Origin: Escherichia virus TH54
Sequence record: MT446420.1
Reading direction: 5' to 3' (one strand)
DNA length: 64,000 bases
In this document: piece by piece, positions 1 through 64,000 of the stretch
Layout: each line of letters opens with the position of its first letter
How positions within the stretch are numbered: position 1 is the first letter of the stretch
Notes under the pieces: model-generated
Told to the model about the DNA's origin: nothing
The model's database searches: none
The model's input: the letters and a program-made list of their open reading frames with translations, nothing else
Position numbers and translations under genes: made by a program

Positions 1-31
1 ACAATTCTTTACGACGGATAGTTTTACCCAT
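1..31 (-). CDS. 5' end of an unknown gene (MGKTIRRKEL...), continues beyond window
   Basis: ATG at 29-31 on minus strand preceded by GAGGTAAC RBS, directly after stop of upstream ORF. Confidence 0.3.
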   Translation of the reverse strand, partial: MGKTIRRKEL

Positions 32-33
32 AG

Positions 34-288
34 TTACCTCAACAGTTTGTATCCAATAAGATTTTTAATGTACTGGATATCTTTGACATCCAAATCCAAC
101 TTAAGGTCTTTCAGGCGTTCACCCAGGGTCAAAAAGGTTACATGTTTCCAATTCTTCACTGGGCAGCAATAAGTCTTAGGACCATTTGCAATTTCAATAT
201 TCTTATCAGTGACGGTGAGAAAAATCAGGCGCTCATCATCAAGATTAAGGGTGATGATATTTTTGGTTGAATGCAATTTAAGGCTCAT
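34..288 (-). CDS. hypothetical protein, 84 aa
   Basis: ORF track; packed in minus-strand operon. Confidence 0.55.
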   Translation of the reverse strand: MSLKLHSTKNIITLNLDDERLIFLTVTDKNIEIANGPKTYCCPVKNWKHVTFLTLGERLKDLKLDLDVKDIQYIKNLIGYKLLR

Positions 289-467
289 AATTTAGGTCCT
301 TTTGCAACTGTATTGAACAAGCTACGGTCGCACACCATCAACGGAGCGTCTGGCCATTTCAAAGGACGATACCATACATCTTGGTCAGTCACTTTGGTTA
401 CTTGTACAGGATAACCATTTACAGAATAATAATGGTCAACTTTAATTTCTTTATCTTCAATAACCAT
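285..467 (-). CDS. hypothetical small protein (about 61 aa, start trimmed to ATG with GAGG RBS)
   Basis: ORF track 285..545; upstream extension overlaps promoter cassette. Confidence 0.5.
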   Translation of the reverse strand: MVIEDKEIKVDHYYSVNGYPVQVTKVTDQDVWYRPLKWPDAPLMVCDRSLFNTVAKGPKL

Positions 468-469
468 TT

Positions 470-530
470 TGTTTTCCTCATCAGTAGTTGATGGGATAAT
501 GATACACCGTTCAAAGGGGCTTGTACACCC
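470..530 (-). promoter_or_regulatory. early promoter-like cassette (TGTACA -35-like, -10, conserved leader CAACTACTGAGGA)
   Basis: member of repeated cassette family found upstream of many minus-strand genes. Confidence 0.45.
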
Positions 531-534
531 CTTT

Positions 535-852
535 TTAATCTTCAATTAAGTCCTGGTCATACCCCAGGGATATCAGTTTTGTTTTAAAGGCAGGAATATT
601 TGTCATTTTTTCATCATTGACAAAAATCACTGGGTAACGAATGTTAAGGGTAGGATATCCAGCACGCTTAGCCAAAGACACGATTAATGGCCTGTCATAA
701 GCGATTTCAGAGCCTTGTTTGTTAAGGACTGAATAGAATGTATAAGGAAGGTTTAAGGAGCCCAGAAGGCTCCTGACGTGCATACAACCAGGGCATCGAC
801 CGACTTCTTCGGGGATACCATAGATTTCAATCTTAGTCGAGTTTTGGCCCAC
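535..852 (-). CDS. nrdH: glutaredoxin-like protein NrdH (CPGC redox motif)
   Basis: CPGC active-site motif; T4 position downstream of nrdG. Confidence 0.75.
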   Translation of the reverse strand: MGQNSTKIEIYGIPEEVGRCPGCMHVRSLLGSLNLPYTFYSVLNKQGSEIAYDRPLIVSLAKRAGYPTLNIRYPVIFVNDEKMTNIPAFKTKLISLGYDQDLIED

Positions 853-1132
853 AGGAAATCACTCCTTGGTAGTTCCAGGTTTTAATAACTTCTTCATCGC
901 TGGCGGTTGCATACGGGACATAAACCTGAATAAGGAAACCTGTGTCATCGAAAGAGAAATAAACCGTCGGTTTGATTCCATGAATCTCAGATAGAGCATA
1001 GATATCTTTAAGGTCTTCTTCTTTATCAGCAAAGAATTTCGGGTCCAAGTCACAGTCGTGGAAGTACCATTCATCACCGAACTTGTCCCATGCGGTCCAA
1101 TTAGTAGCTACATATTCTTCAAAACGTTTCAT
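833..1132 (-). CDS. hypothetical protein, 99 aa
   Basis: ORF track. Confidence 0.5.
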   Translation of the reverse strand: MKRFEEYVATNWTAWDKFGDEWYFHDCDLDPKFFADKEEDLKDIYALSEIHGIKPTVYFSFDDTGFLIQVYVPYATASDEEVIKTWNYQGVISCGPKLD

Positions 1133-1368
1133 TCTTTCACCTTCAGCATTTTTGCAATGGTACTATGAATAGTCTGGATTCTTTTGTTGAATTCAGAGCT
1201 TTCGAGGCCAGGATTGGTGCTTAACCAACCGATGATAACAAACAGCAAACCAAACGGGATAGCCAGAATAAGCAGACAAACGATGAACAACACAAGCGTT
1301 ATGTTTGCCAGAATATCTGCTGTAGCATTACGAAATTTATTCATATTTACCCTTAATTGATTAACCAA
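1129..1368 (-). CDS. small membrane protein, 79 aa
   Basis: hydrophobic helix IANITLVLFIVCLLILAIPFGLLFVIIGWL. Confidence 0.55.
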   Translation of the reverse strand: MVNQLRVNMNKFRNATADILANITLVLFIVCLLILAIPFGLLFVIIGWLSTNPGLESSEFNKRIQTIHSTIAKMLKVKE

Positions 1369-1458
1369 GCATTGATAAACACTAAACTATACTGCGAATA
1401 AAATTCTGGACCAAAATGAAAAATCATATCATTTATAGTATCCATAATATAATTCAAT

Positions 1459-1929
1459 TTAATCATGTTTCCACACCCCATCGGTATTTGACCAAAGTCG
1501 CTGATTATCTGACCCTCGCCACAGTTTTTTGGTCGGAAGATTTTTCTCATACTTCCCATCAATAATAACATCAACATATTTAAGCATTTCTAGTTGTTTA
1601 ATATCTTCAAACTTATATCCCGTCCACATCCAAATGCTTTTATTGGGATAAAGATTTTTAATAGTTTGAACCACAGAGTGAATAACATCTCGGTTATCAG
1701 GATAGAGAGGGTCTCCTCCGGTTATAGTTAATCCTTCTATATAATCATTATTCAAACATTCAATTAATTGTTCTAGTGTTTCACCAGTAAATGGAACACC
1801 ATTTCTAGCATTCCATGTTGATTTATTATAACACCCTTCGCATTTATGCAAACAACCTGTAACGAAAAGAACGACCCTGCATCCAGGGCCATTTACAAAA
1901 TCGCAAGGATAAATTCTATCATAATTCAT
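1459..1929 (-). CDS. nrdG: anaerobic ribonucleotide reductase activating protein (radical SAM)
   Basis: CxxxCxxC-type Cys cluster; size and position as T4 NrdG. Confidence 0.93.
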   Translation of the reverse strand: MNYDRIYPCDFVNGPGCRVVLFVTGCLHKCEGCYNKSTWNARNGVPFTGETLEQLIECLNNDYIEGLTITGGDPLYPDNRDVIHSVVQTIKNLYPNKSIWMWTGYKFEDIKQLEMLKYVDVIIDGKYEKNLPTKKLWRGSDNQRLWSNTDGVWKHD

Positions 1930-3743
1930 TGGTGTTTAACCCTATGCATGATTTCTTTATTTTTGCCGAGATTAAATCCGCGTTCGTTCGGATTTCCCAA
2001 ATAACCACAAGTTCTTCTTATTGTGTTCATCTTTTTAGGGTCAGTTTCTCCACAAATAGAACAAACAAATCCGTTTTCAGTAGGAGTCATTTCATGGGTA
2101 CTTCCACATGTAAAACATTTATCTACTGGCATATTAACACCAAAATAATCTAAATGTTGTGCAGCATAATCCCACACAGCCTCAAGACCTTTTAGATTAT
2201 TTTTCATATCAGGAAGTTCAACATAAGAAATATGTCCGCCTGTCGCAATGAAATGATATGGTGCTTCGCGAGAAATCTTTTCAAACGGGGTGATATTTTC
2301 TTCTACTGAAACATGGAAACTATTAGTGTACCAGCCTTTATCAGTAACATCTTTTACACTTCCATATTTTTCAGTATCAAGTTTACAGAAGCGATAGCAC
2401 AGGTTTTCAGCAGGAGTAGAATACAAGCTAAAAGCAAAACCGGTTCTTTCGGTCCACTGCTTAAGACGAGCATTCATTTTAGTTAAAATTTCTTGCCCAA
2501 TATCACGACCGACAAGAATATTCAATTCGTGAATACCAATGTATCCCAAAGACACTGAACTTCTACCGTTTTTAAATAACTCAATTATATCATCATCGGG
2601 TTTAAGACGAACCCCGAATGCACCTTCTTGGTAAAGAATAGGAGCAACAGTCGCTTTAACTCCTTTTAAGGAATTAATTCTACACATCAAAGCTTCAAAA
2701 CACAAATCCATTCGCTCATTGAACAATTCAGTAAATTTCTGTTCATTGAACTGTGTTCCAATATAAGAATCTAACGCAATACGAGGAAGATTCAGTGTTA
2801 CAACGCCAAGATTATTACGCCCATCAAGAATTTCATTACCAGTCGAATCTTTCCATACGCCCAAGAAACTACGGCAACCCATTGGAGAAACAGGAATAGA
2901 TGAACCGGTGATAGCTTTGTTATTCTTAGCCGAAATGATGTCAGGATACATTCTTTTGCTTGCACACTCTAAAGCAAGCTGCTTAATATCATAGTTCGGG
3001 TCGTCTTTATAAAGATTAACACCTTCTTCAACGAACATAACAAGTTTAGGGAAAATAGGAGTTATCCCATCACGACCAAGACCTTTAATACGATTTTTCA
3101 GAATTGCTTTCTGAATCATTCGTTCAGTCCAATCAGTTCCCGTACCAAATGTAATGGTTACAAAAGGCGTTTGTCCATTTGAACTAAAGAGAGTATTTAC
3201 TTCATATTCATAAGCTTGGAATGCATCGTATACGTCTTTTTCTGTTTTAGATTGGGCATAATTCAATGCATCAGTGATTTGCCATTTTTCTGCGTCTTCA
3301 ATATGTTTTGCGTATGTACGTTTAACATAAGGAGAAAATACTTTGTCTACATTAGCAAAAGTCGTTCCGCCATATTGGTGAGAAGCAACCTGTGCAGTAA
3401 TTTGTGCCATAATTGCAGTAGCAACACCAATTGATTTAGGAGTTTCAATCTGTGCATTACCGAGTTTAAATCCGTTCTCAAGCATTCCTTTTAAATCTAC
3501 TAAACAGCAATTAGTAAATGGAAGAGCAGGGGAATAATCAATATCATGGAAATGAATAATTCCACTTTCATGTGCTTTCATAATAAAAGACGCAACCATA
3601 TTTTTGGCAATGTGTTTAGATACAATACCAGCCATAAGGTCACGTTGAGTTGGAAAAACACGAGAATCTTTATTAGCATTCTCGTTTAAAAGGTCTTTAT
3701 TAGTTTTATGAATCAATCCTTCAATTTCGTTTTCAATTGTCAT
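1926..3743 (-). CDS. nrdD: anaerobic ribonucleoside-triphosphate reductase, 605 aa, uninterrupted
   Basis: 605 aa as T4 NrdD; C-terminal glycyl-radical motif RRTCGYLG; C-terminal Cys cluster. Confidence 0.95.
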   Translation of the reverse strand: MTIENEIEGLIHKTNKDLLNENANKDSRVFPTQRDLMAGIVSKHIAKNMVASFIMKAHESGIIHFHDIDYSPALPFTNCCLVDLKGMLENGFKLGNAQIETPKSIGVATAIMAQITAQVASHQYGGTTFANVDKVFSPYVKRTYAKHIEDAEKWQITDALNYAQSKTEKDVYDAFQAYEYEVNTLFSSNGQTPFVTITFGTGTDWTERMIQKAILKNRIKGLGRDGITPIFPKLVMFVEEGVNLYKDDPNYDIKQLALECASKRMYPDIISAKNNKAITGSSIPVSPMGCRSFLGVWKDSTGNEILDGRNNLGVVTLNLPRIALDSYIGTQFNEQKFTELFNERMDLCFEALMCRINSLKGVKATVAPILYQEGAFGVRLKPDDDIIELFKNGRSSVSLGYIGIHELNILVGRDIGQEILTKMNARLKQWTERTGFAFSLYSTPAENLCYRFCKLDTEKYGSVKDVTDKGWYTNSFHVSVEENITPFEKISREAPYHFIATGGHISYVELPDMKNNLKGLEAVWDYAAQHLDYFGVNMPVDKCFTCGSTHEMTPTENGFVCSICGETDPKKMNTIRRTCGYLGNPNERGFNLGKNKEIMHRVKHQ

Positions 3744-4213
3744 TTTAAACTCTTTCTAAGCTGCTTCTTAAATGAAGCCATTAATTGTGTTTTGGTGTCA
3801 GATTCATTATAAGTCATACCATTCAAAAGCATTTCCCGAATCATTTCTTCTTTCCCCAGACGACCGAACTCTTTGGCTTTGTCTGTTACAAAATTGGGGT
3901 GAATATTGTTTTCGGTATAATCAGATTTCAGATAGACAAGCAAACTCTCTAACCATTCCAGGTAGTCAACATCGCGACTTTTTAGACCCGAACGGCTGAA
4001 CTTATGCTTCATTTGTCCTTCTGTTCCATTGCACAGATTGCATAGTAACCCGCGAACCTTACCGGCTTTTGGTCCGTTCAATTCGTGGTCATGGTCAAGA
4101 TGGTTGGCCTGAACATCGGAGTCCAAATCACGGTGACAAATTGGACACTTACCAGCTTGTGCATCATAAAGTTTTTGTTTTTCTTCTTTGTATAATTTGC
4201 CAGTCAACAACAT
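3740..4213 (-). CDS. 49: endonuclease VII (Holliday junction resolvase)
   Basis: 157 aa, near-identical to remembered T4 gp49 (MLLTGKLYKEEKQKLYDAQ...). Confidence 0.95.
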   Translation of the reverse strand: MLLTGKLYKEEKQKLYDAQAGKCPICHRDLDSDVQANHLDHDHELNGPKAGKVRGLLCNLCNGTEGQMKHKFSRSGLKSRDVDYLEWLESLLVYLKSDYTENNIHPNFVTDKAKEFGRLGKEEMIREMLLNGMTYNESDTKTQLMASFKKQLRKSLK

Positions 4214-4518
4214 AATAAACCCTTACCATTATTAGATAAGGGTATTTATTAATATCCTAATAGTTTAGCAGTGCAACTTAGCACTAACAACAATCCGAAT
4301 AAAGCAACTCCGGCCCAAAATACCGTAATAAGAGCATCCATATCAGACCCCGTAGAACGAGCGATGTAACCGTTTAAATTGACGAATCATCTTTTTGGTA
4401 GGACGGGTATACAATCCCACACAGGTGGCCATAAACTGGTCAGTAGGGCTTCCTTTGATAAGAAGTTTCCAGACCTTGTCACCGTTTAACTTTTCGGTAT
4501 AGACTAATGCAGTTTTCA

Positions 4519-4791
4519 TTAAACAATCCTAAAACAAGGATAATGACATTCAACGTTACCATTATCAATTATCATATACTCAGTGATACAGGTCCATGAC
4601 CCTTCAATTTCTATGGTATCAAAAAGGTATTCATCTGTTTCAACAACGTCCCAAACATTACATTCAACATCAGGGTCAAAACGTTGTCTTAACGCATGGA
4701 TAACATCACCATTTTTAAATCCTGCGTCTTGAAGCTCTTTCATAAAACCTGATTGATCAGCAGCATGAATATTAACAATTTCTAAAAACAT
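4519..4791 (-). CDS. hypothetical protein, 90 aa
   Basis: ORF track. Confidence 0.55.
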   Translation of the reverse strand: MFLEIVNIHAADQSGFMKELQDAGFKNGDVIHALRQRFDPDVECNVWDVVETDEYLFDTIEIEGSWTCITEYMIIDNGNVECHYPCFRIV

Positions 4792-5081
4792 TAAAAGACC
4801 TCATCAGAAAAGCGGAGTTGAGCTTCAAGCCAATGAATGTAGTCAGCTGCAGCAAAAATCAAAGCAGATTCTTCATCAGGTAACTTACGGGAATCCGACA
4901 ATTCATAAAGTGAATGTTCAATCAGACGGCCTTTATGACGGCCAACTTCAATTTTGGTACTCATATCCAAACTCCATATCGATTAAATCATTGTTTGAAG
5001 GTTCATTATAATCTATTTCGGAATCGTTGTAAACCGGTTCCTCTGGCTCGACGGTTTCCCATCGAGCGGTATACCATGGTT

Positions 5082-5402
5082 TTATAGCGTAATCCATTCT
5101 CGGATAGTTTGGGTTACGACACGTTCTTGGAGCTTAACCAGTTCAACAGTCGGGACCATATGGTCCCAGTCAGTATGATAAGAGCCGGTACGAGTTTCGT
5201 TTACAGACACATGCACATTATGTTTTTTGCTGAAATAAATTGCCTGGCGATATTGGTATTTGCCGGTTTGTGTCCATTCACCTAATTCAACCGGAACCAG
5301 GTAGTCCGAAAATTCAAACTCGTATGATTCAGTAAACGCATCATGGTCTTCAATGATTTCGCTTAAAACAGCATCAACATCTAATTCATTTTCAATAGTC
5401 AT
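5082..5402 (-). CDS. hypothetical acidic protein, 106 aa
   Basis: ORF track. Confidence 0.55.
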   Translation of the reverse strand: MTIENELDVDAVLSEIIEDHDAFTESYEFEFSDYLVPVELGEWTQTGKYQYRQAIYFSKKHNVHVSVNETRTGSYHTDWDHMVPTVELVKLQERVVTQTIREWITL

Positions 5403-5707
5403 TGGTCACTCCAATAGCTTGATACTTCAAAATCAGGCTCACCGTCGTCCCAGTACCAAGGACCAACCGGATGCCAATCGCCATGCTTATCTTCTTCATA
5501 TTCTTCAGATTCAAGCCCAACGTATTGCCATTGGACTTCATAAGCAGTGCCGCCGATTACAACAGTGTTCTCACCATACGGGTGAGCCACAGCAAAGTCA
5601 ATACCTTCTGCTTTAGCCAACCAAACCATATACTCGTATAGTTTATATTCCAGGTCATCTTCAGTACCATCACCTAGAAAAATAGTCTGTTCATTTAATT
5701 CAATCAT
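5399..5707 (-). CDS. hypothetical acidic protein, 102 aa
   Basis: ORF track; ATGA-type coupling with neighbours. Confidence 0.55.
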   Translation of the reverse strand: MIELNEQTIFLGDGTEDDLEYKLYEYMVWLAKAEGIDFAVAHPYGENTVVIGGTAYEVQWQYVGLESEEYEEDKHGDWHPVGPWYWDDGEPDFEVSSYWSDQ

Positions 5708-5949
5708 AATTCTGCCATAAATTCAAATAACTGGTCGCGTACACAAGTATCAGTCCAACCCCATTCGTTGGCTTCTTCTTTTAACCAATCCGGGAGATTT
5801 GCCAATACGGTTTCTTTACTAGGCGCGGGAGTATCAAACTCTCTCGCGCAGGTTTCATATGCCATATCAAATTCGGTCATTTGAAGTTCCAGAATGAAGC
5901 ACCAACCAGAAATAAAGGCCAACAAATCATAGACGTCAGCCACCAGCAA
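5704..5949 (-). CDS. hypothetical protein, 81 aa
   Basis: ORF track. Confidence 0.5.
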   Translation of the reverse strand: MLVADVYDLLAFISGWCFILELQMTEFDMAYETCAREFDTPAPSKETVLANLPDWLKEEANEWGWTDTCVRDQLFEFMAEL

Positions 5950-6040
5950 AAGTCACCTGCACCGAAATCATCTAATTTAGCTAGGGTCTTAGCATAACCA
6001 ATACCGATGATAAGATACAAAACACCCAACGATAATTCAA

Positions 6041-6304
6041 TCATTTAAAATATTCTCGCAGTTGGTCGAAGCCACCAATATGACTTCCGTCAGGGGCAAA
6101 TACTTGCGGCATGGTCAAACCAATTTGGGATTCGCGACCAAGCGCAACCAGGAGTTGAGCAATCTTCTCATCATCAAACACACCTTTTTCTGGCATAACG
6201 TTGATGAACTCGTAAGGTTGTTTTTTAACATCCAAAAAACGTTTTGCATTATCGCAGAATACACAGCGATGAATAGATGAATCATAACCATATACTTTAA
6301 ACAT
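6041..6304 (-). CDS. nrdC: thioredoxin/glutaredoxin
   Basis: 87 aa, near-identical to remembered T4 NrdC (MFKVYGYDS...CVYCDNAK...). Confidence 0.95.
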   Translation of the reverse strand: MFKVYGYDSSIHRCVFCDNAKRFLDVKKQPYEFINVMPEKGVFDDEKIAQLLVALGRESQIGLTMPQVFAPDGSHIGGFDQLREYFK

Positions 6305-6305
6305 A

Positions 6306-6563
6306 TTATTCCTTAATTCCTAATACTTGTTTGAAGGTCTCAGTATAATCGGGGTATTGACCGGTTTGTTCTTTATGTTTGACCATAATACCATAAACTT
6401 CTGAACGCATATTATTATATGAACGAGTTAAAGCAGATTTCAATACTGAATAACTATCCGGAAGTTTACCGTGTTCTTTATAATAGGCCAGAGTTAATTC
6501 ACGGACCGCCTTATCAGCAGTCTCAAGATATTCTTTACGCTTTGCCATTTTCGTCTCGCTCAA
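6306..6563 (-). CDS. hypothetical protein, 85 aa
   Basis: ORF track. Confidence 0.55.
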
Positions 6564-6828
6564 ATTTGTGTTTACAATGTCTGCATTTGTAACGAAGAGT
6601 ACTAGTCTGCCAATGGACTAACTGTACCTGTTCAGTTCCACATTCTGGACAGTTAGGAACACGCTTAGAAGCACGTTCACGACGACGAACCATAGCCATT
6701 ACTGTATCCCAATCAGGAACCTGACTATAATCATCAGTCCAGTTTATAAGACCTTTATCAAACCCCGCTGCGGGGGTCCATTCTGGAAATGCAGTTTCTG
6801 CAATATCTTCAGCTAAACGTTGTTTCAT
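6535..6828 (-). CDS. hypothetical Cys4 zinc-ribbon protein
   Basis: CPEC...CRHC motif. Confidence 0.55.
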
Positions 6829-7817
6829 TTCAGCAGCTCCAGAGCTTGTTCCAGTTTATCCAGACGATTGGTTGATTCTTCCCAAAGTCGTTTGGCTTTT
6901 GTATAATCTTCAGTTGCCTTTTTATTAATAGCAAGAGCTTCATTATACGCCGTTTCCAGGGCAACAATTTCAGGCGCTTTTTGTTTCACTGGCTCATTAT
7001 TCAGATTATCAATCAGGTCTTCAAGGGTAGTAACTTCATGCGGAGCGTTCATAATTTCCTCACTTTTCTTTTTATAAATTTCTGCATCAGTTGGTTGTTT
7101 TGCACATTTAACTTCACGCAATGTCACCACAATTTTCCAACCTTTCCAACCATGAGCACTGGTGATAGGGTCTACTTTAATTTTTTCAACAGTGCGCATA
7201 TAATTAAGGGCACACTGTACCTGATGAGTAAGCGTACAGGCAACATCAAGATACTTTTTGACATTTTCTGGAGTAGCCACCGGCGTAAAGAACTCATGCT
7301 TAACTGTAATAATTACTTGGTTTTCACCAGACTCTTTAACCTTTATCATATGCTCAGCCAAATGGGAGATAGTGCGAAAATCACCACCCATCAATTTTGT
7401 CGCTGATTTTATGATAGACATTTTGTTATCTCTGAATTCACGAGCCCAGCAATTTGCGAATTCAGAAACAGTATAGCCTTGCTTATCAAGGTAGTATTTT
7501 TCAACATCACCAAACCAATGATATCCAATTGTACCTTTACCACGTCTGGATTCAACACCAAACTTATTAAGAAGGTCTTTATTAACCAGGTATGCCAGAA
7601 CTCGGGAACCTTTAAAAGTTTTCTTGATATCATCATTACCAGCACGACTCGCAATAGTCGCAATGTCTTTCTTGAAGCGACCAGATGCAACAATCGTCGA
7701 ATCAATCTGATTTAACCAGAAATTGATAATTGAAAGGATAGCCGATTCACCTATTAATGGTTTTACTTTTGCATCGATAGTGGTGTTAAAGGCCTGGATA
7801 TATTCGTTACGCGTCAT
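6825..7817 (-). CDS. hypothetical protein, 330 aa, C-terminal coiled coil
   Basis: ORF track; shares C-terminal tail with 7876..8781 and 9000..9845. Confidence 0.7.
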   Translation of the reverse strand: MTRNEYIQAFNTTIDAKVKPLIGESAILSIINFWLNQIDSTIVASGRFKKDIATIASRAGNDDIKKTFKGSRVLAYLVNKDLLNKFGVESRRGKGTIGYHWFGDVEKYYLDKQGYTVSEFANCWAREFRDNKMSIIKSATKLMGGDFRTISHLAEHMIKVKESGENQVIITVKHEFFTPVATPENVKKYLDVACTLTHQVQCALNYMRTVEKIKVDPITSAHGWKGWKIVVTLREVKCAKQPTDAEIYKKKSEEIMNAPHEVTTLEDLIDNLNNEPVKQKAPEIVALETAYNEALAINKKATEDYTKAKRLWEESTNRLDKLEQALELLK

Positions 7818-7875
7818 AGTGTTCTCCTCATAAAGTAGGAATTCATTATACTCCCTCCATCCTTGGAAGTAAACA

Positions 7876-8781
7876 TTATTTTAATGCTTTGATTGCCGCT
7901 TGCAATTTATCGCGTTGCGTTTCCATATTCTTGATGCGATTCAGAACATCCTGAATACCCTTTTTCTCATCTTCAATCAGACCGTTTAAGCGGTTGACTG
8001 ATTCCTGGATAGCATCAGCATGATAGCTCTCAATAGGCTTCATGGTTGGGTTAAAGATTTCAAGAGAGCTGGATGGCTGGATTTTCCATTTGTACATATT
8101 TTTAACGTCCGGTGGTGAAATTTTGGCCTGGTCGTAAGATTTAAACTGGCCTGCAAATGCTGGGCCATATGAGACAGATGATGCGGTAGGGATACGTTCC
8201 ATTTCTGGTTCCTTTTTTTCTTCTGGTTCATTTTTCTCCTGATAAGGAGCATAAGATAAAAGATATTCTTTAGTTAATTTAATATCAATGGCTATAGTTT
8301 TGAGGAATTTTTCAGTCTGATGAATATAATTGGTATCTTCATCAAATGTATATCCTTCAACGGCATGCCGCATATAAAACAGTGCAATACCCATAACCTC
8401 TTTAAAGGTATCACAAAGAGCAACATCACCCTTGGTGGTTGGCTTGAACTTAATCTGCACACCATCGTTCTTGATATTAATAATCAAGTTACTGGAGTTA
8501 AAATTATAGTTCTTGATGTTAACAGGAGCCTTGCGAATACGAAGCCCGGCAGCCAGGATTTCCTTAATGCTCTTACGAACTGTGGCACCAAACAAAAACG
8601 CAGGGCGGCGGCAGTAATCATTCAGAGAGTTAATTCTTACAATACGTTGCCCATACCCCTGGGTGGCAGAACCAGATTTGATTTTGCCAAAGTTAACCAG
8701 AGAATTCATCGCAATAAGACGGGTTGCACGTCCTTCACGCTGTTCAAATCGAGAATATTCTTTACGTGTTTTAATTTTCAT
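7876..8781 (-). CDS. hypothetical protein, about 301 aa, C-terminal coiled coil (start uncertain, alternatives at 8805/8817)
   Basis: ORF track 7876..8817. Confidence 0.65.
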   Translation of the reverse strand: MKIKTRKEYSRFEQREGRATRLIAMNSLVNFGKIKSGSATQGYGQRIVRINSLNDYCRRPAFLFGATVRKSIKEILAAGLRIRKAPVNIKNYNFNSSNLIINIKNDGVQIKFKPTTKGDVALCDTFKEVMGIALFYMRHAVEGYTFDEDTNYIHQTEKFLKTIAIDIKLTKEYLLSYAPYQEKNEPEEKKEPEMERIPTASSVSYGPAFAGQFKSYDQAKISPPDVKNMYKWKIQPSSSLEIFNPTMKPIESYHADAIQESVNRLNGLIEDEKKGIQDVLNRIKNMETQRDKLQAAIKALK

Positions 8782-8782
8782 A

Positions 8783-8998
8783 TCATAACCCAAATAATTT
8801 TTCATAGAGTTTAGCAAAAGGCCAGGTCACACACATTATAACAGCGACTACCCAGAATATAGGCCAGCAAAATGTTGTAAACACCGCATCATACTCGTCC
8901 CCACTTTCGTAGGGACTATCAAACTTGTGAAGCAACAGGGTAGTAACAAATCCCGTTGCAAGATAACCAAAAATAATACTGATAATCAAAATGGTCAT
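8783..8998 (-). CDS. small membrane protein, 71 aa
   Basis: two hydrophobic helices. Confidence 0.55.
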   Translation of the reverse strand: MTILIISIIFGYLATGFVTTLLLHKFDSPYESGDEYDAVFTTFCWPIFWVVAVIMCVTWPFAKLYEKLFGL

Positions 8999-8999
8999 A

Positions 9000-9845
9000 T
9001 TAAGCCTTAAGCAATTTAATAACGTCCATCAGTTTCTGACGTTCAGCTTTCGCTGCACTGTTCAAGCCTGTCAGGCGGAAAATTTCATCATCTTGCTGCT
9101 GGATGGTGATGTTAAGCTCTTCAATCTGTTTAGTGAAAAGCTCAATTTGCTCTGAATATTTTTCATTGCTTCGCACTGGAACAGGTTCCATTTTAGGAGC
9201 TTGTTCTGAAGAGTCTTCAGTCAAGTCTTTAATTTTATAAAGTTTAATACGCTGACCTGCTCCAGTTTCAGCATCACCAAAACTAAGAACGCCGTGTTGT
9301 TCTAATTCAGACAGGGCCAAGCGCAAATGGAACTTCCAGTTGTCATATTGACAACCACTAAAAGTTGAAATGGTATACTCATTTTCATTTCCGGGGTGGT
9401 TAACAATATTAAAGATAATCCAATCACCTGAACCGTTAGTCTTAAATGTCATTTGTTTATCAAGACCTTTTGCAAGACGAGCACCAAGGGCCAGTAGACG
9501 ACGTTGATTAGTATTAAGGTCTTTAACAACTTCGCCAAATGACATCGCCGGGATTAAACGACCATAAAGGTCGTAGCCTTTGTTATAATTTTTAAGAATA
9601 ATTTTGGCATTAGCACGAGACAACATACCTGTTTTACGAAGAGTTTTCATGACTCGGTCTTCTAAGGTAAACGAACCTTTAGTCTTGTCAAAGATTTTAG
9701 TGAAGTCATCTTTAACAGTACAAACATTGAACTTGTCCCACATCATATATAGGACCTTTTCAACCACTTCTTTAGTGCTCGGAATACGCCCGAATTTAAC
9801 AACTTTTTTAACTTCAGAACGAATTTCATTAATTGCTTGCGACAT
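9000..9845 (-). CDS. hypothetical protein, 281 aa, C-terminal coiled coil
   Basis: ORF track. Confidence 0.7.
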   Translation of the reverse strand: MSQAINEIRSEVKKVVKFGRIPSTKEVVEKVLYMMWDKFNVCTVKDDFTKIFDKTKGSFTLEDRVMKTLRKTGMLSRANAKIILKNYNKGYDLYGRLIPAMSFGEVVKDLNTNQRRLLALGARLAKGLDKQMTFKTNGSGDWIIFNIVNHPGNENEYTISTFSGCQYDNWKFHLRLALSELEQHGVLSFGDAETGAGQRIKLYKIKDLTEDSSEQAPKMEPVPVRSNEKYSEQIELFTKQIEELNITIQQQDDEIFRLTGLNSAAKAERQKLMDVIKLLKA

Positions 9846-9908
9846 AATAATTTCCTCAATAGATTAATCAAAGGTCAGAACCATTATACCATCCTTGGTA
9901 TAAAGCGT

Positions 9909-10433
9909 TTATGCGAGAACCGTCTTTAAACGCTCTTCAAACTTCTGAAGGAGTGCCTGGCGCTCTGCTCTTTGTTTGGTATAGGTTTCAATACGCTCTG
10001 AAGTGAGATTGTATTGTTCATTAACTGATTCCCGCATGAATTCAGGAATCTCTTTACATGCTTTGATTTCATTGAACTTATCAAGCACCGCTTGTTGTTC
10101 AGCAATCAGACCATCATAATATTGGATATCTGATTTGATGTTTTGTACATCAGATTCAGTAGGCATATTTTTCTTTGCTCTTGATGCCTGATACTCAGCA
10201 TTAGTCTCTCTTGACCAGAACAAAGAGCGGTTTTTATTGGTGTTTTTATACACATCAACAATACCAACTGAATCAACAGTCACAATCCAGTTCCAGGCGT
10301 TTTTATAAGTTTGACCACCTGATACTGTAATCTCACCAGCACAAGCAACATCATTAAAGAACTTGCTTTGTGCTTCTGATTTAAAATTACCATTATTGTA
10401 ATTAATCAGATTAAAGATTGATTTGGCTTCCAT
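9909..10433 (-). CDS. hypothetical protein, 174 aa
   Basis: ORF track; preceded by conserved leader cassette. Confidence 0.65.
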   Translation of the reverse strand: MEAKSIFNLINYNNGNFKSEAQSKFFNDVACAGEITVSGGQTYKNAWNWIVTVDSVGIVDVYKNTNKNRSLFWSRETNAEYQASRAKKNMPTESDVQNIKSDIQYYDGLIAEQQAVLDKFNEIKACKEIPEFMRESVNEQYNLTSERIETYTKQRAERQALLQKFEERLKTVLA

Positions 10434-10435
10434 TT

Positions 10436-10500
10436 TATTCTCCAGTATTTGGTAACTCAGTATGGGAACATTATACGTCTATCCCCATACTATGTACACA
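10436..10500 (-). promoter_or_regulatory. early promoter/leader cassette (conserved CCATACTGAGTTACCAAATA ... GGAGAATAAAATG)
   Basis: repeated about 50-nt element. Confidence 0.5.
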
Positions 10501-10501
10501 T

Positions 10502-10804
10502 TTAATTAAAAGTTCTTTCAGTATTTTCACCGCTGAACCAGACGCTCTTAACGGCTTGCTGGGCGCGATGGAGCTGCTCTGCCATATAAACACCAAGGGC
10601 CTCAGCTTTACGTGTCCTGTGAGCTTCTGCGGCGACCATTTGCAGCTTATCCATCATGATAAGAGCTTTGCATTTCTCCTTCAGAGCATATCGCTTCTTC
10701 TCTTCTGGAGTTTTGACCATTCCTCTTAACTTGTGCATTTTCAACTTAAAATGGTCAGCAGATTTCAGACATGCATCAATCATGTCAATTTCATACTTTT
10801 TCAT
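10502..10804 (-). CDS. hypothetical protein, 100 aa
   Basis: ORF track. Confidence 0.55.
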   Translation of the reverse strand: MKKYEIDMIDACLKSADHFKLKMHKLRGMVKTPEEKKRYALKEKCKALIMMDKLQMVAAEAHRTRKAEALGVYMAEQLHRAQQAVKSVWFSGENTERTFN

Positions 10805-10810
10805 AATTCC

Positions 10811-11017
10811 TCACTTGCGACGACGTTTTGGTAATGGTTTAGGGAAGAACATTGCTTTACCTGCAGGGGTCAAAGTCACACGTAAAGCATTACCAATACC
10901 AAGGGATGCTTTAACCAGACCTTTGGCTTTTAACTCACCAAATGCTTGACGTTGTTCAGGGTCACGAGTGTTAACCATCAGACCTTTTTCACCAGCAGCT
11001 TTGATTAATTCTAACAT
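10811..11017 (-). CDS. hypothetical basic protein, 68 aa
   Basis: ORF track; conserved leader upstream. Confidence 0.55.
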   Translation of the reverse strand: MLELIKAAGEKGLMVNTRDPEQRQAFGELKAKGLVKASLGIGNALRVTLTPAGKAMFFPKPLPKRRRK

Positions 11018-11019
11018 TT

Positions 11020-11095
11020 TATTCTCCGTTTGTTTATTTGGTAACTCAGTATGGAATCATTATGCATCATGACCATCTGGTTGTACACATATACT
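11020..11095 (-). promoter_or_regulatory. early promoter/leader cassette
   Basis: same conserved element as 10436..10500. Confidence 0.5.
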
Positions 11096-11134
11096 AAATA
11101 AAAATACTTAATAAAACCATAAAGGAGAAAGTTT

Positions 11135-11881
11135 ATGATTTTATCCGGAAGAACTGTTGATGAACTCAATGAAAAAGTCCAGGCTGCCTTGGCTAATAAT
11201 TGGTATTTGTTTGGTTCGACTATGGTGTTGCCGAATACCCCTACGGATAGCAAAGAGCGTTTTTTCCAAACTATGTCCAGCTCGGAAACTCAGATACCGG
11301 GTCCACCTGGTCCCAAAGGAGAACCGGGTGTACCAGGACCAAAAGGAGACCCAGGTGGGGATGGAAAATCTTCTTATCAGATATGGCTTGACTTGGGAAA
11401 TACAGGAACTGTTGATGATTTTTTAACTGATACAGCAGGAAAGAGGGAAAAATCCGAGGTGTTTTGGAGTGGTATAAACGTTCTATTAACCAATGGTGTG
11501 ACTTCAAACATAATTAGTGTTTTAAAGGGGATTCCACCGACTGCAGGGACTCTATCTCCGTTTTTTAGAACCACTGATGATAAGTTGTGGCCATATAACC
11601 AAGACAGAAGCCTAATGTTTAAACTCAACCTTATTGGTAATTTTGCAGGAGCCTCGCAAGCTCGAAGTATAACATTAAATTTCGTTGGAACCAACGGAAA
11701 CACTTATATACAGAATCGTCCGGAAAATGCTACAGATATTTTGTCTTTTACAACGTTCTTTAGCATTGATAAAGATGGGGCAATGGCAACCAATGGTACA
11801 GCTATAACTGTTATGCCAAATGGCGGCAACTTTACAATAACCTCTGCATTGTTAGTAGCCGAACAAACAGTGACTTCATAA
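11135..11881 (+). CDS. collagen-like repeat protein (Gly-X-Y x8) with beta-rich C-terminal domain; opposite strand to flanking genes
   Basis: GPPGPKGEPGVPGPKGDPGGDG repeat; AGGAG RBS; terminator hairpin downstream. Confidence 0.7.
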   Translation: MILSGRTVDELNEKVQAALANNWYLFGSTMVLPNTPTDSKERFFQTMSSSETQIPGPPGPKGEPGVPGPKGDPGGDGKSSYQIWLDLGNTGTVDDFLTDTAGKREKSEVFWSGINVLLTNGVTSNIISVLKGIPPTAGTLSPFFRTTDDKLWPYNQDRSLMFKLNLIGNFAGASQARSITLNFVGTNGNTYIQNRPENATDILSFTTFFSIDKDGAMATNGTAITVMPNGGNFTITSALLVAEQTVTS

Positions 11882-11883
11882 AC

Positions 11884-11905
11884 AAAAAAGGGCCGTATGG
11901 CCCTT
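11884..11905 (-). terminator. bidirectional rho-independent terminator (GGGCC-GTAT-GGCCC flanked by A6/T-run)
   Basis: GC hairpin plus T-run on minus strand. Confidence 0.65.
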
Positions 11906-12146
11906 AGATTGCACTCCAAAAATTATGGAATCTTATAGTATTGATAGCCCAGTTAACAAACCTGCGAGTTTGCTTGGGAGTTGGTTTGCATATGTACTTG
12001 ATATTGACCCGACGACCAGTTTCACGACAGACTGCTTCGAGATACCAGCGGCGACCTTTATGAGGTCTTCCATACGATAAGAAGACCTTGATTTCCTGGT
12101 TATCGATAATAGGAATTGTGGTTGTCAAGATATACCTCCTCAACAA
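11904..12146 (-). CDS. hypothetical basic protein, 80 aa (may be spurious)
   Basis: ORF track. Confidence 0.3.
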   Translation of the reverse strand: MLRRYILTTTIPIIDNQEIKVFLSYGRPHKGRRWYLEAVCRETGRRVNIKYICKPTPKQTRRFVNWAINTIRFHNFWSAI

Positions 12147-13110
12147 ACTTGTCCCAGAACTTCATGTCCACCTTCGCAGGCATACCATTCTTAGCAGCCC
12201 AGATGGCATTAGTTTCGACTTCATCAACGATAGCTTCAAGTTCAGCCTGTACATCTTTAAAAGCATGTAACCCTTGTTTGATTTCAAGGATAAACGGTGC
12301 TGTTCGTAAAGGATATTGAAGGTCACCGGTCATATAAATTTCCTTCAGCTGATATCCAGCTCGATAAGCATGACTCAATGCTTTCCAGTCAATACCTTCA
12401 TTCGCTTCGGCCTTACGAGCACGTTCACCATATTCGGCATCAAGTTTATTCAGAGATTGCTTGAGCTCGATTAAAGACAGAGTAGTTTGGTATTTACGAC
12501 CGAGGACAGTATAGAACGTTTGAGGACCTGTTTTCTCATGGTTATGAAATACCCATTCACAGAACTCGTTTTCAGGGAGCCGGTGCTTAATATCTTCTAC
12601 CTTAGTACGTCGTTGCTTAGTAGAACCATCTTCTTGATAATCGACCCATTGTTCAGGAATCTGGTTAACGATTTCCAATACACCACGCAGTGCAGCCAAT
12701 CGAGAACCTTTAACACCATATTTGGAAGCTTGCTTGCGGACATACCCCAAATAGGCTTTCATGTTGGTTGTATAGAACCGCGAACGGTTATCCTGAATAA
12801 ACTTCCATACATCTGGTAAATCGGATTTGACAACCAGGTCAGCCGGCGTGTGAATCATGTCCAGAGCAACGGTTTCGCCTTCGGCCGCCAGTTTAAAGAA
12901 ATATTTCAGACTATAAAGTTCATGGTCAACATCATCTTTTGTATTTTTGGTAGCCGTGTTATTCGTGTTCAGGTTGGTATGGTTCATCGCCGTCCCAAGT
13001 AGAATATCACGAGGATGTGGAACAAAGATTTCTTTAAAATCGACATCAGATTCTGGGGTACTTGTTCCATAAAGGTGGCTACCGAAGTAGCCTTTCATAA
13101 TAGTTTTCAT
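12100..13110 (-). CDS. Pol-beta superfamily nucleotidyltransferase-like protein, about 336 aa
   Basis: GSHLYGTSTPESDVDF (GS-x10-DxD) motif near N-terminus. Confidence 0.7.
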   Translation of the reverse strand: MKTIMKGYFGSHLYGTSTPESDVDFKEIFVPHPRDILLGTAMNHTNLNTNNTATKNTKDDVDHELYSLKYFFKLAAEGETVALDMIHTPADLVVKSDLPDVWKFIQDNRSRFYTTNMKAYLGYVRKQASKYGVKGSRLAALRGVLEIVNQIPEQWVDYQEDGSTKQRRTKVEDIKHRLPENEFCEWVFHNHEKTGPQTFYTVLGRKYQTTLSLIELKQSLNKLDAEYGERARKAEANEGIDWKALSHAYRAGYQLKEIYMTGDLQYPLRTAPFILEIKQGLHAFKDVQAELEAIVDEVETNAIWAAKNGMPAKVDMKFWDKFVEEVYLDNHNSYYR

Positions 13111-13559
13111 TCTTTGTCCTCGAAGTGGATTACTGGGCACATCTTAAATTTACGAGCTTTAATATATTGAATGAAAACATTTTCTTTAATTTCCTTTCCT
13201 TCACGTTTAGCTTTAATGCGTTCCCATTCTTTTTCTTCTTTACGTAAATCGTACCAGGCCCATAAATTCATTATACAATATACAATACCGACGGCTACCG
13301 CTAGAATAAGAGCCAGTGTAACCAGTCCTAAAATAAAACCTAAACTTAAGCCAACAGGAGTACTCAATACAAAGAACTGCTCCAATATACCAGCACCTGC
13401 AACAGTTAAGCCGAAAATAGTACTACCTGCAAGCACAGAACACATAAAGCACACCCAAACCATTTTCCAGAAGTATGCGCATAATGAGCGTGGACGTGAA
13501 TAACTGGCATAAAAACGGTCGTGTAATTTAACGTGCCAAGAGTTTGAATTGATAATCAT
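13107..13559 (-). CDS. membrane protein, 150 aa
   Basis: multiple hydrophobic helices. Confidence 0.6.
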   Translation of the reverse strand: MIINSNSWHVKLHDRFYASYSRPRSLCAYFWKMVWVCFMCSVLAGSTIFGLTVAGAGILEQFFVLSTPVGLSLGFILGLVTLALILAVAVGIVYCIMNLWAWYDLRKEEKEWERIKAKREGKEIKENVFIQYIKARKFKMCPVIHFEDKE

Positions 13560-13569
13560 AATATTTTCC

Positions 13570-14130
13570 TTAAGAGTTCATAGTTGGGATAACAGAGTTC
13601 AGATAAGAGACTAAAACTTTTAGCTCGTCTTTAGTAAATACCACTTCACTTTCGCCGTCATGTCTTTGGACAATGGACAACAAGTCACGGCCGTTATGTT
13701 GATGCACAGTCAGTTCAGTATTATAATCTAATTCCTCTTCATCGCCTTCAAACGTTTCGCTAGAGCGAATCAGTGCGTCTTGTCCTGGGACTTTCCATTC
13801 AACTTCTGGTTTACATTCTTCCTGGAACAGTTTGAAAATACAATCAAAGAATTTATCAGAATCGCTGATGCTCAGACATTCAATACCATTTTCTAAATTA
13901 AACCCGTTTTCGTTTTTATAGATATAGGCATACATATCATCATTGATATCAACAGGAGCACTAGCACGACCATTAAGATAATCGTGTCTATCCAAAACCA
14001 TTAAATCATAAAGCGGTTTAATATCAGCGATAGTCAGTACGATTTTATCGTCTTCTTGACAAAGCTCAATTGCGTTATTAACTACTTCAGCGGTCAGTTC
14101 GCCAAACAATTCAGTTGTTTCAATAATCAT
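13570..14130 (-). CDS. hypothetical acidic protein, 186 aa
   Basis: ORF track. Confidence 0.6.
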   Translation of the reverse strand: MIIETTELFGELTAEVVNNAIELCQEDDKIVLTIADIKPLYDLMVLDRHDYLNGRASAPVDINDDMYAYIYKNENGFNLENGIECLSISDSDKFFDCIFKLFQEECKPEVEWKVPGQDALIRSSETFEGDEEELDYNTELTVHQHNGRDLLSIVQRHDGESEVVFTKDELKVLVSYLNSVIPTMNS

Positions 14131-14140
14131 TTTCTGTTCC

Positions 14141-14431
14141 TCAACGGTTATGTTTTAAAATACTATAAAGTGCTTCTACTTGGCTTGCATCCAGGTAAAT
14201 AACATCATCATCTTGCTCAATGGAAATCCCACCAGTATTACCTTTAACAAAATTACATTCGCACACTTCAACCGGGCGGTATACGTCACCAACTGGATGC
14301 TCAGGCTCCAGAACAATCACACCATTTTCAGAATTACCACTTGGGTCATATAACATTACAGTTTCCTCGCTAACCATGAAAAGAATAAACCAATTAAAAC
14401 AGGCCCTATAGCCATTGTTAACCAAGCCCAA
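14141..14431 (-). CDS. hypothetical protein, 96 aa
   Basis: ORF track. Confidence 0.5.
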   Translation of the reverse strand: MGLVNNGYRACFNWFILFMVSEETVMLYDPSGNSENGVIVLEPEHPVGDVYRPVEVCECNFVKGNTGGISIEQDDDVIYLDASQVEALYSILKHNR

Positions 14432-14447
14432 GGTTCAAGATAGTAAA

Positions 14448-14705
14448 TCATCTCATGCTCCTGTGCCAACAATTTCTTGGTTCACGTTTAAAAATTTCAT
14501 CATGCATTGATTGACAACCAACACAATATATCACACCCCTAATCGCTTGTCTCCGCGCTTCAGGAATTTTTTCATCGCAGTCAAAACAGAATTCAGCAGA
14601 CTCCCTTTCAACTGCAACCTGTGCTCTCGCATGGGTGATAGCGGCTTGTACAACCGCTTCCATCTCTAACTGTTCAGCACCATCTTTTGCAAATCCAACA
14701 GCCAT
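14448..14705 (-). CDS. TraR/DksA-type C4 zinc-finger protein
   Basis: CFDC-x17-CVGC motif. Confidence 0.7.
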   Translation of the reverse strand: MAVGFAKDGAEQLEMEAVVQAAITHARAQVAVERESAEFCFDCDEKIPEARRQAIRGVIYCVGCQSMHDEIFKREPRNCWHRSMR

Positions 14706-14887
14706 TATTCTTTCAACCCATTCAGATAAGCAATTAATTCTTCTTTAGAACTATTCAAATCACGCTTGCACTGTTCTATTCCAGAATATGAATAACCTTC
14801 ACATAATTCAACAGCCAGGTCATTGGATGCGTTTTCAATGTGCCAAGCAAGTTTGATAATTTTTTCAATCTGTTCAGTAGTTAACAT
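14705..14887 (-). CDS. small protein, paralog 1 of MITLEQ family
   Basis: MLTTEQIEKIIKL start; tandem with two paralogs. Confidence 0.55.
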   Translation of the reverse strand: MLTTEQIEKIIKLAWHIENASNDLAVELCEGYSYSGIEQCKRDLNSSKEELIAYLNGLKE

Positions 14888-15081
14888 TATGCAGTCCTGT
14901 AATCAATAATTTCGTCAAGGAACATATCCAATGCTTCCAGAGCATTGTCAACCTTTGCTTCTAATTCTTCACCACCACCAAGCGATGGGGACCAATACGC
15001 AAAGTCATTTAGTGTTTCATCTGCTTCGCGAATCGCTTTTACCAATGCTTTAATTCTATCAGCTTGTTCTAAAGTAATCAT
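14887..15081 (-). CDS. small protein, paralog 2 of MITLEQ family
   Basis: MITLEQADRIKAL. Confidence 0.55.
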   Translation of the reverse strand: MITLEQADRIKALVKAIREADETLNDFAYWSPSLGGGEELEAKVDNALEALDMFLDEIIDYRTA

Positions 15082-15266
15082 TATTCCACCAATGATTCAA
15101 TGAAGGTATCAAGAGCTGCTTTAGCTTCATCCATTTGTTCTTCACACCGATTTCTGGTGTAATAATCAGATAAATCAGATTCAGATACTACAGTAAAGAA
15201 TCGGACTTCTTTCTTGTAGTTGGCGATAAGTTCTTTAAGTTTTTGAGCTTGTTCTAAAGTAATCAT
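15081..15266 (-). CDS. small protein, paralog 3 of MITLEQ family (start trimmed)
   Basis: MITLEQAQKLKEL; 33-bp DNA repeat at gene junction. Confidence 0.55.
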   Translation of the reverse strand: MITLEQAQKLKELIANYKKEVRFFTVVSESDLSDYYTRNRCEEQMDEAKAALDTFIESLVE

Positions 15267-15469
15267 TATTCCACCACATATGATAATGAGAAAATTGCTG
15301 ATGAAAGATGAGTAGCATCTTCTTCGCACAGTTCAAATGGAGCTTTCTGTAAGAGTTCAACAACTTCTTCATCAGTGGCACTGTCCATAAAGATTGCATA
15401 ATCATTAAGATAGATAACAACCTCATCACCAGTATTAACTGCATCAATCTTGATATTTTTAATTCTCAT
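15266..15469 (-). CDS. hypothetical acidic protein, 67 aa
   Basis: ORF track; promoter cassette upstream. Confidence 0.5.
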   Translation of the reverse strand: MRIKNIKIDAVNTGDEVVIYLNDYAIFMDSATDEEVVELLQKAPFELCEEDATHLSSAIFSLSYVVE

Positions 15470-15530
15470 TGTATTCTCCTCAGTAGTTGATGGGATAATA
15501 GTACACCCTTTTTATGAGGATGTAAACCCC
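15470..15530 (-). promoter_or_regulatory. early promoter-like cassette
   Basis: GTTTACAT -35-like plus conserved leader. Confidence 0.45.
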
Positions 15531-15537
15531 TAAATGA

Positions 15538-15566
15538 AAAAAGGTCCACCCGAAGGCAGACCTTTT
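15538..15566 (-). terminator. terminator-like hairpin flanked by A/T runs
   Basis: AAAAAGGTC...GACCTTTT. Confidence 0.45.
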
Positions 15567-15569
15567 GAA

Positions 15570-15953
15570 TTACTCTAGTGTTAACAGATACTTAGTCTGA
15601 AAGAAAACTCCAACGATATCGTCCAGAGTCGATTGAATAGCCTTAGGTACAACTTTATAGACTCTTTCCGAGCTTTTAATCATTTCATCTAAAAACAAAA
15701 TTGTATCTTTCGGCAAGTCCGAGGCGGACGGTAATGCAGCTTTGTATTGTTTCCCGCTGTAACCTAACCATTGCTCACTGAACTGGTCGAGTGGACCTTG
15801 GATTTCTGTGAAGTAGAAATCATAAGCTTTATGGCGGGCGTAACTTTTGGTTTCAAGATGGGCGGACTTAAAATAAGCCAAAGAGACTAACAACCACCCA
15901 ATATATGAATCCACCTCAGACCCACGACCCGTTACGAAATCATCAAATTTCAT
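15570..15953 (-). CDS. hypothetical protein, 127 aa
   Basis: ORF track. Confidence 0.55.
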   Translation of the reverse strand: MKFDDFVTGRGSEVDSYIGWLLVSLAYFKSAHLETKSYARHKAYDFYFTEIQGPLDQFSEQWLGYSGKQYKAALPSASDLPKDTILFLDEMIKSSERVYKVVPKAIQSTLDDIVGVFFQTKYLLTLE

Positions 15954-16236
15954 CTTCCAATTTTACCTTCATTAATTTAGCGTATTCGACTGCAGCAGCA
16001 CGGCCATCAATTTGACATGTGATTTCATTTACACATTGGCTCTTATTGTTCCATTCAGTTTTAATAAAAGCCCAAAATTGTTCGGACTGCTCGACGCTGG
16101 GTTCTTTGAATTGCGAATAGATTTGCATCGCACTATCTGCATACTGGGTAAATTTACCATCTGTAGCAGAGGACATATTTGGGCCTAAACAGCCCATTAG
16201 TAATAGACTTAGAGAAAGTCCTCGAATAAGGTCCAT
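15943..16236 (-). CDS. rI: lysis inhibition antiholin RI, 97 aa
   Basis: 97 aa as T4 RI; signal-anchor N-terminus; conserved SVEQSEQFW...C...C...KLE.E pattern. Confidence 0.75.
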   Translation of the reverse strand: MDLIRGLSLSLLLMGCLGPNMSSATDGKFTQYADSAMQIYSQFKEPSVEQSEQFWAFIKTEWNNKSQCVNEITCQIDGRAAAVEYAKLMKVKLEDEI

Positions 16237-16310
16237 AAAGGACTCCTTATTGTTGGTCATGATTACGCTTTGCAGCCTTAACATAGCGGAATACTAGTTA
16301 GTAACTGTAT

Positions 16311-16586
16311 TTATAATCTTTTAAACTTGAAACAATATATTGCAAATAAATCAGAAAAATGGCTATCAACCCATATTCTTTGCACTGGACTAGTAACAGT
16401 CAGCATATAATGTGCTTTTTGTAAATTTATTCCATTTTTATTCGGACATTCTTTATTAACAGAATGGTACGTGCTTGCTACTATTTCAATTTCCCTTTCA
16501 TATCTCTCGCTATCTGTTTGTGTGGGGATAAATGCAATTCCAGCAATAACAAAAATAGAGATATACGTCCAAATCTTATATATCAT
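16311..16586 (-). CDS. membrane-anchored hypothetical protein, 91 aa
   Basis: N-terminal TM helix. Confidence 0.5.
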   Translation of the reverse strand: MIYKIWTYISIFVIAGIAFIPTQTDSERYEREIEIVASTYHSVNKECPNKNGINLQKAHYMLTVTSPVQRIWVDSHFSDLFAIYCFKFKRL

Positions 16587-16593
16587 AAGGACC

Positions 16594-17166
16594 TCAGCTT
16601 GTCAATTCGAGCCAATGTTTCCTGCATAAAGATACGTACGATTCATTCCCACCGACCAATACTTGCTCGCCGTCCTTTACAGCAGCACCGTCGATTACTC
16701 GAGCGGTCATGGTTGCTTTCCGGCCGCAATGGCAGACGCCCTTTAATTCAACCAGTTTATCCGAAATAGCCAGAAGTCTGGCTGAACCGGGAAATAACTG
16801 ACCCCGAAAATCTGTTCTTAGCCCGTAACACATAACGGGGATATTGTAATTATCAACCACTCGTGCTAACTGGTCAATTTGCTCTGGCAACAAAAATTGA
16901 GCTTCATCGACCAGGACACAATGGATGTCCTTTTGAGACTCGGCCCATTTATAGAATTCAAACAGGTTCATGTCGGCCGTTACCAGGTTTGCTTCCTGGC
17001 TAATACCAATACGTGATTTAATTTCAGATTCCGAGTCCCGATTATCAATAACAGGCTTTAGCAAAAGCACACTCATTCCACGCTCTTTATAGGAATAAGC
17101 GGCAGTCAGCAATGAAGCTGTTTTGCCTGCATTCATTGCTGCGTAATGATAAATTAAACTCGCCAT
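16594..17166 (-). CDS. tk: thymidine kinase
   Basis: Walker A NAGKTASLL; Cys cluster; size as T4 Tk. Confidence 0.95.
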   Translation of the reverse strand: MASLIYHYAAMNAGKTASLLTAAYSYKERGMSVLLLKPVIDNRDSESEIKSRIGISQEANLVTADMNLFEFYKWAESQKDIHCVLVDEAQFLLPEQIDQLARVVDNYNIPVMCYGLRTDFRGQLFPGSARLLAISDKLVELKGVCHCGRKATMTARVIDGAAVKDGEQVLVGGNESYVSLCRKHWLELTS

Positions 17167-17175
17167 ATCACCTTC

Positions 17176-17361
17176 TTAAAGCGTATTCACATAAGCTATT
17201 AATTCGTTTTCTTTCTCATCAAATCGATTAGCAAATTCTTCCAGATGGTCGGCATCTATCGGGCCATATTCATCATAAAAGGCGTTTGCTTCCGTATGCT
17301 CGTCCAAAAGCTCATGGATAAGCTCAAACAATCTACTTTTCTGACTAATACTTAAACTCAT
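17176..17361 (-). CDS. hypothetical acidic protein, 61 aa
   Basis: ORF track. Confidence 0.5.
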   Translation of the reverse strand: MSLSISQKSRLFELIHELLDEHTEANAFYDEYGPIDADHLEEFANRFDEKENELIAYVNTL

Positions 17362-17564
17362 TTCAGTTCACCATATCGTACAAATTCAGGGTGTTCACAA
17401 TCACCAGAATGGAGACCTTCACCTTCATGGTTAGGACATCCTTTATTAGAACAGTACCACCAGTAATCAAATCCACATTCCATTTCATCGTTGCATAAAA
17501 CTGCGATTACTGGCCATTCGCATTTTTCACATTTGGCCGTTTTAAGAATTCGGGCTTGGCTCAT
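17358..17564 (-). CDS. Cys-rich small protein, 68 aa
   Basis: CEKC...CNDEMEC...CSNKGC...CEHP. Confidence 0.55.
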   Translation of the reverse strand: MSQARILKTAKCEKCEWPVIAVLCNDEMECGFDYWWYCSNKGCPNHEGEGLHSGDCEHPEFVRYGELK

Positions 17565-18015
17565 AATCCACCACTATTAAATCAATATCAGGAGTAAACA
17601 TGTCGATTAATTTAGAAACCTTATCCCAATCGCCGCCAGCAATACCACAACCAATACGAGGAATATAAATTACCGGTTTAAACAAAAGGGTTTCTGCCTG
17701 TAGATTTAATTCTATCATACAATTTACTAAAGCGCCATAATCAAGATTAGGGCCCGGTTCATATTGGGTGTACAAATTATAACACATACCAAACCCAGTA
17801 GGCTTATGTTTAAAAACAATAGACATATCACCGAGTTTTTCTCTGGAACCATATTCAGTAGTGGTTTTATCTATTTCTAAAACTTTTGGATAAGCCTTCG
17901 CCAACTGTCCAGCTACGCCAGAACCCATTGTGTGAAAGCAGTTGCAACCATGTGCAATAATATTGCCTTGAAGAAAGAGGGCGACAATATCGCCCTTAAT
18001 ATACTGGGTAATCAT
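17542..18015 (-). CDS. macro-domain (ADP-ribose binding/processing) protein
   Basis: HGCNC...MGSGVAGQL and IPRIGCGIAGGDW motifs. Confidence 0.75.
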   Translation of the reverse strand: MITQYIKGDIVALFLQGNIIAHGCNCFHTMGSGVAGQLAKAYPKVLEIDKTTTEYGSREKLGDMSIVFKHKPTGFGMCYNLYTQYEPGPNLDYGALVNCMIELNLQAETLLFKPVIYIPRIGCGIAGGDWDKVSKLIDMFTPDIDLIVVDYEPSPNS

Positions 18016-18371
18016 TTAGAGTTCAATCCTCTATTATATGAATCCACTAACCTGTCAACCATACTGGTGCAGGCCGCCTTATATTTTGCACTTGAAAGAA
18101 TGCAATCCATTTCAAATAATTTCTTTTCATATTTGTTGGATAATACATTCTTTTTCAAAAGTGTATGTTCAACATCATTTTGACCATCTTTATATGCCGC
18201 GGTGAGCTTGGCGCTGAACTGGATTACACAATCCACATTGCTTGCTGCGCAATAATCTTTAGCCGTCCTCGTTGCATATTCTATGATGCTGTTGTTGTCA
18301 TCGCTCTGTACTGAAGCTATTCCTCCCATGCTGAATACTAACCCTATGGCTAAAGTGATAACTCTTACCAT
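18012..18371 (-). CDS. secreted/periplasmic hypothetical protein, 119 aa
   Basis: N-terminal signal peptide. Confidence 0.6.
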   Translation of the reverse strand: MVRVITLAIGLVFSMGGIASVQSDDNNSIIEYATRTAKDYCAASNVDCVIQFSAKLTAAYKDGQNDVEHTLLKKNVLSNKYEKKLFEMDCILSSAKYKAACTSMVDRLVDSYNRGLNSK

Positions 18372-18373
18372 TT

Positions 18374-18916
18374 TTAATCCACCGTTTTTAATAGGCCTCG
18401 TGATTTTAAGTAGTTAGCTTTTTCTAGGACTTGTGAAGCATACTTATTACCAGCTTTCACATTCCACCCTGCGTTATATGATGATAGTGTTTTCCTTATA
18501 TCCCCCTTATGAATATCCAACCAGTATGAAAGCTCAATGTAAGCCCAGCGTGCACTGTTCTCTCTCTTGCTTATCATCTTGATTATTTCTTTATCTGTCA
18601 TTGTCCACCCAACCTGTTTCACGCGTTCGCGCACGGTTGGAAGATAATTTTGGAATATACCATATGCATGGTGCTTATCTTTATTTAATCCAGTATTAAT
18701 CCCAGCAGAACTCTCCTGCCAGGTTAAACCAGCCATGATATATCCCAAACCATTATGTTGGTGCGGATTTTCTTTGTACTTACCATTTTTCTGGAACTGT
18801 TCTCCAAACGCATAAGCATATTGAAGGTTTTCCATTTGTTCATTACTGAAAGTAGGCTCTACGCTATGGGCAGACATACTAACTGTCAATAGTAAGGTGG
18901 CGATTACTTTTTTCAT
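18374..18916 (-). CDS. secreted protein with weak lytic-transglycosylase-like motifs
   Basis: signal peptide MKKVIATLLLTVSMSAHS; QES...GIFQ...YNAG. Confidence 0.55.
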   Translation of the reverse strand: MKKVIATLLLTVSMSAHSVEPTFSNEQMENLQYAYAFGEQFQKNGKYKENPHQHNGLGYIMAGLTWQESSAGINTGLNKDKHHAYGIFQNYLPTVRERVKQVGWTMTDKEIIKMISKRENSARWAYIELSYWLDIHKGDIRKTLSSYNAGWNVKAGNKYASQVLEKANYLKSRGLLKTVD

Positions 18917-18926
18917 GAATTCCCCA

Positions 18927-19385
18927 TTAGATATAAATCACTTTTGTGCTAATTTTTCCTTCCAGACGATTAGAGTTAACAAACGCCATACGGCAACACA
19001 TGGTTGGAGACTTCCCAGGAATAGCGGGGTTAACTGTCATTCCTAACCATAGGTTCTTGTCCGTGATTTCCAGACGAAGTGGACGGTAGTTCACATTCGG
19101 GTCAATTTGTGCTTCAACTTCCGGGAGTGGTTTCATCTCCAAGAATTCAACGATTTCTTTTACATGTGGTGTGATTTTTCCAAACAAGTCAAAAACATAT
19201 TGTTCATCAATTTCACGCTGGATTGCACGGTCCAATAGGTGTGGACTGTACTTAATGAAGAATGCTTCAAGGCCTGCTTCTTTACAAGCCTTGTTGATAG
19301 CATTATTAATTTTGAGGAACTCCGTTTCAAAAATGCGACGAAGTTTATTGCGGCGAATGTAAACACTTGAATCGATAGTAGTCAT
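18927..19385 (-). CDS. regB: sequence-specific endoribonuclease RegB
   Basis: 152 aa; VYIRRNKLRR...HLLDRAIQREIDE matches remembered T4 RegB. Confidence 0.9.
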   Translation of the reverse strand: MTTIDSSVYIRRNKLRRIFETEFLKINNAINKACKEAGLEAFFIKYSPHLLDRAIQREIDEQYVFDLFGKITPHVKEIVEFLEMKPLPEVEAQIDPNVNYRPLRLEITDKNLWLGMTVNPAIPGKSPTMCCRMAFVNSNRLEGKISTKVIYI

Positions 19386-19441
19386 GATTATCTCCTTTTG
19401 TTTGATGGGATAATCATAACTCATTTCAATCTGCTTGTACA
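19386..19441 (-). promoter_or_regulatory. early promoter-like cassette upstream of regB
   Basis: GTGTACA...conserved leader. Confidence 0.45.
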
Positions 19442-20021
<580 letters not shown>

Positions 20022-20025
<4 letters not shown>

Positions 20026-20255
20026 TTCACTTCCTCGCCAGTTGCGATATCATATTCCACCAAACGAATGCCGTCAGTCCAACCTTGCACGGAGATATAA
20101 GTAGTTGGATAAATCATTTCTTTACCATTCCACTGACCACCGTCCCAGCATTCCAGAAAGTCTTGTTCACCTGGTCCATTAAACCATTCAACAAATCTCT
20201 TCAAAGCTGCATCAGAACCTTCAATTGTCAATTTAGACATATTTTTTCCAGTCAC
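20022..20255 (-). CDS. hypothetical protein, 77 aa
   Basis: ORF track. Confidence 0.5.
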
Positions 20256-20532
20256 TAATTAATCGCACATCCTGGTCATACGTCAGGAGGCTACGAGTTA
20301 TAATACCCTTACATGGTCCAGAAATAAATTCCAGGGTAAAGTAAGGAACCAACTTCATCAAGCGAATACTCGGAGCAGTGCAACGAAATCTGGACCCAAT
20401 AAAAGGTCCAGACAAAAACACATACTCAAAGAAATTTGCTTTATTAAAGATTTCAAAATTCTTTACGAAATCTTCTGACCTAACCTTTGGAATAAAATAG
20501 ATTTGGTCAAAAAGCTCTTCATGGGTCATCAT
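20233..20532 (-). CDS. hypothetical protein, 99 aa
   Basis: ORF track. Confidence 0.5.
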   Translation of the reverse strand: MMTHEELFDQIYFIPKVRSEDFVKNFEIFNKANFFEYVFLSGPFIGSRFRCTAPSIRLMKLVPYFTLEFISGPCKGIITRSLLTYDQDVRLISDWKKYV

Positions 20533-21074
20533 TGCATTCCTATCACAAAGAACAGTGGACGTGTGGTTTGATTGGTTTCTTCACATGATGCACGACAGCA
20601 ATGTTGCACCACCTTTATATGGGCATCGTAAATTTTATCCATATCCGGTGTTTTAATAGGTTCATCAATTATATACAGAATACGTGAAAGTGATAATCCA
20701 CGGAATTTGCATGCAGTATTACCAATAAAACTACGAACAGAATCAGTGTACAAACGATACTTAATACTTTCTGTATGGTTATTAAAATATTCCTTTCTGA
20801 TTGCAGTAGCCGAAACATTAGCATATGCCGTGTTATTAGACAAAATAACAATAGAACCGCCATCAGCTAACCATTCCGTAGCAAAAATGGATACCGCTTT
20901 AGTTTTACCGGATTGGCGCCCGCCATCAAGTTTTAAGGTGCAGCATTCTTTAAACAGGGTTTGTGAATCGGGTACATAAAACCCACTATTACAAATGTGT
21001 TCTACTCTAGCATCAGAATGGTTTGCAAAAGCATTCATCAGGGATAGATAACTACCGGTTAAAAACGTTTTCAT
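20529..21074 (-). CDS. P-loop NTPase-like protein
   Basis: Walker A GGRQSGKT. Confidence 0.6.
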   Translation of the reverse strand: MKTFLTGSYLSLMNAFANHSDARVEHICNSGFYVPDSQTLFKECCTLKLDGGRQSGKTKAVSIFATEWLADGGSIVILSNNTAYANVSATAIRKEYFNNHTESIKYRLYTDSVRSFIGNTACKFRGLSLSRILYIIDEPIKTPDMDKIYDAHIKVVQHCCRASCEETNQTTRPLFFVIGMQ

Positions 21075-21238
21075 AATTGTCTCTTTTTAAGTTGTGGGCC
21101 GTTCCTTGGCACATTAATTCATCCATGTATCCGAATGTAAACCCCTTACCGCACTCGGGCTCGACCTTATTACAGGTAGGGAAAGGTCCATCACTCAGAG
21201 GACGCGACGTTCATGAGGAGAGGGTCGGTTTGCCTTTA

Positions 21239-21538
21239 TTAAAAAGAACCAGAGCCTTTAATTGTGTTCTGGCGACCTTTATTTTCTAATTCAGAATGGT
21301 CGATTTCGTATGCTTGTGCTACACCAAAGGCCTTTTTAACTTTAGCTAAAGAACCTTTAGATGTAACAATATTAAAAGTATTACCTTTAGTAAAATCAAC
21401 CAAATCCACTTGTACACCCTGTTTACCGAGGCTTGCTACAATAGCATCAACATATTGTTGGTCTAAATTACCCTGAACCCCAATTTGAAATGCTTTAGGA
21501 GCTTTGACTTCAGTAATAAATTCTTGATAAGTTTTCAT
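21239..21538 (-). CDS. internal-protein-like, capsid targeting sequence MKTYQEFITE
   Basis: T4 IP-type CTS at N-terminus. Confidence 0.8.
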   Translation of the reverse strand: MKTYQEFITEVKAPKAFQIGVQGNLDQQYVDAIVASLGKQGVQVDLVDFTKGNTFNIVTSKGSLAKVKKAFGVAQAYEIDHSELENKGRQNTIKGSGSF

Positions 21539-21594
21539 TTATTCGCTCCAAGTTGATAGGATAATTATACACTATCCCATCATAAAGTAAACAG
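21539..21594 (-). promoter_or_regulatory. early promoter-like cassette (GTTTAC, TATAAT inside palindrome)
   Basis: GTTTAC...GGGATAGTG-TATAAT-TATCCC. Confidence 0.5.
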
Positions 21595-21858
21595 TTATGC
21601 TTTACCGCCAGAAACAATACCAAAGGTCTCAAAGTCCCATTCAATATCGTCAACATCAACTTTCTTACCAGCAACCACGAATGCGATTTCGCGACGTTTT
21701 GCATAGGTGACAATTTCTTTACCATCACCACCAAAGAAAGAATAACCATTGCGCTTCATGGTGCCAAAGTCTTCAGCATCACCGGCGAAGGCGCGGACTT
21801 TAAAAGCACCGGTAGGAGCTTTAGCAGATTCAGTAATAAATTCTTGATAAGTTTTCAT
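21595..21858 (-). CDS. internal-protein-like, CTS MKTYQEFITE
   Basis: CTS; paralog of 34932..35231. Confidence 0.8.
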   Translation of the reverse strand: MKTYQEFITESAKAPTGAFKVRAFAGDAEDFGTMKRNGYSFFGGDGKEIVTYAKRREIAFVVAGKKVDVDDIEWDFETFGIVSGGKA

Positions 21859-21871
21859 AATGTCTCTTTAA

Positions 21872-22186
21872 TTACTCTTTAGGGAAATCACGCAAAAATG
21901 CATCATAAAGTTTATTACCAATGCGACGGAATGCTTTTGCCGCATGAACGTTATCCGGATTTGCAATTTTAATCTGCATTACATGACTACCAGCCCATGA
22001 TTTGGCTTCATCATAATAGCCTTTAATTTCTTTAATAGTCTTACGTTTTCCACCAGGGCCATCAACAGTAATTTTCCACGAACCCGTGCTCGTTTCACTT
22101 GGTGGGGTTAATTGTTCAATCCAGACATAACCACCTTCAACACGTTTTTGGGTAGATTCAGTAATAAATTCTTGATAAGTTTTCAT
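21872..22186 (-). CDS. internal-protein-like, CTS MKTYQEFITE (start trimmed)
   Basis: CTS. Confidence 0.75.
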   Translation of the reverse strand: MKTYQEFITESTQKRVEGGYVWIEQLTPPSETSTGSWKITVDGPGGKRKTIKEIKGYYDEAKSWAGSHVMQIKIANPDNVHAAKAFRRIGNKLYDAFLRDFPKE

Positions 22187-22234
22187 TTTATATTCCATTG
22201 TTTGGTTGATAAAATCATTATACAACCTTTTTAG

Positions 22235-22651
22235 TTAAGCGTACACAGCTTTCCCATAGTATTTGTACCAGGTAGGCTTTTGAGAAATTTTCTCATTCAG
22301 TCTGGCTTGACTGATTTCAATTGACCAGATTGATGGTTGATAATCATTTTTCCATTCATCAGGAATATCACTTAAATCTTGGGTAGAAATATCTTTTATG
22401 TTAAACCCTCGCTTTAAACATTCTGCAATAAGTTCTTGATGACGGTTTTTAAGGAACAAAAGTTTATCATAAAAGAAGGTAACATGACCAGTCCCTAAAA
22501 GAAAAGATGATGGGATTTTAAAGTCAGAAACCTTTTTACCATTTTGCACATGCTTACGAACAGCACCAAACACGCGAGGAAGTTCACGATATTCAGCCAT
22601 AAGATGTTGGTCAGCGAGTTCAGATACCAGGGTTAAATTAATGCGAGTCAT
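22235..22651 (-). CDS. denV: endonuclease V (pyrimidine dimer DNA glycosylase)
   Basis: 138 aa, near-identical to remembered T4 DenV. Confidence 0.95.
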
Positions 22652-22706
22652 GTTTGTTCTCCGTAGTTGATAGGGTCATTATAACCCTATCATTTGGAGA
22701 TGTACA
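22652..22706 (-). promoter_or_regulatory. early promoter-like cassette
   Basis: GTGTACA...ATAGGGT-TATAAT-GACCCTAT. Confidence 0.5.
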
Positions 22707-23195
22707 CTAATATGCGTCAAAAGTTCCGGTACGGAACGTTTCTATAACTCGTTTGGCTCGGTTCGGAGTCTGGACTTTATACCATCTCGAGTCGGCCAGT
22801 TCCTTAGCGGCGGCTTCCCACGATTTGGCCTTCAACAATCGCATACCCTTAGGAAAACCAGCTACCCCTGCAACACCCATCTGGAATACCATATTAATGA
22901 GTGCACAACGACGAACTTCATCCAGTACATCATAAACAGGTTTTAAGACAGGATGCCTCAAGATTCCGGCTTTAGCTTTTTCGACCGAACGGTTAAACAA
23001 TGTTTCAGCTTCGTGCTGGGTTATGCGACCATTGCAAACGCGACCCATGAGCTTATCGAGTTCGGCACGAGCAACATCTTTTGATGGGTTCTTAGTTATC
23101 AGTTGCCCGATACCAATGGTCCAATAGCCTTCAGTATCTTTATACAAATCCAACTTACAACCTTCATCTATGCGTAACATTTCGAATATATTCAT
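22707..23195 (-). CDS. e: endolysin (T4 lysozyme)
   Basis: [12 protein letters not shown]...[11 protein letters not shown] matches remembered T4 lysozyme. Confidence 0.96.
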
Positions 23196-23222
23196 AATAC
23201 CCCCTTTATATAGGGGTATTTA

Positions 23223-23681
23223 TTATCCGAAAATTTGAGTCATTACCTTGTACATCGATTTACCCATCACATACTGCCATTGACTCGGTTTAATCAAAGC
23301 AAATGCATCGAACTCTGGGACTGTACTACCATCCGGGAAGGTATGATAGGCAGAGCATTTACTATGTCTGAACTGCTCATGCTCGACCGGAACCGTGTAC
23401 AGAAACAGGTGAAGATTTTTGTTATCTGAATAGCGGAATTCACCCAGGTCCTTTAAGAATGCTGGGTCATATTGGGTAAACCCGGTTTCTTCTTCGGTTT
23501 CACGGATAGCAGCTTCAATCGGGGATTCATCAGCTTCAACATGACCCTTAGGGATGTCCCATTTGTGTGCAGGCATACCTGGTTTACGAGAACCGGTCAC
23601 ACGACCCATGAATAACTCTTTATCTTCAGTCATGAAAATAATGCCAGCAGATAATTCTTTCACCTTGTTTTTCTTACTCAT
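23223..23681 (-). CDS. nudE: Nudix hydrolase
   Basis: Nudix box GHVEADESPIEAAIRETEEETG. Confidence 0.85.
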   Translation of the reverse strand: MSKKNKVKELSAGIIFMTEDKELFMGRVTGSRKPGMPAHKWDIPKGHVEADESPIEAAIRETEEETGFTQYDPAFLKDLGEFRYSDNKNLHLFLYTVPVEHEQFRHSKCSAYHTFPDGSTVPEFDAFALIKPSQWQYVMGKSMYKVMTQIFG

Positions 23682-23910
23682 CGTCACGTTCCCAGGATTG
23701 GTTAAAAATATCACTCATTAAAAATTCAAGTCTATTTTCCAATGAAGGGGATTCACTATCAGAAATTTGAATTCTGTATTCAGAAATAGGGCGGAACATA
23801 TCCAAGTCAGTTTCTAAATCATCTTTGATTTTCTCTTCTGATGTACCTGTATCATAGGAATACAGATAAGAATCACACGACTCAGATTTAATATAAATTG
23901 CAATACTCAT
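23674..23910 (-). CDS. hypothetical acidic protein, 78 aa
   Basis: ORF track. Confidence 0.5.
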   Translation of the reverse strand: MSIAIYIKSESCDSYLYSYDTGTSEEKIKDDLETDLDMFRPISEYRIQISDSESPSLENRLEFLMSDIFNQSWERDDE

Positions 23911-24494
23911 TTACGGCATTCCTCAATAAAAGAGTTCAATGTATTTTTCTTGGCGATATCGTCGTATACCTTTTTAACTTTAGAAATACGAAAAGGTACT
24001 TCAATAACCATAGTCCATAAAAGTGATGCAATAAGTCCAACAGCAGCAGAAGAAATGCACGCGCCCATTACAGCTACAGGTGCTTCATTTTTACCTGTCA
24101 GGAAAAACCACAGGATTGGTAAAAATAAGATTCCAGCCCATGCATAAAACCTGGAACAAATTAACTTATCAAATTCATCTTTCCAGGTACGAAATCCATA
24201 TTTCTTGCTATAAGAAATTAATGGGTCTGGTGTCTGTTCTTTGAGTGGTTCTGGTTGATGCCCATTAATGATGTATCCCATTTTATATTCCTTAATTAAA
24301 AGCTCTTTCATATGACGATTGCATCGCGACCAATCAACATTTTCAACCTTGATTCCTTCATCACCATCATCAAGGTTCGCCCAATATTTTTTGGCAATCA
24401 TAAATTCGTCTCTTGATACAATTATACCTGTATTTTCTGGGCGACGGATGAAGTTTACATCAACACCCATACACCCAGGTTCATAAAGGGCCAT
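23907..24494 (-). CDS. membrane protein with C-terminal FIEECRK tail
   Basis: TM helices; tail shared with 27832..29060 proteins. Confidence 0.6.
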   Translation of the reverse strand: MALYEPGCMGVDVNFIRRPENTGIIVSRDEFMIAKKYWANLDDGDEGIKVENVDWSRCNRHMKELLIKEYKMGYIINGHQPEPLKEQTPDPLISYSKKYGFRTWKDEFDKLICSRFYAWAGILFLPILWFFLTGKNEAPVAVMGACISSAAVGLIASLLWTMVIEVPFRISKVKKVYDDIAKKNTLNSFIEECRK

Positions 24495-25183
24495 TACCAG
24501 CCCTCCATGGGGAATTCCAGATATACTTGAGCATTAACGCGGATTTCATTGGTAACTTTATTAACACGGTCAGTTTTACGAGATACGCGACCAAACCAGC
24601 GCCAACCGTTACTAACTGTTTTTGTTCCAGTATGCCAGGTCTGCCAGTTGAATTCACATAATGTGCGGTCAGGAGCTTCTTGAACTAAAAGTTCACCCGC
24701 CTTGATTTTTTCCAGAACTTCCTGGTGCCACTGGCGATAGATAAGTTCGCCATCAGGAATCTGACTGAATTCTGCAGTTCCAAGAGCAAAATTAGTAGGG
24801 CAAACAGAAGCGTTAACCAGACCCAGGATGTGTTCAGAATGGTAACGAGGGTTATCATAATCAGGTTGTCCTGCTGTAATAAAATGTTGTCCTGCTGGAA
24901 TATCTGGTCGCGGTACGTCATCATGGTGATATCCAGGGATAGCAGGATACCAACCAGGCATTAACATGTGTACACGGGAATCAAATACAATATCAGGGCC
25001 ACATTGCCAATCTTCAGGCAGGTTTTCAATAAAGCTACGAGTAATAGGACCGCCATGCTTATGCGCAAATTCTGGATAGCAGTTAAAGAACATGGGCTCA
25101 TTTTTAATCATATCATTACTGATATCTTGAGCAAATTGACCAACTTCACGCATTTGACTATTAAAAGTTTTTGGACTGTTCAT
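24494..25183 (-). CDS. hypothetical protein, 229 aa
   Basis: ORF track. Confidence 0.65.
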   Translation of the reverse strand: MNSPKTFNSQMREVGQFAQDISNDMIKNEPMFFNCYPEFAHKHGGPITRSFIENLPEDWQCGPDIVFDSRVHMLMPGWYPAIPGYHHDDVPRPDIPAGQHFITAGQPDYDNPRYHSEHILGLVNASVCPTNFALGTAEFSQIPDGELIYRQWHQEVLEKIKAGELLVQEAPDRTLCEFNWQTWHTGTKTVSNGWRWFGRVSRKTDRVNKVTNEIRVNAQVYLEFPMEGW

Positions 25184-25242
25184 AATATTTTCCTCATTGA
25201 TTGTGGGACCATTGTGTCATGGTCCCACTTGGATGTACACAA

Positions 25243-26202
25243 TTATTTTTCGAAAGGACGAATTAAATGTTGGTTAGCCTTAAAGCGTTTAACATAGTCT
25301 TCATGACCCAGTGTGTTATACATATTAACCACGTCCTGATAATGTTCCCAGGCATACTCACGGAACCATCCAGAAGTAATGGAGGTGCAGACTTTTTCCA
25401 GCGCAATATGGAAGCTCATGGATGGAGAGATATTGAACTCATTAGGAACCTGCGAACGTTCCAGAGCGAGCACACATGCTTCTTCATAAACCCCTGCCAG
25501 TTTAATAACATCAGGCAGTGCTTCAAATTTTTCACGTGAGGTCATGACTTCTGAATCATCCTTCATATAGAACTTATATGCAGGCTTATCAGCAAGCGCC
25601 ACAGCCTCGTGGATGGAGTCATGGTCAAGGGTATAGATTGTATCATTAAAGAAAGTTTTCTTGCCCACATCTAGTTTAGGGTGACTGTATGACAGTGTTT
25701 CTGCCTGACGCTGCAGCATGATTTTCTGCAGTTCATCATTAAGAACAACACCCTTATTGCGAAGATAATTAATATGACTCATGGTCTTCAGGAAGAATGG
25801 GTTGTTCTTCAGGTAACGATGAGACAATTTAATCGCCAGACAAATATCAGGAGTCGCCCAATAGAAACCTGTAAGACGGTCTTTCTTAATATGATTTTCA
25901 GCGTATTTCAAGAGACGATAACTTGAGGTGAAATCTTCGTCTTGAAGCTCACCAGTAATTTCTCGTACGTTAGTCAGGGCACGGACAATATAAGCTTCAA
26001 AATAGGTTTCTTTGCCATTGTACATACATTTAAAAGCTTGGACATCAGGGTTATCCACAGGAACATGAGCACCGAACATACGTGCTTTAAAGTGGTTCCA
26101 AGAACCCTGGTCAGCGATAAAGTCCCAATCAGAGTTTTCAATTTTCTGACTTTCAATCAGACCAGCGTTATGTAATGCACGAGAACCAATAACTAACATC
26201 AT
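25243..26202 (-). CDS. hypothetical protein, about 320 aa (start trimmed, GAGG RBS)
   Basis: ORF track 25243..26265. Confidence 0.65.
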   Translation of the reverse strand: MMLVIGSRALHNAGLIESQKIENSDWDFIADQGSWNHFKARMFGAHVPVDNPDVQAFKCMYNGKETYFEAYIVRALTNVREITGELQDEDFTSSYRLLKYAENHIKKDRLTGFYWATPDICLAIKLSHRYLKNNPFFLKTMSHINYLRNKGVVLNDELQKIMLQRQAETLSYSHPKLDVGKKTFFNDTIYTLDHDSIHEAVALADKPAYKFYMKDDSEVMTSREKFEALPDVIKLAGVYEEACVLALERSQVPNEFNISPSMSFHIALEKVCTSITSGWFREYAWEHYQDVVNMYNTLGHEDYVKRFKANQHLIRPFEK

Positions 26203-26221
26203 AATATTTTCCTCAGTAAAC

Positions 26222-26461
26222 TTAAATTTCAGCAACGTAATCGTTATGCAATTCCCACATATCATCAGAATTATTCTTAATGATAGGAATTATCTCATTA
26301 GAGATTTCTTCTGCATAAGGGTCATTGATACAGTGAGCATCTTCAAAACGAACACCATAATCAGACTTCTTATAAGAGAAGCCATAAATCTTTTTAAACT
26401 TGGCACGAGTAATGCGTACCGGTTCATTAGACTTATCGGACATCGGAGCGTAATACCACAT
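26222..26461 (-). CDS. hypothetical protein, 79 aa
   Basis: ORF track. Confidence 0.5.
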   Translation of the reverse strand: MWYYAPMSDKSNEPVRITRAKFKKIYGFSYKKSDYGVRFEDAHCINDPYAEEISNEIIPIIKNNSDDMWELHNDYVAEI

Positions 26462-26573
26462 ATATTCTCCTCATATTGTGTAAAGTAATAGTATCGCAGT
26501 TTTTTGGAGTTGTATACTGCTTCTGCAATATTCTAAAAATAATTTATCCTCCTATCACATCCTTGTGATAATT

Positions 26574-26808
26574 TTAGCAGCTACTCGGATACCAGATTTT
26601 ACCATCGGCACGAGCAACGAAGGTACGACCAGCTTCTTCACCATAACAAGAGCTGTTCAACCAGTCTTCAAGACGGACTTCGCCGTCATAATCATCAAGC
26701 TCAACACCAAAATCTTGAGCAGAAGCCATATCTTTTACTTTCTTATACAGTGCAGCCAGTTCAAGGGCAGCTTTTTCTAATTCAGCATGTTCAACAGCAG
26801 TAGTCATT
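26574..26808 (-). CDS. small protein, W-x-SS-C tail family member A (ends KIWYPSSC)
   Basis: tandem paralog; start trimmed. Confidence 0.55.
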
Positions 26809-26817
26809 TTTATTTCC

Positions 26818-27045
26818 TTAGCAAGACATAGAGGAGTTAAACCAGAAACCTTTACCATCTGGGATACCATAATCACCGCGAATCCAGTCATACTCTTCGT
26901 ATTCTGGACAACCCGCAGGAATATATCGTTGAAGACTGTCAGCATACACATGAAAGTATTCACCAGTTTTATCGGCCAGTTGTTCACCTTCACAGATTAG
27001 TGCACGGATTTGGTCTTCAATTTCTTTAACAGTTTTAGCAGTCAT
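26818..27045 (-). CDS. small protein, family member B (ends FWFNSSMSC)
   Basis: tandem paralog. Confidence 0.6.
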   Translation of the reverse strand: MTAKTVKEIEDQIRALICEGEQLADKTGEYFHVYADSLQRYIPAGCPEYEEYDWIRGDYGIPDGKGFWFNSSMSC

Positions 27046-27054
27046 TTTATTTCC

Positions 27055-27252
27055 TTAGCATTCGTAAGAGGAGGACACCCAGGAGCCACCCGTAATTGTA
27101 ATACAGCCATTGTAAATCGTGATATGACGGTCCAGATGGTTTTCACCTTCGATATAGATGTCGGCTTCTTCACGTTCTTCTTTACAAATCTGGATAACGT
27201 TTTCAATAGCTGCCGCGGCAGTACGGATTGCACAATCTAATTCACGAGACAT
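27055..27252 (-). CDS. small protein, family member C (ends GSWVSSSYEC)
   Basis: tandem paralog. Confidence 0.6.
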   Translation of the reverse strand: MSRELDCAIRTAAAAIENVIQICKEEREEADIYIEGENHLDRHITIYNGCITITGGSWVSSSYEC

Positions 27253-27261
27253 AATAATTCC

Positions 27262-27543
27262 TTAACATTCAACAGAAGAGGACACCCAACCACCATTTTC
27301 CAGGTCAGTTGTATAGTCATGAGTATTAACAATAGCCCATTCAGGATGACCATGTTCTTCCCAATGAGCAAGGTCGGCTTTCAAGGCGCCAGGAGAATAA
27401 TAGTCACCGCCCATACCGCGAGCAGGGTATATATTAAAATGAGTCTCATATTTGTCTGCAATTTCCTCGGCACGACGAATAGCTTTATGGATATCATTTA
27501 CTGCGGCCAGAAGCTCTGGTTGGTTATGGTTATCATTCATCAT
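27262..27543 (-). CDS. small protein, family member D (ends GGWVSSSVEC)
   Basis: tandem paralog; start trimmed. Confidence 0.6.
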   Translation of the reverse strand: MMNDNHNQPELLAAVNDIHKAIRRAEEIADKYETHFNIYPARGMGGDYYSPGALKADLAHWEEHGHPEWAIVNTHDYTTDLENGGWVSSSVEC

Positions 27544-27544
27544 A

Positions 27545-27835
27545 TTAGCACACCTCAGAAGAGGAAACCCAGGCACCAACAGTAACAATGCCGTTTTCAA
27601 CTTGCCCGCCGTTGTTTTCAATATGGTGGGCGAACCATTCGGAACATTCATAACCGACTGGGTGATATGTACGGCCGGTGCCGTAATCGCCAGTGCTGAA
27701 TTCGATACCATATTCATCTGCGATTTCTTCACAGTGTTTTTCAATTTCAGAGGTCTTATTTAGAAGAGAATAGATAGCTTTTTCTGCAGATTTCTCATCA
27801 TAATACTTGGGGATAGCAATTTCAATTTTATTCAT
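27545..27835 (-). CDS. small protein, family member E (ends GAWVSSSEVC)
   Basis: tandem paralog. Confidence 0.6.
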   Translation of the reverse strand: MNKIEIAIPKYYDEKSAEKAIYSLLNKTSEIEKHCEEIADEYGIEFSTGDYGTGRTYHPVGYECSEWFAHHIENNGGQVENGIVTVGAWVSSSEVC

Positions 27836-28185
27836 GATTTACATTCCTTAATAAAGGTTTCAAGGTCATTACGTTTTGTTTTGTCTAGAAACTTATTATA
27901 CTCAGCCATTGCCGAAGCATATCTCTTACGACTAGGAGCATTCACGGCGTTTGTGTGACAAATATCATACACAACCGGGATAAAATAAGCCACAATAGCC
28001 GGAGCGATTATCATAAAGAAACCCATCTCAATAGGCATGACTCCCTCGATTGCAGCCATAACCGTGGTCATTACCAGACCAACCAAACCACCAAGCATGG
28101 CGGTGACAATCCCTAATAATAAATTGCCACCAATATCATATTCAGCCAATTGATAAACATGTGAGGCAAGACTAGGCCGTTCCAT
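27832..28185 (-). CDS. membrane protein with C-terminal FIKECKS tail
   Basis: TM helices; start trimmed. Confidence 0.55.
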   Translation of the reverse strand: MERPSLASHVYQLAEYDIGGNLLLGIVTAMLGGLVGLVMTTVMAAIEGVMPIEMGFFMIIAPAIVAYFIPVVYDICHTNAVNAPSRKRYASAMAEYNKFLDKTKRNDLETFIKECKS

Positions 28186-28531
28186 TACGAACCTCCTTAA
28201 TAAATTCTTCGGCACATTTAATTTTGTGCTCTTCTTGTAGGGAAACACATTTTTGTTCCCACGCTTTAACTCGCCCGCGATAACCTTTATTCATATGATT
28301 TTGATGCCACACGTTTATCAATAACATGCTCAGGACTGTAATAAAAGGTGCTGCAATTACTAGCGTCCAGGCGACTCCAACACTAATGATATTCATATCT
28401 CCACAAAGCACCATCATTATAACCCCAACGATGCACATGGACAGAGCTCCAAATGGAGGCATAAGGTCTTTATCAATCTTGTCTGCGTATACAAATTTTT
28501 CTGGTTTACTTGGCAGATATAACGTTCGCAT
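28172..28531 (-). CDS. membrane protein with C-terminal FIKEVRNG tail
   Basis: TM helices; start trimmed. Confidence 0.55.
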   Translation of the reverse strand: MRTLYLPSKPEKFVYADKIDKDLMPPFGALSMCIVGVIMMVLCGDMNIISVGVAWTLVIAAPFITVLSMLLINVWHQNHMNKGYRGRVKAWEQKCVSLQEEHKIKCAEEFIKEVRNGTA

Positions 28532-29060
28532 TTTGAACCTCTTTAGCATATTCACGACATTCAGCAATAAAACGATTAAGCTTACGTTTCCGTTTACGAC
28601 ATTCTAATGTGTACTCAGCCGCCAAATCAAAAAGCTCATCTTTATCATAATTTTTAATATCAGTATAAGTTGGGCGGCGGTCAACCATTCCAAAGTGGTC
28701 ACCATTTTCCAACATCAAATAACACACCAAATGGTCATCATCGTCCGCATTAATAAGCTGCTTATAATCACTTGGTTCATTTAACGCATACACAGAATAA
28801 CTCAGTCCAGCGAATTCCACTCGTTGAATACCCAGATTTACATCAATAATTTCCAAGGCATCTGCGAAAGAAAGGTCTTCAGCTAAAGCAAAAATAAAAG
28901 GCAATTTGGTAGTATCACCGCGACTTGTTGTTCTTCTTAAGAAATCATTGGAATAGCCCAGGTCACCACGGATTCTATAAAGAACTGTATTAGTTTCAGT
29001 GGCAAGACCGCTACCACCAAACCAGTCTACATTTGATATAAGGTCAGTGTATAAGCTCAT
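28506..29060 (-). CDS. hypothetical protein with C-terminal FIAECRE motif
   Basis: ORF track, start trimmed. Confidence 0.55.
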   Translation of the reverse strand: MSLYTDLISNVDWFGGSGLATETNTVLYRIRGDLGYSNDFLRRTTSRGDTTKLPFIFALAEDLSFADALEIIDVNLGIQRVEFAGLSYSVYALNEPSDYKQLINADDDDHLVCYLMLENGDHFGMVDRRPTYTDIKNYDKDELFDLAAEYTLECRKRKRKLNRFIAECREYAKEVQNANVISAK

Positions 29061-29104
29061 AATTTTCTCCTCTCCCAATTAGGGGGCAAAGCCCCCATTT
29101 TATC

Positions 29105-29698
29105 TTACTTAAGCGAATTGATATATTCTTCAATGTCAGCGGATGTGGTATCCACACCAACCTGTGGGCCTTTGAAGGTTTCAACACGCATCAGAGTGTC
29201 TTCAATATCAATCTTAGTCAATGCAGCGATTTCAACAACATCATCTGCAGTCGCAATACCTAGGGCAGATACTTTACGGGTTTCGCGGATGTATTCCAGT
29301 TTAACAGCTAGTTCCTGACGAGAGTCATCTAGCTCTTTAACTTTCAATTTAATTTCATTACGCATTTCAACATAATCATCTGCCTTCTTACGAAGTTGTT
29401 TAGCAGTGCGACGATACAGGAGACCCAGTTTAGCATGGACCTGGACATCTGCACCATCAGCAATCAGTTTGCGGATTTCACGCTCTTTTGAAGCGGCGAG
29501 TTGGTCTTTTTCATTCGCTAACTCGCGGATGCGTTTTTCTTCATTAACAGACTTAACGTGGGCAGTCTGGAGCTCAGTAATCTTGTCAATCAGGGTAGAA
29601 GCCGCTTGAGTATATTGGTCTTCAATAGACAGGTTTTTTGCCATTGCAGTACCCAGTTTGGAGCGGATGAATTCAACAAGTTTCTTTAAAGTATTCAT
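29105..29698 (-). CDS. coiled-coil protein, 197 aa
   Basis: long heptad-rich helices. Confidence 0.6.
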
Positions 29699-29773
29699 GG
29701 TATTTCCTTCAGTTGGTTAATGTTTTATTATCCAGGGAACATACTATCATGTTCCCAGAGGTTTGTAAACATT

Positions 29774-30172
29774 TTATTTCATTTTTGCGAGGCAGATTTC
29801 ATTGGCTTCCCATTGAGCTTGCTTAATAATAGCTTTGGATACAGGAACCTTTTGACCATAAGTTTTTGACGTTGAGAGAACAATATATTTGTTTGCCTCA
29901 TTATGCCAACCCCATGATTTTTCGCCATGAGTACCTTTAACAACAGCTGACACCTCAACAGAACAACCATCAGCGCCAATCTTGGTATCAACAATCCATT
30001 CATTTCGCTTAATTGCTGCTTCCAATGTTGCTGCTTCCGCCATCCAGTGCGTTTCAGGGTCTATTTGTTCAATCTCACGAGTTAACGCAACTCCCAGGTC
30101 TTTTGCATATTTTTGTTGTTCAGGAGTTAATGAATCATATAACTTCTTCATTTCTTTATCTTCAATATTCAT
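29774..30172 (-). CDS. hypothetical protein, about 132 aa
   Basis: ORF track trimmed; GGA RBS. Confidence 0.55.
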   Translation of the reverse strand: MNIEDKEMKKLYDSLTPEQQKYAKDLGVALTREIEQIDPETHWMAEAATLEAAIKRNEWIVDTKIGADGCSVEVSAVVKGTHGEKSWGWHNEANKYIVLSTSKTYGQKVPVSKAIIKQAQWEANEICLAKMK

Positions 30173-30206
30173 AATATTTTCCTCAAGGGGCTTTCGCCCC
30201 AATCAT

Positions 30207-30512
30207 TTAGATTTTGTTTTCCTGTACACCATAATAAAGCTCATCAGACACAATATCCAGGATGCGGCGAACATATTCATCATGGTATTGACAGTCAAAA
30301 TCAAATGCAACAGTAGTTTCCGCTTCACGAGTGAATTTAACTTGCACATTCAGGTGATTAACAACGTTAGTTAATTTATCAGTAAAGAACTCTTTTGCTA
30401 CCGCCTGTTGGACTTGCACTTTGAACTTGGTGTTACGAATCATATTTTCAGCAGATGCGAAATTACCAGTTTTATCAAAGTCAACAAGCGCCAGGTTGAT
30501 GATGAATTTCAT
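30207..30512 (-). CDS. hypothetical protein, 101 aa
   Basis: conserved leader upstream. Confidence 0.6.
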   Translation of the reverse strand: MKFIINLALVDFDKTGNFASAENMIRNTKFKVQVQQAVAKEFFTDKLTNVVNHLNVQVKFTREAETTVAFDFDCQYHDEYVRRILDIVSDELYYGVQENKI

Positions 30513-30570
30513 TTTATTCTCCAGTGTTTTATTTGGTAACTCAGTATGGAATCATTATGCCTTAAAGCAG
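30513..30570 (-). promoter_or_regulatory. early promoter/leader cassette
   Basis: conserved element. Confidence 0.5.
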
Positions 30571-30594
30571 GGGGCTTGTATACCCCCTTTTTAA

Positions 30595-31026
30595 TTAAAT
30601 TTCAAATTCTTTGCGGAAGTTGGAAGCATAAGACTGAACTGATGCTTTGTTGAATCCAAACTCACGCACAATCATATCAATAACAGCTCTACGAGCAGCA
30701 CCATTAGACATATTGACAGTTTTGAACATATCATAGCATAAATCTTTGTTGCTCATGCCGGAGCGTTTAGGTGCCTTACGTTCAGCTTTAGGAGTAGGTT
30801 TAACTTCTGGTTTAACCTGTCCATCATTCAGACCTTTAAAAATTTTACCTGCCAGCGTTGCCAGTTTAGCAGCTTCGCCACGAGTGATACCAAATACTGC
30901 CGGGTTAAATGAAATACCTTCAGCTGTCAGACGTTTGAAGAACATACGTGCTGCGGATTGTGCTTCAGCTTCAGAAGAGTTGTTTAATGCCAGTTTAATG
31001 TACTTAACCAGTTTTGAAGTTTTCAT
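30595..31026 (-). CDS. hypothetical protein, 143 aa, C-terminal domain shared with 31479..31904
   Basis: shared ...AARRA.ID..V......QSYASNFRK. Confidence 0.65.
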   Translation of the reverse strand: MKTSKLVKYIKLALNNSSEAEAQSAARMFFKRLTAEGISFNPAVFGITRGEAAKLATLAGKIFKGLNDGQVKPEVKPTPKAERKAPKRSGMSNKDLCYDMFKTVNMSNGAARRAVIDMIVREFGFNKASVQSYASNFRKEFEI

Positions 31027-31099
31027 TTTATTATCCCGTTTGTTTATTTGTTAACTCAGTATGGAATCATTATGTCTTAGTTAAATTCCAAAGTACACA
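31027..31099 (-). promoter_or_regulatory. early promoter/leader cassette
   Basis: conserved element. Confidence 0.5.
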
Positions 31100-31396
31100 T
31101 TAATTTTCAGAAGTTGGGAAATAAACTTCAAAGTCATACATGTTTACTACCGCAGACGCGATTGCCTGGTACTGCATACCTAAGAAAGTTTTCTTATTCT
31201 TGCGCCACAAGTTAACCATTTCTGTTTTGATGCATGCCAGGGAATAGTTGGATGCAGGATACTGTTTGATGATTGCAACAACTTCTTCAGAAGCAGTTTC
31301 ACACAATTCATTCAGTTGAGCTTCAATTTTAGCAGAAATGATTGCTTTGTTTTCTTCTTGAGCTTGGGTAGCGTGCCATGCAGGTGCGTTAAACAT
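31100..31396 (-). CDS. hypothetical protein, 98 aa
   Basis: conserved leader upstream. Confidence 0.6.
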   Translation of the reverse strand: MFNAPAWHATQAQEENKAIISAKIEAQLNELCETASEEVVAIIKQYPASNYSLACIKTEMVNLWRKNKKTFLGMQYQAIASAVVNMYDFEVYFPTSEN

Positions 31397-31478
31397 TTTA
31401 TTCTCCAGTGTTTTATTTGTTAACTCAGTATGGGATAATTATACAATATCCCACCTGGAAGTAAAACACTTTTCTCAA
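31397..31478 (-). promoter_or_regulatory. early promoter/leader cassette (TATAAT in GGGATA/TATCCC palindrome)
   Basis: conserved element. Confidence 0.5.
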
Positions 31479-31904
31479 TTATTTTTGAGCTTTGCGGAAG
31501 TTGGAAGCATAAGACTGAACAACAGTCTTTTTGATATCATGGGTGGTAACCAGAACATCAATCAGAGCGCGTCGAGCTGCATTATCATTCATATCAATTT
31601 CTGCAAATGCCTGGAAGCAAATGTCACGGGCGTTACCCGATTTGGACCGGATTTTTTCTTCTTTAACTTCTTCAATTGGGAATTCAATCATTTCAGCTTG
31701 GATTAATTCAATGATAGATTCTTTTGACTGTTTGGTGTTTACCTTCAGTTCAGAATTAAGGGACTTGGCGATGGCAACAATCTGGGTTGAAGTCAGATGA
31801 ATAAGTGCATCTTCACGAATGCAGATTTCACATACTTCGTCAGCAACCATTTTGTTGGTGATGCGGGTAACAGAGAATGCAGAGGTCAGGGTCAGAAAGT
31901 TCAT
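31479..31904 (-). CDS. hypothetical protein, about 141 aa, paralog of 30595..31026
   Basis: start trimmed to ATG after conserved leader. Confidence 0.65.
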   Translation of the reverse strand: MNFLTLTSAFSVTRITNKMVADEVCEICIREDALIHLTSTQIVAIAKSLNSELKVNTKQSKESIIELIQAEMIEFPIEEVKEEKIRSKSGNARDICFQAFAEIDMNDNAARRALIDVLVTTHDIKKTVVQSYASNFRKAQK

Positions 31905-31985
31905 TTTATTTCTCCAAAGTTTTGTTTGATTCAGTGTGTAACTCAGTATGGAATCATTATGCACCCGGTCAATTCGGATGTACAC
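31905..31985 (-). promoter_or_regulatory. early promoter/leader cassette
   Basis: conserved element. Confidence 0.5.
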
Positions 31986-32032
31986 TACTTTTTGAAGAAA
32001 ATTTCAAATTTATTCGGGGTATAAAAAAGCCC

Positions 32033-32060
32033 CAACCTTTCGGGAGGGGCTATACCTTGT
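32033..32060 (-). terminator. rho-independent terminator (GC hairpin plus T6 on minus strand)
   Basis: GCCCC...GGGGC followed by TTTTTT. Confidence 0.65.
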
Positions 32061-32088
32061 CGGGGTTCCACCTGCAAGGCAAGTGTTC

Positions 32089-32472
32089 TTATCCGCGAGC
32101 GAATGCCATTGCAGCGCGTTCGTTGGCACGGTCGGTGATGTTCAAGAATTTATCACGAGCGATTTCGATTGGAGCGCCAACCCAGTCAGCAGCACCATTA
32201 CCCGGAGACTGTTTAGGACGGACCATATAAGTCGAAACTTTGGAACCGGCTAGTTTGGCACCTGGTGCCGCGGCATTTTTAACGTCTTTGGCTTTGATGC
32301 CAAATCCAGTTACGATACCCCAAGAAACGCCATTAACTGGTTTCTTGAACATAACACGGTCACCAATTGAAACACCAGCTTTTTCTGGAGCCACTAAAGA
32401 AAATTTACCAGCTTCAGTCAGTACGGATTCGGTGATGGTATTGCGATTTAAAAATTCTGCATATGTAAGCAT
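32089..32472 (-). CDS. hypothetical protein, 127 aa, possibly late-expressed
   Basis: TATAAATA 31 nt upstream. Confidence 0.65.
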   Translation of the reverse strand: MLTYAEFLNRNTITESVLTEAGKFSLVAPEKAGVSIGDRVMFKKPVNGVSWGIVTGFGIKAKDVKNAAAPGAKLAGSKVSTYMVRPKQSPGNGAADWVGAPIEIARDKFLNITDRANERAAMAFARG

Positions 32473-32503
32473 TTTGTTTTTCCATTATTAGGGTTGTTGT
32501 TAA

Positions 32504-32511
32504 TATTTATA
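32504..32511 (-). promoter_or_regulatory. late promoter TATAAATA
   Basis: exact T4 late -10 consensus, appropriate spacing. Confidence 0.5.
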
Positions 32512-32520
32512 TTCCATAGT

Positions 32521-32580
32521 ACCGGATGCACCATCCGCTCGGATTTCTCATACTACCGGACGCACCGTCCGCTCTGGAAA
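32521..32580 (-). repeat. two tandem hairpin-forming repeats (CGGAYG-GTG-CRTCCG)
   Basis: two perfect 6-bp-stem hairpins in about 29-nt direct repeats. Confidence 0.6.
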
Positions 32581-32711
32581 AAACTCCGTTAAAAGGATGC
32601 GCCGTTTCAGCTGTGATATAAGGGGACATCAACAAATCGTAAAGATTTATTAATGCCAGTCCTTAAACAGGGAACATCAGTCCGACGACTTACCGGTAGC
32701 GACCCGGTTTC

Positions 32712-32951
32712 TCATTCAATTGTAATAGCTAATTTGACTTTAACAACCTTATAATTGGAATCAAGGTCATTGAATTCCATAAAATTTGTTGCTAATCTGC
32801 GAGTCGGGAAACTTAGATATTTATTATGCTCAGGTGGAGCAGTTAATGCAAACCATGGGACTTGTTTATCATTTTCATCAAACTCATCAAAGCTATAAAC
32901 CAGCTCGTTGTTGGTTATATCCATAACTGCATATGATTCACTAATAACCAT
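32712..32951 (-). CDS. hypothetical acidic protein, about 79 aa
   Basis: start trimmed to avoid tRNA; GAGG RBS. Confidence 0.5.
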   Translation of the reverse strand: MVISESYAVMDITNNELVYSFDEFDENDKQVPWFALTAPPEHNKYLSFPTRRLATNFMEFNDLDSNYKVVKVKLAITIE

Positions 32952-32966
32952 AATATCCTCAGTAAT

Positions 32967-33043
32967 TGGTCGGGGTGGTGGGATTCTAACCCACAACCTA
33001 CGGTTTAGAAGACCGTTGCTCTATACAATTGAGCTACACCCCG
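32967..33043 (-). tRNA. tRNA-Arg (anticodon TCT), CCA encoded
   Basis: hand-folded cloverleaf: acceptor CGGGGTG/CACCCCG, D-stem GCTC/GAGC, anticodon loop CTTCTAA, T-stem GTGGG/CCCAC. Confidence 0.8.
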
Positions 33044-33045
33044 GG

Positions 33046-33119
33046 TGGCCCCATCCGGACTTGAACCGGAAACCTGCCAGTTATGAGCCGGATGCTCTAA
33101 CCAATTGAGCTACAGGGCC
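33046..33119 (-). tRNA. tRNA with anticodon CAT (Met or Ile2)
   Basis: hand-folded cloverleaf: acceptor GGCCCTG, D-stem GCTC/GAGC, anticodon loop CTCATAA, T-arm TCCGG-TTCAAGT-CCGGA. Confidence 0.75.
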
Positions 33120-33124
33120 TAAAA

Positions 33125-33394
33125 TTAAATTACAAATCCAGCGGGAGCATTATCATCTTTAACCATATGCTGAATTGTATGATAAGTCATTTCTTCTGGT
33201 GCAACCAGATAAGCCGCCGTATTAACCAACGGGATTAATTTGACTTTATTGAATGTTGAACAACCAATTGACATAAAGGTTTCGCCTGTTGGATGCTGAA
33301 TTTCGCCAAATTGACACTCATACGAAATAGAGCAACGTTTGGTAGTGGTTGTCTTTGTTTTAGGGTCGTAAAAAGCTAATTTTAATACTAACAT
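33125..33394 (-). CDS. hypothetical protein, 89 aa
   Basis: ORF track. Confidence 0.5.
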   Translation of the reverse strand: MLVLKLAFYDPKTKTTTTKRCSISYECQFGEIQHPTGETFMSIGCSTFNKVKLIPLVNTAAYLVAPEEMTYHTIQHMVKDDNAPAGFVI

Positions 33395-33514
33395 AATACC
33401 TCAAGTAAAATTAAGTAAAGTAAGTTTGATTAATAGCACATGCTATTATGAAAGGTTCTTTGAGGGAAGAACCTTTGGTAATAGAGGGTACTTATTAATA
33501 ATAACGCGTTTTTA

Positions 33515-33991
33515 TTAAAGCATATCAAGTGCTTTAACGGATGGGATTTGGATTTCTTCTTCAATGATGTATAGCTTAACATAAGAAATTACACGCATGA
33601 AATCACCATCATATTCACAAGCCATACCTAAAAGTTCGGTCAGGGCTTCATTTAGGTAGTATTCTTCATCATCGCCATTTAGCAATGCATCTAAATCTTC
33701 TACACCCAGAACCTTACTTAAAAATTCATGGGTTAACTGACCAGATTTTACACCAGATGCAATGTGGGCGATAACCAAGTGTTTAACCACATCCCATTCT
33801 GAATTACCACATTTATTGTGGTTGTTGCAATGCGAACCATGGAAAAGTTCCAGGATATATTTGTACTGTTGAATTTCTTGTTCTTCTACACCAAATACAG
33901 TCTGGGTTTTATAATTATCACCATCATTTTCCCAGGTTTCAATTTCAATCACATAACCTTTAGGGATGGTCTGACCAAATTTGATATTCAT
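33515..33991 (-). CDS. hypothetical protein, 158 aa
   Basis: ORF track. Confidence 0.6.
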   Translation of the reverse strand: MNIKFGQTIPKGYVIEIETWENDGDNYKTQTVFGVEEQEIQQYKYILELFHGSHCNNHNKCGNSEWDVVKHLVIAHIASGVKSGQLTHEFLSKVLGVEDLDALLNGDDEEYYLNEALTELLGMACEYDGDFMRVISYVKLYIIEEEIQIPSVKALDML

Positions 33992-34377
33992 TCACATGTT
34001 CCTTCATCAACAATAGTATGTGTATTGGCATTGACAATCTGCCACCAGTCAAAACGGTTGGAACCATAACAAGGTTTATTCTCGTTTTCTTTAATGATAA
34101 CGCGCAGTTCATCTTCAGTCGCAGCCTTTGCGATTAAGTCAGCATAACCGCCACGAGGATAATAGCTATCACCAGCAAAGAGCAAAAAGTTTGTTTTGAT
34201 ATTCTTGAATTCTTCAAGAGTGATAACTGTTCCACCAGGTTGAACAATATCTACATAACTATATCCTAATTTCTGTGCTTCGTTTACCGCTTCAAGCAGG
34301 GTGTCATGTGCCCATCCAATTTGACAATCTGGTTTTTCAGATGGATTTGCCTGATAATCCGCGTACACTTTATACAT
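33988..34377 (-). CDS. hypothetical protein, about 129 aa
   Basis: ORF track, start trimmed. Confidence 0.55.
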   Translation of the reverse strand: MYKVYADYQANPSEKPDCQIGWAHDTLLEAVNEAQKLGYSYVDIVQPGGTVITLEEFKNIKTNFLLFAGDSYYPRGGYADLIAKAATEDELRVIIKENENKPCYGSNRFDWWQIVNANTHTIVDEGTCE

Positions 34378-34378
34378 T

Positions 34379-34564
34379 TTACTCACCTTTGGAGATTTTA
34401 TCCATAACAAAAGAGATTGAACCAATTAAAAATGCAACTACTAAAGAGATTATATTCTCAGAAGTTGAAAGCATATTCAACATAAAGCCAGCAAACATGC
34501 TAAAACCAAAAGCGGTAACAGCAACAAGGGCAGTAACATTTCTAATTAATTCGCAACGTTTCAT
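34379..34564 (-). CDS. small membrane protein, 61 aa
   Basis: two TM helices; promoter cassette upstream. Confidence 0.5.
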   Translation of the reverse strand: MKRCELIRNVTALVAVTAFGFSMFAGFMLNMLSTSENIISLVVAFLIGSISFVMDKISKGE

Positions 34565-34621
34565 TTTATTCTCCTCAGTAGTTGATGGGATAATTATACG
34601 CTATCCCATTCAAATGTACAC
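34565..34621 (-). promoter_or_regulatory. early promoter-like cassette (ATGGGATAGCG-TATAAT-TATCCCAT)
   Basis: conserved element. Confidence 0.5.
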
Positions 34622-34876
34622 TTATTTTTTAGGGATACGATAGTAACGCATCTCAACATCTTTCTGCTTGTGCCACTTTTTGATAAGGTCTTCAGAACCT
34701 TTAATGGTAACGATGTCATAGCGACCATCATGCGATACTTCAGCACTTAACTGCATGAAGTTGTCTAATGAACGGCGGAATTCTTCATTAGAAAAACTGC
34801 CACGCGGGGAACCAACATAAGCAAACTCAACTTTTGCATCTGCGGCTTCGTTAATAAATTCTTGATAAGTTTTCAT
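34622..34876 (-). CDS. internal-protein-like, CTS MKTYQEFINE
   Basis: CTS. Confidence 0.8.
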   Translation of the reverse strand: MKTYQEFINEAADAKVEFAYVGSPRGSFSNEEFRRSLDNFMQLSAEVSHDGRYDIVTIKGSEDLIKKWHKQKDVEMRYYRIPKK

Positions 34877-34931
34877 TAGTAGCTCCAGTAGTTGATGGGA
34901 TAATTATACTGCAACTATCCCATCGCGTACA
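34877..34931 (-). promoter_or_regulatory. early promoter-like cassette
   Basis: conserved element. Confidence 0.45.
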
Positions 34932-35231
34932 TTACATTTTTGAACCACGAATTACACCATAAGCGGCGAAGTCGTCAGAAATATCTTTAGGAGAGTTCTT
35001 ACCAGTTTCAATGAAGGCAATGCTTGACTTCTGACTAAAAGAGGTAATTTTGTTATAGTTGGAGTCAAGGAAGGTATAACCATTTTTACGCAGCTGGTCA
35101 AAGTCTTCAGCGTCGCCTTTACCTTTGAAGTCAACCCATTTGTAGGTGTTTTTCTTCTGAAGGCCCAGAGGCCAGGTTTTTGCTTCTGCCAGGTAATTGT
35201 TTTCTACCAAAAATTCATGAAAAGTTTGCAT
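34932..35231 (-). CDS. internal-protein-like, CTS MQTFHEFLVE; paralog of 21595..21858
   Basis: CTS; shared GDAEDF...NGY.F motif. Confidence 0.75.
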   Translation of the reverse strand: MQTFHEFLVENNYLAEAKTWPLGLQKKNTYKWVDFKGKGDAEDFDQLRKNGYTFLDSNYNKITSFSQKSSIAFIETGKNSPKDISDDFAAYGVIRGSKM

Positions 35232-35239
35232 TTGAAATC

Positions 35240-35512
35240 CTATTTTAGATAAATTGCATATTTTTTATAACCAGCCGTCTCATGACGGAGACCCTTGTCA
35301 TTGGCAAAACGCTCAATGTTATTAATTTGGTTCTGGTCAAGTTCTGAAATGTCAAACGCGAAAAAGTTGCGTTTGTTGCCAATTGTTATATGGTCAGTTA
35401 AGTCAATGCTATACAGGTGATTGATATTGTCAATCATAGCTTTGACTGCTTTACTAATTTTTACTTCTTCATTCAGTTGGGACTCGTTGAAAAATTCATT
35501 GAAAGTTTTCAT
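35240..35512 (-). CDS. internal-protein-like, CTS MKTFNEFFNE
   Basis: CTS. Confidence 0.75.
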   Translation of the reverse strand: MKTFNEFFNESQLNEEVKISKAVKAMIDNINHLYSIDLTDHITIGNKRNFFAFDISELDQNQINNIERFANDKGLRHETAGYKKYAIYLK

Positions 35513-35520
35513 AAGAAACC

Positions 35521-35853
35521 TTATTTATAAAGTTTTGCCAGTTCTTTACGTCCGCGAGCAGACATAATAAATTGTTCATCGCCAATTTTAAAATAAGCCA
35601 TACCGCCGTCAACAGCGATACCAATTTCTTTAGTACCTTCTTTGCCTTTCCACTTGCCACCAGATTTCAGGACAGCTTCAACTGCAGCTTTGGAATATTT
35701 GGACGTTTGAAAACGTTCATTACCAATCTGAAAGAAAACACCATCTGCATTTTTGGTTAAACCAAATTTCAGAGAGCCTTCACTATCATCAATTGATTTG
35801 GTCTCATTGATGGCGGATTCGGCTAAAAACTCGTTGTAAGTCTTGATGTTCAT
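35521..35853 (-). CDS. internal-protein-like, CTS MNIKTYNEFLAE
   Basis: CTS; start trimmed. Confidence 0.75.
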   Translation of the reverse strand: MNIKTYNEFLAESAINETKSIDDSEGSLKFGLTKNADGVFFQIGNERFQTSKYSKAAVEAVLKSGGKWKGKEGTKEIGIAVDGGMAYFKIGDEQFIMSARGRKELAKLYK

Positions 35854-35913
35854 TTTAACTCCGTTTGTTCGTTGGTGTAGGAACATAATACTGCACCTAC
35901 ACTCATTTGTACA

Positions 35914-36601
<688 letters not shown>

Positions 36602-36602
<1 letters not shown>

Positions 36603-37279
36603 TATATTACCTTATTAATTTTATCAAAAAGTTCTTCGAGTGTGCCATTGTTTTTAATAACAATGTCACTAGCTAGTGGTGGAAGTCCAGCTTCCGTAAT
36701 GTGTGTATCAGTAGAATGATTTGCTTCATCGCGTTCTACAAAAATTATTGTAGCACCCATCGCCCGAAGCGAATCAAGTTCGTTCTTTTGGCGAACATCA
36801 GGGACAACGTAATATTTATATCCAGAATAAAGGTTGTCAAGATAGTCGCATGCAAAAGTTTTAATCCAAAACATGCTGTCGAACTCTGTACAAACGATGT
36901 CAGTTCCAAGGGTCTGCATGAAACGTCTAACCGTCCAGGGCTCAACATTATTTAGTGTGTGAAATTCAATGATTTTACGAACCATATCTGGATTCGGAAG
37001 GTCAAGATTGTATTGTTGTTTCAACCATTCAAGAGCATCAACCAGAAGAATATAAGCTTCGGTGTTGTTCATTATCAAGGTTTTTTCACGGTCATAACCT
37101 TGTCCATCAAAATTTTCCAGGGTCAAATTGTGTGGTAGGTCTTGACGAATCCACGCTTTATAAAGCGCTTCTTTAATCGGACCCGCAAGCTGCCACTTTG
37201 TTCCGTTTTGACTAATAACATAATCAGCAGTCGTATCTTTACCACTGCGTTTTTTACCCACAATCGCAATTAATTTCAT
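36602..37279 (-). CDS. 1: deoxynucleoside monophosphate kinase
   Basis: Walker A GKKRSGKDT; synteny. Confidence 0.92.
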
Positions 37280-37875
37280 ACGTTTCTCATAGATGGATGC
37301 ATTGACTTAGACCTGATTTCCTGTTGCATTGCTGCATTACTATCAATCTGTGGTCTACCTTCTATTATTATACCATCAATTTCTACAGCAAAAGACTTGA
37401 AGTTGAAAGTTGCTGTTGCGTTGATAGCCGGGTCAGAATCTTCTTTATATGAATACTGAATCTCTGACAGGTCGGACGGCCATGCTCCATAGTAATGGAT
37501 TGACATGACAATTTTGTCCTTGTTGTTATCTAAGATATGAAGCGTGACCGCTTCGGGACGACCCTTCGGATGCCATGCTTTTGATTCGTGTGTGATGTAG
37601 TTGTTGAGCGAGAGCATCCATTTATAGATGTCAAGCCACGCTCTTAAGTCTTTGTCACACAGAAAGTTAACAATCAGTGGGTCGAATTCTATTGTACTAC
37701 CAGGAAGACTGGAGCGATTTATACCTTGTGTTCCCCCAGGGACATCCGTCACAGGAATGTGAACTCCAGGGAGGGTAACGTCTTGAACGTTGAGTTTAAA
37801 GGTCTGTGTGAGGTTTGAATCGCTTACCTCTAATATAAAGTTAGTCGTGTTAGTTTGATTATATAAACCTGACAT
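37276..37875 (-). CDS. 3: tail completion / sheath stabilizer gp3
   Basis: synteny between 1 and 2; start trimmed from 38037. Confidence 0.8.
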   Translation of the reverse strand: MSGLYNQTNTTNFILEVSDSNLTQTFKLNVQDVTLPGVHIPVTDVPGGTQGINRSSLPGSTIEFDPLIVNFLCDKDLRAWLDIYKWMLSLNNYITHESKAWHPKGRPEAVTLHILDNNKDKIVMSIHYYGAWPSDLSEIQYSYKEDSDPAINATATFNFKSFAVEIDGIIIEGRPQIDSNAAMQQEIRSKSMHPSMRNV

Positions 37876-37960
37876 AGTGCACCTTGTTTGCTTTAAAACA
37901 ATCAGTGTTATAATGGTTCTAGACCTTTTGTCCTTACCAATAACACTGACCGATAATAGA

Positions 37961-38794
37961 TTATGAATTTCTCCATACTTTCTGGGAAGAGAATCTTTTG
38001 CCTTTCGACATAAATTGTTGCAACGGAAGCATAACAACGTTTGCCCAGTCGCTGGGCTTGATTTCAGTGATAGTACCTTTTATATTGCCAGGTATATATG
38101 CTTTAATCATCTGGTCAGCCCCTTTAAATCCCTTCACCTTTGACCAATCAATCTTTAGATGAGTCTTGTTTGTAATCGTAGGGGTATTAGCATATTGCTT
38201 AAGAAGTTCCTCAAGGAACTCTTGGCGTGCCTTCGGTGGAATATAGTGCAAGTTCAAACCATACATCAAATTATGCTTACCTAGACCAAGATAAATGATT
38301 AACGGATATTTGTCCCAGTATGGAAGAGTATCCTTATGCTTTGCATCATAGATATAAGCATAAAGTTTACCTGGTTGAGGTTTAGCCGTTACGTGGCCGC
38401 GAACTGATTTCTTAATTGTCTCTGCGAACCATCTGGCAGATTTGGTGTTGCTTGCAGCGCCTTCGTTGGCAATCTTATCTCTTATGCTCTTTCTAAAGCT
38501 ATTCACCATTATCAGCTGGCGTTCTGCCTTCGTAAGTTTACCAGCAGGTTTCTTTTTGAGTTTGGATACTTTATAAGCAGTCTGAATTCTCGAATTGTAT
38601 CTTGACATGCTTTTGGTAAAGGTCGAATAGTTGATTCCTTTCTCTTCAGCAAACTTCTTCGAGGTCATTCCCTTTTCTTTTGCTGTATAAAATTCAACCC
38701 CTATCTCAACCCATTGTTGTTCGGATTTACTGGGTTTCGGACCTGGTTTATCTACAGATTCATTGATAAATGTAAAAATACTCATCCTTTCCAT
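37961..38794 (-). CDS. 2: DNA end protector gp2
   Basis: 277 aa; synteny. Confidence 0.85.
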
Positions 38795-39231
38795 CCTAAT
38801 TTTTTCAGTGAGTTTTCAGTGATTATCCTGAACGTTATACCCATTTTATCTGCGGTAGCTTGCGCAGCTTTCCATTTGTCAGAGTTAACGCTCCAAGTGT
38901 ACATCTCGTTAATAAATCTCTTTTTACTCGCGGCTGTATTATTGACCGGTTTGGTTGGAGGTCTTGTTTCTTTTAATGGCTTAACTTCAAAAAAGAACTG
39001 TTGTCCTGTATCAAACTTAACCCAGAAATCCATATAATATCTGCGCTTTTTACCTTCAGCATTGCAGAAGTATGGAATAATCACAGTCTCAGAGCCCCAT
39101 TGAACAACGTTCGGATGGTTGTCTAGCCATCTCATCAGCCACGCCTCCCAGCTTGACCGGTATTGTATTTTCTTCCAGTCGCCCTTATATTTTTCTATAT
39201 TAGTGGGCTTAAATTTCCCGGAGTATGCCAT
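38782..39231 (-). CDS. 4: head completion protein gp4
   Basis: 149 aa; synteny; late promoter upstream. Confidence 0.88.
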
Positions 39232-39259
39232 ATAGCCTCCTAATAAATATTGATATACT

Positions 39260-39267
39260 TATTTATA
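39260..39267 (-). promoter_or_regulatory. late promoter TATAAATA for gene 4
   Basis: exact consensus 28 nt upstream of ATG, GGAGG RBS between. Confidence 0.65.
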
Positions 39268-39279
39268 AATGGAGGCTTT

Positions 39280-39882
39280 ATGCTTTTTTCATTTTTTAAC
39301 CCAATTGATTATGATGCAAAAACAATCAGAAAAAATTCAGCATCATTGACGAAAGAAGACGTCTTAAGCATTCCAATGACTGACATCTTCAGAAACTACC
39401 GTGCTTATTTCGATAAGGTCGCTGCTAATTATACGCCAAAAACCTATTACATCGCAGGAGCTCCGAGGCCTGAAGAATTAGCATATCAGCTCTATGGGAA
39501 TACGCAGCTATATTGGGTTCTCCTTATGCTCAATGATATCTATGACCCTTATTATGGTTGGCTCGGCTCTCAGGAATCATCTTACCAGGCATCTATTCAG
39601 AAATATTCGAATGTTGGTGGTAACCAGGTCCTTTATCATGTGAATGAAAACGGCGAGAAGTTCTGGAACCTTGTTTCTTATCCTGATAATCCATACACAT
39701 GGTACGATAAAGGTGATAAGAACAAATTATACCCGCAGTATGAAGGTCCATTAGCTGCGGTGGATATCTATGAAGATGCTATCCGTAAAAATGAATACAA
39801 ACGCGAAATAAAAATAATTGACCCGGAAGACATTGAGTCATTTATTTCCGCGCTTATCCGTGAAATGGAGAAGGCATTATGA
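39280..39882 (+). CDS. 53: baseplate wedge protein gp53
   Basis: MLFSFFNPIDYDAK...; GGAGG RBS. Confidence 0.9.
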   Translation: MLFSFFNPIDYDAKTIRKNSASLTKEDVLSIPMTDIFRNYRAYFDKVAANYTPKTYYIAGAPRPEELAYQLYGNTQLYWVLLMLNDIYDPYYGWLGSQESSYQASIQKYSNVGGNQVLYHVNENGEKFWNLVSYPDNPYTWYDKGDKNKLYPQYEGPLAAVDIYEDAIRKNEYKREIKIIDPEDIESFISALIREMEKAL

Positions 39883-41621
39883 TTAATATGTCAGATAATG
39901 TAAGTTGGTTCGTCGGGGTTGTTGAAGACCGAATGGACCCACTTCAGCAAGGTCGTGTACGTGTTCGCGTATGGGGTATGCATCCATATGAGAAAGCACA
40001 AGGGCCAGTAAAAGGTATCAGAACTGAAGACCTTCCTTGGATGTCAGTATTGATGCCAACATCATCTGCATCGGTTTCTGGAATTCAAACTGCCATGACT
40101 GGTATGGTCCCGGGAACCCAAGTGTATGGTCACTTTTTAGACAAGTGGAAGCTCAACGGTCTTGTCATTGGCACATATGGTTCAGCCTCAAGACAAAAAG
40201 CAAATCCTAACGAAGGTTTCTCTGACCCCACCGGGCAATATCCGCTTTATATAGGTAATGATGCTGCTGCGCTTAACCGTGGAGGCGAAGTCGGTTATGG
40301 TGCCACTTCGAACGTAATACAAGATGCAAACCTTGATTTGGGTATTAACCCGGATGGTCTTGATTTGAGTCAGGTTAAACCAGATGATAATCCTAATTTC
40401 ACAATTGAAAATATGCTTCATCGTGATGAAGGTCTTCGTTTGAAAGTATATTGGGACACCGAGGGTTATCCTACTATAGGTATAGGGCACTTAATTGCAC
40501 CACAACCTATTAGAGATATGAATCAGATAAACAAAATATTATCTAATCAAATAGGCCGTGAAGTTAAAGGTAACCCTGGTGCAATATCAATGGACGAGGC
40601 TTCTAAGTTATTCCAGGAAGACCTTAAAAAAGTCCAAAATGATATAGGCAAGCATAGTGTTGTAGGTCCGGTTTACAATAAAGAAAACCGTTCGAGACAA
40701 ATGGCTCTTGAAAACATGGCTTTCCAAATGGGATTAGGTGGATTGGCTAAATTCCGTGGAATGCTTAGTGCAATGTTAATAGGTGATTATAAGAAGGCAT
40801 TTGAGGAAGCTCGCAATTCAGTATGGTTTAACCAAACTAAAGGGCGTGCATCAAGAGTATCAATGATTATCCTTACCGGTAATATGGAATCATATGGTAT
40901 TATGGCCCCTAAAGAAAGAGAATTTAATGGCCGTTCTTATAGGATGATTCAAACCTTTGCAGCCCCTACAAATTCTGACCCGGCCGACCCGTGGACTCCA
41001 GAAGATACGAGGATTCTGTTTAAAGAACCAGAATCAAGTTACAAGGGTGAATATCCTTACGTGCAGACAATGCAAACTGAAGGCGGTCATATTCAGGAAT
41101 TCGATAATACACCCGGGCAAGAACGTTATCGACTGATTCACCCGACCGGGTCCTATGAGGAAGTTGCACCAGATGGCCGTAAAACTTCGAAGACTGTTGC
41201 CGATGGTTATTATATGACCCAGGGTGATTCGAGTACTTATGTTGGTGGTAATAATAAAGTCAACGTTGGCGGTGATGAAACCTATTACAATATGGCTAAT
41301 GTTCGACGTCAGACTGATGGAAACGAAAGTATTCATATCAGAGGGAATGAAACCAAAACTATCGAAGGTGATGGTACAATTATCGTCAAAGGTAATGTAA
41401 GTATTCTTGTCGAAGGTAATGCTGAAATAACTGTTAAAGGTGATGCAAAAACTCTTGTCGAAGGTAACCATGATTATACGGTAAATGGTAATGTCAAATG
41501 GTCTGTTAATGGAAACGTTGATATGACCGTGGCTGGCAATTGGTCCGAAACAATGTCAACAATGAGTTCAATTGCATCTGGTCAATATACTATTGATGGT
41601 TCGAGGATTGACATTGGCTAA
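39879..41621 (+). CDS. 5: baseplate hub / tail lysozyme and cell-puncturing spike gp5
   Basis: 580 aa; lysozyme core DEGLRLKVYWDTEGYPTIGIGH; C-terminal VxGxxxxx beta-helix repeats. Confidence 0.95.
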   Translation: MINMSDNVSWFVGVVEDRMDPLQQGRVRVRVWGMHPYEKAQGPVKGIRTEDLPWMSVLMPTSSASVSGIQTAMTGMVPGTQVYGHFLDKWKLNGLVIGTYGSASRQKANPNEGFSDPTGQYPLYIGNDAAALNRGGEVGYGATSNVIQDANLDLGINPDGLDLSQVKPDDNPNFTIENMLHRDEGLRLKVYWDTEGYPTIGIGHLIAPQPIRDMNQINKILSNQIGREVKGNPGAISMDEASKLFQEDLKKVQNDIGKHSVVGPVYNKENRSRQMALENMAFQMGLGGLAKFRGMLSAMLIGDYKKAFEEARNSVWFNQTKGRASRVSMIILTGNMESYGIMAPKEREFNGRSYRMIQTFAAPTNSDPADPWTPEDTRILFKEPESSYKGEYPYVQTMQTEGGHIQEFDNTPGQERYRLIHPTGSYEEVAPDGRKTSKTVADGYYMTQGDSSTYVGGNNKVNVGGDETYYNMANVRRQTDGNESIHIRGNETKTIEGDGTIIVKGNVSILVEGNAEITVKGDAKTLVEGNHDYTVNGNVKWSVNGNVDMTVAGNWSETMSTMSSIASGQYTIDGSRIDIG

Positions 41622-41631
41622 TATACTTCCA

Positions 41632-42153
41632 ATGAGCACTGACCTAGGAGACTCCATGGAAGGAGCTTCAATCGATGTTACGTTTACAGCTCAATTAGAA
41701 ACAAACGAAACATTAGTCGAAATAAATATAACTGAATATGAGGCCACCCTTGGCGTTAATGTTGAGGGTAATCATCTTTATGGTGTTTATGAATCCGTGT
41801 TCGGATTTGCAGATGATGCGCTTAAATATCGGCTTAATGATGAATTCAAAACTGCTGGTTCATGGGAAGACCTTCCTACAGATAAGAGTACTCAATTGTA
41901 TCTCTGGAGGGCCCCAGCGAGCCTCCAGAAGGTCTTTTCATACACGGTAACCCTAACCTATGACTTTCAAGAAGAGAGCTCTGGTGGAGACACAGGGACC
42001 TCTGGTGGCAGTAATAGCCGTACAGGTAATGAGACCGACCCACCTCCTGCTCCAGTAAGAAAGACAATGACAAAAGTTTACACAAAAACTATCGTCGGCA
42101 ACTGGTCAAGATGGGCAGATAAATTGCGTTCATACGTATACGCGAGGGATTAA
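41632..42153 (+). CDS. 5.1: gp5.1-like protein
   Basis: synteny between 5 and 5.4; start inferred. Confidence 0.65.
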
Positions 42154-42446
42154 TGGCTGGATTAAGTTTCAATCAATGTGTTACAGCAGGTCATGAAGCC
42201 TGGCCACCGACTGTAATCAATGCAACTCAAGGTAAAGTATTCACCGGGGGAATTCCGGTATTAGTTGCCGGAGACCCTATTACCGAGCATACCGAAATTA
42301 AAAAACCATATGAAACCCACGGCGGAGTAACACAACCAAGAACTCCGAAGGTATTCGTTACCGGCAAGAAAGCTGTTCAAATGGCAGACCCGATTTCATG
42401 TGGTGATACTGTGGCTCAAGCCTCATCAAAAGTCTTTATAAAATAG
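42153..42446 (+). CDS. 5.4: PAAR-repeat spike tip protein gp5.4
   Basis: 97 aa; synteny. Confidence 0.85.
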
Positions 42447-42454
42447 GAAATAAA

Positions 42455-44413
42455 ATGGCTACTCCTACGAATTACCAATTAACAAGAACCGTTAACGCTA
42501 TCCCAAAAGTATTTGTGGGAGCTACGTTTGAAGAAATTAAAAAGAACATCATCGACTGGCTATCAAGCCAGGATGAATTTAAGGATTATGATTTCGTAGG
42601 TTCGCGAATGAATATCCTGATTGATATGCTTGCATATAATACATTGTATATGCAACAGTTTGCTAATACAGCAGTTTATGAATCATTTATCGGAACTGCA
42701 AACCTAAGGTCTTCGGTTGTTCAGGCTGCACAGGATAATGGTTATCTTCCATCTTCGCGTTCGGCCGCAAAGACTTCGGTTATGCTAACATGTTCTCATG
42801 CTCTCCAACCATCGAATATTGAAATTCCGCGCGGGACCAAGTTCCTGGCTTATGCTCGTGATACATCAGCTGACCCTTATATGTTTGTCACAACGGATAA
42901 TGTAATCGCGGTAAAAGACATTAATAACCAATATCTGCCGATTGTATCCCTTGCACAAGGCCGCATTATTCGTACCGAACTTTTGTATGACCCGAAACAG
43001 CCTATTCTTATTCGTGACCCGGATATTGACCGAAAAGAAGTTAAGCTTTTTGTGAACGGCATCGAGTGGACTGACTGGACAAACAAATCAATGGTTCATG
43101 CTGGTTCAACGTCCACCATTTTCTATATGCGTGAAACTGTTGATGGTAATACCGAATTCTTCTTCGGTGAAGGTGAATCGACCAAATCTGTTGCCGGTGG
43201 CGTATTGGAAGCAAACTATATTGGTGGACTGAAACCCGTACAGGATTCAACAATTGTTATCGAATATCTTCGTACATCAGGGGCTGATGCAAATGGTGCA
43301 GTTGACTTCAGCTATGCTGACTCCTTGTCTTATATCACTGTTGACAAGATTACCGAAAACTATAATAATGATAAAGATTACGTTGGAGCTGATGGCGGCG
43401 GTGACCCGGAAGATATTGAACGAATCCGCGAACTGGCTGTAGTTAAACGTGAAGCGCAGATGCGTGCTGTCACCGGGACTGATTATGATACCTTCGTATC
43501 AGAAAGATTTGGCTCAATCGTACAAGCCGTACAGACGTTTACGGACGCAAATAAACCTGGGTATGCGTTTATATCAGTTAAGCCTAAATCGGGCTTGTAT
43601 CTCACCGCAGTGCAGCGTGAGGACATCAAAAACTACCTTAGTGAGTTCAACGTATCGACAATTACACCATCAGTTATTTCTCCTGATTATTTGTTCCTTA
43701 AACATAATATCAAAGTGTCTTATGCACTGAATAAATTACAGGAATCTGAACAGTGGCTGCAAGCACAAATCATTAACCAGATTGACCGCTATTATATCGA
43801 TGAAGTTGAATTGTTTAACCACAGTTTTGCTAAATCGAAAATGCTCACTTATGTGGATAATACTGACCATAGTATTTTGGGTTCGTCTGCAACGGTGACA
43901 ATGGTTCGTGAAGTCTTGAACTTCTTTAAGACTCCAGAATCAGGCATTAAATATTATAATCAATATACTAATAGGTCTGTGGAATCAAGCGAATTCGAAT
44001 TTATTCCAACTAACCAAAGCGATACTGTTACCTCATATAACGTCCGTATTGTAGCGACTGACCGCAACTCATCAGGCGATGGTAAAATGGTCATTGGTCC
44101 GTTCCGTCCAGGTGATGTTCAGCTTAATACGAATATTCAACCTTATACAGGTAATGACTTTAATAAGATGACTGCACCAGCTGACCAGACTCAATACTTT
44201 GTAATCGGTGAAATTGATTATTGGTCTGATTATATCTTCTGGGACATCGCTGCGATTGGTTTGACTTCGGACCGTTTTGAAGTGCAATCAATCGAATTGT
44301 ATGCAGGTCCAGTCCAGGACAATATCTATACAAAAGACGGTTCGCTTATCGTATTCGAAAATGACCTTCGTCCACAGTATACGACTATTAATTTAGAACC
44401 AATTACATTATAA
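42455..44413 (+). CDS. 6: baseplate wedge protein gp6
   Basis: 652 aa; synteny. Confidence 0.93.
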   Translation: MATPTNYQLTRTVNAIPKVFVGATFEEIKKNIIDWLSSQDEFKDYDFVGSRMNILIDMLAYNTLYMQQFANTAVYESFIGTANLRSSVVQAAQDNGYLPSSRSAAKTSVMLTCSHALQPSNIEIPRGTKFLAYARDTSADPYMFVTTDNVIAVKDINNQYLPIVSLAQGRIIRTELLYDPKQPILIRDPDIDRKEVKLFVNGIEWTDWTNKSMVHAGSTSTIFYMRETVDGNTEFFFGEGESTKSVAGGVLEANYIGGLKPVQDSTIVIEYLRTSGADANGAVDFSYADSLSYITVDKITENYNNDKDYVGADGGGDPEDIERIRELAVVKREAQMRAVTGTDYDTFVSERFGSIVQAVQTFTDANKPGYAFISVKPKSGLYLTAVQREDIKNYLSEFNVSTITPSVISPDYLFLKHNIKVSYALNKLQESEQWLQAQIINQIDRYYIDEVELFNHSFAKSKMLTYVDNTDHSILGSSATVTMVREVLNFFKTPESGIKYYNQYTNRSVESSEFEFIPTNQSDTVTSYNVRIVATDRNSSGDGKMVIGPFRPGDVQLNTNIQPYTGNDFNKMTAPADQTQYFVIGEIDYWSDYIFWDIAAIGLTSDRFEVQSIELYAGPVQDNIYTKDGSLIVFENDLRPQYTTINLEPITL

Positions 44414-44430
44414 GCCTCTTCGGAGGCTTT
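44414..44430 (+). terminator. UUCG-loop hairpin, weak terminator
   Basis: GCCTC-TTCG-GAGGC-TTT. Confidence 0.45.
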
Positions 44431-44441
44431 AAGGAATCTTA

Positions 44442-47400
44442 ATGACTGTTAAAGCCCCTTCTGTTACTAGCTTGCGGATTGATAAACTATCTGCCAACCA
44501 AGTTAGTATTAAATGGGATGATGTAGGCTCCAACTTTTACTATTTTGTGGAGATTGCACAAATCACAGAAAATGGAGTACGCATCCCAACCAGAGATTTA
44601 ATTTGGCGTGACCTTGGTTATACCGCAGACAATGAATGGTTCGAGCAGGAATATATTCGTCCGTTAACAAGTTATCAGATGCGTGTGTCTGTTGCGGCAA
44701 TGGGCTTCGAACGGTCTGATTGGGAATATACCGAAGAATTTGAAACTTTTGCAACAAACGCATATACTTTTGAACATATGCGTGAATTTAGTTTGGCTAA
44801 TAAGTTCATTGAAGAAAAATTCACTAATAACAATCAGAGTTATATCAACTTTAACAATGATGCTATTATGGCCTCATTGATGTCCGAAGACTTTACATGG
44901 ACCTCCGCATATTCTCATTTGTCTTCAATCTCGAACTATGTTTTACAAGAAGACCAATATCACGAAATCCAGGGACCGATTCAAGCCGTCTGTGTTGACC
45001 AAAACCGCACGATGCTTGCTGAACTTGGTGGAGTTCTTTATCTGTTTGAACGTTTTCAGCCAATGGTTAAAGTCTCCAATGACAAAGGCCAGAACTGGTA
45101 TTACATAAGACTCTTTAACGAGCGGGTCGGTAACCCTGTATCAAGAACTGTATATTACCAGACTGATACCACAACTTACGTTCTTGGATATGACCGCATA
45201 TTCTATGGCCGTCAATCAAGCGATATAAGATGGTCTGCAGATGATGTTCGATTCAGTTCTGAAGATATTACATTTGCTAAAGTCGGTTCGGATATTAATC
45301 TTGGATTTGATATTGAAATCTTCGGTAACTATGCAAGACTTCCGGCTTATATTTCGCAAATAGCAGAAGCTATTACGGTTTCGGATGAGTTCATTTATGT
45401 TGCGGCTCGTGGTCGTGTATATAAAGCAAAAACCTCTGATGCGCCGATTGATACAACCCCAGGGTCTCCGACCTTTGGTGAAAAACTATTTGAAACTGGT
45501 TACAGTACAATTACGGCGAACCCTAAAGCGGTTTGCTATAAAATGGATTCAGTTCAAGGTCATACGTTTGCATTAATTACTGGTGAAGTTAAAGAAGAAA
45601 GACAAGACCCAACTAAACCTGAAAACGTTGTTGACTCTCTGGATAAAGGCGTTTATAAATTAGACCCTGTTACTGATACATGGACGAGAGTTTTTGGTAA
45701 TACAGAAGAAGAACGACGCCGAATCGAACATGGTTATGCGAGCATGTCAACTGATGGCATCGAGGTGTTCTTTAGCTCCAGTAACTTCAAATATTCGGTT
45801 GAGCCTGATACTGAACTCCCTCTTAAATATCCTGATGAAGTTAACGAAGCAGTCAAATATGTTTACGACGAACAATGGATACATGATAAGCATTACCTGA
45901 TGATGAGCTTCAGGGCTGGTGAAGATTCTGGCTTCGAAGAGTTCAAACCAGGTCGTATGACTTACTATGCAGAGCCGTTCTTTAACTGGTCAAGACGTGA
46001 CGATACTCGTTGTTGGATTACGACTTCAGACCGAGCAATGGTCGTCTATAATGATGTTCTTTATCAGTATATCATCGATACATTTAGTGGAACTTCCCCG
46101 GAACGTATCGTGCATGAATATTGGAACAAAGGTCAAGTAACGATTACTGCACCTAACATCGAATTCAATGGCTTTAAAAAATATGCCTCCGGGATTATGC
46201 TTCATAAAAATACCGGGGAATTAATTGGCTATTTTGAGTTTGACTATCGCGTGCGCGATGAAGTGCGTATCATCTGGAAGCCAAAAGAAATTATGCTTAT
46301 GGCCGAACTGCAAAACCAGGAACATGATATTCCATGGACTCCAGAAAATGAGAACAAAGAAAAAGACCCTGACCTGCAGCCATTATTAACGAAGATGGTT
46401 CCGGATAGTTATCTTTTGCAGGATAGTAAATTTGAAAAATTCTGTGAATATTATTTGCAGTTCATCAGTGATGGTTCCGGTACATATTATAACAACCTGC
46501 TGAATCTTATTCGTAACCAATATCCACGCGAGGAAGATGCATGGGAATACCTCTGGAGTGAAATGTACAAACGCAACATTTACCTCTCCAAGGAAAAACG
46601 TGACGAAGTTGTTCGATTCTTCCAGGCCCGACAGTCTGATTTTTGGGCAACAAAAGGCACAGAAGCATCTTATAAATTCCTGTTCAAATTACTGTATAAT
46701 GAAGATGTTGAAATTGACATCGAATCCAAGAACGGAACCGAGTATGATATCGTAGTTGAATCTGATAATATCAGTGAAGACATCGTAGGCCAAACCATTT
46801 ATACCGCAACTGGTCGCAGTAATGTGACTTATATGGAGCGCGATTATAAAGATGGTAAATTAAGATGGCGCATTACGATTCATAACCTCCTGGGGCGTTT
46901 TATTGTTGGTCAAGAAATTAAATCAGAAAGAACCTCATTCGAGGGGATGATTGTGCAAGGTGTTCGTGGTAAAGAGTTGTTGAGCAACAACATCGATTAT
47001 ATTAATCGTAACCGCTCTTATTACGTAATGACAATTAAGTCAAACCTTCCAACCTCTCGTTATCGTAATGATGTTTTGAGATTTGTTCACCCGGTTGGAT
47101 TTGGATTCATCGGTATTACGTTGCTGACAATGTTTGTTAACGTTGGTTTGACTCTTAAACACACCGAGACAATCATTAATAAATTAAGTAACTATAGATG
47201 GTCTTCTGGTATTCCGTCTGAATGGAATGACCGAGTTGCGGTGATTGGTGTTGATGGTACTATTGAGAAAAACCCTACCACAGGCGAAGCAATATATAAC
47301 ATCGCTCCTAATGCTGGTCAGCCTTTCCCATTACCAGCGGATTATGATGCCGAGAATGATTTCTCCATGTTCTATGGGTTGTTACCGTCACAACGTCGTG

Positions 47401-47537
47401 GAAAATATAGTCCACTGTTTGACCAGTCGGCTGTTACATTCTCAAATTGGAGAGCATTAGTTGACCAACGTCTTAAAGATGATATTGGTAATCCAAGAGA
47501 CCCGGTTAATCCTACACAGGTAAATGTAAATGAATAA
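44442..47537 (+). CDS. 7: baseplate wedge protein gp7
   Basis: 1031 aa; synteny. Confidence 0.93.
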   Translation: MTVKAPSVTSLRIDKLSANQVSIKWDDVGSNFYYFVEIAQITENGVRIPTRDLIWRDLGYTADNEWFEQEYIRPLTSYQMRVSVAAMGFERSDWEYTEEFETFATNAYTFEHMREFSLANKFIEEKFTNNNQSYINFNNDAIMASLMSEDFTWTSAYSHLSSISNYVLQEDQYHEIQGPIQAVCVDQNRTMLAELGGVLYLFERFQPMVKVSNDKGQNWYYIRLFNERVGNPVSRTVYYQTDTTTYVLGYDRIFYGRQSSDIRWSADDVRFSSEDITFAKVGSDINLGFDIEIFGNYARLPAYISQIAEAITVSDEFIYVAARGRVYKAKTSDAPIDTTPGSPTFGEKLFETGYSTITANPKAVCYKMDSVQGHTFALITGEVKEERQDPTKPENVVDSLDKGVYKLDPVTDTWTRVFGNTEEERRRIEHGYASMSTDGIEVFFSSSNFKYSVEPDTELPLKYPDEVNEAVKYVYDEQWIHDKHYLMMSFRAGEDSGFEEFKPGRMTYYAEPFFNWSRRDDTRCWITTSDRAMVVYNDVLYQYIIDTFSGTSPERIVHEYWNKGQVTITAPNIEFNGFKKYASGIMLHKNTGELIGYFEFDYRVRDEVRIIWKPKEIMLMAELQNQEHDIPWTPENENKEKDPDLQPLLTKMVPDSYLLQDSKFEKFCEYYLQFISDGSGTYYNNLLNLIRNQYPREEDAWEYLWSEMYKRNIYLSKEKRDEVVRFFQARQSDFWATKGTEASYKFLFKLLYNEDVEIDIESKNGTEYDIVVESDNISEDIVGQTIYTATGRSNVTYMERDYKDGKLRWRITIHNLLGRFIVGQEIKSERTSFEGMIVQGVRGKELLSNNIDYINRNRSYYVMTIKSNLPTSRYRNDVLRFVHPVGFGFIGITLLTMFVNVGLTLKHTETIINKLSNYRWSSGIPSEWNDRVAVIGVDGTIEKNPTTGEAIYNIAPNAGQPFPLPADYDAENDFSMFYGLLPSQRRGKYSPLFDQSAVTFSNWRALVDQRLKDDIGNPRDPVNPTQVNVNE

Positions 47538-48534
47538 CTCTACCGTAGTTTACCGTTCAATTGTTACATCAAAATTCAGAACGGAAAAAATGTATAACTT
47601 CTACAGCGCTATCGGAGATGGCGCAACTGAAAATACAATGTATGTCACGTTTGGCCGTGCAGAACCATGGGCCGCAAACGAAAACGACCCGGGCTTTGCT
47701 CCACCTTATCCGGTTGATGATGCTCAAGGTGTTGAAGATGTTTGGACCAATATGATGGGCGCAGTCAAGGTTTATAAATCCATGCTTGACTGCGTGGTTC
47801 CTCGTAAAGATTGGGGTGATGTTCGTTATCCTAACCCGCTGAACTTTCAGATTGGTGAAATTGTCGTAAGTAATACAGCGCCATATAACCGAACTGATGT
47901 TGGTAAAGGTTGGATGGTTTATCGTTGCGTGGATATTCCTGAATCTGGCACATGTTCGATTTATTCCATCACCAATAAGCAAGAATGTCTTAAGCTTGGT
48001 GGCAAATGGACGTCAGACTATGCTTCCAGTCGTGCTCCATCTGGGACTGGTGACACCGAAGGACGTGTTGATATGGGTGATGGTTATCTCTGGGAATATC
48101 TCTATGAGATTCCGCCTGATGTATCCATTAACCGTTGTACAAACGAATATATCGTTGTTCCATGGCCAGAAGAAATTGCAGAAGACCCGGAACGTTGGGG
48201 ATACAAAGATAACCTGACATGGCAGCAAAATGATTATGGTTTAATCTATCGTATCAAGGGCAATACAATTCGTTTCAAGGCTTTCATGGATTCGATTTAT
48301 TTCCCTCAATTCAGCCTTCCAGGTAACAAAGGTTTTCGACAAATTTCAATTGTTGCTAACCCTCTGGAAATCAAAGCTGCACCTAATGACCCGAACATCA
48401 AAGCAACAAAAGAATATTACGATGCTATTGATTTGAGTCGTCATTCTGGTGAAATGATTTACATGGAAAACAGACCACCTGTTTATCGTGCAATGGACCA
48501 AACTGAAGAAGTAAATATTATTTTTGAATTCTAA
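47530..48534 (+). CDS. 8: baseplate wedge protein gp8
   Basis: 334 aa; synteny. Confidence 0.93.
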   Translation: MNNSTVVYRSIVTSKFRTEKMYNFYSAIGDGATENTMYVTFGRAEPWAANENDPGFAPPYPVDDAQGVEDVWTNMMGAVKVYKSMLDCVVPRKDWGDVRYPNPLNFQIGEIVVSNTAPYNRTDVGKGWMVYRCVDIPESGTCSIYSITNKQECLKLGGKWTSDYASSRAPSGTGDTEGRVDMGDGYLWEYLYEIPPDVSINRCTNEYIVVPWPEEIAEDPERWGYKDNLTWQQNDYGLIYRIKGNTIRFKAFMDSIYFPQFSLPGNKGFRQISIVANPLEIKAAPNDPNIKATKEYYDAIDLSRHSGEMIYMENRPPVYRAMDQTEEVNIIFEF

Positions 48535-48537
48535 CTA

Positions 48538-48559
48538 GGGACCTTCGGGTCCCTTTTTT
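48538..48559 (+). terminator. rho-independent terminator
   Basis: GGGACC-TTCG-GGTCCC plus T6. Confidence 0.8.
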
Positions 48560-48563
48560 ATTT

Positions 48564-48571
48564 TATAAATA
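48564..48571 (+). promoter_or_regulatory. late promoter TATAAATA for gene 9
   Basis: exact consensus 27 nt upstream of ATG. Confidence 0.65.
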
Positions 48572-48598
48572 TAACTATATCAATAATGAGGCTTACCT

Positions 48599-49468
48599 AT
48601 GATTAATCAAACTCCAAAACTTTTAATAGATGTCGGCGAAATTGGTAACGCCAGCACCGGCGATATCTTATATGATGGTGGTCGTAAAATTAACGAAGAT
48701 TTTGATAACATCTATAATACCTTCGGTGACCAACGTCTTTATGCAGTCGATAATGGTCAGAACTCCCAAGTCTTGCATGCTACTGGTTATTATCAAAAAG
48801 CAACAAACATAATCGAATGGAACACTCCTGTTGCGCTTGGTTCTCTCCGTGATGTTGATACCTCCAAGGGTGTTGTTACTGCCAGGATTGCCCGCGGTAA
48901 AATGGGTGAAGGTATTATCTTCATTAATTCTAATGGGACTTTATCGCCAACTCAATCTTTAGAAATCGAACTACAAGGCACAGATACTTTCGTTTCGGCT
49001 CCGACCAACAAAATTCGCTTCACCAGCCCTTATACAAAGATTACTCTTTGGTGTATCGATGATGCAAACGGTGTCGGTACCTGGGATTATTCAATCGAAA
49101 ATATGTTTGGTGTAAAACACATTCCTTTGGACCGAACTTATAATATTGGCCTGAACGCAAGAGATATTCCCATTGCATTGCGCGGTGATTTCAAAACAAT
49201 GAAACTTTTGTTAACCGCTATATCTACCGATGAAACTAAATACAAAGCATCAGAGGTCATGCTCTTTGTAGACACTCAAGCTAACCAAGTGTATAGCACA
49301 GAATACGGTGTATTGCGTCGTGGTCACGTGGATGACGATGACGAGTTATATACCATTAACTTTAAAATAGGCGCTGACAACTTCGTTACGGCGACCGTAA
49401 GCGCACCAGTCTCCATGAAGCTCGCCATTAAGGTAGCCGAGACACAAACCATTGGGGTAGCAATCTAA
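48599..49468 (+). CDS. 9: baseplate wedge / long-tail-fiber socket gp9
   Basis: 289 aa; synteny. Confidence 0.92.
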   Translation: MINQTPKLLIDVGEIGNASTGDILYDGGRKINEDFDNIYNTFGDQRLYAVDNGQNSQVLHATGYYQKATNIIEWNTPVALGSLRDVDTSKGVVTARIARGKMGEGIIFINSNGTLSPTQSLEIELQGTDTFVSAPTNKIRFTSPYTKITLWCIDDANGVGTWDYSIENMFGVKHIPLDRTYNIGLNARDIPIALRGDFKTMKLLLTAISTDETKYKASEVMLFVDTQANQVYSTEYGVLRRGHVDDDDELYTINFKIGADNFVTATVSAPVSMKLAIKVAETQTIGVAI

Positions 49469-51279
49469 TGAAACAAAATTTAAAAATAGGCGTGATGGTC
49501 GATGATGGCACCGGCGATTATCTTCGTCTCGGCGGTCAAAAAATTAATAATAACTTTGATGACCTTTACTACCAGCTCGGTGATGGGGAAAATCCTCATG
49601 CTGCTGGTGCATGGAAAACATGGTCAGTAGCCGACGGCACAACCCTGGAAGCTGTTATGGGTCGTAGTTATGCAGTGAATACCTCAAATGGTATGATTAC
49701 TGTTAAACTCCCTAAAGGAACACCAGCCGAATATAATTACGTTATTCGTTTGCGTGATGTATTTGCAACATGGCAAGTCTCCCCGGTGACGATTGTTCCG
49801 GCTGTCGGCGACACAATGAAAGGTTCTCCTGACCCTGTGGTTATTCGTCGTAACCTAGCGGATATCGAACTGGTTTATTGTTCTCCTGGTCGTTGGGAAT
49901 ATATTGACAACAAACAGATTGACAAGATTTCAAATAACGATGTAGCAACCGTTGAGACTCAGCAATTCATTGCAACAGAAGGCCAAACGGACTTCCTGGA
50001 CGTGTTTAATGGTCGTCCTTATAACATTGCTAGCCTCGAAGTTAAACACCGTGGTAACGACCTGTTTTATGGTAAAGATGATATTTTTGACCCTGATAAT
50101 GCTGAATTTGGTTCGCCTGGCGCAGCAGCTGGTGAAATTGTATCCCTTGACGGTCGCAATATTCGTTTACGTATGCCTTGTGCTGCTGGTGATACAGTCA
50201 TTGTCAGAACATTCAACGATGGTATTGCTCAGTATCGTAGTTCTTATAACCGTCGAGATGTTCAAATTCGTGATTCGAAATTTACTCTTGAAACCCCGGT
50301 TGAAGGTTCTTTGATTGTAGCTGATTTGTCTACTAAGCACACATTTATGGTTACTGAACTGGCGGTATCTCCGAGCAGTCCGATTAACCCGAACGCATGT
50401 GAAGTTTATATCAACAGCATATTACAACACGAAGCAGGAACTGCAAACTATCCAGCTTATACCTGCGAAGGTGCTAATGGTGAAACTGCAGAAGAGTGTA
50501 CAGATAATGGTGGCCAATGGGCCAAATCGAAAGAAGATTATATAACAACCTTTGATGAAAATAACCGCATCGAATCTTTTGAGTTTGCTCGTACATTTGA
50601 AGATGGTGATATTCTGTCCATAGTTTGGTACAATAACGATATCGGTACCACAATGACTCTTGACGAAATTACAGATGAAACAAATAACATTTATGTTTCT
50701 CAAGGTCCAGAAGTTTCAATCACCGGCGATATAAGAATTACGGATTATGATAATCCATTTGCTCCTAACCTGGAACCGGTTGACCCAAGCGAAATTAAAC
50801 CATCTGCTGTTTCGATTCTCTTTAATATGTTCCATCCAATTGGCACAATTTACGAGAACACGACTAACCCAAATAACCCCGCAACATATATGGGTATGGG
50901 GACATGGAAGCGCCTTGAAGAGCGTGTTTTGATTGGTTGGTCTGCTGACCCAGCCTCGAACTTCCATACGAACAATAACGACCTGGATTCTTCTGGTGTT
51001 CCACAGGCAACTGCTGGGGGTACTGGGGGTAATGTACAAATTCACATTAAACCAACCAATATTCCTAAAATTCAGACCGATGAAAAAGTATTAGTAGCTG
51101 ATGCAACTGGCCCAATTATTGTTGGTGGTTGTCAGATTGACCCAGATGCACAAGGTCCGGCTTATACGAACTATCGCGAAGATTATGCGACTATTAATGA
51201 AGCTCTTGACCCACTGGCACAGCCAATAGATATACTTCCTCCATATTTGATTGTTTACCGTTGGGTAAGGATTGCATAA
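49468..51279 (+). CDS. 10: baseplate wedge protein gp10
   Basis: 603 aa; synteny. Confidence 0.92.
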   Translation: MKQNLKIGVMVDDGTGDYLRLGGQKINNNFDDLYYQLGDGENPHAAGAWKTWSVADGTTLEAVMGRSYAVNTSNGMITVKLPKGTPAEYNYVIRLRDVFATWQVSPVTIVPAVGDTMKGSPDPVVIRRNLADIELVYCSPGRWEYIDNKQIDKISNNDVATVETQQFIATEGQTDFLDVFNGRPYNIASLEVKHRGNDLFYGKDDIFDPDNAEFGSPGAAAGEIVSLDGRNIRLRMPCAAGDTVIVRTFNDGIAQYRSSYNRRDVQIRDSKFTLETPVEGSLIVADLSTKHTFMVTELAVSPSSPINPNACEVYINSILQHEAGTANYPAYTCEGANGETAEECTDNGGQWAKSKEDYITTFDENNRIESFEFARTFEDGDILSIVWYNNDIGTTMTLDEITDETNNIYVSQGPEVSITGDIRITDYDNPFAPNLEPVDPSEIKPSAVSILFNMFHPIGTIYENTTNPNNPATYMGMGTWKRLEERVLIGWSADPASNFHTNNNDLDSSGVPQATAGGTGGNVQIHIKPTNIPKIQTDEKVLVADATGPIIVGGCQIDPDAQGPAYTNYREDYATINEALDPLAQPIDILPPYLIVYRWVRIA

Positions 51280-51944
51280 TGACTACGTTGACAAATAAAA
51301 AGGCGAGTGTAATATCTCGCCATGCTGGTTACCTCCAGTTTGATTATACAACTACTGATTCCACTGCTGTAGCGGGTAACCGCTATATCGGTGGTCCGTC
51401 TGCTAACCAGACAAATGATGGTGTATTCTATCCAACAGTCCAAAGTGCAATTGATGATATTGCATTTCGTGCTGAACTTCCTGTTGGTTCGATAATTACC
51501 CGTCATGAGAATACCGCCCCTGGATTTATTAGTCAGTCTGATAAAATTAAGTTCACTGGGTCTATTTCTGGTGAAACTCTTGGCGCAACCGTGCTTATTA
51601 AAGTATTCGGTTTCCCGGTAGAAGTTATTGTTGGTGACTCAAGCGTGCTGGTTGCATCGAAGGTCAATGATGTTCTTTTGACTGCGATTTCACAAGGTCT
51701 TATTCTTGCGGAAACATCAATTGATGCACTGGACCAGTCTATATTAAATATTACATATAACGACTATCAGAATCATATATTTGAAACCAAATCCCAATAT
51801 GGTTGCGTTATGGAACAAACTATTGTTCAACAACCACGTGCCGGGTATGGACAATGGGAATATCTTGGTTTACAAGATGTAACATTGCAAGGTGGTTCGG
51901 TTAATGGTCCAACATCTCTTTACTACTATAAGCGAGTCTACTAA
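51279..51944 (+). CDS. 11: baseplate wedge / short-tail-fiber attachment gp11
   Basis: start at ATG overlapping gene 10 stop. Confidence 0.9.
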   Translation: MTTLTNKKASVISRHAGYLQFDYTTTDSTAVAGNRYIGGPSANQTNDGVFYPTVQSAIDDIAFRAELPVGSIITRHENTAPGFISQSDKIKFTGSISGETLGATVLIKVFGFPVEVIVGDSSVLVASKVNDVLLTAISQGLILAETSIDALDQSILNITYNDYQNHIFETKSQYGCVMEQTIVQQPRAGYGQWEYLGLQDVTLQGGSVNGPTSLYYYKRVY

Positions 51945-53479
51945 TGACAACGACTAACACGCTAAAACATATTAGCGATAAATCCGAATATAAAACATTT
52001 GACCCGGCAGGAACTTCATTTCCTCCGTCGGTAACAAATGTTCAGGAAGCATTGGGAGCTTTGGCTCCTATTGCTATTGATGGATTTATCCCAGAATCTA
52101 CGGTTGCAGTACCAGGTATTATTCGCCTGGCGACCGAACAAGAAGTTATTGATGGCATAGGCAATAACACTGCGGTAACTCCCGAAACTCTTAAAGCTCG
52201 TTTGAATATTCCAACCCAGGCCACAGAGACTGTTGTCGGAATTACCCGTTACGCAACCGATGCAGAAGCTATTGATGGAACAGTAACCGATGCGGCTATT
52301 GTTCCGTCAAGTCTTAAAGCTTCTATTGATAATACATTTAATACCCGCACTTCTACAGAAGACCGTAATGGTGTAATTAAGATTTCGACTCAAGCCGCTG
52401 CTCTGGCAGGAACAGATGATACAACGGCCATGACTCCTTTGAAGGTTTCATTGGCCATTGGTGCAGCAACTGCAGCTCTTCCAACTTATAGCGCAGCAAC
52501 AACCACTGTACAGGGGATTGTTAAAATTGCAACCCCGGCCGAGGTTCAAGCTGGTGCAATGAATAACGGTGTGGCAGTTTCTCCACTTGGACTTATTTCA
52601 TTGACTGCAAATGCCTCCCGCCGAGGGTTGGTCCAATTGGCTTCCAGTGCTGAAGCAATTACAGGTACGGATGCAACAAAAGCAATTACTCCACAAGCTC
52701 TTCAGGCAAAAACTGGTAATACCGGACGACTTGGCATTGTCAAACTGACAACTACCGTTGGTTCAGGGGATGGTAACACTGCTCTTGCATATAATGCAAA
52801 CGTAATTTCAACCACTGGTGGTACAATTACTGGAACTCTTAACGTCAATGGAACTTTACGTAGAAATGGCCAGGACGTTGTAACCCGCAATGAAATTAAA
52901 GATGATGTTCCAATCGGAACTATTATTATGTGGGGTGGGCAGACAGGAAATATTCCTTCTGGTTGGGAAATTTGTGACGGTGGTAATGTCGGTGATGCTG
53001 GTTTCCGAAATGTCGTTGGTAGTAAATGGGGCGCAACTGGTAATAAGCCAGATTTTCGTGGATTGTTTCCTCGTGGTTCAAACAGCTCTAACGATGGTGC
53101 TATGAAGGAATGGGAAACAAACATTAATATAAGAAACGCCAAGGGAAATGATTCCAAACAAAAACCTAAATTGGGCCAAGGTGTTGGTTCATATGGTCAC
53201 GGTACAGTACAGGCACAACAACTCCGTTTCCACAAGCATGCCGGTGGTTTTGGTGAACATGATAATGCCGGTGCATTTGGTAACACAGTTCGTTCAAACT
53301 ATGCAGGCACTCGTAAAGGTTTGGACTGGGATAACCGTTCTTATTTTACGAACGAAGGTTATGAAATCGATGGCGCTGGTAGCCGTGATTCTCGAACTAC
53401 ATTAAACAGCGAAGGTCTGATAGGTAATGAAAGCCGTCCATGGTCTATGTCCATTCTTTTTATTATTAAGGTCAGATAA
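51944..53479 (+). CDS. 12: short tail fiber gp12
   Basis: 511 aa; repeated ...IT.EAI.GT.. segments; synteny. Confidence 0.92.
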   Translation: MTTTNTLKHISDKSEYKTFDPAGTSFPPSVTNVQEALGALAPIAIDGFIPESTVAVPGIIRLATEQEVIDGIGNNTAVTPETLKARLNIPTQATETVVGITRYATDAEAIDGTVTDAAIVPSSLKASIDNTFNTRTSTEDRNGVIKISTQAAALAGTDDTTAMTPLKVSLAIGAATAALPTYSAATTTVQGIVKIATPAEVQAGAMNNGVAVSPLGLISLTANASRRGLVQLASSAEAITGTDATKAITPQALQAKTGNTGRLGIVKLTTTVGSGDGNTALAYNANVISTTGGTITGTLNVNGTLRRNGQDVVTRNEIKDDVPIGTIIMWGGQTGNIPSGWEICDGGNVGDAGFRNVVGSKWGATGNKPDFRGLFPRGSNSSNDGAMKEWETNINIRNAKGNDSKQKPKLGQGVGSYGHGTVQAQQLRFHKHAGGFGEHDNAGAFGNTVRSNYAGTRKGLDWDNRSYFTNEGYEIDGAGSRDSRTTLNSEGLIGNESRPWSMSILFIIKVR

Positions 53480-53488
53480 GGAATAAAA

Positions 53489-55066
53489 ATGATTAACAAA
53501 TTAGAATTAGCGAATCTTCCGTTTGTCGATGGTGTACCAGAAGCTGACCAGAAACGAATTGAATGGATTCGAGATGGTGATTGCTTAACTGCAGCCACTA
53601 CCAAATACGGGCACGATGGTGCCCTTAATGCCGCCGCTTTGGGTGTACAGACCAACGTTGAAACTTTGGAAAAGAATGACACGACCACTAAGGACAAAGT
53701 AAACGAAATAGTCGATAGTGTTAACCAGATTAAAGAAGCTCTGGATATTTCTACCGATACAAGTGTTATTCAACAGATTGAAACCAACCGTAAAAATATT
53801 GTTGACCTCCAAACTGGTTTAGCCGAAACTGATATTGCTTTACTTGATACCGGCACAAATCTCGGTGAATTACAGGAAGATGTTGGTTATTATAACCCGC
53901 TGGAAGATGGACCATATTTGACCGTTCGTGCCAATATTAACCGTATTAAGCGTGAAATGGGTCATTATGCAAACCAAGATATCAATGGCGACCCGTTGCC
54001 TGAAGGCGAAACCAATGATGCCACCGGGATGAAACGTATTATCATCGATAACAGTACAGCAATTGCAACCACGCAACGCCGTCTTACTATTCTCGAGGAA
54101 AATTACAATGATTCTGATGTGGGTGGTCTCACGATTAAATTAAATGAGATACGCGAAGAATTAGGTCCGCGTACAGAAGGTATTGGCAAATCTCCTGTTT
54201 ATACTCGTTTAACTGCGGTTGAAGCTAAAGCCGGAACCAATGAAACTGACATAGGGAATATCAAAACTGCAATTGGTTTTGGTCAAGGTCAAAGTATCGC
54301 AAACCGTGTCGGGACTCTGGAAACCAAGGCAACAAATTTAGAAAATACCACATCTGGTATGAATACAAGATTGTCAAAGGTTGAAACTGATATTGGTACC
54401 GATGCCGAACCTACTTCAATTAATGGACGTCTGAAAACGTTGCGTGACGATATGACAGGTGTTCGTGTTGTTATCGGGGAAAATACAAGCAGCGGTTTGC
54501 AGGGACAAGTTGTTGCCCTTAACGTTGCAGTAGGTATTAGCGATAGCCCTGCACCAACTTCCTTGATTCCGCGTATGCGTGAAGTCGAAACTTCTAGTCG
54601 CGCAAATGCCGCGGCCATTCAGGATATTCAGGCTGAAATCGGTAACAATCAGTCAGGTATCAAAGGTTCTATCCTAACGATTAAATCACAAATCGACGGA
54701 ACTAACCCAAACGGTTCGACTGTTGCTGAAAAAGGTATTCTCCCGACTGTCGAAGGTCTGGCCAATGAAATGCCGACTAAGCTTAGTGACGCTCCATCTG
54801 ATACGAAGATATATGGTCGCCGTGACGGTGCTTGGGCCGAAATCGTAGGTGGTGATGTATCTGCTCTGACATTGCGTATGGATGGTATCGAAACGCGCAC
54901 CGATGAAGCCGAGACGAAGATAACTGAACTTGAAGGTAAAGTATTAGCCTTAGAAACAGAACTCGCCAAAAGGCCTCCTGTTGCTCCTACGGCTGACGGA
55001 CTCCCTTATGTGCTCGTTGATAATGCATGGGTTCTTTTGTCGACATTCGTGACTGTTGGACCATAA
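53489..55066 (+). CDS. wac: fibritin (whisker) Wac
   Basis: long coiled coil; C-terminal foldon-like YVLVDNAWVLLSTF. Confidence 0.92.
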   Translation: MINKLELANLPFVDGVPEADQKRIEWIRDGDCLTAATTKYGHDGALNAAALGVQTNVETLEKNDTTTKDKVNEIVDSVNQIKEALDISTDTSVIQQIETNRKNIVDLQTGLAETDIALLDTGTNLGELQEDVGYYNPLEDGPYLTVRANINRIKREMGHYANQDINGDPLPEGETNDATGMKRIIIDNSTAIATTQRRLTILEENYNDSDVGGLTIKLNEIREELGPRTEGIGKSPVYTRLTAVEAKAGTNETDIGNIKTAIGFGQGQSIANRVGTLETKATNLENTTSGMNTRLSKVETDIGTDAEPTSINGRLKTLRDDMTGVRVVIGENTSSGLQGQVVALNVAVGISDSPAPTSLIPRMREVETSSRANAAAIQDIQAEIGNNQSGIKGSILTIKSQIDGTNPNGSTVAEKGILPTVEGLANEMPTKLSDAPSDTKIYGRRDGAWAEIVGGDVSALTLRMDGIETRTDEAETKITELEGKVLALETELAKRPPVAPTADGLPYVLVDNAWVLLSTFVTVGP

Positions 55067-55071
55067 CAAAA

Positions 55072-55089
55072 GGGCTTCGGCCCTTTTTT
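55072..55089 (+). terminator. rho-independent terminator
   Basis: GGGC-TTCG-GCCC plus T6. Confidence 0.8.
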
Positions 55090-55091
55090 CG

Positions 55092-55099
55092 TATAAATA
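55092..55099 (+). promoter_or_regulatory. late promoter TATAAATA for gene 13
   Basis: exact consensus. Confidence 0.65.
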
Positions 55100-55117
55100 C
55101 AGTAAAGAGGAAAACAT

Positions 55118-56056
55118 ATGGCAACTGAATCATACAACCCAAAACAATTAAAAGATGCAATCCTTCGTCGTCTTGGCGCTCCAATCACGAATATCGAAGT
55201 CACGACCGAACAGGTTTATGATTGCATCCAGCGTGCATTAGAATTATATGGCGAATATCATTATAATGGTTATAACAAAGGATATCAGGCTTTTTATATC
55301 GGTCATGATGAAGTTTCTCAACAGAAATTCCGTGATGGTGTTTTCGATTTAAAAGGACGTAATATTTTTGCAGTAACGCAGATTATTCGTACTAACGTCG
55401 GTTCATTAACTTCGATGGACGGTCAAGCAACATATCCATGGTTTACGGATTTTGTTCTGGGACTTGCCGGAATTAATGGTGGGATGGGAAGTTCGTGTAA
55501 TAGCTTTGGCCCAAATGCTTTTGGTGCAGACCTTGGTTATTTTACACAGCTTATGCAATATCGTTCGATGATGCAAGACCTGATGGTTCCGCTTCCTGAT
55601 TACTGGTATAACGACGATACTGAACAACTTAAAATTATGGGCAACTTCCGTCAGGGAGATGTGATTGTAATTGAAGTTTACACCAAATCCTTTAATGGTG
55701 TTGATGCAATGGCCAGCAATACTGCAGGTTATGGTTATGCTTCCGGTGATTGTTCAAATCCATGGAATGCTGGTGCGCAGTGGGATAACCCGGCTCGCAG
55801 AATAAGTGGCATGAGAGCCGGTGAGGACCTTGGACTTCAAGATGGTGCATACAACAACCGTTGGGTTAAAGACTATGCCACAGCGCTCGTTAAGGAAGTT
55901 AACGGCAACGTATTGGCTAAACACCAGGGGATGATGATGCCAGGTGGTACCACGGTTGATGGTGTTCGTTTAATTGAAGAAGCTCGTATGGAAAAAGAAC
56001 GTCTCCGCGAAGAACTTGACCTGCTGGATGCACCGACTCCTATATTGGTGGGCTAA
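55118..56056 (+). CDS. 13: neck protein gp13
   Basis: 312 aa; synteny. Confidence 0.92.
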
Positions 56057-56841
56057 TGGCTACTTATGACGCAAGATTATTCGCCCGGCTCGAAGACGGG
56101 ACCGGGTATGACAATACCAATGCTACAGAGATATTGAACCCTTATGTAAACTTTATGCATCATGAAAATACCCAGACTTTAGCCGATGCTATTGTTGCTG
56201 AAAGTATTCAGATGCGCGGAATGTCTCTCTATTATATCCCAAGACAATTCGTTAAACCGGATTTGTTATTTGGTGAAGACCTCCAGAGTAAATTTGATAA
56301 AGCATGGAAATTTGCTGGATATCTGGATACGTTCGATGCATATCAGGGTGATGGTTCTATCTTTAGTAAATTCGGTATGACTGTAAACGATGAAATTACA
56401 ATATCGATTAACCCTAACCTGTTTAAACACCAATGCAATGGAACCGAACCTATTGCCGGGGATTTGATTTATTTCCCTCTTGATAACAGCCTGTTCGAAA
56501 TTACATGGGTGCAACCTTATGACCCGTTCTATCAGGTAGGTCAAAACGCCATTCGTAAAATCACCGCGAGCAAATACATTTACTCCGGAGAAGAGCTTAA
56601 ACCCGAATTGCAACGAAATGAAGGTATTAATATTCCAGAATTCAGTGAGCTCGATTTGCAACCAATCCACAATATCGATGGTCTTACAGATATCAGCGAT
56701 ATCCCTTATGCTGAATCCAATGAGATTAACGCAGAAGCAGCTGAATATGTTAAACCGTATTTTGTGCAGAATGGTCGTGGTCTTGAGGCTCCACCTAAGG
56801 CAAAACAGGACAGCTTTGACGATAGTTTCTTTGATGAATAA
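56056..56841 (+). CDS. 14: neck protein gp14
   Basis: 261 aa; synteny. Confidence 0.92.
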
Positions 56842-56884
56842 ATACATTTATTAATGCGCCCGAACTGGGCGCCTGGAGGTTACT

Positions 56885-57756
56885 TTGTTTGGGCATTTTT
56901 ATAATTCGTCTCTGCGTCGCTATATCGTTTTAATGGGCGATTTATTTTCCCATGTACAAGTGGCCAGAACCAGAGAAGACACTGGACTTAAATATATTAA
57001 GGTCCCTATTTCTTATGCTTCAAAAGAAAAATTCATGATGCAGCTTGGAAAATGGACCGCTATTCAGAATACACCGACTCCTGACATGTCACCACAAGAA
57101 CGTGCTGCTCAGAAGGCTAAAATCGAGACCGTATTGCCCCGTATGAACCTGCATATGGTTGACTTGATGTATAACGGGCAATATAAAACGGCTCTCCAGA
57201 ATCACACACAGGCGCGATTTGCTAATAACGACCCTCGCAAGCAGATATCTCAATATTCTCCTGTACCGGTCAAAATGATTTTCGAGCTTGGAATATATAC
57301 AAGGCATCAAGATGATATGTTCCAGATTATCGAACAAATCATGCCTTACTTCCAGCCGCATTTTAATACAACCATCACCGAACTTTATACGAATGAAATT
57401 ACGTTCGAACGTGATATAAGAATCGTATTGCAGTCCATAGCAATGGATGAGCAAATTGAAGGTGATGCAATGACTCGTCGTAGACTCGAATGGTCCATTA
57501 TGTTCGAAGTTAACGGTTGGTTATATCCACCGGTCAAGGAAGTAGCCGGGGAAATCCGTACTATCTATCTTGACTTCTTTGCAAATTCCAGAGAGCTTGC
57601 ACCGGAAGGTAATTTCGAATCTGTTGACTCGGAAGCCGTTCCACGAGACGTCGACCAAGAAGACTGGCAAGGCGAATCTGTTCAAACCTATTCGCAGGAT
57701 ATTCCTGTACCGGTTGACCCAGCACCTCCAGCTCCAAGAAAAAATAGGGTACCATT

Positions 57757-57760
<4 letters not shown>
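56885..57760 (+). CDS. 15: tail sheath stabilizer / tail terminator gp15 (apparent TTG start)
   Basis: N-terminus [13 protein letters not shown] matches remembered gp15; GGAGG RBS. Confidence 0.9.
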
Positions 57761-60067
<2,307 letters not shown>

Positions 60068-60096
60068 AAGTAAAGCAAACTATTAGAGGACTCAAA

Positions 60097-62076
60097 ATGG
60101 CTTTATTATCCCCGGGCATTGAGCTCAAAGAAACAACGGTCCAAAGCACTGTTGTTCGTAACGCGACGGGTCGTGCGGCGCTGGTTGGTAAATTCCAGTG
60201 GGGCCCAGCTTTCCAGGTAACTCAAATTACAAACGAAGTGGAACTTGTCGATTTGTTTGGTGGTCCGAACAATATTACGGCTGACTACTTTATGAGTGGA
60301 ATGAACTTCCTTCAATATGGTAATGACCTGCGCACAGTTCGTGTTGTTAACCGTGAATTTGCTAAAAACGCATCCCCAGTAGCAGGGAACATCGAAAGCA
60401 CAATCGCTACTGCAGGTTCTAACTATGCAGTCGGTGACGTTATCCAGGTTAAACACAACCAGACTGTTGTTGAAACCGCTGGCCGTATCACCAAGGTTGA
60501 CGTTGACGGGAAAATCCTTGCGGTCTTCATTCCGTCTGACAAAATTATTGCCTTTGCAAAATCTGTAAATCAGTATCCTGCTTTAGGCCCGGCTTGGACT
60601 GCTGAAATCCTGACCACTTCTTCAGGTGTGTCTGGTACGATTACCCTTGGAAAAATTGTTACCGATTCTGGTATCCTGTTGACCGAAGCGGAAAATAGTG
60701 AAGAAGCTATTACCTCTCTGGAATTTCAGGCTTCCCTACAGAAATATGCAATGCCAGGTGTTGTTGCTCTTTATCCTGGTGAAATCGGCTCGACTCTCGA
60801 AGTTGAAATCGTTTCCAAAGCTGCTTATGATGCTGGTGCTTCGAAGATGTTGGATATTTATCCAGGCGGCGGTTCCCGTGCTTCTGTAGCTCGTGCGGTG
60901 TTTAACTACGGACCACAGTCTGACGACCAGTATGCAATCATCGTTCGTCGTGATGGTGCTATCGTTGAAAACGTTGTTCTGTCAACTAAAGAAGGCGATA
61001 AAGACGTTTACGGCAACAACATTTATCTGGACGACTACTTTGCAAAAGGTACTTCCAATTACATCTATGCAACTTCTCTGAACTGGCCAAAAGGCTTTGC
61101 AGGCATCATCAATCTGATGGGCGGTATTTCTGCAAACGACCAGGTTACTGCTGGTGATTTGATGCAAGGTTGGGACCTGTTTGCTGACCGTGAAGCACTG
61201 CATATTAACCTGCTTATCGCTGGTGCTTGTGCTGGTGAAGGTGATGCGACTGCTTCCACTGTTCAGAAGCACGTAGTTTCTATCGCTGACGAACGTCAGG
61301 ATTGCCTGGCATTTATCTCTCCACCGAAAGGTCTGTTGGTTAACGTTCCCCTGACCCGCGCAGTGGATAACCTGATTGACTGGCGTACGGGTGCTGGTGC
61401 ATTTGATACTGATAACATGAATATCAGCACGACTTATGCAGCGATTGATGGTAACTATAAATATCAGTATGATAAATATAACGACGTTAACCGTTGGGTT
61501 CCTCTGGCAGCTGATATGGCTGGTCTGTGTGCTCGTACTGATGATATTTCTCAGCCTTGGATGTCTCCAGCCGGTTATAACCGTGGTCAGATTCTGAACG
61601 TTCTGAAATTGGCAATCGAACCTCGCCAGACCCAACGTGACCGCATGTATCAAGAAGCTATCAACCCAGTTGTTGGTTTCGCAGGTGGTGATGGTTTTGT
61701 TCTGTATGGTGATAAGACTGCAACTAAAGTTCCATCTCCGATGGACCATATTAACGTTCGTCGTCTTACGAATATGCTGAAGAAAAATATCGGTGACGCA
61801 TCCAAATATAAACTGTTTGAGCTTAACGATAACTTCACTCGTGCATCATTCCGTATGGAAACTTCTCAATACTTGGATGGTATTCGTGCGCTTGGTGGCA
61901 TTTATGAAGGTCGTGTGGTTTGTGATACTACTAACAACACCCCGTCGGTCATTGACCGAAATGAGTTTGTTGCTAGCATTTATTTTAAACCCGCGCGCAG
62001 CATCAACTACATCACTCTTAACTTCGTGGCAACAAGCACGGGTGCGGATTTTGATGAGCTGATTGGGCCACAATAA
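60097..62076 (+). CDS. 18: tail sheath protein gp18
   Basis: 659 aa as T4 gp18. Confidence 0.95.
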   Translation: MALLSPGIELKETTVQSTVVRNATGRAALVGKFQWGPAFQVTQITNEVELVDLFGGPNNITADYFMSGMNFLQYGNDLRTVRVVNREFAKNASPVAGNIESTIATAGSNYAVGDVIQVKHNQTVVETAGRITKVDVDGKILAVFIPSDKIIAFAKSVNQYPALGPAWTAEILTTSSGVSGTITLGKIVTDSGILLTEAENSEEAITSLEFQASLQKYAMPGVVALYPGEIGSTLEVEIVSKAAYDAGASKMLDIYPGGGSRASVARAVFNYGPQSDDQYAIIVRRDGAIVENVVLSTKEGDKDVYGNNIYLDDYFAKGTSNYIYATSLNWPKGFAGIINLMGGISANDQVTAGDLMQGWDLFADREALHINLLIAGACAGEGDATASTVQKHVVSIADERQDCLAFISPPKGLLVNVPLTRAVDNLIDWRTGAGAFDTDNMNISTTYAAIDGNYKYQYDKYNDVNRWVPLAADMAGLCARTDDISQPWMSPAGYNRGQILNVLKLAIEPRQTQRDRMYQEAINPVVGFAGGDGFVLYGDKTATKVPSPMDHINVRRLTNMLKKNIGDASKYKLFELNDNFTRASFRMETSQYLDGIRALGGIYEGRVVCDTTNNTPSVIDRNEFVASIYFKPARSINYITLNFVATSTGADFDELIGPQ

Positions 62077-62134
62077 TTATCATCGCTTAGAATGAATTAA
62101 CTAGCAGCAAAACCGTAGAACCATTATACAGTGC

Positions 62135-62142
62135 TATAAATA
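62135..62142 (+). promoter_or_regulatory. late promoter TATAAATA (distal, inside inverted repeat)
   Basis: exact consensus. Confidence 0.5.
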
Positions 62143-62221
62143 AAAGCATAATCGGTTCTACGGGCTCCTGTGGTTGATTCTGGGAAGCCATTATCTTGAG
62201 ATGATGAATCATATTACCTAG

Positions 62222-62229
62222 TATAAATA
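62222..62229 (+). promoter_or_regulatory. late promoter TATAAATA for gene 19
   Basis: exact consensus. Confidence 0.6.
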
Positions 62230-62281
62230 CATGCATCAGGGGCGCGTACGCGCGACCTGTGTCTATAAAGAGGATTCCTTA

Positions 62282-62773
62282 ATGGAGTTGACCGATATCA
62301 CACGCGCTTTCGAATCCGGTGACTTTGCTCGCCCTAACCTGTTCGAAGTCGAAATCCCGTTCCTGGGTAAAAACTTTGCTTTCCATTGTAAAGCAGCCCC
62401 GATGCCAGCAGGCATTGTAGAAAAAGTTCCTGTCGGTTACATGAACCGTAAAATCAACGTTGCGGGCGACCGTACATTTGATGACTGGACTATTACGATT
62501 TATAACGACGATGCTCATAAAGTTCGTCAAGCAATTGTTGATTGGCAAAACCTGTGTCACGGTATGACTAACGAAATCACCGGTGCAGCTCCTGCTGATT
62601 ATAAGAAAACCGCTACTGTTCGTCAGTTCCATCGTGATGGTAAGACCGTTACGAAAGAAGTTGTTATTACCGGCATGTGGCCAACCAACGTTGGGGAAGT
62701 CCAGATGGATTGGGACAGTAACAACGAAATTGAAACGTTCGAAGCAACGTTCGCAATTGACTGGTGGGAATAA
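62282..62773 (+). CDS. 19: tail tube protein gp19
   Basis: 163 aa from ATG after AAGAGGA; ITRAFESGDFARPNLFEVEI matches gp19. Confidence 0.93.
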   Translation: MELTDITRAFESGDFARPNLFEVEIPFLGKNFAFHCKAAPMPAGIVEKVPVGYMNRKINVAGDRTFDDWTITIYNDDAHKVRQAIVDWQNLCHGMTNEITGAAPADYKKTATVRQFHRDGKTVTKEVVITGMWPTNVGEVQMDWDSNNEIETFEATFAIDWWE

Positions 62774-62774
62774 G

Positions 62775-62782
62775 TATAAATA
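62775..62782 (+). promoter_or_regulatory. late promoter TATAAATA for gene 20
   Basis: exact consensus. Confidence 0.6.
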
Positions 62783-62790
62783 AAGTTATT

Positions 62791-62808
62791 ATGAGGCTTC
62801 GGCCTCAT
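62791..62808 (+). other. UUCG-loop hairpin (leader structure or attenuating terminator)
   Basis: ATGAGGC-TTCG-GCCTCAT. Confidence 0.45.
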
Positions 62809-62830
62809 TTCCCAAACTTCGGAGACTCTA

Positions 62831-64000
62831 ATGGCAGGTTTTAACACAATACTAAATTTTCTTAAGCCTTGGGCTAAAGAAGATGAACAAGAATATAAGC
62901 AACAAGAAAAAAATAATTTAGAGTCAATGACCGGGCCGAAGTTTGACGATGGGGCTCGCGAAATTGAGTCACAAGAACAAAACGTCCCGTATAATGCATT
63001 GATGCAACAGATGTTCGGGAGTAATGAACCTGAAGTAAAAAATACCAGGGAATTAATTGACACCTACCGCAACTTACTAAATAATTATGAAGTTGATAAC
63101 GCGGTGCAAGAAATTGTGTCTGATGCTATCGTTTTTGAAGACGGTAAAGATGTTGTAGCTCTTAATCTTGATGCTACCGAATTTAGTCAGAAAATTAAAG
63201 ACCGAATCCTTGAAGAATTCGCGGAAGTTAATAACCTCCTTAATTTCGAGCGTAAAGGTTCTGACCACTTTAAACGTTGGTATGTGGATTCTCGAATTTT
63301 CTTCCACAAAATTATCAACCCAGCAAAACTTAAAGATGGAGTTCAAGAACTTCGTCGTCTTGACCCAAGACAAATCCAGTTCATCCGTGAAATCGTTACA
63401 CGCATGGAAAATGGTACAAAAATTGTTGACGGTTACAGAGAATATTTTGTATACGATACTGGTCATGAAAGTTATTGTGCCGATGGTCGTATATATGAAG
63501 CAGGTACTAAAATAAAAATTCCTCGTGCGGCGATTGTATATGCGCATTCTGGATTACTCGATTGTTGTGGCAAGAATATCATCGGATACTTGCAACGAGC
63601 AATTAAACCTGCAAACCAATTAAAACTATTAGAAGATGCTTTAGTCATTTATCGTATAACTCGTGCTCCAGACCGCCGAGTCTTTTATATTGATACTGGG
63701 AATATGCCGTCTCGTAAAGCAGCAGCGCATATGCAACATATTATGAACACGATGAAAAACCGTGTCGTATATGATGCAACCACGGGTAAAATCAAAAACC
63801 AACAGCACAACATGTCTATGACAGAAGACTATTGGTTGCAACGTCGTGATGGTAAAGCTGTCACTGAAGTTGATACTCTTCCGGGCGCGCAAGGCATGTC
63901 GGATATGGATGATGTTCGCTGGTTTAAGAACAACCTATATCAGGCTCTCCGAATTCCATTATCTCGTATCCCTAATGACCAAAACAGCGGCGTTATGTTT
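62831..64000 (+). CDS. 20: portal protein gp20, N-terminal part (continues beyond window)
   Basis: hand translation [20 protein letters not shown]... matches remembered T4 gp20 throughout. Confidence 0.9.

Follow-up and report, generated by a model that had tools for sequence, protein, structure and literature searches.

The nrdD gene analysed here is, with a probability of about 95%, an ordinary intron-less nrdD of a Gaprivervirus-type phage, lying in a window (the whole 64 kb stretch of DNA that was analysed) that is collinear with T4 and lacks all five of the T4 insertions, which is the common state and one to which T4 is the exception. The nrdD frame is intact, the insertion sites are empty and no homing endonuclease genes are detectable in the window. 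A preliminary description of the sequence had already held that NrdD reads through as one uninterrupted 605-amino-acid frame and that the phage lacks the selfish elements of T4 in this segment. Both statements are borne out, the former by a single open reading frame whose product gives a gapless alignment with spliced T4 NrdD (594/605 amino acids, 98.2%, and 1709/1818 nucleotides, 94.0%, identical) and the latter by inspection of all five T4 positions, which are empty. Its premises about T4 are likewise correct: in the RefSeq genome nrdD contains a group I intron of 1033 nt that encodes I-TevII, and mobC, mobD, segB and segC lie in the matching stretch. Coordinates of the features are collected in Table 1.

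Table 1 Features of the window and positions corresponding to mobile insertions of T4
Feature	Position	Strand	Remarks
nrdG, activase	1459..1929	minus	Pfam Fer4_12 (E 6e-48) and Radical_SAM; 80% amino acid identity to T4 NrdG
mobC slot (T4: between nrdG and nrdD)	1926..1929	minus	Empty; nrdG start overlaps nrdD stop
nrdD, class III (anaerobic) ribonucleotide reductase large subunit	1926..3743	minus	Single ATG-start frame, 605 aa, without internal stop
Empty intron insertion site	3205..3206	minus	After coding position 538 (538/539), ...GCTTATGAAT / ATGAAGTAAAT...; blastn blocks and splice-junction reconstruction
Gene 49, endonuclease VII, Holliday-junction resolvase	3740..4213	minus	Pfam Endonuclease_7 (PF02945, E 1.7e-18) and Endonuc-dimeris (PF09124, E 4e-24)
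Collagen-like protein	11135..11881	plus	Tail-needle-knob domain
nrdC.11 homolog	12100..13140		Flank of mobD slot
mobD slot (T4: between nrdC.11 and mobD.1)	13107..13559	minus	150-aa hydrophobic ORF, without nuclease signature
mobD.1 homolog	13570..14130		Flank of mobD slot
Orphan candidate ORFs	24494..25183, 26574..26993, 27262..27744, 28506..29078, 29774..30202, 30595..31026, 31479..31985, 33515..33991		
segB slot (T4: between tRNA-Arg and tRNA-Ile)	32967..33119	minus	Empty; tRNA-Arg(TCT) and tRNA-Met(CAT) abut at 33043/33044 (ARAGORN, Rfam)
gp3	37276..37875		
gp4, TnsA-like nuclease	38782..39231		Ordinary T4 core/accessory gene
segC slot (T4 order 5.1-segC-5.3-5.4)	41572..42446	plus	5.1 homolog (41572..42153) abuts 5.4 PAAR homolog (42153..42446)

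nrdD, its product and the empty intron site

The product of nrdD falls into class III by family match, by solved-structure match, by residue motifs and by the adjoining radical-SAM protein NrdG. Its match to the Pfam family NRDD (PF13597) extends over residues 21–604 and model positions 1–562 of 562 (E 8e-170), a Gly_radical match (PF01228, E 2e-25) accompanies it, and the best solved structure is that of T4 NrdD (1h78; 1384 bits, residues 2–605). The spliced T4 coding sequence has the same length as the window gene, 1818 nt. Residues C79, C290, C543, C546, C561, C564 and G580, the last within RTCGYLG, are all there, and none of the 11 amino acid substitutions relative to T4 NrdD falls on C79, C290, the four zinc-site cysteines or G580. 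In the T4 protein we take C79 and C290 to be the active-site cysteines, C543/C546/C561/C564 to form the zinc site and G580 to be the glycyl-radical residue in the C-terminal RxCGY motif. Judged from its sequence, the window protein is probably an active glycyl-radical reductase. The overlap of the nrdG start with the nrdD stop measures 4 nt (1926..1929), and so does that of gene 49 with nrdD, as in T4. The gene requires no splicing; its mRNA is translated directly to the full large subunit of the class III reductase, and nrdG is the gene that follows.

Compared with the T4 gene by blastn, the window gene aligned in two blocks, coding positions 1–536 and 539–1818, which lie 1033 nt apart in T4. 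Reconstruction of the splice junction in T4 (GCTTATGAGT / ATGAAGTG, in which T is the last base of exon 1 and G the last base of the intron) puts the intron position directly behind coding position 538, which in the window corresponds to the step from base 3206 to base 3205. At the gathering threshold, Rfam found no group I intron (Intron_gpI, RF00028) in the 64 kb window, where it reported two tRNAs only; the identical scan of T4, used as a positive control, detects Intron_gpI at 105 bits. Neither by covariance model nor by interruption of the frame does nrdD carry a group I intron.

Three named systems place this gene. T4 nrdD (sunY; NC_000866, 43535..46385) shares with the window the gene order 49-nrdD-nrdG and a spliced product of 605 aa, but the T4 gene is interrupted behind coding position 538 by the group I intron of 1033 nt, which contains the GIY-YIG gene I-TevII, and T4 has mobC between nrdD and nrdG; the window lacks both. 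The nrdD of T2 (AP018813, 40833..42650) is, like that of the window, uninterrupted at 1818 nt and directly adjoined by nrdG, without mobC; the two genes differ at 86 nt over their length, and T2 is a Tequatrovirus whereas the nearest relatives of the window are of the Gaprivervirus type. The window and intron-less T2 have the same sequence from −45 to +27 relative to the insertion site, and because of this identity the empty site may be a target for I-TevII homing upon co-infection with an intron-carrying phage. T2 itself is said to have been proven experimentally, by Quirk et al. in 1989, to be a recipient of the nrdD intron. In Shigella phage JK45 (NC_054940), unlike in the window, nrdD does contain an intron; it is inserted at 538/539, identical to the T4-type site, measures 1045 nt, has 66% nucleotide identity to the T4 intron and carries an I-TevII-like gene of 56% amino acid identity.

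Exon 2 of T4 nrdD is peculiar in the stretch that adjoins the insertion site. Between T4 and T2, 8 of the 44 differences in nrdD fall into the first 60 nt after the site (P 8.6e-5, or 0.003 corrected for 30 windows); between T4 and the window under study the figure is 10 of 109, which is marginal (corrected P ~0.1). All T4 differences in these 60 nt are synonymous. The cluster fits co-conversion of exon sequence along with the intron, a process described in review (PMC2988022), and is a peculiarity of T4, not a feature of the window.

A different history could produce the same gene: instead of having escaped invasion throughout, the lineage may have acquired the nrdD intron at some time and then undergone a precise loss, as recombination with an intron-less allele could bring about. 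Models of cyclical gain and loss exist for homing elements (PMC2988022 section 16), and the occurrence of two intron variants, those of T4 and JK45, at exactly one site points to a recurrent target. We nevertheless consider such a loss unlikely. The junction, where no sign of an exact loss would be expected in the sequence, bears no footprint, being gapless and matching intron-less T2 over the interval given above; moreover, all fetched clade relatives are intron-less, and the window does not share the T4-specific substitution cluster beside the site.

The remaining insertion positions of T4

Collinearity of the window with T4 extends over ~41.4–102.4 kb of the T4 map, from gene 55.6/nrdH to gene 20, as determined by tblastn of each called ORF against the reassembled T4 genome. 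In the matching stretch T4 has five mobile insertions, i.e., mobC, the nrdD intron with I-TevII, mobD, segB and segC (Table 1 of PMC2988022; T4 RefSeq), which total 3.5 kb or 5.8% of the matching T4 segment. The hydrophobic ORF that lies in the mobD slot of the window gave weak hydrophobic Pfam matches only. At the segC slot, the flanking homologs are 73% identical to T4 5.1 and 91% identical to T4 5.4 (tblastn), the 5.4 homolog containing a PAAR_motif, and T4 segC and 5.3 are both missing from the window. Of the window, 95% is taken up by called genes and tRNAs, and the longest stretch without an assignment measures 257 nt; there is therefore no space for an unseen gene.

Nucleases of the window and the search for homing endonuclease genes

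We searched for homing endonuclease genes in 108 ORFs with a minimum length of 50 aa, obtained by greedy tiling of the whole window (longest first, overlaps >60 nt dropped), and in the six-frame translation. Among the tiled ORFs, Pfam (E ≤ 0.01) revealed no GIY-YIG, HNH, NUMOD or LAGLIDADG domains; gp3 had been discarded by the tiling, and its scan was against PHROGs alone. When Pfam was relaxed to E ≤ 1 for ten orphan ORFs, noise appeared and no sub-threshold nuclease signal, and PHROGs assigned the orphan ORFs to families of unknown function or to internal head proteins only, with no homing endonuclease among them. The best tblastn matches of all 15 T4 homing endonucleases to the window had E values of 0.084 (HNH) and 0.18 (GIY-YIG), whereas in T4 the same 15 queries detect their paralogs at E values of 1e-5 to 1e-31. 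A six-frame search at E ≤ 10 for decayed copies of the 15 genes gave short, scattered and random matches only. Six-frame hmmsearch with a GIY-YIG profile (T4 Seg/I-Tev) gave a best E of 3.3 in the window as against 5e-24 to 2e-43 for nine T4 genes, and with an HNH profile (T4 Mob) a best E of 0.28 as against 1e-17 to 5e-57 for T4 genes. Regular expressions for GIY...YIG and HH..P...N matched none of the six-frame fragments. No ORF of the window could be assigned to the GIY-YIG (I-TevI, I-TevII, SegA-G) or HNH (MobA-E, I-TevIII) homing endonucleases. These searches are based on similarity and would miss an undescribed homing endonuclease family among the orphan ORFs (~24.5–35.9 kb); they cover the window, and such genes may exist elsewhere in the genome.

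The plus-strand ORF that encodes a collagen-like protein with a tail-needle-knob domain was considered as an endonuclease and rejected on account of that assignment. It runs opposite to its neighbours, like some mobile genes.

The similarity-based design leaves a place for a homing endonuclease that is too divergent or too new for the profiles and that hides among the orphan ORFs without T4 homolog. These orphans have neither a Pfam family nor a T4 match and belong to PHROG families of unknown function only, and new families of homing endonucleases are still appearing, e.g., DHHRN (PMC6083498). Even so, we regard a hidden endonuclease as very improbable. The relaxed Pfam scan of ten orphans and the six-frame searches yielded zero GIY-YIG or HNH matches, and most orphans, 90–190 aa in length, are situated in the variable region from e to the tRNAs, in which T4 likewise has many small genes of unknown function. 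Furthermore, the ORFs from 28506..29078 through 31100..31396, together with 24494..25183, fit PHROG families end to end, and ORFs up to 25 kb are located in the part of the window for which close relatives give an alignment; end-to-end fits and alignment with relatives suit resident accessory genes better than they do mobile insertions, which are sporadic. We would give equally little weight to two related ideas, namely that a clade-specific orphan at ~24.5–35.9 kb is a mobile nuclease from an undescribed family, which would take the place of the T4 Seg/Mob genes in the variable e-to-tRNA region, or that the five empty slots reflect an active barrier to homing in this lineage rather than non-exposure.

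Nucleases of other kinds do occur in the window. The product of gene 49 has the length of T4 gp49 (157 aa), shares 83% identity with it over 153 aa and, as read from the translation, has C23, C26, D40, H41, H43, R54, C58, C61 and N62 at the T4 positions. The gene lies directly upstream of nrdD, in the same place as in T4, T2, JK45 and the clade relatives. By published criteria (PMC6083498), gp49 belongs to the EndoVII resolvases, having the N-terminal CxxC...DHDH...R...CxxCN motif followed by the dimerisation domain. EndoVII adopts the beta-beta-alpha-metal fold that is common to HNH and His-Cys box enzymes, and the EndoVII motif is also used by the DHHRN homing endonuclease F-CphI; in enzymes of the F-CphI type, which as a rule are free-standing and encoded beside their target, the motif is situated at the C-terminus, and they form a clade separate from the resolvases (PMC6083498).

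On these grounds gene 49 might be taken for a DHHRN-type homing endonuclease like F-CphI rather than a resolvase: it has the EndoVII catalytic motif, which some homing endonucleases use (PMC6083498), and it adjoins nrdD, a classic homing target gene. We give this reading practically no credence, as the motif of gp49 is N-terminal, the C-terminus is the dimerisation domain of T4 EndoVII, and both the length and sequence of the protein and the 49-nrdD arrangement are conserved as described above, while the F-CphI-type enzymes are set apart by their C-terminal motif and their clade. Gene 49 is accordingly best regarded as the resolvase gene. The remaining nucleases, i.e., the TnsA-like gp4, DenV, RegB and the nuclease domain of the terminase (TerL), are encoded by ordinary T4 core or accessory genes.

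The preliminary description had reported no GIY-YIG or HNH endonuclease ORFs in the window. For homing endonucleases this stands, the HMM scan, PHROGs, tblastn and six-frame searches all being negative; taken literally, the part on HNH does not, since EndoVII encoded by gene 49 belongs to an HNH-related superfamily. The same description had named an endonuclease domain in one of the hypothetical ORFs as the observation that would overturn its claim, which is too loose a formulation: endonuclease domains exist in the window, and none is that of a homing endonuclease.

The intron-less state among T4 relatives

The window phage is T4-like and of the Gaprivervirus type (SP18, VR20, TH41). Over nrdG-nrdD-49, nucleotide identity reaches 97% to Shigella phage SP18, Yersinia phage vB_YenM_P8, Escherichia phage VR20 and similar phages, and over the first 25 kb of the window it amounts to ~92–95% to the SP18/P8/VR20 group; no database record is identical to the window. 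TH41, one of the close relatives, is classified as Gaprivervirus (Straboviridae, Tevenvirinae). Like the window, the Gaprivervirus-type phages (SP18, VR20, TH41 and vB_YenM_P8) have an intron-less nrdD, and the region fetched from them is without T4-type homing endonuclease genes; unlike the window, they carry behind e/nudE small ORFs that are additional or different and amount to a few kb. Endonuclease genes were also sought within the extra DNA of the larger genomes of relatives in the matching region, and none were present. In P8, TH41 and pEC-M719-6WT.2, T4-type endonuclease genes were not found in the matching 30–35 kb, nor were any found in the fetched region of T2.

Across the databases, the T4-type nrdD intron was present in 25 full-length records, as compared with ~950 records that match the nrdD region of the window. 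The intron-positive records comprise T4 stocks, RB55, RB59, PST, fPS-2, G8, U5, EC128 and a few more. A 300-nt probe spanning the spliced T4 junction was contiguous in 620 of 694 matching records and split in at most 67. Most T4 relatives are without the selfish elements, and the window phage is not peculiar in this respect. T4, with its 15 homing endonucleases, has been called ‘an oddity’, and ‘most genomes have few’ (PMC2988022); the standing of T4 as an outlier is already in the literature and the empty state of nrdD is known.

To the knowledge of introns and homing endonucleases the present analysis adds nothing. The window is handy as a negative control for homing endonuclease detectors, and in homing or marker-exclusion crosses with T4 the phage would serve as a recipient that is naturally devoid of intron and endonuclease. 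The window represents a clean, endonuclease-free version of the T4 segment from nrdH to gene 20, like that of most sequenced T4 relatives.

Sequence around the nrdD intron site

Eight of the 44 differences between T4 and the intron-less phage T2 fall within the first 60 nt past the insertion site (window 3146..3205, nrdD coding positions +1 to +60), and the same 60 nt hold 10 of the 109 differences between T4 and the window. These clustered T4 differences are synonymous without exception. The window, T2 and Yersinia phage vB_YenM_P8 (P8) have one version of this stretch in common, and the exon 2 flank of T4 (sequence L002) is the outlier. The clustered changes in this flank look like a co-conversion tract in T4.

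The nrdD junction is split in at most 67 of 694 phage records, and a T4-type intron is present in only 25. Shigella phage JK45 carries a second, diverged nrdD intron of 1045 nt (L006, the JK45 sequence, 2749..3793), inserted at precisely the position used in T4; it has 66% nucleotide identity to the T4 intron, and the I-TevII-like ORF inside it has 56% amino acid identity.

Other T4 insertion slots and a nuclease domain

In the tRNA region, T4 has eight tRNAs, segB and two small stable RNAs, whereas the window has only two tRNAs. The mobD slot is occupied by an ORF that lacks a homolog in T4 and gives weak, membrane-protein-like Pfam matches. A nuclease domain is present in gp4, though within a conserved morphogenesis gene.

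Features of the window discussed in the text
Feature	Position	Strand	Remark
Two DUF7279 ORFs	4343..4519 and 11904..12146		small, paralogous
pin (PinA Lon-protease inhibitor) homolog	4791..4970	-	59 aa
T4 49.1 homolog	4948..5097	-	49 aa; real gene at locus
Collagen-like/tail-needle-knob gene	11135..11881	+	248 aa; Phage_tail_NK, E 4.5e-31
ORF in T4 mobD slot	13107..13559	-	150 aa; strongly hydrophobic
Macro-domain protein (tk.4 homolog)	17542..18015	-	conserved T4 counter-defence gene
Acb2/Tad1-hairpin protein (vs.4 homolog)	19747..20025	-	conserved T4 counter-defence gene
tRNA-Arg (TCT), tRNA-Met (CAT)	32967..33119	-	directly abutting
Acb1 (57B homolog)	35914..36369	-	conserved T4 counter-defence gene
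gp4 head-completion protein	38782..39231	-	PF08722 hit at E 1e-21, the N-terminal domain of TnsA-like endonucleases

Other genes of the window

The pin homolog aligns with only the last third of its Pfam profile, at the C-terminal end, and P8 has this short form too. The longest ORF at the neighbouring locus, 4914..5087 (+), is an antisense artefact; the real gene there is the minus-strand T4 49.1 homolog. The tail-needle-knob gene, on the strand opposite to every early-region neighbour, encodes a Gly-X-Y collagen-like run followed by an Sf6-type knob domain; it lacks a T4 homolog and is present in the relatives P8 and pEC-M719-6WT.2. Known T4 counter-defence genes are kept in the window as homologs of 57B, vs.4 and tk.4.

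Follow-up and report, generated by a model that had tools for sequence, protein, structure and literature searches.

The tail needles of P22 and Sf6 (gp26 and gp9) are encoded in the tail clusters of P22-like podoviruses, and are built from an N-terminal tail-plug domain, which binds gp10, and a trimeric coiled-coil shaft. The knobs of Sf6 gp9 and HS1 (PDB 3RWN and 4K6B) are trimeric TNF-like jelly rolls, and that of Sf6 binds L-glutamate. In P22 hybrids, host species specificity was found not to be determined by the knob, and the knob homologues of T4-like phages have been listed as being of unknown function (Leavitt et al., 2013). A different kind of surface protein is gp84, the decoration protein of the podophage phi24B, which has a T = 9 capsid. 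A cryo-EM preprint describes its DUF1737 domain as the capsid-binding domain, located at the hexon centres and binding as a hexamer in the central hexon pore (bioRxiv 10.64898/2026.04.10.717836). Hexon centres are also occupied by SPP1 gp12, a short, non-essential collagen-like trimer on the head (PMC6813328), despite the mismatch of a 3-fold molecule on a 6-fold site (PMC6813328; PMC7602432), and by T4 Hoc, a dispensable outer-capsid protein with a proposed role in adhesion (PMC7602432).

Here we describe a protein from a T4-like coliphage of the genus Gaprivervirus, Escherichia virus TH54, encoded within the 64,000-nucleotide stretch of its DNA that was analyzed (record MT446420.1, hereafter the window). 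The protein consists of a DUF1737 domain, a collagen-like stalk and an Sf6-type knob. Each of these three modules is known, while their combination is new; no description of it was found in the literature searched. The similarity to the Sf6 and HS1 knobs covers the C-terminal 146 residues at about 38–41% identity, and the predicted monomer keeps the TNF-like jelly roll of these trimers together with the four contact residues for L-glutamate. However, in contrast to Sf6 gp9, the knob here is carried on a collagen stalk and DUF1737, in a myovirus; both the tail-plug domain and the coiled-coil shaft are missing (tblastn and phmmer), and the gene lies in the nrdC–tk early region rather than in a tail cluster. 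With phi24B gp84 and the NanS-p esterase the protein shares approximately 50 residues forming one helix and three strands, with the signature GW-x-x-G ... F-x-Q, and, as in gp84, a larger functional module lies C-terminal to DUF1737. Pairwise identity to gp84 is about 17%, and the anchor loop, the longer of the two, has no residue at the Tyr42 "tooth" position. The cargo in the esterase system is also different from the trimeric collagen-knob fibre predicted here, as is the T = 9 capsid of phi24B from the prolate T4-type head of the window phage.

SPP1 gp12, at 6.6 kDa, has neither DUF1737 nor a knob, and no sequence relationship between it and the window protein was found, while T4 Hoc is monomeric and made of Ig-like domains, unlike the fibre proposed here. 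The PRD1 spike protein P5 (PDB 1YQ5 and 1YQ8) is likewise tripartite, with a collagen-like shaft between the capsid anchor at its N-terminus and a TNF-like trimeric knob at its C-terminus. The P5 knob is a structural neighbour of the window knob (Foldseek E = 7e-5), and the Pfam family PRD1_P5_C gives weak matches in two homologues; however, P5 belongs to the vertex complex of a tectivirus, has 8–9% sequence identity and carries a different anchor domain. BclA, ExsFA and the C1q family are also built from collagen-like sequence and a trimerising globular domain of the C1q/TNF type at the C-terminus, with C1QL2 and ExsFA among the structural neighbours of the window knob (E = 1e-4 to 1e-3). This likeness is at fold level only (7–14% identity); these are not phage proteins, and their N-terminal targeting is different. 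The preliminary description of this DNA, made without database searches, had called the protein BclA/C1q-like, which holds at the level of the fold.

The gene and its domains

The gene was read directly from the sequence and the list of open reading frames. It starts with ATG and encodes 248 amino acids followed by a stop codon, exactly as previously described. Its domains are as follows.

11135–11881, plus strand: complete coding sequence, 248 amino acids and stop codon (ORF list; dN/dS about 0.2 against RZ and C6)
11135–11290, plus strand: residues 1–52, divergent DUF1737 (PF08410), putative virion or capsid anchor (Pfam, profiles, hhalign, AlphaFold2)
11300–11371, plus strand: residues 56–79, collagen-like stalk of eight Gly-X-Y triplets (read directly)
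11366–11431, plus strand: residues 78–99, linker motif KSSYQIWLDLGNTGTVDDFLTD, common to phage tail-fibre proteins (PHROG matches)
11429–11866, plus strand: residues 99–244, Sf6-type tail-needle knob (PF16532; Pfam, 3RWN, Foldseek)

The dN/dS ratio is 0.196 in comparison with the closest annotated relative, vB_EcoM_RZ (RZ), and 0.184 in comparison with C6, and on the basis of these sequence comparisons we conclude that this is a genuine gene under purifying selection. A chance reading frame or artefact is ruled out by the domain matches, the conservation and the dN/dS. The gene is annotated in RZ, P8 and EAWsc9 as a coding sequence, "tail needle knob". It had been described as the only convincing plus-strand gene between 1 and 39231. 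This agrees with the RefSeq annotation of RZ, where it is the sole plus-strand coding sequence among 91 in the equivalent early block, but the ORF map of the window shows, before 39280, one further plus-strand frame of at least 100 amino acids without large overlap, a 100-residue ORF at 34341. Over its full length the gene has a GC content of 0.411, and the window has 0.401. Within the gene the value rises to 0.569 only in the 72-nucleotide collagen segment, because Gly and Pro codons require GC. The collagen codons are thus locally GC-rich, as had been noted, but since the composition is ordinary elsewhere, this is not a sign of acquisition, and an origin in foreign DNA based on GC was rejected. 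No signal peptide or hydrophobic segment was found in the 248-residue sequence.

The N-terminal domain gives a PF08410 score of 13.8 bits (E = 0.054), which is below the Pfam gathering cut-off of 24 bits. Its homologues score better: 11 of 14 match DUF1737 in Pfam, with a best E value of 6.4e-5, and one of them (P0019) exceeds the cut-off at 26.2 bits. A profile of the N-terminal domain, searched against 1.84 billion sequences, retrieved five proteins whose own DUF1737 scores (26–63 bits) exceed the gathering cut-off. Comparison by hhalign with phi24B gp84 and other DUF1737 proteins, a set composed mostly of proteins found with the query profile itself, gave a probability of 99.0 and E = 3e-18. 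AlphaFold2 prediction of this domain alone, using 16 sequences, had a pLDDT of 82.7 and placed a strand at residues 2–5, a helix at 8–20 and strands at 23–32 and 42–49; an earlier run with 11 sequences had given a poor N-terminus (pLDDT 35–60). The predicted fold, with one helix and three antiparallel strands, agrees with that described for phi24B gp84, and its structural neighbours in BFVD are named DUF1737 proteins (TM 0.83–0.90). A sequence-profile search of the PDB for an experimental structure returned only coiled-coil noise, and a six-frame scan of the window found no second DUF1737-like ORF. Taken together, the profiles and models indicate that residues 1–52 form a divergent DUF1737 domain, homologous at the profile level (99% profile–profile probability). 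The preliminary description had a helical domain here: a separate N-terminal domain containing one helix is indeed present, but the model is α+β, with three strands. The DUF1737 identity is an addition to that description.

Residues 56–79 have the sequence GPPGPKGEPGVPGPKGDPGGDGKS, which consists of eight Gly-X-Y triplets without interruption, the number given previously. Proline occupies three of the X positions and four of the Y positions. The Pfam Collagen family (PF01391) scores 17.9 bits, under its cut-off of 27.2, because the run is short; longer homologues match it with E values down to 2.9e-15. Homologues differ widely in the number of triplets: the RB43 type has none, and P0007 and P0008 have many more than are present here. 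PHROG tail-fibre families match residues 53–108 and 68–103, and the linker motif occurs in tandem copies in two homologues (P0017 and P0019).

In the C-terminal part, PF16532 matches residues 99–244 with 112.1 bits (E = 2.9e-32; gathering cut-off 27), and phmmer matches PDB 3RWN over the same residues only, with E = 1.3e-31. The AlphaFold2 model of this region has a pLDDT of about 70–90. Structure prediction of the domain, which had been suggested as a check, gave an Sf6-type knob, superimposing on 3RWN with TM 0.84–0.86 (normalised to 3RWN), an rmsd of 2.4–2.6 Å and a Foldseek E value of 7e-16. Residues E108, K163, S210 and D212 align with the L-glutamate contacts E146, K200, S248 and D250 of Sf6; across 14 homologues the first three are invariant and D212 is nearly so. 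After Sf6 and HS1, the nearest structure found by Foldseek is the central spike knob of phi812, and further neighbours include PRD1 P5, ExsFA from the exosporium, C1q-like proteins and TNF-like lectins. Sequence and model together identify the C-terminal domain as a knob of the Sf6 type with a TNF/C1q-like fold. The beta-rich, Asn/Gly/Thr-rich character reported for this domain agrees with its all-beta model and with the composition of the last 149 residues (T 13%, N 9%, G 9%), and the module analysis as a whole agrees with the trimeric-fibre layout that was originally recognised, in which a collagen stalk links an N-terminal domain to a beta-rich C-terminal one.

Expression signals and flanking elements

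The elements that surround the gene are as follows.

11014–11090, minus strand: repeated early-promoter cassette, bounding the fibre gene and predicted to drive the neighbouring 68-amino-acid gene (sigma-70-like matches)
11093–11106, plus strand: two overlapping degenerate late-promoter-like motifs, ACTAAATA at 11093–11100 and TAAAAATA at 11099–11106, at the position of TATAAATA in orthologues
11122–11127, plus strand: Shine–Dalgarno sequence AAGGAG, 7 nt ahead of the ATG (sequence)
11888–11905, minus strand: GC-rich hairpin directly 3′ of the stop codon, canonical intrinsic terminator for nrdC.11 minus-strand transcripts, weak at best on the plus strand

T4-type late genes have the promoter TATAAATA a short way ahead of the coding sequence, where it spans roughly −13 to −6 relative to the start of transcription. 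It is a rare sequence, with 13 exact matches in 128 kb (both strands). A scan of the window found no exact copy ahead of the gene, as had been reported; the nearest on the plus strand is at 48564. Variants with one mismatch number 124 in the window against 125 expected, and were dropped as promoter evidence because they are statistically empty. In the orthologues from Dhakavirus, Kanagawavirus and Tegunavirus an exact TATAAATA is found 22–25 nt before the ATG, although the upstream regions of these three genera are otherwise unalignable, while the orthologues from Pseudotevenvirus (RB43 type) have CATAAATA upstream. These canonical late promoters do not figure in the preliminary description. 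The first position of the late motif varies among T4-like phages, with CTAAATA being used in Aeh1 (PMC1524935), and variants of the motif can therefore be functional. No sigma-70-like promoter was found on the plus strand upstream of the gene, and no sequence resembling a MotA box was seen there by eye.

The strong AGGAG ribosome binding site noted earlier is present, but the picture of a gene set between a promoter cassette and a bidirectional terminator needs revision. The cassette exists and is a repeated element, since 26–51 nt of it at about 11014–11066 have five more copies in the window at 86–100% identity; however, it faces the minus strand and serves the neighbouring gene. The hairpin scores as a terminator on the minus strand only, the plus-strand side continuing as TTAGATT, and is not convincingly bidirectional. 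In orthologues, too, the stop codon is immediately followed by a hairpin.

Distribution and exchange of modules

The gene is present in 8 of 45 related records. All eight Gaprivervirus copies have an intact frame, with protein identities of 98.8–99.6%, and full-length homologues were found in Dhakavirus, Kanagawavirus, Tegunavirus, Pseudotevenvirus and Carvajevirus. In five genera the gene is held in the same nrdC–tk variable region and on the late strand. By sequence it therefore looks like an old resident of this region that has been repeatedly lost or exchanged.

The two ends of the protein have separate histories. C6 and AnYang have identical N-terminal parts and different knobs. Between the window phage and C6 the reverse is seen: the knob is 90–98% identical, and the N-terminal part only about 65%, with the break in identity falling at the domain boundary. 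Judged from these alignments, the knob module has been exchanged with a Dhakavirus exactly at this boundary. This swap between genera is a further observation that goes beyond the preliminary description.

The position of homologous genes in other phages speaks for late expression: Aeromonas phage 44RR2.8t encodes a knob protein between its major capsid and vertex genes, and in the siphophage Carvaje the gene for a full-length homologue begins where the large terminase gene has its stop codon. As for an association of knob proteins with virions, the homologue in Dickeya phage XF4 is annotated as "unknown structural protein", and a knob protein was represented by 16 spectra from CsCl-purified Sajous1 virions (PMC10892097).

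Position on the virion and biological meaning

We consider it likely that the protein is a virion-associated fibre of some kind. More specifically, arguing largely by analogy, we propose with a probability of roughly 0.55 that it is a late, non-essential, trimeric fibre of the T4-like virion, anchored on the head and acting as an accessory adhesin. A gp55-type promoter immediately ahead of the gene, suggested by the orthologues and present in degenerate form here, would direct late transcription, running the same way as that of the late genes, and translation would start from the strong Shine–Dalgarno sequence seen ahead of the ATG. The crystal structures of the Sf6 and HS1 knobs, and the conserved contacts, suggest that the knob forms a TNF/C1q-like trimer with three L-glutamate molecules at the subunit interfaces. 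This trimer would bring the eight Gly-X-Y triplets into register to form a short triple helix, as is general for collagen-like proteins. DUF1737 would dock the fibre on the exterior of the capsid, following the precedent of phi24B gp84, so that the knob is presented some nanometres above the head. The knob would then be an exchangeable adhesin or lectin-like module, binding weakly and reversibly to ligands on the host surface or in the environment, in a role like that proposed for Hoc, SPP1 gp12 and the phi29 head fibres, and not a cell-puncturing needle. The module differences between C6 and AnYang and between the window phage and C6, together with the free variation in stalk length, count in favour of an anchor and an adhesin, and the restriction of the gene to 8 of 45 records counts in favour of accessory status.

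Several points count against this proposal. The capsid role of DUF1737 rests on one preprint on an unrelated podophage, where the domain is a hexamer, while the collagen stalk and knob require trimers; and the PF08410 score of the window protein itself (13.8 bits) is under 24. Late expression in the window phage is weakened by the absence of an exact late promoter upstream, by one-mismatch motifs at chance level and by the poor plus-strand terminator. RZ also encodes a Hoc-like protein, and as T4 Hoc is located at hexon centres, the two proteins might by analogy compete for one site. The result for P22 hybrids, in which the knob did not determine host species specificity (Leavitt et al., 2013), also speaks against it. 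The literature searched (including fHe-Yen9-01, GuL6, Carvaje and P8) yielded neither virion proteomics nor cryo-EM for any T4-like phage with this gene.

The PHROG and RefSeq label "tail needle knob" would instead make the protein a component of the tail or baseplate, situated at the tail tip or baseplate periphery, with a function in outer-membrane contact or DNA delivery like that of Sf6 gp9. This is consistent with the clear homology of the C-terminal domain to the Sf6/HS1 needle knob, with the structural proximity of the phi812 central spike knob, with a linker motif and collagen repeats that are common to tail-fibre PHROGs, and with the presence of knob-only proteins in Vi01-like virions. 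However, the similarity to Sf6 gp9 is limited to residues 99–244, and DUF1737 stands where the P22/Sf6 type has its gp10-binding domain and coiled-coil shaft. The gene lies outside every tail and baseplate cluster, most close relatives lack it yet are viable phages, and RZ already has a complete central spike, consisting of gp5 and a PAAR protein. We therefore regard a tail location as unlikely. The "tail needle" designation is not supported, and probably misplaces the protein on the virion.

The preliminary description suggested a moron-like acquisition, and non-structural cargo of this type, gained recently and expressed apart from the virion programme, could act inside the infected cell or at its surface, through surface change, phage exclusion or release at lysis, for instance. 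Morons in the lambdoid sense have a deviant base composition and their own promoter and terminator. The opposite orientation within an early block, the gene's own Shine–Dalgarno sequence, the flanking cassette and hairpin, the sporadic distribution and the lack of a canonical late promoter in the window phage all fit such cargo. Against it, all three modules are typical of virion fibres or decoration proteins, the sequence lacks both a signal peptide and hydrophobic segments, the late promoters of orthologues are canonical, and region and strand are constant across five genera. GC is ordinary except in the Gly and Pro codons, and the cassette drives the neighbouring minus-strand gene. With its GC of 0.411 against 0.401, no plus-strand sigma-70-like promoter and a terminator on the minus strand only, moron status failed, and we consider the cargo explanation improbable. 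The missing promoter could also mean that the gene in the window phage is a decaying remnant, with its frame intact and its expression lost by mutation of the late promoter, given that only TAAAAATA and ACTAAATA occur where orthologues have TATAAATA and that one-mismatch motifs are at chance frequency. This is very improbable in view of the intact frame in 8 of 8 Gaprivervirus copies, the dN/dS of 0.196 against RZ, the retained Shine–Dalgarno sequence and the natural variation in the first position of the late motif, as in Aeh1 (PMC1524935).

Returning to the proposed collagen-stalked head fibre, with such a protein the recent finding that DUF1737 serves as a capsid anchor would also apply to large lytic myoviruses. 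T4-type heads would have a second display site that does not depend on Hoc, of relevance to phage display and to the adherence of phages to mucus; there would also be a natural case of phage genera exchanging an adhesin module at a domain boundary, and a handle on the function of the glutamate-binding Sf6 knob. We also suggest, more tentatively and at somewhat less than even odds, that an unrecognised class of head fibre is shared by T4-like phages and one or more genera of siphophages, in which a DUF1737 plug in the hexons carries a stalk of variable length and an L-glutamate-holding knob that is traded between genera. If this is true, these phages would have a swappable, capsid-borne, lectin-like adhesin beside Hoc, and the label "tail needle knob" would be wrong for the whole group. 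Furthermore, if DUF1737 is hexameric here as it is in phi24B, there would be two trimeric fibres per hexon, which would be a new answer to the mismatch between 6-fold and 3-fold symmetry.

The open reading frame and its carriers

The fibre gene was found exactly as the preliminary description gave it, as an open reading frame of 248 codons with an ATG start and a TAA stop. Its features are as follows, with residues numbered in the encoded protein.

11135–11881, plus strand: fibre gene
11122–11127, plus strand: Shine–Dalgarno sequence AAGGAG, 7 nt before the ATG
Residues 56–79, plus strand: collagen run GPPGPKGEPGVPGPKGDPGGDGKS, eight uninterrupted Gly-X-Y triplets
Residues 78–99, plus strand: linker KSSYQIWLDLGNTGTVDDFL, which matches tail-fibre PHROGs

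This is not a chance frame, because its dN/dS is 0.196 against the close relative vB_EcoM_RZ (RZ) and 0.184 against phage C6, and because full-length homologues of the protein were found by tblastn in 41 phage records. It is also the sole plus-strand gene of the early block, as had been claimed: the RefSeq block of RZ equivalent to window positions 1–39231 has one such gene among its 91 coding sequences, and the ORF map agrees.

The window (GC 0.401) comes from a Gaprivervirus, one of the T4-like phages, and positions 10800–12200 are 97–99% identical to Escherichia phages TH40, ECML-359, RZ, DK-13 and EAWsc9 and to Yersinia phage P8. The gene, flanked by the nrdC.9-side small genes and nrdC.11, is present in only 8 of 45 related records surveyed; in VR7, two small minus-strand ORFs occupy its place. 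A moron-like acquisition, proposed earlier, is not supported, because the GC content is ordinary outside Gly and Pro codons. We note that a 46-residue ORF with an ATG start lies on the minus strand between the fibre gene and nrdC.11 (11933–12073). It corresponds to the annotated ORF97 of phage C6 and is absent from the RZ annotation; this stretch is 100% identical to C6 and missing from AnYang.

A predicted anchor, a stalk and a knob

Residues 1–52 match DUF1737 weakly in Pfam (E 0.054). Of 14 homologues, 11 match DUF1737 as well, and one member of the fibre-protein family scores above the cut-off (26.2 vs 24 bits). A profile built from the N-termini of the fibre-protein family alone, run against 1.84 billion proteins, retrieved small proteins that themselves score above the DUF1737 cut-off (26–63 bits). 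Alignment of the N-terminus with phi24B gp84 and these small proteins using hhalign gave a probability of 99.0% and an E-value of 3e-18, figures that are somewhat circular in that the query profile partly selected the comparison set. AlphaFold2 modelled the domain (pLDDT 82.7) with one helix and three strands; among predicted viral structures, those nearest to the model carry the DUF1737 name (TM 0.83–0.90). The homologue, profile, hhalign and fold results all support the assignment of residues 1–52 as a putative DUF1737 domain.

A 2026 preprint on the cryo-EM structure of the Stx phage phi24B describes the DUF1737 domain of its NanS-p esterase, gp84, as one helix and three antiparallel strands, and places it as a hexamer on the hexon central pore; the authors term it a capsid-binding domain, and report fusions to esterase, beta-lactamase and isochorismatase, with no collagen or knob fusion (bioRxiv 10.64898/2026.04.10.717836). 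In both the fibre protein and gp84 a Ser-rich linker directly follows the domain (TMSSSETQIP, residues 46–55, here; VVSEGSISSPE, residues 50–60, in gp84), that of gp84 being a proposed autoproteolytic site (same preprint). Phages are not the sole carriers of the fold: BFVD matches include the giant viruses Hyperionvirus, Edafosvirus, Harvfovirus, Terrestrivirus and Yasminevirus. In P0020, a metagenomic protein of 520 residues from the representative search, two DUF1737-like domains in tandem precede a repeated beta-rich module of another kind, in place of the knob; the DUF1737 anchor is thus combined with other distal modules too.

The collagen run, whose eight triplets had been counted correctly, scores 17.9 bits, under the Pfam cut-off of 27.2 because it is short; the best homologue reaches E 2.9e-15. 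Stalk length varies widely, RB43-type proteins having no triplets and the homologues P0007 and P0008 far more, which suggests that the stalk behaves as a spacer. In some homologues the linker motif occurs in tandem copies.

The C-terminal domain (residues 99–244) is an Sf6-type tail-needle knob (112 bits vs a Pfam cut-off of 27). It matches the Sf6 gp9 knob crystal structure 3RWN with E 1.3e-31, and its AlphaFold2 model superposes on 3RWN with TM 0.84–0.86. After 3RWN, the structures nearest to the model are those of the phi812 central-spike knob, PRD1 P5, C1q-like proteins, TNF-like lectins and the exosporium protein ExsFA, so that the earlier comparison to BclA and C1q is right at the level of the fold. 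In Sf6, E146, K200, S248 and D250 contact three bound L-glutamate molecules (Leavitt et al., PMC3741392). They align with E108, K163, S210 and D212 of the fibre protein, the first three being invariant and the last nearly so among 14 homologues.

Expression signals

No exact T4 late-promoter motif TATAAATA precedes the fibre gene in the window, as had been stated. The upstream motifs found in each genus are as follows.

Dhakavirus (C6, AnYang): TATAAATA, 22 nt before the ATG
Kanagawavirus (PEi20, KLB31): TATAAATA, 25 nt before the ATG
Tegunavirus (fHe-Yen9-01): TATAAATA, 25 nt before the ATG
Pseudotevenvirus (RB43, EkoM5VN, Margaery): late-like CATAAATA, 22 nt before the ATG
Gaprivervirus (window), 11099–11106: variant TAAAAATA, 28 nt before the ATG
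Gaprivervirus (window), 11093–11100: variant ACTAAATA, 34 nt before the ATG

Apart from the motif, the regions upstream of the orthologues in these genera are dissimilar. The exact motif is rare, with 13 copies in the window on both strands together; to find it at the right distance three times independently is therefore a sign of a late gene. Late expression in TH54 itself is unproven, because one-mismatch motifs occur at chance frequency (124 found vs 125 expected). T4-like phages differ at position 1 of the late motif, Aeh1 using CTAAATA (Nolan et al., PMC1524935). In Pseudotevenviruses, CATAAATA overlaps the start codon (CAT on the strand of the motif) of a divergent DNA methyltransferase gene, in RB43 at about 2470–2480 and in two further sequences at the same position. 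The first base of the motif, a C, falls in this codon, and the overlap may account for it. Within the “early” block, five exact motifs are on the minus strand (16308, 32504, 35522, 36813 and 39260), and the 13 exact copies in the whole window compare with 5.5 expected. This suggests that some leftward genes, such as that of the internal head protein or those on the gene 57/1/3 side, are served by late promoters as well.

The “promoter cassette” described upstream is a real repeated element, but it faces the minus strand. Its six copies (11014–11066, 10446–10474, 30510–30560, 31036–31074, 31392–31442 and 31938–31963; 26–51 nt, 86–100% identity) all lie upstream of minus-strand genes, and the element resembles the mobile early-promoter and 5′UTR cassettes reported from T4-type variable regions. 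Similarly, the hairpin after the stop codon, taken for a bidirectional terminator, qualifies as one for the minus strand only.

A proposed head fibre, the tail-needle label and knob exchange

Leavitt et al. listed T4-like homologues of the knob, giving their function as unknown, and the fibre gene is routinely annotated in databases. In the literature searched, we found no description of the N-terminus as a DUF1737 domain of the capsid-binding type, of the three-module DUF1737, collagen and knob architecture, or of orthologue late promoters or a knob swap at the domain boundary.

The best-supported reading is that the protein is a late-expressed, dispensable, trimeric fibre. Its DUF1737 domain would attach it to the virion, with the head as the most probable site, and its knob would serve as an exchangeable binding module. 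SPP1 gp12, a non-essential collagen-like trimer at hexon centres (PMC6813328), PRD1 P5, the phi29 head fibres and Hoc (PMC7602432) are precedents for the predicted head fibre, and in Vi01-like phages knob-only proteins were detected in purified virions (PMC10892097). The database label, “tail needle”, is argued against by the protein itself, which lacks both the P22/Sf6-type N-terminal domain and a coiled coil, by the gp5 and PAAR proteins already encoded by RZ, and by the position of the gene outside the tail clusters. The head-fibre reading has its own weak points: the capsid role of DUF1737 comes from one preprint, in which the phage is a distant one and the domain forms a hexamer; a Hoc-like gene is also present in RZ; and the late promoter is degenerate in the window.

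The same variable region holds the homologues of Dhaka-, Kanagawa-, Pseudoteven- and Tegunavirus, on the late strand every time. In Aeromonas phage 44RR2.8t, a knob protein with a different N-terminus, of fibre-repeat type, is encoded between the genes of the major capsid and vertex proteins, and in the Klebsiella siphophage Carvaje a full-length homologue starts at the large terminase stop codon. Both contexts favour a role that is head-associated or late and structural.

A sliding comparison showed C6 and AnYang to be identical in the N-terminal domain, stalk and linker, with 57–70% identity in the knob. Between the window and C6, the N-terminal part is about 65% identical and the 5′ part of the gene with its upstream region 35–68%, whereas the knob and 3′ flank are 90–98% identical (90–100% taken over 11436–11971), the reverse of what C6 and AnYang show. 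The stretch 11436–11971 is thus a sharp recombination mosaic relative to C6 and AnYang, with its breakpoint, at about 11435, on the linker–knob boundary. It follows that the anchor stays with the phage lineage while the knob is exchanged, which is the pattern expected of a virion-bound adhesin.

Follow-up and report, generated by a model that had tools for sequence, protein, structure and literature searches.

An orthologue of T4 NrdC.11 in Escherichia virus TH54: an RlaP-family nucleotidyltransferase with a candidate role in tRNA repair

Orthologues of the bacteriophage T4 gene nrdC.11 were matched in 2006 to COG3541, a nucleotidyltransferase COG (PMC1524935). The name RlaP for the Pfam family PF10127, whose genes adjoin RNA ligases, comes from Burroughs and Aravind (2016), as later papers cite them (PMC12776372; PMC7824862). 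By these later accounts, NrdC.11 orthologues were assigned to RlaP, as a family of RNA repair, in that year, and a specific role for them has been proposed in print since then. Iyer et al. describe RlaP as the most prevalent RNA-end-restoring nucleotidyltransferase in jumbo phages, with a distribution that mirrors that of RNA ligases, and predict that it restores the nucleotides lost to RloC-type nucleases ahead of ligation (PMC7824862).

Two Pseudomonas representatives, PfRlaP and PaRlaP, have been characterized biochemically (Carruthers, Fatma and Huang, bioRxiv, December 2025; PMC12776372). These enzymes are Mn2+-dependent, with Mn2+ as the preferred metal, and carry out the untemplated addition of 1-2 NMPs to an RNA 3′-OH, for which they accept any NTP and also dATP, DNA and protein being non-substrates (PMC12776372). 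Their preferred substrate is the 3′ end of the 5′ half in a cleaved tRNA mimic, and they partially rescue the aminoacylation of a tRNA from which one anticodon-loop nucleotide is missing (PMC12776372). A similarity network from the same study names T4 NrdC.11 as an RlaP and assigns it to cluster 5, the assayed enzymes belonging to cluster 1a (PMC12776372). On the phage side, Klaiman et al. noted that excision of the wobble nucleotide by RloC is "expected to frustrate" repair by T4 Pnk and Rnl1 (PMC3458546). T4 remains viable when genome reduction removes the segment from nrdC.11 to mobD.3, and the gene is therefore dispensable on laboratory hosts (PMC9825161).

The nrdC.11 gene of the window phage

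The window analysed here is a stretch of 64,000 nucleotides from Escherichia virus TH54 (sequence record MT446420.1). The features of the window considered here are the following.

12100..13110, minus strand: complete coding sequence of 336 aa plus stop (stop codon 12102..12100), the T4 nrdC.11 orthologue, a Pol-beta nucleotidyltransferase of the RlaP family (ORF list, Pfam, PHROG, tblastn, pairwise alignment)
13107..13121, minus strand: translation start region of nrdC.11, with GAGGA (13121..13117), a 6-nt spacer and the ATG start codon (13110..13108), which shares bases, as ATGA, with the TGA of the upstream membrane-protein ORF (sequence and ORF ends)
13107..13559, minus strand: 150-aa predicted membrane protein in the mobD position, similar to RB69 ORF104c, with a sub-threshold Oleosin match (22.1 bits against a cut-off of 25)
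11904..12146, minus strand: 80-aa ORF with a TTG start, matching DUF7279 in Pfam (34.6 bits against 24.5, E 1.8e-8)
11135..11881, plus strand: 248-aa ORF with a collagen-like G-X-Y stretch and an Sf6-type tail-needle-knob (Pfam PF16532, E 2.9e-32)
32967..33119, minus strand: adjacent genes for tRNA-Arg(TCT) and tRNA-Met(CAT), the only two tRNA genes in the 64-kb window

An alternative GTG start for nrdC.11 at position 13140 was rejected in favor of the ATG, because both the GAGGA ribosome-binding site and the ATGA coupling fit the latter and because homologues begin with MKT. Plus-strand ORFs within 12100..13110 (for example, 12487..12819) are without support. An Rfam scan of positions 9000..17000 of the window returned no match, and a promoter scan revealed no convincing site beyond shuffle expectation.

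The window protein aligns without gaps to T4 NrdC.11 over 336/336 aa at 82% identity (NP_049709.1; T4p095), for which RefSeq gives the product name "nucleotidyltransferase". Closer still are a protein of Escherichia phage 212, at 99% identity, and JS98 NrdC.11, at 96%. The protein matches PHROG 388 "nucleotidyltransferase" over its whole length (E=1.9e-132), and Pfam identifies PF10127 with 42.4 bits against a cut-off of 23 (E=8.6e-11), a match that spans residues 6-133 and only positions 23-141 of the 249 in the profile. The same family is matched by 132 of 134 diverse homologues. With the protein as query, tblastn found matches in 1516 phage records, and an exhaustive HMMER scan recovered 3070 clusters (50% identity) at E<=1e-3, 791 of them at E<=1e-30. 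The PF10127 and PHROG 388 matches, the phage records and the clusters together place the nucleotidyltransferase motif of this protein far beyond chance.

Membership in the PHROG 388/T4 NrdC.11 group is indicated by genome position as well as by full-length identity. T4 NrdC.11 has the same motifs and the same place in the nrdC-mobD-tk early-gene block, and JS98 carries its orthologue in a matching gene order; the conserved order is ...tk, rI, mobD.x, mobD.1, membrane ORF or mobD, nrdC.11, nrdC.10... The DNA flanking nrdC.11 is 87-93% identical to that of Tevenvirinae phages of the Dhakavirus and Gaprivervirus type. We conclude that the window gene is an orthologue of T4 nrdC.11 and a long-form member of RlaP (RNA-ligase-associated Pol-beta); both the gene and the family are already known, and there is nothing new at either level. 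The first-pass annotation had delimited the ORF and its nucleotidyltransferase signature exactly, was silent on the minus-strand orientation, and was mistaken in recognizing no T4 counterpart. Many GenBank and UniRef entries for orthologues carry the name "thioredoxin", which has apparently spread from the gene name nrdC.11, and single entries are called "HNH homing endonuclease" or "ArsR family regulator"; all of these names are annotation errors.

The window phage differs from its relatives on both sides of the gene. Upstream, T4 has the homing endonuclease gene mobD, whereas the window phage has the membrane-protein ORF. Downstream, T4 and JS98 have nrdC.10, whereas the window phage has the DUF7279 mini-ORF and the collagen/tail-needle-knob ORF. 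The DUF7279 ORF has 47 nt in common with the 3′ end of nrdC.11, read in a different frame; it stops exactly at a terminator-like hairpin (11905..11888) and is without annotation in the RefSeq relative NC_070780. The 248-aa ORF lies on the strand opposite to all of its neighbors and occupies the nrdC.10 place in what looks like a cassette replacement, its structural-type domain being odd within an early-gene block. An AcrVA2-like identity for T4 NrdC.10 itself was ruled out, weak AAA/STAND matches being found instead. The other neighbors of nrdC.11 include small proteins, among them a y05I-like putative transcription factor and a DksA/TraR zinc-finger protein, and ORFs matching DUF7189, DUF7203 and DUF7235. 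Overall, a Pfam scan of the neighboring window ORFs yielded DUFs, and no anti-defence or RNA-repair genes.

Catalytic core, insertion and C-terminal domain

The protein can be divided into the following parts.

12826..13110, minus strand: N-terminal Pol-beta nucleotidyltransferase core, residues 1-95, with strands at 2-9, 23-30, 44-48 and 61-67 (Pfam, hhalign, AlphaFold2)
13036..13083, minus strand: GSHLYGTSTPESDVDF (residues 10-25), with the GS nucleotide-binding turn and the metal-binding carboxylates D22 and D24 (translation, 134 homologues)
12925..12927, minus strand: codon of the putative third catalytic carboxylate, D62, which belongs to the segment DVDHE where strand 61-67 begins (conservation, hhalign)
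12391..12714, minus strand: insertion module, residues ~133-240, composed of a helix, a small beta subdomain and a long helix (AlphaFold2, conservation, RB49)
12103..12390, minus strand: C-terminal helical domain, residues 241-336, with the motif DWKAxSHAxR (12361..12390), which includes K243, H247 and R250

The segment GSHLYGTSTPESDVDF consists of G10-S11, ten residues and D22-V23-D24-F25, and thereby fits the signature G[GS]-x9-13-Dh[DE]h. In an alignment of the window protein with 133 diverse homologues, in which identity extends down to 33%, residues G10, S21, D22, D24, Y131, H247, R250 and P267 are invariant (134/134), K243, R230 and K278 are each kept in 133/134, and 129 sequences have D at position 62, the other 5 having E. 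Comparison with 11 canonical short RlaPs by hhalign (95% probability, E 3e-8, over residues 1-90) pairs D22, D24 and D62 with the invariant D37, D39 and D73 of the short proteins. The window protein therefore possesses the catalytic set of RlaP, namely an hG[GS] turn and three carboxylates, and shares the Pol-beta core with its GS, DxD and third Asp with PfRlaP and PaRlaP. Judged from these alignments, the predicted carboxylate triad D22, D24 and D62 is intact in the nucleotidyltransferase core, and the invariant catalytic residues effectively exclude an inactive protein.

An AlphaFold2 model, for which the homologue alignment was used without its T4 and Cr30 rows, is confident, with a mean pLDDT of 94.5 and a pTM of 0.84. 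It presents two lobes with an inserted module, a helical linker at residues 99-132, and a C-terminal lobe that is helical; in outline, this arrangement of a nucleotidyltransferase and a helical lobe appears similar to that of bacterial RlaP. DWKAxSHAxR is the most conserved motif of the family among the 134 homologues. Residues ~133-240 are the least conserved part, positions 157-168 being gapped in 69% of homologues, and the 232-aa orthologue of the Krischvirus RB49 (L092:2501-3199) lacks precisely this segment. Because it is both poorly conserved and cleanly missing from the RB49 protein, this stretch of ~108 residues is a discrete insertion. To judge from the RB49 orthologue, some T4-like phages naturally do without the insert. 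When long and short RlaPs are compared by hhalign over their C-terminal halves, the probability is 1.7%, which is below significance; a motif common to both, K-x3-[H/Y]-A-x-R, is suggestive only.

Searches of the PDB by sequence, with the single protein and with the 134-sequence profile, returned nothing meaningful, and the PDB copy searched by sequence and by Foldseek yielded no PfRlaP-like chain for superposition. Foldseek likewise found no close relative of the model among solved structures. Its best solved matches are kanamycin nucleotidyltransferase (E 5e-3, TM 0.26-0.35), Hailong HalB and the nucleotidyltransferase-like protein 3c18, each of which, like the window protein, combines a minimal nucleotidyltransferase with a helical HEPN-like domain. 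Within a viral structure library, the model matches well to further "nucleotidyltransferases" of phages.

An alternative reading is that the phage enzyme nucleotidylylates a protein or a small molecule, as KNTase/ANT or MNT enzymes do, for example by AMPylating and thereby neutralizing a host HEPN-type toxin or by modifying a metabolite. We regard this as very unlikely, since the structural matches are weak (identity 9-13% at the TM values given above) and extend only to a generic nucleotidyltransferase core plus helices, the MntA model scores 13.4 bits, far under its cut-off of 60, and E. coli proteins are left unlabelled by the assayed RlaPs (PMC12776372). No toxin gene lies next to nrdC.11 in the window, where the neighbors are the membrane protein, the DUF7279 ORF and the y05I-like protein. 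The two marks of the MNT (MntA) antitoxin of HEPN/MNT type VII systems, namely resemblance to the MntA model and a HEPN toxin gene alongside, are thus both missing.

The HalB match also bears on a reading in which NrdC.11 makes or mimics a nucleotide signal, either as a CD-NTase-like cyclase or as a HalB-like oligonucleotide synthase that spoofs a defence signal, such as one keeping a Hailong channel closed. The similarity to HalB is generic, amounting to 12% identity within the core only. The CD-NTase, SMODS and OAS Pfam families are matched by 0/134 homologues, no CD-NTase is among the best structural matches, and PADLOC reports no defence-system match. The family-specific conserved residues, together with the operon partners described below, point to RNA repair instead. 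Immediately downstream of the NrdC.11 homologue of Caulobacter phage Cr30 lies a gene (L002:3997-4797) that matches PF25187 "CBASS inhibitor Acb3" (E 1.8e-68); this adjacency is confined to that one phage, and no Acb3 homologue occurs among the window ORFs scanned. Taken together, these observations leave a signal-making or signal-mimicking enzyme exceedingly improbable.

Another distant neighborhood is that of a metagenomic phage-like contig, L007, in which a 334-aa gene (L007:6974-7978) comes after the RlaP homologue P0155; for this gene, hmmscan did not reproduce the precomputed Pfam label "AcrVA2-like". A gene of the PolyA_pol/HD CCA-adding type (L007:11703-12969) lies ~5 kb beyond. For three distant representatives, the encoding contigs are short or have uninformative neighbors.

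The first-pass annotation of the gene as a Pol-beta-superfamily nucleotidyltransferase is borne out by PF10127, by hhalign and by residue conservation, with the putative third catalytic Asp located at D62 and no loss of the catalytic acidic residues seen across the 134 homologues. Placement in a nucleotidyltransferase subfamily succeeded by Pfam and hhalign, which indicate RlaP, but not by Foldseek, which offers no close solved relative.

RNA-repair neighborhoods of cellular relatives

Because the PF10127 match covers only the N-terminal domain, the neighborhoods of full-length relatives were examined. Scanning one genome per species gave 156 relatives, of which 80 bacterial or archaeal loci were kept, with proteins that are 33-50% identical over essentially the whole protein. 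Many of these loci belong to Desulfobacterales, Nitrospirota and Alphaproteobacteria, and some to archaeal assemblies. The 80 loci were subjected to ORF calling, clustering of neighbors and Pfam annotation of cluster representatives, and all were then re-searched by tblastn. The partners found within 6 kb of the long RlaP gene are as follows.

Pnkp (kinase-phosphatase-ligase; PF16542, E 2e-172): 8/80 loci
Hen1 (PF12623, E 9e-114): 7/80 loci
RtcB: 7/80 loci
Ro60/TROVE: 3/80 loci
RtcA: 2/80 loci
At least one of Pnkp, Hen1, RtcB, Ro60 and RtcA: 15/80 loci

In a Nitrosospira locus (L047), the gene order is Ro60-RtcB-RtcA-long RlaP-short RlaP-Hen1. Since Pnkp/Hen1 systems are rare in genomes, the presence of a long RlaP beside them is no chance adjacency. 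The NrdC.11-type subfamily is embedded in RNA-repair operons of cellular genomes and, in common with bacterial RlaP, is tied to RtcB, RtcA and Pnkp/Hen1 operons.

A second type of partner is RlaP itself. Downstream sequence of 1 kb or more is available at 70 loci. At 22 of these, a canonical RlaP of ~255 aa, with a full-length PF10127 match (E 3e-51), is encoded within 350 nt downstream of the long gene and on the same strand. When this short form is counted, an RNA-repair or RlaP partner is present at 33/80 loci, and at 24/50 of those with at least 3 kb of sequence on each side; about half of the well-flanked cellular loci have no RNA-repair neighbor. Loci with the long-short pair include L016, L021, L041, L047, L057, L058, L068, L069, L084 and L085 (at ~6000-7800 in each); the pair stands within a full RNA-repair operon at some loci, such as L047, and as an isolated two-gene cassette at others. 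Elsewhere the neighbors are unrelated housekeeping genes (ABC transporters, a laccase, an esterase), and for this reason we conclude that the long/short pair also behaves as a small mobile cassette. The occurrence of both forms side by side in 22 loci suggests that they do not do exactly the same job and are not redundant.

These neighborhoods also help to weigh the proposal that NrdC.11 is an RNA 3′-end tailing enzyme that acts outside anticodon-loop repair, either in repair or maintenance of the CCA ends of host or phage tRNAs or in tagging RNA fragments or mRNA for decay or stabilization. The family adds 1-2 nt to any RNA 3′-OH with little NTP specificity, and in total E. coli RNA the assayed RlaPs labelled rRNA and full-length tRNA too (PMC12776372). 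In addition, the window phage has tRNA genes of its own (tRNA-Arg and tRNA-Met, listed above), and two metagenomic loci (L007 and L008) carry the CCA-adding-type PolyA_pol/HD gene 5 kb from the RlaP homologue. When annealed tRNA halves were supplied, however, the assayed RlaPs favored the end at the internal break over the acceptor end (PMC12776372), and the neighbors of the cellular relatives are healing and sealing enzymes (Pnkp, Hen1, RtcB, RtcA) rather than CCA-adding or decay enzymes. [quoted passage not shown] On balance, we consider a tailing function of this kind unlikely.

Within the window, tblastn with T4 PseT, RnlA and RnlB and with bacterial Pnkp, Hen1, RtcB and Ro60 gave no match, and a short-RlaP query matched nrdC.11 alone. 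The proximity to RNA ligases or RNA-repair genes that characterizes RlaP is therefore found at cellular loci of the subfamily but not within the 64-kb window. Because T4 and JS98 both encode pseT and rnlA, ~80 kb from nrdC.11, the healing (Pnkp) and sealing (Rnl1) partners are present in the lineage, unlinked to nrdC.11. Of the three roles offered at first pass, the only one with support is RNA modification, which agrees with the RlaP biochemistry (PMC12776372) and with the RNA-repair neighborhoods, whereas nucleotide signalling finds no backing in the homologues, the PADLOC result or the best structural matches. To call the role unknown was an overstatement, given that, as later papers relate it, a specific one has been in print since 2016.

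A candidate role in tRNA repair

By analogy with the characterized enzymes, NrdC.11 probably restores tRNA nucleotides lost to host anticodon nucleases, before Pnkp and Rnl1 heal and seal the break. In such a pathway, a host anticodon nuclease would remove nucleotides from a tRNA, as in the excision of the wobble nucleotide by RloC, and Pnkp (pseT) would take off the 2′,3′-cyclic phosphate. NrdC.11 would then extend the 3′-OH of the broken tRNA, enabling Rnl1 (rnlA) to seal an anticodon loop of full length. The gene would accordingly serve as an accessory counter-defence function against RloC-like defences, one that is dispensable on laboratory hosts.

Several observations weigh against this role. 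The chemistry of the family is known from two bacterial short-form RlaPs, which resemble the window protein only in its N-terminal ~90-130 residues; the C-terminal halves of the two forms fail to align significantly, and the assayed enzymes have nothing equivalent to the insert. The nrdC.11 gene of T4-like genomes is unlinked to pseT and rnlA, and the window contains no ligase or kinase gene. Among cellular relatives, a canonical RlaP already stands beside the long form in 22 bacterial loci, and the share of well-flanked loci without an RNA-repair neighbor is considerable, at about one half. Finally, T4 survives the loss of the region from nrdC.11 to mobD.3 (PMC9825161).

The long-short pairs allow a more specific version of the tRNA-repair role, which we put forward tentatively and consider rather doubtful. 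In this version, the long NrdC.11-type form may differ in function from canonical RlaP, the two forming a heterodimer or acting on different ends or nucleotides, with the ~108-residue insert serving as an RNA-recognition module. The solitary long form of the phage might then represent the missing third component of Pnkp-Rnl1 repair.

The long/short pairs hint at a division of labor within the RlaP family. As the third component, the phage enzyme may complete the textbook tRNA repair of T4 against "smart" anticodon nucleases. The phage could then overcome those that, like RloC, excise nucleotides and were thought to be repair-proof.

What the first reader, a model, noticed from the sequence alone, without database searches (positions are those of the whole stretch)
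17542..18015. Macro-domain protein between tk and regB
Motifs HGCNC...MGSGVAGQL and IPRIGCGIAGGDW are typical of macro domains (ADP-ribose binding or hydrolysis). Reversal of ADP-ribosylation is a plausible counter to host ADP-ribosylating toxins or defences (DarT-type DNA ADP-ribosylation, NAD-derived signals) or a regulator of the phage's own ADP-ribosyltransferases.
Basis: partly seen in the sequence, partly recalled or inferred. Interest (0 to 1): 0.5.

Follow-up and report, generated by a model that had tools for sequence, protein, structure and literature searches.

The report
Phage macrodomain AdfM (T4 Tk.4 ortholog)
This gene is the counterpart of phage T4 tk.4, recently renamed adfM, a small ADP-ribose-removing enzyme that lets T4 escape the bacterial DarTG2 defence, so it is a real but already described feature.

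Summary
Window 17542-18015 (minus strand) is a 157-aa ORF carrying both quoted motifs. It matches Pfam Macro (E 2.8e-8), and an AlphaFold model (pLDDT 94.8) has the TARG1/Poa1p/BT1257/DarG fold.

The window is a T4-type phage (Gaprivervirus-like). The protein is 100% identical to a deposited protein of phage vB_EcoM_RZ. It is 58% identical to T4 Tk.4 and sits in the same slot, between the tk.3-like gene and vs.

A 2025 preprint found tk.4 to be the only T4 gene needed specifically on DarTG2 hosts and renamed it AdfM.

What I add: the family's invariant Gln84 occupies the position of the catalytic lysine of DarG (K80) and TARG1 (K84). Its active site (His22, Asn25, Gln84) resembles that of Streptomyces SCO6735, a lysine-independent hydrolase of thymidine-linked ADP-ribose on DNA. 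It is not a captured DarG: it has no DarT-binding domain and no adjacent DarT. It is only remotely related to the lysine-type PhiKZ protein that is also called AdfM.

Hydrolysis by the T4-type protein has not been tested. Interest is low to moderate.

The parts
17542..18015 (-). Macrodomain gene, 157 aa; ortholog of T4 tk.4 / adfM
   Evidence: ORF. Pfam Macro E 2.8e-8. 58% identity to T4 Tk.4 over 153 aa, E 3e-70, in the same genomic slot. AF2 pLDDT 94.8. Foldseek top hits are TARG1, Poa1p, BT1257 and DarG.
17902..17952 (-). Residues 22-38, HGCNCFHTMGSGVAGQL: His22 and Asn25 plus the first phosphate-binding loop (M-G-x-G)
   Evidence: H22, G23, N25 and C26 are present in 119 of 119 ungapped sequences, and G33 and A35 in 121 of 121. 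H22 and N25 align with SCO6735 His24 and Asn27, and N25 aligns with PhiKZ AdfM Asn23. Mutating those residues lowers activity (PMC9411070, PMC13309987).
17764..17778 (-). Residues 80-84, NLYTQ: Gln84 sits at the position of the catalytic Lys of DarG and TARG1
   Evidence: N80, Y82 and Q84 are present in 121 of 121 sequences. Q84 aligns with TARG1 K84, with TaqDarG, MtbDarG, Haliscomenobacter DarG and PhiKZ 'FPTK', and with SCO6735 Gln85 and the BT1257 Gln.
17626..17664 (-). Residues 118-130, IPRIGCGIAGGDW: second phosphate-binding loop; Ala126 replaces TARG1 Asp125
   Evidence: P119, G122, G124 and W130 are invariant. In the alignment to TARG1 'GCGLDRLQW', D125 falls opposite A126. G122 and G124 correspond to SCO6735 G126 and G128.
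18012..18015 (-). ATGA overlap: the macro start codon overlaps the stop codon of the upstream vs gene
   Evidence: Read directly from the sequence. This suggests co-transcription and translational coupling with vs, which is an inference.
17542..17564 (-). 23-nt overlap between the 3' end of the macro ORF and the start of the downstream Zn-binding ORF (17358-17564)
   Evidence: ORF coordinates. The Zn-binding ORF matches PF23895 at E 2.7e-27.

Best explanation
The ORF is the ortholog of T4 tk.4 (adfM), a stand-alone ALC1-like-class macrodomain made as part of the tk-vs-regB gene block.

Proposed mechanism, as an inference: host DarT2 ADP-ribosylates thymidines in single-stranded phage DNA and blocks replication. 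This enzyme binds the ADP-ribose through its two glycine-rich loops (M30-G-S-G33 and G122-C-G-I-A-G-G128) and hydrolyses the thymine-ribose bond, restoring the DNA.

Catalysis is probably lysine-independent, as in Streptomyces SCO6735. Gln84, held in place by Asn25, would position the distal ribose and the transition state, and a water molecule would do the chemistry. This differs from the Lys80/Lys84 route of DarG and TARG1.

What is shown: fold, family, orthology and active-site composition here, and the genetic anti-DarTG2 role of T4 tk.4 in a preprint. What is inferred: that this phage's copy has the same role, and that it acts by hydrolysis on DNA.
For: - Macro domain: Pfam E 2.8e-8. PADLOC DarG E 2.5e-8 and NCBIfam DarG E 1.2e-7, macro part only.
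- Orthology: 58% identity to T4 Tk.4 over 153 aa, E 3e-70, with identical synteny tk.3 | tk.4 | vs.
- Fold: AF2 pLDDT 94.8. Foldseek top hits are TARG1, Poa1p, BT1257, Taq and Mtb DarG and ALC1, with TM about 0.7.
- Family profile against PDB sequences: BT1257 1e-19, TARG1 1e-17, SCO6735 1e-15, Poa1p 4e-14, Mtb DarG 6e-12.
- Conservation: Q84, N80 and Y82 in 121/121 sequences; H22 and N25 in 119/119.
- Equivalences: Q84 matches SCO6735 Gln85, DarG K80 and TARG1 K84.
- Literature on T4: tk.4 is the single DarTG2-specific hit, and the knockout is sensitised (10.1101/2025.11.20.689424).
- Literature on SCO6735: it cleaves thymidine-linked ADP-ribose on DNA faster than DarG or TARG1; Q85A is dead and N27S nearly dead (PMC9411070).
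- Literature on PhiKZ: its macrodomain AdfM removes DarT2 marks in vitro (PMC13309987).
Against: - No enzymology exists for any T4-type (Gln-type) phage macrodomain. The T4 evidence is one preprint with a plaque phenotype, and the delta-adfM plaque experiments were incubated at 30 C.
- This phage's copy is only 58% identical to T4's.
- The two SCO6735 lysines that matter for its DNA activity (K34, K89) and its longer 'mobile loop' are absent.
- The protein is acidic: pI 5.05 (family median 5.8), against 9.5 for SCO6735, 8.9 for TARG1 and 9.0 for Taq DarG. That is unusual for an enzyme that binds single-stranded DNA.
- Residue equivalences rest on sequence alignments plus a published structure-based alignment. 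I did not superpose structures.
Confidence: 0.7

Rival explanations
1. The protein protects against DarT2 mainly without catalysis, by binding and inhibiting the DarT2 toxin or shielding ADP-ribosylated sites, rather than by hydrolysing the modification.
For: Catalytically dead SCO6735 Q85A, DarG K80A and TARG1 K84A all inhibited DarT activity in vitro, and SCO6735 did so most strongly (PMC9411070). The T4-type protein lacks the catalytic lysine and the SCO6735 DNA-contact lysines, and it is acidic.
Against: There is no DarG-like C-terminal DarT-binding domain: 157 aa, matching only positions 3-149 of the 338-position DarG model. Active-site residues Q84, N25 and H22 and the phosphate-loop glycines are invariant across 121 sequences, which argues for selection on catalysis. 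Toxin-binding surfaces are not expected to be this conserved across phages of very different hosts.
Confidence: 0.1
2. Its main substrate is not DNA. It may be a Poa1p-like ADP-ribose-1''-phosphate phosphatase or O-acetyl-ADP-ribose deacetylase, or a protein (Glu/Asp) de-ADP-ribosylase that tunes the phage's own Alt/ModA/ModB modifications. In that case the DarTG2 phenotype would be secondary.
For: Historical annotation is 'phosphatase, A1pp motif'. The HxCNC motif is shared with yeast Poa1p, and Poa1p is among the best sequence and fold hits. SCO6735 also removes Glu-linked protein ADP-ribose.
Against: T4 has no known pathway that makes Appr-1''-p (own knowledge). Alt/ModA/ModB make arginine-linked ADP-ribose, which ARH-type enzymes reverse, not macrodomains (established knowledge). 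The counterpart of Poa1p Ser30 (mutated in PDB entry 6lft) is Thr29, and it varies: T in only 70 of 121 sequences. In T4 the gene was dispensable except on DarTG2 hosts.
Confidence: 0.1
3. It counters a different ADP-ribose-based defence: base ADP-ribosylation of RNA (CmdTAC-type, or uracil ADP-ribosylation) or NAD-derived immune signals such as those of Thoeris.
For: The family is very widespread, in 2,760 of 50,697 phage records across many hosts. Reversible uracil ADP-ribosylation of RNA involving DarT- and DarG-type enzymes has been reported (PMC13036486; seen only in the listing, not read).
Against: T-even phages are restricted by CmdTAC (abstract of PMC11618068), and they carry tk.4. SCO6735 was inactive on 5'-phosphate and 2'-OH RNA ADP-ribosylation. 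No macrodomain is known to degrade Thoeris signals (own knowledge).
Confidence: 0.05

Closest known systems
T4 Tk.4 = AdfM (anti-DarT factor Macrodomain), bioRxiv 10.1101/2025.11.20.689424
   Same: 58% identity over the full length. Same position between tk.3 and vs. Same HGCNC, NLYTQ and PRIGxGI motifs.
   Different: 42% of residues differ. The window protein has 'GCGIAGGDW' where T4 has 'GAGIGKGNW', and it carries a short C-terminal extension that overlaps the next gene by 23 nt. No experiment has been done on this phage's copy.
Streptomyces coelicolor SCO6735 (PDB 5E3B) and Bacteroides BT1257 (2FG1/2AFC)
   Same: ALC1-like-class macrodomain. Gln at the catalytic-lysine position. His, Asn and the loop glycines are conserved. 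BT1257 is the best PDB sequence hit at 1e-19.
   Different: About 25-28% identity. The window protein lacks the 5-residue-longer mobile loop and Lys34/Lys89, and it is acidic rather than basic. SCO6735 is a cellular, DNA-damage-induced protein, not a phage counter-defence protein.
DarG antitoxin macrodomain (T. aquaticus 5M31/5M3E, M. tuberculosis 5M3I)
   Same: Same fold and the same probable substrate. A significant hit to the macro part of the DarG models.
   Different: Lys80 is replaced by Gln84. There is no C-terminal DarT-binding domain and no adjacent darT. The score is 31 bits against the 250-bit equivalog cutoff. The motif is 'AHGCNC' rather than 'VNTVN', and 'PRIGCGIAGG' rather than 'PPLGxGNGGL'.
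PhiKZ gp104, also named AdfM (Cell Rep 2026, PMC13309987)
   Same: A stand-alone phage macrodomain that counters DarTG2. The Asn mutated there (N23) aligns with N25 here.
   Different: Only remotely related: BLAST E about 1e-3 on fragments and hhalign probability 95.8%. PhiKZ gp104 is DarG-like and lysine-type ('FPTKDNWR', 'PPLGCANGGL'). Its homologues occur in 276 phage records, against 2,760 for the T4 type. It is imported into a phage nucleus.
Human TARG1/OARD1 (4J5R)
   Same: Best Foldseek hit, TM 0.73-0.82. It shares 'PRIGCG' and 'MGAG'. It also cleaves thymidine-linked ADP-ribose on DNA (PMC9411070).
   Different: The Lys84/Asp125 dyad is replaced by Gln84/Ala126.

Membership tests
Macro domain (Pfam PF01661) | Profile match above the curated gathering score | tested here: met
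   34.2 bits against a cutoff of 22, E 2.8e-8, covering model positions 2-117 of 118
Macro domain (Pfam PF01661) | Three-layer alpha/beta/alpha macro fold | tested here: met
   AF2 pLDDT 94.8, pTM 0.89. Of the 50 Foldseek PDB hits listed, all but a handful of computationally designed serine hydrolases are macrodomains, at probability 1.00.
Macro domain (Pfam PF01661) | Glycine-rich ADP-ribose diphosphate-binding loops | tested here: met
   M30-G31-x-G33 and G122-x-G124-I-A-G127-G128 are invariant or nearly so in 121 sequences
T4 Tk.4 / AdfM (T4 type) | Full-length sequence homology to T4 Tk.4 | tested here: met
   58% identity, 153 of 157 aa aligned without gaps, E 3e-70
T4 Tk.4 / AdfM (T4 type) | Conserved position between tk.3 and vs in the tk-regB block | tested here: met
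   Window gene order compared with SP18 and T4
T4 Tk.4 / AdfM (T4 type) | Required for plating on DarTG2-expressing hosts | not testable with these tools
   Shown only for T4 in a preprint
DarG antitoxin (NCBIfam NF048014 / PADLOC DarG) | Score above the equivalog cutoff over the full length | tested here: not met
   31.4 bits against a cutoff of 250. Only model positions 3-149 of 338 (4-146 of 329 in PADLOC) are matched.
DarG antitoxin (NCBIfam NF048014 / PADLOC DarG) | C-terminal DarT-binding domain | tested here: not met
   The protein ends at residue 157, directly after the macro fold
DarG antitoxin (NCBIfam NF048014 / PADLOC DarG) | Catalytic lysine (Taq DarG K80) in the 'FPTK' motif | tested here: not met
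   Gln84 occupies that column and is invariant in 121 sequences
DarG antitoxin (NCBIfam NF048014 / PADLOC DarG) | Encoded next to a DarT (DUF4433) toxin gene | tested here: not met
   The neighbours are vs and a Zn-binding ORF. By contrast, the Haliscomenobacter DarG sits next to a DUF4433 gene.
SCO6735/BT1257 subgroup of ALC1-like macrodomains | Gln at the catalytic-lysine position, with a supporting Asn and His | tested here: met
   Q84, N25 and H22 align with Gln85, Asn27 and His24
SCO6735/BT1257 subgroup of ALC1-like macrodomains | Mobile loop five residues longer, carrying Lys89/Lys93, plus Lys34 in loop 1 | tested here: not met
   There is a gap opposite 'GSKG-A', G88 lies opposite K89, and S32 (Ala in most of the family) lies opposite K34
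SCO6735/BT1257 subgroup of ALC1-like macrodomains | Hydrolysis of thymidine-linked ADP-ribose on ssDNA | not testable with these tools
   Needs a biochemical assay
Poa1p-type ADP-ribose-1''-phosphate phosphatase | His23 and Ser30, the residues mutated in PDB entries 6LFS and 6LFT | tested here: inconclusive
   His is conserved (H22). The Ser30 counterpart is Thr29, and it varies in the family (T in 70 of 121).
PhiKZ-type AdfM (gp104) | DarG-like lysine-type motifs ('VNxVGVMG', 'FPTK', 'PPLGxxNGGL') and close sequence similarity | tested here: not met
   BLAST gives only two short fragments at E about 1e-3, and the motifs differ

The most novel reading that the evidence does not exclude
The T4-type 'AdfM' would be a separately recruited, lysine-independent (His22/Asn25/Gln84) base-ADP-ribose glycohydrolase. 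It would be a third variant beside DarG and SCO6735: a Gln active site, but with a short loop and an acidic surface. Its presence in about 5% of sequenced phage genomes, ten times more than the DarG-like PhiKZ type, would then reflect a wider substrate range than DarT2 marks alone. Candidates are other DNA or RNA base-ADP-ribosylating toxins, or an additional direct inhibition of the toxin.
Probability: 0.3. Interest if true: 0.45.

Novelty: already known. Interest (0 to 1): 0.2.

Why it matters
Practically, it predicts that this phage and its Gaprivervirus relatives resist DarTG2, which is relevant to host-range prediction and phage-therapy design.

Conceptually, two unrelated branches of the same macrodomain class have been given one name, AdfM: a Gln-type in T4-like phages and a Lys-type in PhiKZ-like phages. 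That suggests phages acquired a DarT2 antidote at least twice. It also suggests that the much more common T4 type uses the less understood lysine-independent chemistry so far described only for SCO6735. This is a modest refinement of published work, not a new system.

Tried and rejected
- **Promoter and terminator scan of 16400-20400.** It found 11 promoter-like sites against 12.1 expected and 2 terminator-like sites against 2.8 expected, so it is uninformative. The hairpin at 17996-17978 lies inside the ORF and is probably chance.
- **First structure job.** I redid it without T4.
- **PDB search with only the C-terminal 97 aa.** This was meant to bring DarG into the printed alignments, and it failed. 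I solved it by fetching a genuine DarT-adjacent DarG from a Haliscomenobacter plasmid and a SCO6735-like protein from a Streptomyces plasmid, then using those as queries.
- **hhalign of the family against PhiKZ gp104.** It gave a low-confidence, out-of-register alignment in the catalytic loop. I relied on MAFFT alignments that include DarGs instead.
- **'Captured DarG antitoxin' origin.** Considered and rejected, because four defining DarG features were tested and not met.
- **CmdTAC paper.** I checked it for a macrodomain link and found mentions only in the reference list.
- **Two literature queries** failed on the minimum term length, so the Aravind-group survey PMC9503650 was not read.
- **Not run, as not decisive:** the large representative-protein search and the metagenome and genome scans.

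Full report
**Observation.** Window 17542-18015 holds a 157-aa ATG-to-stop ORF on the minus strand. The start codon overlaps the stop codon of the upstream gene in an ATGA arrangement (18012-18015). The last 23 nt overlap the start of the downstream ORF.

The ORF matches Pfam Macro above the curated threshold (34.2 bits against 22, E 2.8e-8). It also matches PHROG 335, labelled 'phosphatase', at E 9e-71.

'Between tk and regB' is right only in the broad sense. The minus-strand order is tk (16594-17166), a DUF7438 tk.2-like ORF (17176-17361), a Zn-binding ORF (17358-17564), the macro ORF, vs (18012-18371), an SLT-like vs.1 (18374-18916) and regB (18927-19442).

**Where it comes from.** The 3-kb surroundings are 96-98% identical to Gaprivervirus-type T4-like phages such as vB_YenM_P8, vB_EcoM_RZ and SP18. 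The protein is 100% identical to one encoded by vB_EcoM_RZ. SP18 annotates the gene as tk.4.

T4's own tk.4 lies in the same slot between tk.3 and vs. Its product is 58% identical to the window protein over 153 residues without gaps, E 3e-70. This is a clear ortholog.

Homologues at E <= 1e-5 occur in 2,760 of 50,697 phage records. They span T4-like, Vequintavirus-like, Felix-O1-like, Ackermannviridae, Pakpunavirus and Vibrio phages, among others.

**Fold and class.** An AlphaFold2 model built on a 50-sequence alignment is confident (pLDDT 94.8, pTM 0.89). Its best Foldseek matches among solved structures are human TARG1, yeast Poa1p, Bacteroides BT1257, the DarG macrodomains of T. aquaticus and M. 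tuberculosis, Thermosipho DarTG and ALC1, with TM about 0.7. [quoted passage not shown]

A family profile scores the following against PDB sequences:
- BT1257: 1e-19
- TARG1: 1e-17
- SCO6735: 1e-15
- Poa1p: 4e-14
- Mtb DarG: 6e-12
- Taq DarG: 1e-9

The PADLOC and NCBIfam DarG models are hit at E about 1e-7 to 1e-8, but only over their N-terminal macro part. The NCBIfam score is 31 bits against a 250-bit equivalog cutoff.

**What is already known.** A November 2025 preprint (HIDEN-SEQ, 10.1101/2025.11.20.689424) screened a T4 transposon library on a DarTG2-expressing host. It found tk.4 as the single significant hit, and a clean knockout sensitised T4 to DarTG2. The authors renamed the gene adfM (anti-DarT factor Macrodomain).

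They inferred enzymatic removal of ADP-ribose from DNA but did not test it. They compare the protein only with Mtb DarG, and neither SCO6735 nor the active-site composition is mentioned.

It is also no longer new.

**Active site.** I recovered the sequences of the solved relatives from HMMER alignments, using as queries a genuine DarT-adjacent DarG from a Haliscomenobacter plasmid and a SCO6735-like Streptomyces protein. I then aligned them with the phage family.

The column that holds the catalytic lysine holds glutamine in the window protein, in T4 Tk.4, in SCO6735 (Gln85) and in BT1257. That lysine is TARG1 K84 in 'LITK', and it lies in 'FPTK' in Taq DarG (K80 is the published residue number, PMC9411070), Mtb DarG and Haliscomenobacter DarG. 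The profile-to-TARG1 alignment gives the same equivalence and places TARG1 Asp125 opposite Ala126.

In 121 sequences (the window protein plus its 120 best database homologues), Gln84, Asn80 and Tyr82 are present in 121 of 121. His22 and Asn25 are present in 119 of 119 ungapped sequences.

Hlousek-Kasun et al. 2022 (PMC9411070) studied SCO6735, which lacks the TARG1 and DarG catalytic residues. Their findings:
- SCO6735 cleaves thymidine-linked ADP-ribose on DNA faster than DarG and TARG1.
- Q85A abolishes activity and N27S nearly abolishes it.
- They propose a water-mediated mechanism in which Gln85 positions the distal ribose.

The phage family therefore has the SCO6735-type catalytic constellation. 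This makes hydrolysis of DarT2 marks chemically plausible despite the missing lysine.

**Differences from SCO6735.** The phage proteins lack the five-residue-longer 'mobile loop' and the Lys34 and Lys89 residues that contribute to SCO6735's DNA activity. They are also acidic: window protein pI 5.05 and family median 5.8, against 9.5 for SCO6735, 8.9 for TARG1 and 9.0 for Taq DarG. These are the main reasons to keep the DNA-hydrolase mechanism as an inference rather than a fact.

**Two different 'AdfM' proteins.** A 2026 Cell Reports paper (PMC13309987) independently named PhiKZ gp104 AdfM. It showed in vitro removal of DarT2-installed ADP-ribose from DNA, reduced by an N23A mutation.

Translating the published gene shows that gp104 is a DarG-like, lysine-type macrodomain ('FPTKDNWR', 'PPLGCANGGL'). 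It is only remotely similar to the window protein: BLAST gives fragments at E about 1e-3, and hhalign gives 95.8% probability.

PhiKZ-type homologues occur in 276 phage records, against 2,760 for the T4 type. Its Asn23 aligns with the invariant Asn25 here. Phages thus appear to carry two separate branches of the ALC1-like class as DarT2 antidotes.

**It is not a captured DarG.** Four defining DarG features were tested and not met: the equivalog score, the C-terminal DarT-binding domain, the catalytic lysine and an adjacent darT. Among the top 60 of 99 plasmid hits, only the lysine-type Haliscomenobacter protein sat next to a DUF4433/DarT gene.

**Rival explanations.**
- Non-catalytic toxin inhibition is possible, because dead SCO6735 still inhibits DarT. 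The invariance of the active-site residues argues for catalysis.
- A Poa1p-like phosphatase or deacetylase role, or reversal of the phage's own Alt/Mod arginine modifications, is unlikely on chemical grounds. T4 tk.4 was also dispensable except on DarTG2 hosts.
- Other ADP-ribose-based defences cannot be excluded, but nothing here supports them. T-even phages remain sensitive to CmdTAC, and SCO6735 is inactive on phosphate- and 2'-OH-linked RNA ADP-ribosylation.

**Verdict.** This is a genuine macrodomain gene, correctly spotted and correctly interpreted. It is the ortholog of a T4 gene whose anti-DarTG2 role has just been published, and its sequence is already in GenBank. The only increment here is the active-site classification: Gln-type, like SCO6735, and distinct from both DarG and PhiKZ AdfM. 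Novelty is 'already known', and interest is 0.2.

Noticed in passing
window 11135-11881 (+): A lone plus-strand 248-aa ORF sits among minus-strand early genes. Its C-terminal part is an Sf6-type tail-needle-knob domain (PF16532, E 3e-32). It is sporadic in T4-like phages: only about 10 phage records reach 80% identity or more, and the best (vB_YenM_P8, 99.6%) is annotated 'tail needle knob'. The knob half recurs in Ackermannviridae and Klebsiella phages. A structural-type domain in the early nrd/mobD region is odd.
   Followed up: partly
window 32967-33119 (-): There are only two tRNA genes, Arg-TCT and Met-CAT, in tandem. T4 carries eight in the corresponding region (own knowledge).
   Followed up: no
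window 17358-17564 (-) versus L001 2318-2733: The window has a single small Zn-binding ORF (PF23895) between tk.2 and tk.4. Shigella phage SP18 has two tandem small ORFs there (gp111 and tk.3). This probably accounts for the roughly 210-bp longer SP18 span and the two-piece megablast match. It suggests gain or loss of an ORF directly downstream of the macro gene.
   Followed up: no
window 18012-18371 (-), vs: The gene translationally coupled upstream of the macro gene is vs (valyl-tRNA synthetase modifier). In the same HIDEN-SEQ preprint, vs was the most strongly depleted T4 gene in minimal medium. Two conditionally essential accessory genes are therefore adjacent.
   Followed up: no
window 20529-21074 (-): A 181-aa ORF in the vs.x region has a borderline match to the N-terminal domain of the T4-type large terminase (PF03237, 22.7 bits against a cutoff of 22). 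The match may be spurious.
   Followed up: no
plasmid hits H91-H98, H117, H123: In Bacillus thuringiensis, B. velezensis and Cytobacillus plasmids, the best homologues of this macrodomain lie under genes annotated 'SLOG family protein'. This suggests macro-SLOG fusions or neighbours, which could point to nucleotide-signal-related roles for cellular relatives.
   Followed up: no

Follow-up and report, generated by a model that had tools for sequence, protein, structure and literature searches.

The stretch of DNA analysed here, which we call the window, comprises 64,000 nt of Escherichia virus TH54 (MT446420.1). It carries three tandem small genes, each starting with MKTYQEFITE, within exactly the bounds that the earlier note had given (21,239 to 22,186), and all three open reading frames lie on the minus strand. 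The genes and their flanks are as follows, where a slash marks the predicted cleavage point.

22186-21872, minus strand: ipA, an Ip10 orthologue; open reading frame of 104 aa; predicted mature form 94 aa, pI 9.6, cleavage ITE/S
21858-21595, minus strand: ipB; open reading frame of 87 aa; predicted mature form 77 aa, pI 6.2
21538-21239, minus strand: ipC, an Ip7 orthologue; open reading frame of 99 aa; predicted mature form 89 aa, pI 9.3
22235-22651, minus strand: denV (endonuclease V), flanking the array upstream
20529-21074, minus strand: vs.8 homologue, flanking the array downstream

Genes in the window are ordered nudE, e, denV, ip10, ipB, ip7, vs.8, whereas the order in T4 is e, ipIII, ipII, denV, vs.8. 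Thus, the array stands one slot downstream of ipIII/ipII of T4. It had been stated earlier that T4 has IPII and IPIII at this position, but the T4 pair lies between e and denV and the array between denV and vs.8. The e-denV interval, which is the slot of ipIII and ipII in T4, is just 55 nt long in the window and has no ip gene; VR20 and phage 212 have a further ip gene there. The spacing between ipA and ipB is 13 nt, and the two genes are probably co-transcribed. The 164-nt spacer between ipC and vs.8 (21075-21238) has no Rfam match and folds no better than its shuffles (z 0.13), and it was not taken as an RNA gene.

The window belongs to a Gaprivervirus (Tevenvirinae). The 1.2 kb around the array are 98.5% identical to Escherichia phage CJ20, and 94-96.5% identical to Shigella phage SP18 and the coliphages VR20, VR25 and VR7, all of which are Gapriverviruses. 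Near-identical array genes are already annotated in SP18, VR7, VR20 and CJ20 (Ip10, Ip7 and internal head protein). The annotation of relatives gives the outer genes as ip10 and ip7, and ipB as either 'internal head protein' (RefSeq) or 'hypothetical'.

At the DNA level, the start of each gene is a direct repeat. The 29-nt sequence ATGAAAACTTATCAAGAATTTATTACTGA occurs in three exact copies, at 22186-22158, 21858-21830 and 21538-21510, which lie within the following tag repeats.

22154-22186, minus strand: tag repeat copy 1, 33 nt, codons 1-11 of ipA
21826-21858, minus strand: tag repeat copy 2, 33 nt, identical to copy 1 (ipB)
21509-21538, minus strand: tag repeat copy 3, 30 nt identical to copies 1 and 2 (ipC)

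A degenerate search for the coding sequence of the tag returned exactly four sites in the 64-kb window, the fourth at 34876-34848, and chance matches to tag DNA numbered 0 in 100 dinucleotide-preserving shuffles. The fourth copy is identical at 27 of the 29 nt, with AAC in place of ACT in codon 9 (Thr9 to Asn). The earlier claim of essentially identical tag DNA in four genes is therefore exact for the three array genes but not fully so for the fourth. In T4, ipII and ipIII have identical tag DNA too (32 nt), plus 15 nt upstream. When IMG/VR was scanned for exact matches to the first 24 nt of the tag, 22 open reading frames with at least eight unrelated cargo types were recovered.

As a peptide, the tag differs from MKTYQEFIAE of T4 IPII and IPIII solely at position 9, which is free to vary. 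Mutagenesis of T4 IPIII by Mullaney and Black mapped targeting mainly to residues 4 and 7 and processing to residues 8 and 10, and Asp at position 10 blocked processing (PMC9026906). Y4, F7, I8 and E10 are retained in all three array tags, and each has the prohead-protease site I8-T9-E10 with Glu, not Asp, at position 10, as expected from the capsid targeting sequence with an L/I-x-E cleavage site that had been proposed for these genes. The ITE motif is also invariant across 16 Ip7 homologues. The P1' residue is Ser in ipA, Ser in ipB and Val in ipC; Val11 of the window ipC is atypical, since Ala is near-invariant after this cleavage site.

Both ip loci of the window lie at hyperplastic IP positions of T-even phages, the array in the e-denV-vs neighbourhood and the other just downstream of 57B. 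A single tagged gene had been noticed at the latter (34848-34876). That gene is present, but the locus holds four tagged genes, three of which were overlooked.

34622-34876, minus strand: second-locus gene 4, 84 aa, MKTYQEFINE (the fourth gene of the earlier note); phrog_8111 'internal virion protein'
34932-35231, minus strand: second-locus gene 3, 99 aa, MQTFHEFLVE, an ipB paralogue
35240-35512, minus strand: second-locus gene 2, 90 aa, MKTFNEFFNESQLNE, tag MKTFNEFFNE; phrog_7673 'internal head protein', E 1.7e-56
35521-35853, minus strand: second-locus gene 1, 110 aa, MNIKTYNEFLAE; phrog_3966, like ipA, E 6e-34

The product of ipB is 33% identical to that of the 99-aa gene starting at 35231 (E 6e-16). 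The tags of second-locus genes 1-3 have diverged from MKTYQEFITE, and in these three genes, as in T4 ipI, the pattern of an aromatic residue at position 4, Phe at position 7 and L/I/F-x-E is written with other codons. Thus, selection acts on the peptide, and not on the DNA alone.

Downstream of the tag the array products have little to connect them. BLAST and profile-profile comparison of cargo against cargo align the first 10-21 residues only (13-15 columns in the profile-profile case) and find nothing common beyond the tag, in agreement with the earlier reading of three different cargo domains. PHROG lumps ipB and ipC together in phrog_2667; we rejected this grouping and treat the two as unrelated cargos, because their profile-profile likeness is limited to the tag. 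Full-length identity of the ipA product with Ip10 of Shigella phage SP18 is 100%, and ipA matches phrog_3966 (E 2.5e-32). The ipC product is 88-98% identical to proteins of the Ip7 cluster and has a BFVD match to Ip7. The PHROG matches of the tagged proteins include 'internal head protein'. Homologue clusters number 2 for ipA, 5 for ipB and 20 for ipC, all of them from T4-like phages.

Beyond these phages, searches returned very little. An exhaustive HMMER search with ipA against 1.84 billion representatives gave one true relative, which is 97 aa long and itself tagged; matches to a 478-aa tandem-repeat open reading frame (7 stretches) and to an RTX-repeat protein (3 stretches) were rejected as summed weak repeat matches. 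A Pfam scan of all seven tagged proteins produced sub-threshold noise only. Sequence searches of the PDB with ipA, ipB and ipC found no meaningful relative, the matches to HLA and flagellin (E 0.01-0.9) being set aside as chance. For no array cargo did we find likeness to T4 Ip1, Ip2 or Ip3 in sequence or fold, or a solved structure of known function resembling it, and the fold of ipC is ferredoxin-like in a generic sense only. The differences that separate the array genes from their relatives are mostly synonymous, the exceptions being two ipB comparisons. For ipA, 14-16 nt differ in synonymous codons and 2-3 in non-synonymous ones (16 and 2 against VR20). Thus, these are real genes under purifying selection.

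Related phages carry different subsets of the three genes (A, B and C for ipA, ipB and ipC) in the denV-vs.8 interval.

A-B-C: the window and VR20
A-C: VR26
B-C: ECML-359 and phage 212
A-B: UPEC01
C alone: RZ

In pairwise alignments, the A-C, B-C and C-alone forms break inside the tag repeat. In ECML-359 and phage 212, the sequence ahead of ipA continues at the tag into the cargo of ipB. RZ has this upstream block of ipA in front of ipC, and since codons 8-9 there are still of the ipC type, the crossover must lie within the first 23 nt. A chimera, MKTYQEFITESAKVPKAF, occurs in VR26, where the ipB upstream region and the first 39 nt of ipB are fused to the remainder of ipC. The window ipC itself reads ATTACT at codons 8-9, the ipA/ipB type, where ipC of VR20, ECML-359, RZ and phage 212 reads ATCACA, which marks a short patch of gene conversion. 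In UPEC01, the loss of ipC begins at a promoter/stem-loop element of the kind described below and has an unclean junction, and we rejected it as a clean tag-mediated or element-mediated deletion. The second locus is likewise mosaic among relatives, and the pairing of locus 1 with locus 2 seen in the window does not occur in the closest genome, CJ20, which covers just 88% of locus 2. On alignment, the junctions of relatives support recombination at the tag. The combinations they carry, the position of the junctions in tag DNA and the VR26 chimera all speak for the cassette exchange that the earlier note had put forward.

Promoter-like elements with stem-loops accompany the array.

21548-21591, minus strand: early-promoter-like TTTACT-N16-TATAAT in a 12-bp stem-loop, upstream of ipC; -14.9 kcal/mol, z -4.6
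22200-22240, minus strand: the promoter and stem-loop element again, in a weaker copy, ahead of ipA

The block upstream of ipA travels, in relatives, with whichever cargo stands first. The underlying motif runs GT(G/T)TAC..., GTATAAT, TATCCCATCAAC, GGAG, ATG, and has 8 copies in the window, all on the minus strand, among them one ahead of each of denV, ipA and ipC, and two in the second locus. Its -10-like TATAAT lies inside a 9-13 bp stem-loop (z against shuffles -2.8 to -6.1). 'IP-associated' elements of T-even phages, credited to Repoila et al. 1994, combine T4 early promoters with AT-rich stems (PMC2839356), and the window motif fits the description of the PeSL or 'IP-associated' elements of T4-type hyperplastic regions (Repoila 1994; Arbiol 2010; Comeau 2014). 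The indels of the array that are bounded by the capsid targeting sequence, however, break in tag DNA and not in the elements. An exact late promoter, TATAAATA, was not found in locus 1; one starts at 35529, ahead of the second-locus gene at 35512.

Finding such constant DNA beside early-type promoters raises the question of whether the 30 nt are kept for a nucleic-acid reason, as a translation-initiation, regulator-binding or recombination site, with the products being ordinary, unpackaged early proteins. Exact identity over 29-33 nt exceeds what conservation of the peptide requires, relatives have zero tag substitutions in ipA and ipB while the rest of each gene is ~5% diverged, and promoters of the early type do stand ahead of ipA and ipC. 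However, the peptide pattern persists with other codons in three second-locus genes and in T4 ipI, the residues retained coincide exactly with the functional ones on the T4 map (PMC9026906), and gene conversion, of which the patch in the window ipC is an example, explains the DNA identity. We regard this account as very improbable, and read the 30 nt primarily as the coding sequence of a capsid targeting peptide.

The window ends at genes 19/20, without the gene for the gp21 protease, and the packaging and processing machinery was read from VR20, which is 94-97% identical to the window over the segments they share. VR20 encodes a 212-aa gp21, gp22, gp67, gp68 and Inh, and the LTE/A maturation site of gp23 is kept. 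By analogy with T4, the three array products are very probably packaged and processed internal proteins of the T4 type. It is likewise from T4 that we infer their probable packaging, cleavage and injection, and a putative anti-defence activity.

Each newly made product would carry a capsid targeting sequence of 10 residues at its N-terminus, and this tag would bind the scaffolding core of the assembling prohead. The gp21 prohead protease would then cut after Ile8-Thr9-Glu10, leaving mature proteins of ~94, 77 and 89 residues inside the head, from where they would be expelled into the host with the DNA. Once injected, they would most likely neutralise first-line defences of the host, such as its nucleases, and each cargo would probably have a target of its own. 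The tag DNA, as a direct repeat of 30-46 nt at every gene start, probably serves as a homology patch for phage recombination, so that cargos are gained, lost and reshuffled as units while a working tag and the upstream promoter are kept. Overall, we consider the best explanation of the locus, and a likely one, to be three T4-type ip genes whose products are packaged, cleaved, injected and most likely anti-defence, and which recombine at their tags; the T4 analogy and the junctions of relatives give this reading good support. Points against it are the near-neutral pI of ipB, Val11 in the window ipC, the failure to find an exact late promoter ahead of locus 1, cargos unlike T4 Ip1-3, and a genus in which gene 42 and glucosyltransferases are missing at gene level.

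An anti-restriction role of internal proteins is the present view in the literature (PMC3012670, PMC12373910). They have been described as diverse defence proteins with only the tag in common (PMC3012670), and more than 30 variants have been reported (PMC2839356). Each of T4 Ip1, Ip2 and Ip3 inhibits a distinct GmrSD type IV restriction enzyme, Ip2 and Ip3 having been added to the list in 2025 (PMC12373910). Reasoning from these T4 proteins, we think it rather probable that the array products are anti-defence effectors.

The products could instead be packaged but generic, a basic filler that condenses or neutralises DNA in the head or aids its ejection and does not inhibit anything specifically. 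In their mature forms, ipA and ipC are small, basic proteins, like the ~1000 IP copies in T4 DNA (PMC3012670), the fold of ipC is of a merely generic kind, and relatives thrive with one, two or three of the genes, which suggests interchangeability. However, ipB is near-neutral, and unrelated cargos that are each under purifying selection fit specific functions better than bulk charge. In addition, all three T4 internal proteins have specific GmrSD targets (PMC12373910). We consider a purely generic role quite unlikely, and continue to favour injected proteins with specific anti-defence targets.

According to a suggestion in the 2025 report, every Ip-locus protein has GmrSD variants as its target (PMC12373910), and the array products might accordingly be injected inhibitors specifically of GmrSD-family type IV enzymes, as proposed for both T-even Ip loci. 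The one-to-one blocking of GmrSD variants by T4 Ip1-3, with the same predicted for other Ip-locus proteins (PMC12373910), argues for this, as does the presence of an Ip7 homologue in JS98, which carries an RB69-like cytosine hypermodification cluster. Against it, the GmrSD targets of the T4 proteins act on glucosyl-hmC DNA, and the genes for such DNA were not found here. Searches by tblastn with T4 gp42, T4 beta-glucosyltransferase and VR20 Td recovered no second ThyA-family gene, and thus no ThyA-family dCMP hydroxymethylase, and no beta-glucosyltransferase, in the window and the rest of the VR20 genome, which together represent a whole genome. An alpha-glucosyltransferase is absent from the VR20 annotation, the annotation being the only source for this enzyme. 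Where T4 has b-gt and 42 between uvsX and imm, and JS98 an RB69-like arabinosylation cluster, ~32 Gapriverviruses, including CJ20, have a compact uvsX-imm interval with only one small open reading frame. The same absence has been reported for the genus, in which alc, denB, denA and gene 56 are kept and an unknown base is suspected (PMC8056088, PMC12115623). The cargos also have no similarity to Ip1-3. As the genus has, at gene level, no known hydroxymethylcytosine pathway, GmrSD is not an obvious target and the analogy with T4 is weakened on this point. We consider it doubtful that the GmrSD family is the specific target class of the array products, and prefer to leave the reading at anti-defence effectors in the wider sense.

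Seven tagged proteins are kept in a phage with no known cytosine-hypermodification gene, and on this ground we tentatively raise the possibility that Ip10, ipB and Ip7 may target something other than glucosyl-hmC-dependent GmrSD enzymes. Such targets could include a nuclease for the suspected unknown base of the genus, or a defence against unmodified incoming DNA. If this is true, T-even internal proteins would have a wider range of targets than is known at present. Injected internal proteins have proved to include specific anti-restriction factors, and the three array proteins are ready to be screened as candidates on wild strains of Escherichia and Shigella.

Among the closest known systems are the Ip7/Ip10 genes of Gaprivervirus and Dhakavirus phages (VR7, VR20, SP18, JS98, MX01), from which the window genes differ by points only; VR20, VR7, VR25, SP18 and CJ20 also have the gene order of the window. 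Within the Ip7 cluster, the window ipC differs by Val11 and by its tag DNA of the ipA/ipB type. The array resembles T4 IPII/IPIII in 9 of 10 tag positions, the I-x-E motif, small mature proteins and tandem genes near e/denV. T4 internal proteins are basic, and ipA and ipC are alike in this whereas ipB is not. Unlike T4, the window has three genes and not two, at a site downstream of denV and with no cargo similarity, and its phage is, at gene level, without the hmC and glucosylation genes. The proposed scheme of delivery is also that of the T4 protein IPI* (Ip1), an inhibitor of the GmrSD of E. coli CT596 (a propeptide ending ITE/A, packaging and injection). The locus of IPI* is 57B-proximal, and in the window this same locus holds the four tagged genes.

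The locus, the tag and the recombinational plasticity are thus T-even biology that has been described since 1994, and the exact genes are already annotated in near-identical genomes. The earlier interpretation of the locus matches established knowledge. Only the identity of the targets of the array products holds some potential for novelty. What our analysis adds to the known picture are the base-level crossovers and the gene-conversion patch inside tag DNA, and a host genus without the DNA modification on which the known targets of internal proteins depend.

The earlier note had placed a fourth tagged gene outside locus 1, the minus-strand array of ipA, ipB and ipC. That gene is indeed present but does not stand alone, as it belongs to a second internal protein (IP) locus with four genes bearing an N-terminal capsid targeting sequence (the tag):

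34622-35886, minus strand: second IP locus, four tagged genes, downstream of 57B
35914-36369, minus strand: 57B homologue, adjoining this locus on its upstream side

Tags have diverged in three of these four genes (MQTFHEFLVE, MKTFNEFFNE and MNIKTYNEFLAE), and in the MKTFNEFFNE gene cleavage probably follows LNE, at residue 15. Two members have paralogues in locus 1: the gene starting at 35231 pairs with ipB, and that starting at 35853 with ipA, via phrog_3966. The 57B homologue carries an anti-CBASS protein Acb1 annotation in one relative, EAWsc9. As it abuts the second IP locus, known and candidate counter-defence genes are thus neighbours.

Closest relatives differ between the two loci. Locus 1 (compared as 21100-22300) is closest to CJ20, at 98.5% over its full length, whereas CJ20 covers just 88% of locus 2 (34300-36100), which is closest to EAWsc9 and ECML-359; these two phages carry about 290 additional bases there. 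Thus, we conclude that this phage is mosaic at its IP loci.

A promoter-like motif occurs eight times in the window, against 0.03 copies expected by chance:

487-505, 15486-15504, 19401-19419 and 21552-21570, minus strand: promoter-like motif copies
22205-22223, 22666-22684, 34581-34599 and 34891-34909, minus strand: promoter-like motif copies

The layout runs from a -35 site (GTGTACA/GTTTACT) to GTATAAT, TATCCCATCAAC and a GGAG Shine-Dalgarno sequence, with the -10 element inside a stable stem-loop of 9-13 bp whose stem sequence varies from copy to copy while pairing is preserved. These are probably the known T-even 'IP-associated' PeSL-like elements, which combine an early promoter and a stem-loop.

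Two details of locus 1 concern the N-termini of ipC and ipA:

21506-21508: ipC codon 11, Val after the predicted cleavage site
22187-22198: in-frame upstream ATG of ipA, four codons 5' of the ipA start, giving MEYKMKTYQ...

Of 16 Ip7 homologues, at least 90% have Ala immediately after the predicted cleavage site, whereas ipC of this phage has Val there and shows conversion of the adjoining tag codons to the ipA/ipB type. The SP18 Ip10 record takes the upstream ATG as its start, giving 108 aa. However, MKTYQ is the more likely start of ipA, since every other tagged gene begins at its tag and since this upstream block is found ahead of ipB or ipC in relatives.

Comparison of the uvsX-imm region, which lies outside the window (VR20, L029:13689-14568; T4, L030; JS98, L034), showed that Gapriverviruses lack the glycosyltransferase cluster and gene 42 (dCMP hydroxymethylase or 5hodCMP synthase family) found in T4 and JS98. 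A second ThyA-family gene was found nowhere in the window plus the rest of the VR20 genome. Gapriverviruses retain alc, denB, denA and gene 56, and are suspected to contain an unknown non-canonical base (PMC8056088, PMC12115623).

The tag DNA of locus 1 also heads a 364-aa, extremely basic protein (MKTYQEFISEAKKCWPGYKKKG...) on metagenomic T4-like contigs (IMG/VR loci L017, L018, L020, L021 and L024). T4 IPIII, with 193 aa the largest of the classical internal proteins, is roughly half as long.

Two intervals lie near locus 1:

21075-21238: non-coding spacer from ipC to vs.8, 164 nt, G+C about 49%, high for this genome
22652-22706: e-denV slot, 55 nt, one promoter/stem-loop element and nothing else

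The spacer is conserved in RZ and replaced in part in UPEC01; it had no match in Rfam, and its predicted fold was not better than those of shuffles. The e-denV slot, just 55 nt here, holds ip5 in VR20, a tagged 89-aa gene in phage 212, and both ipIII and ipII in T4.
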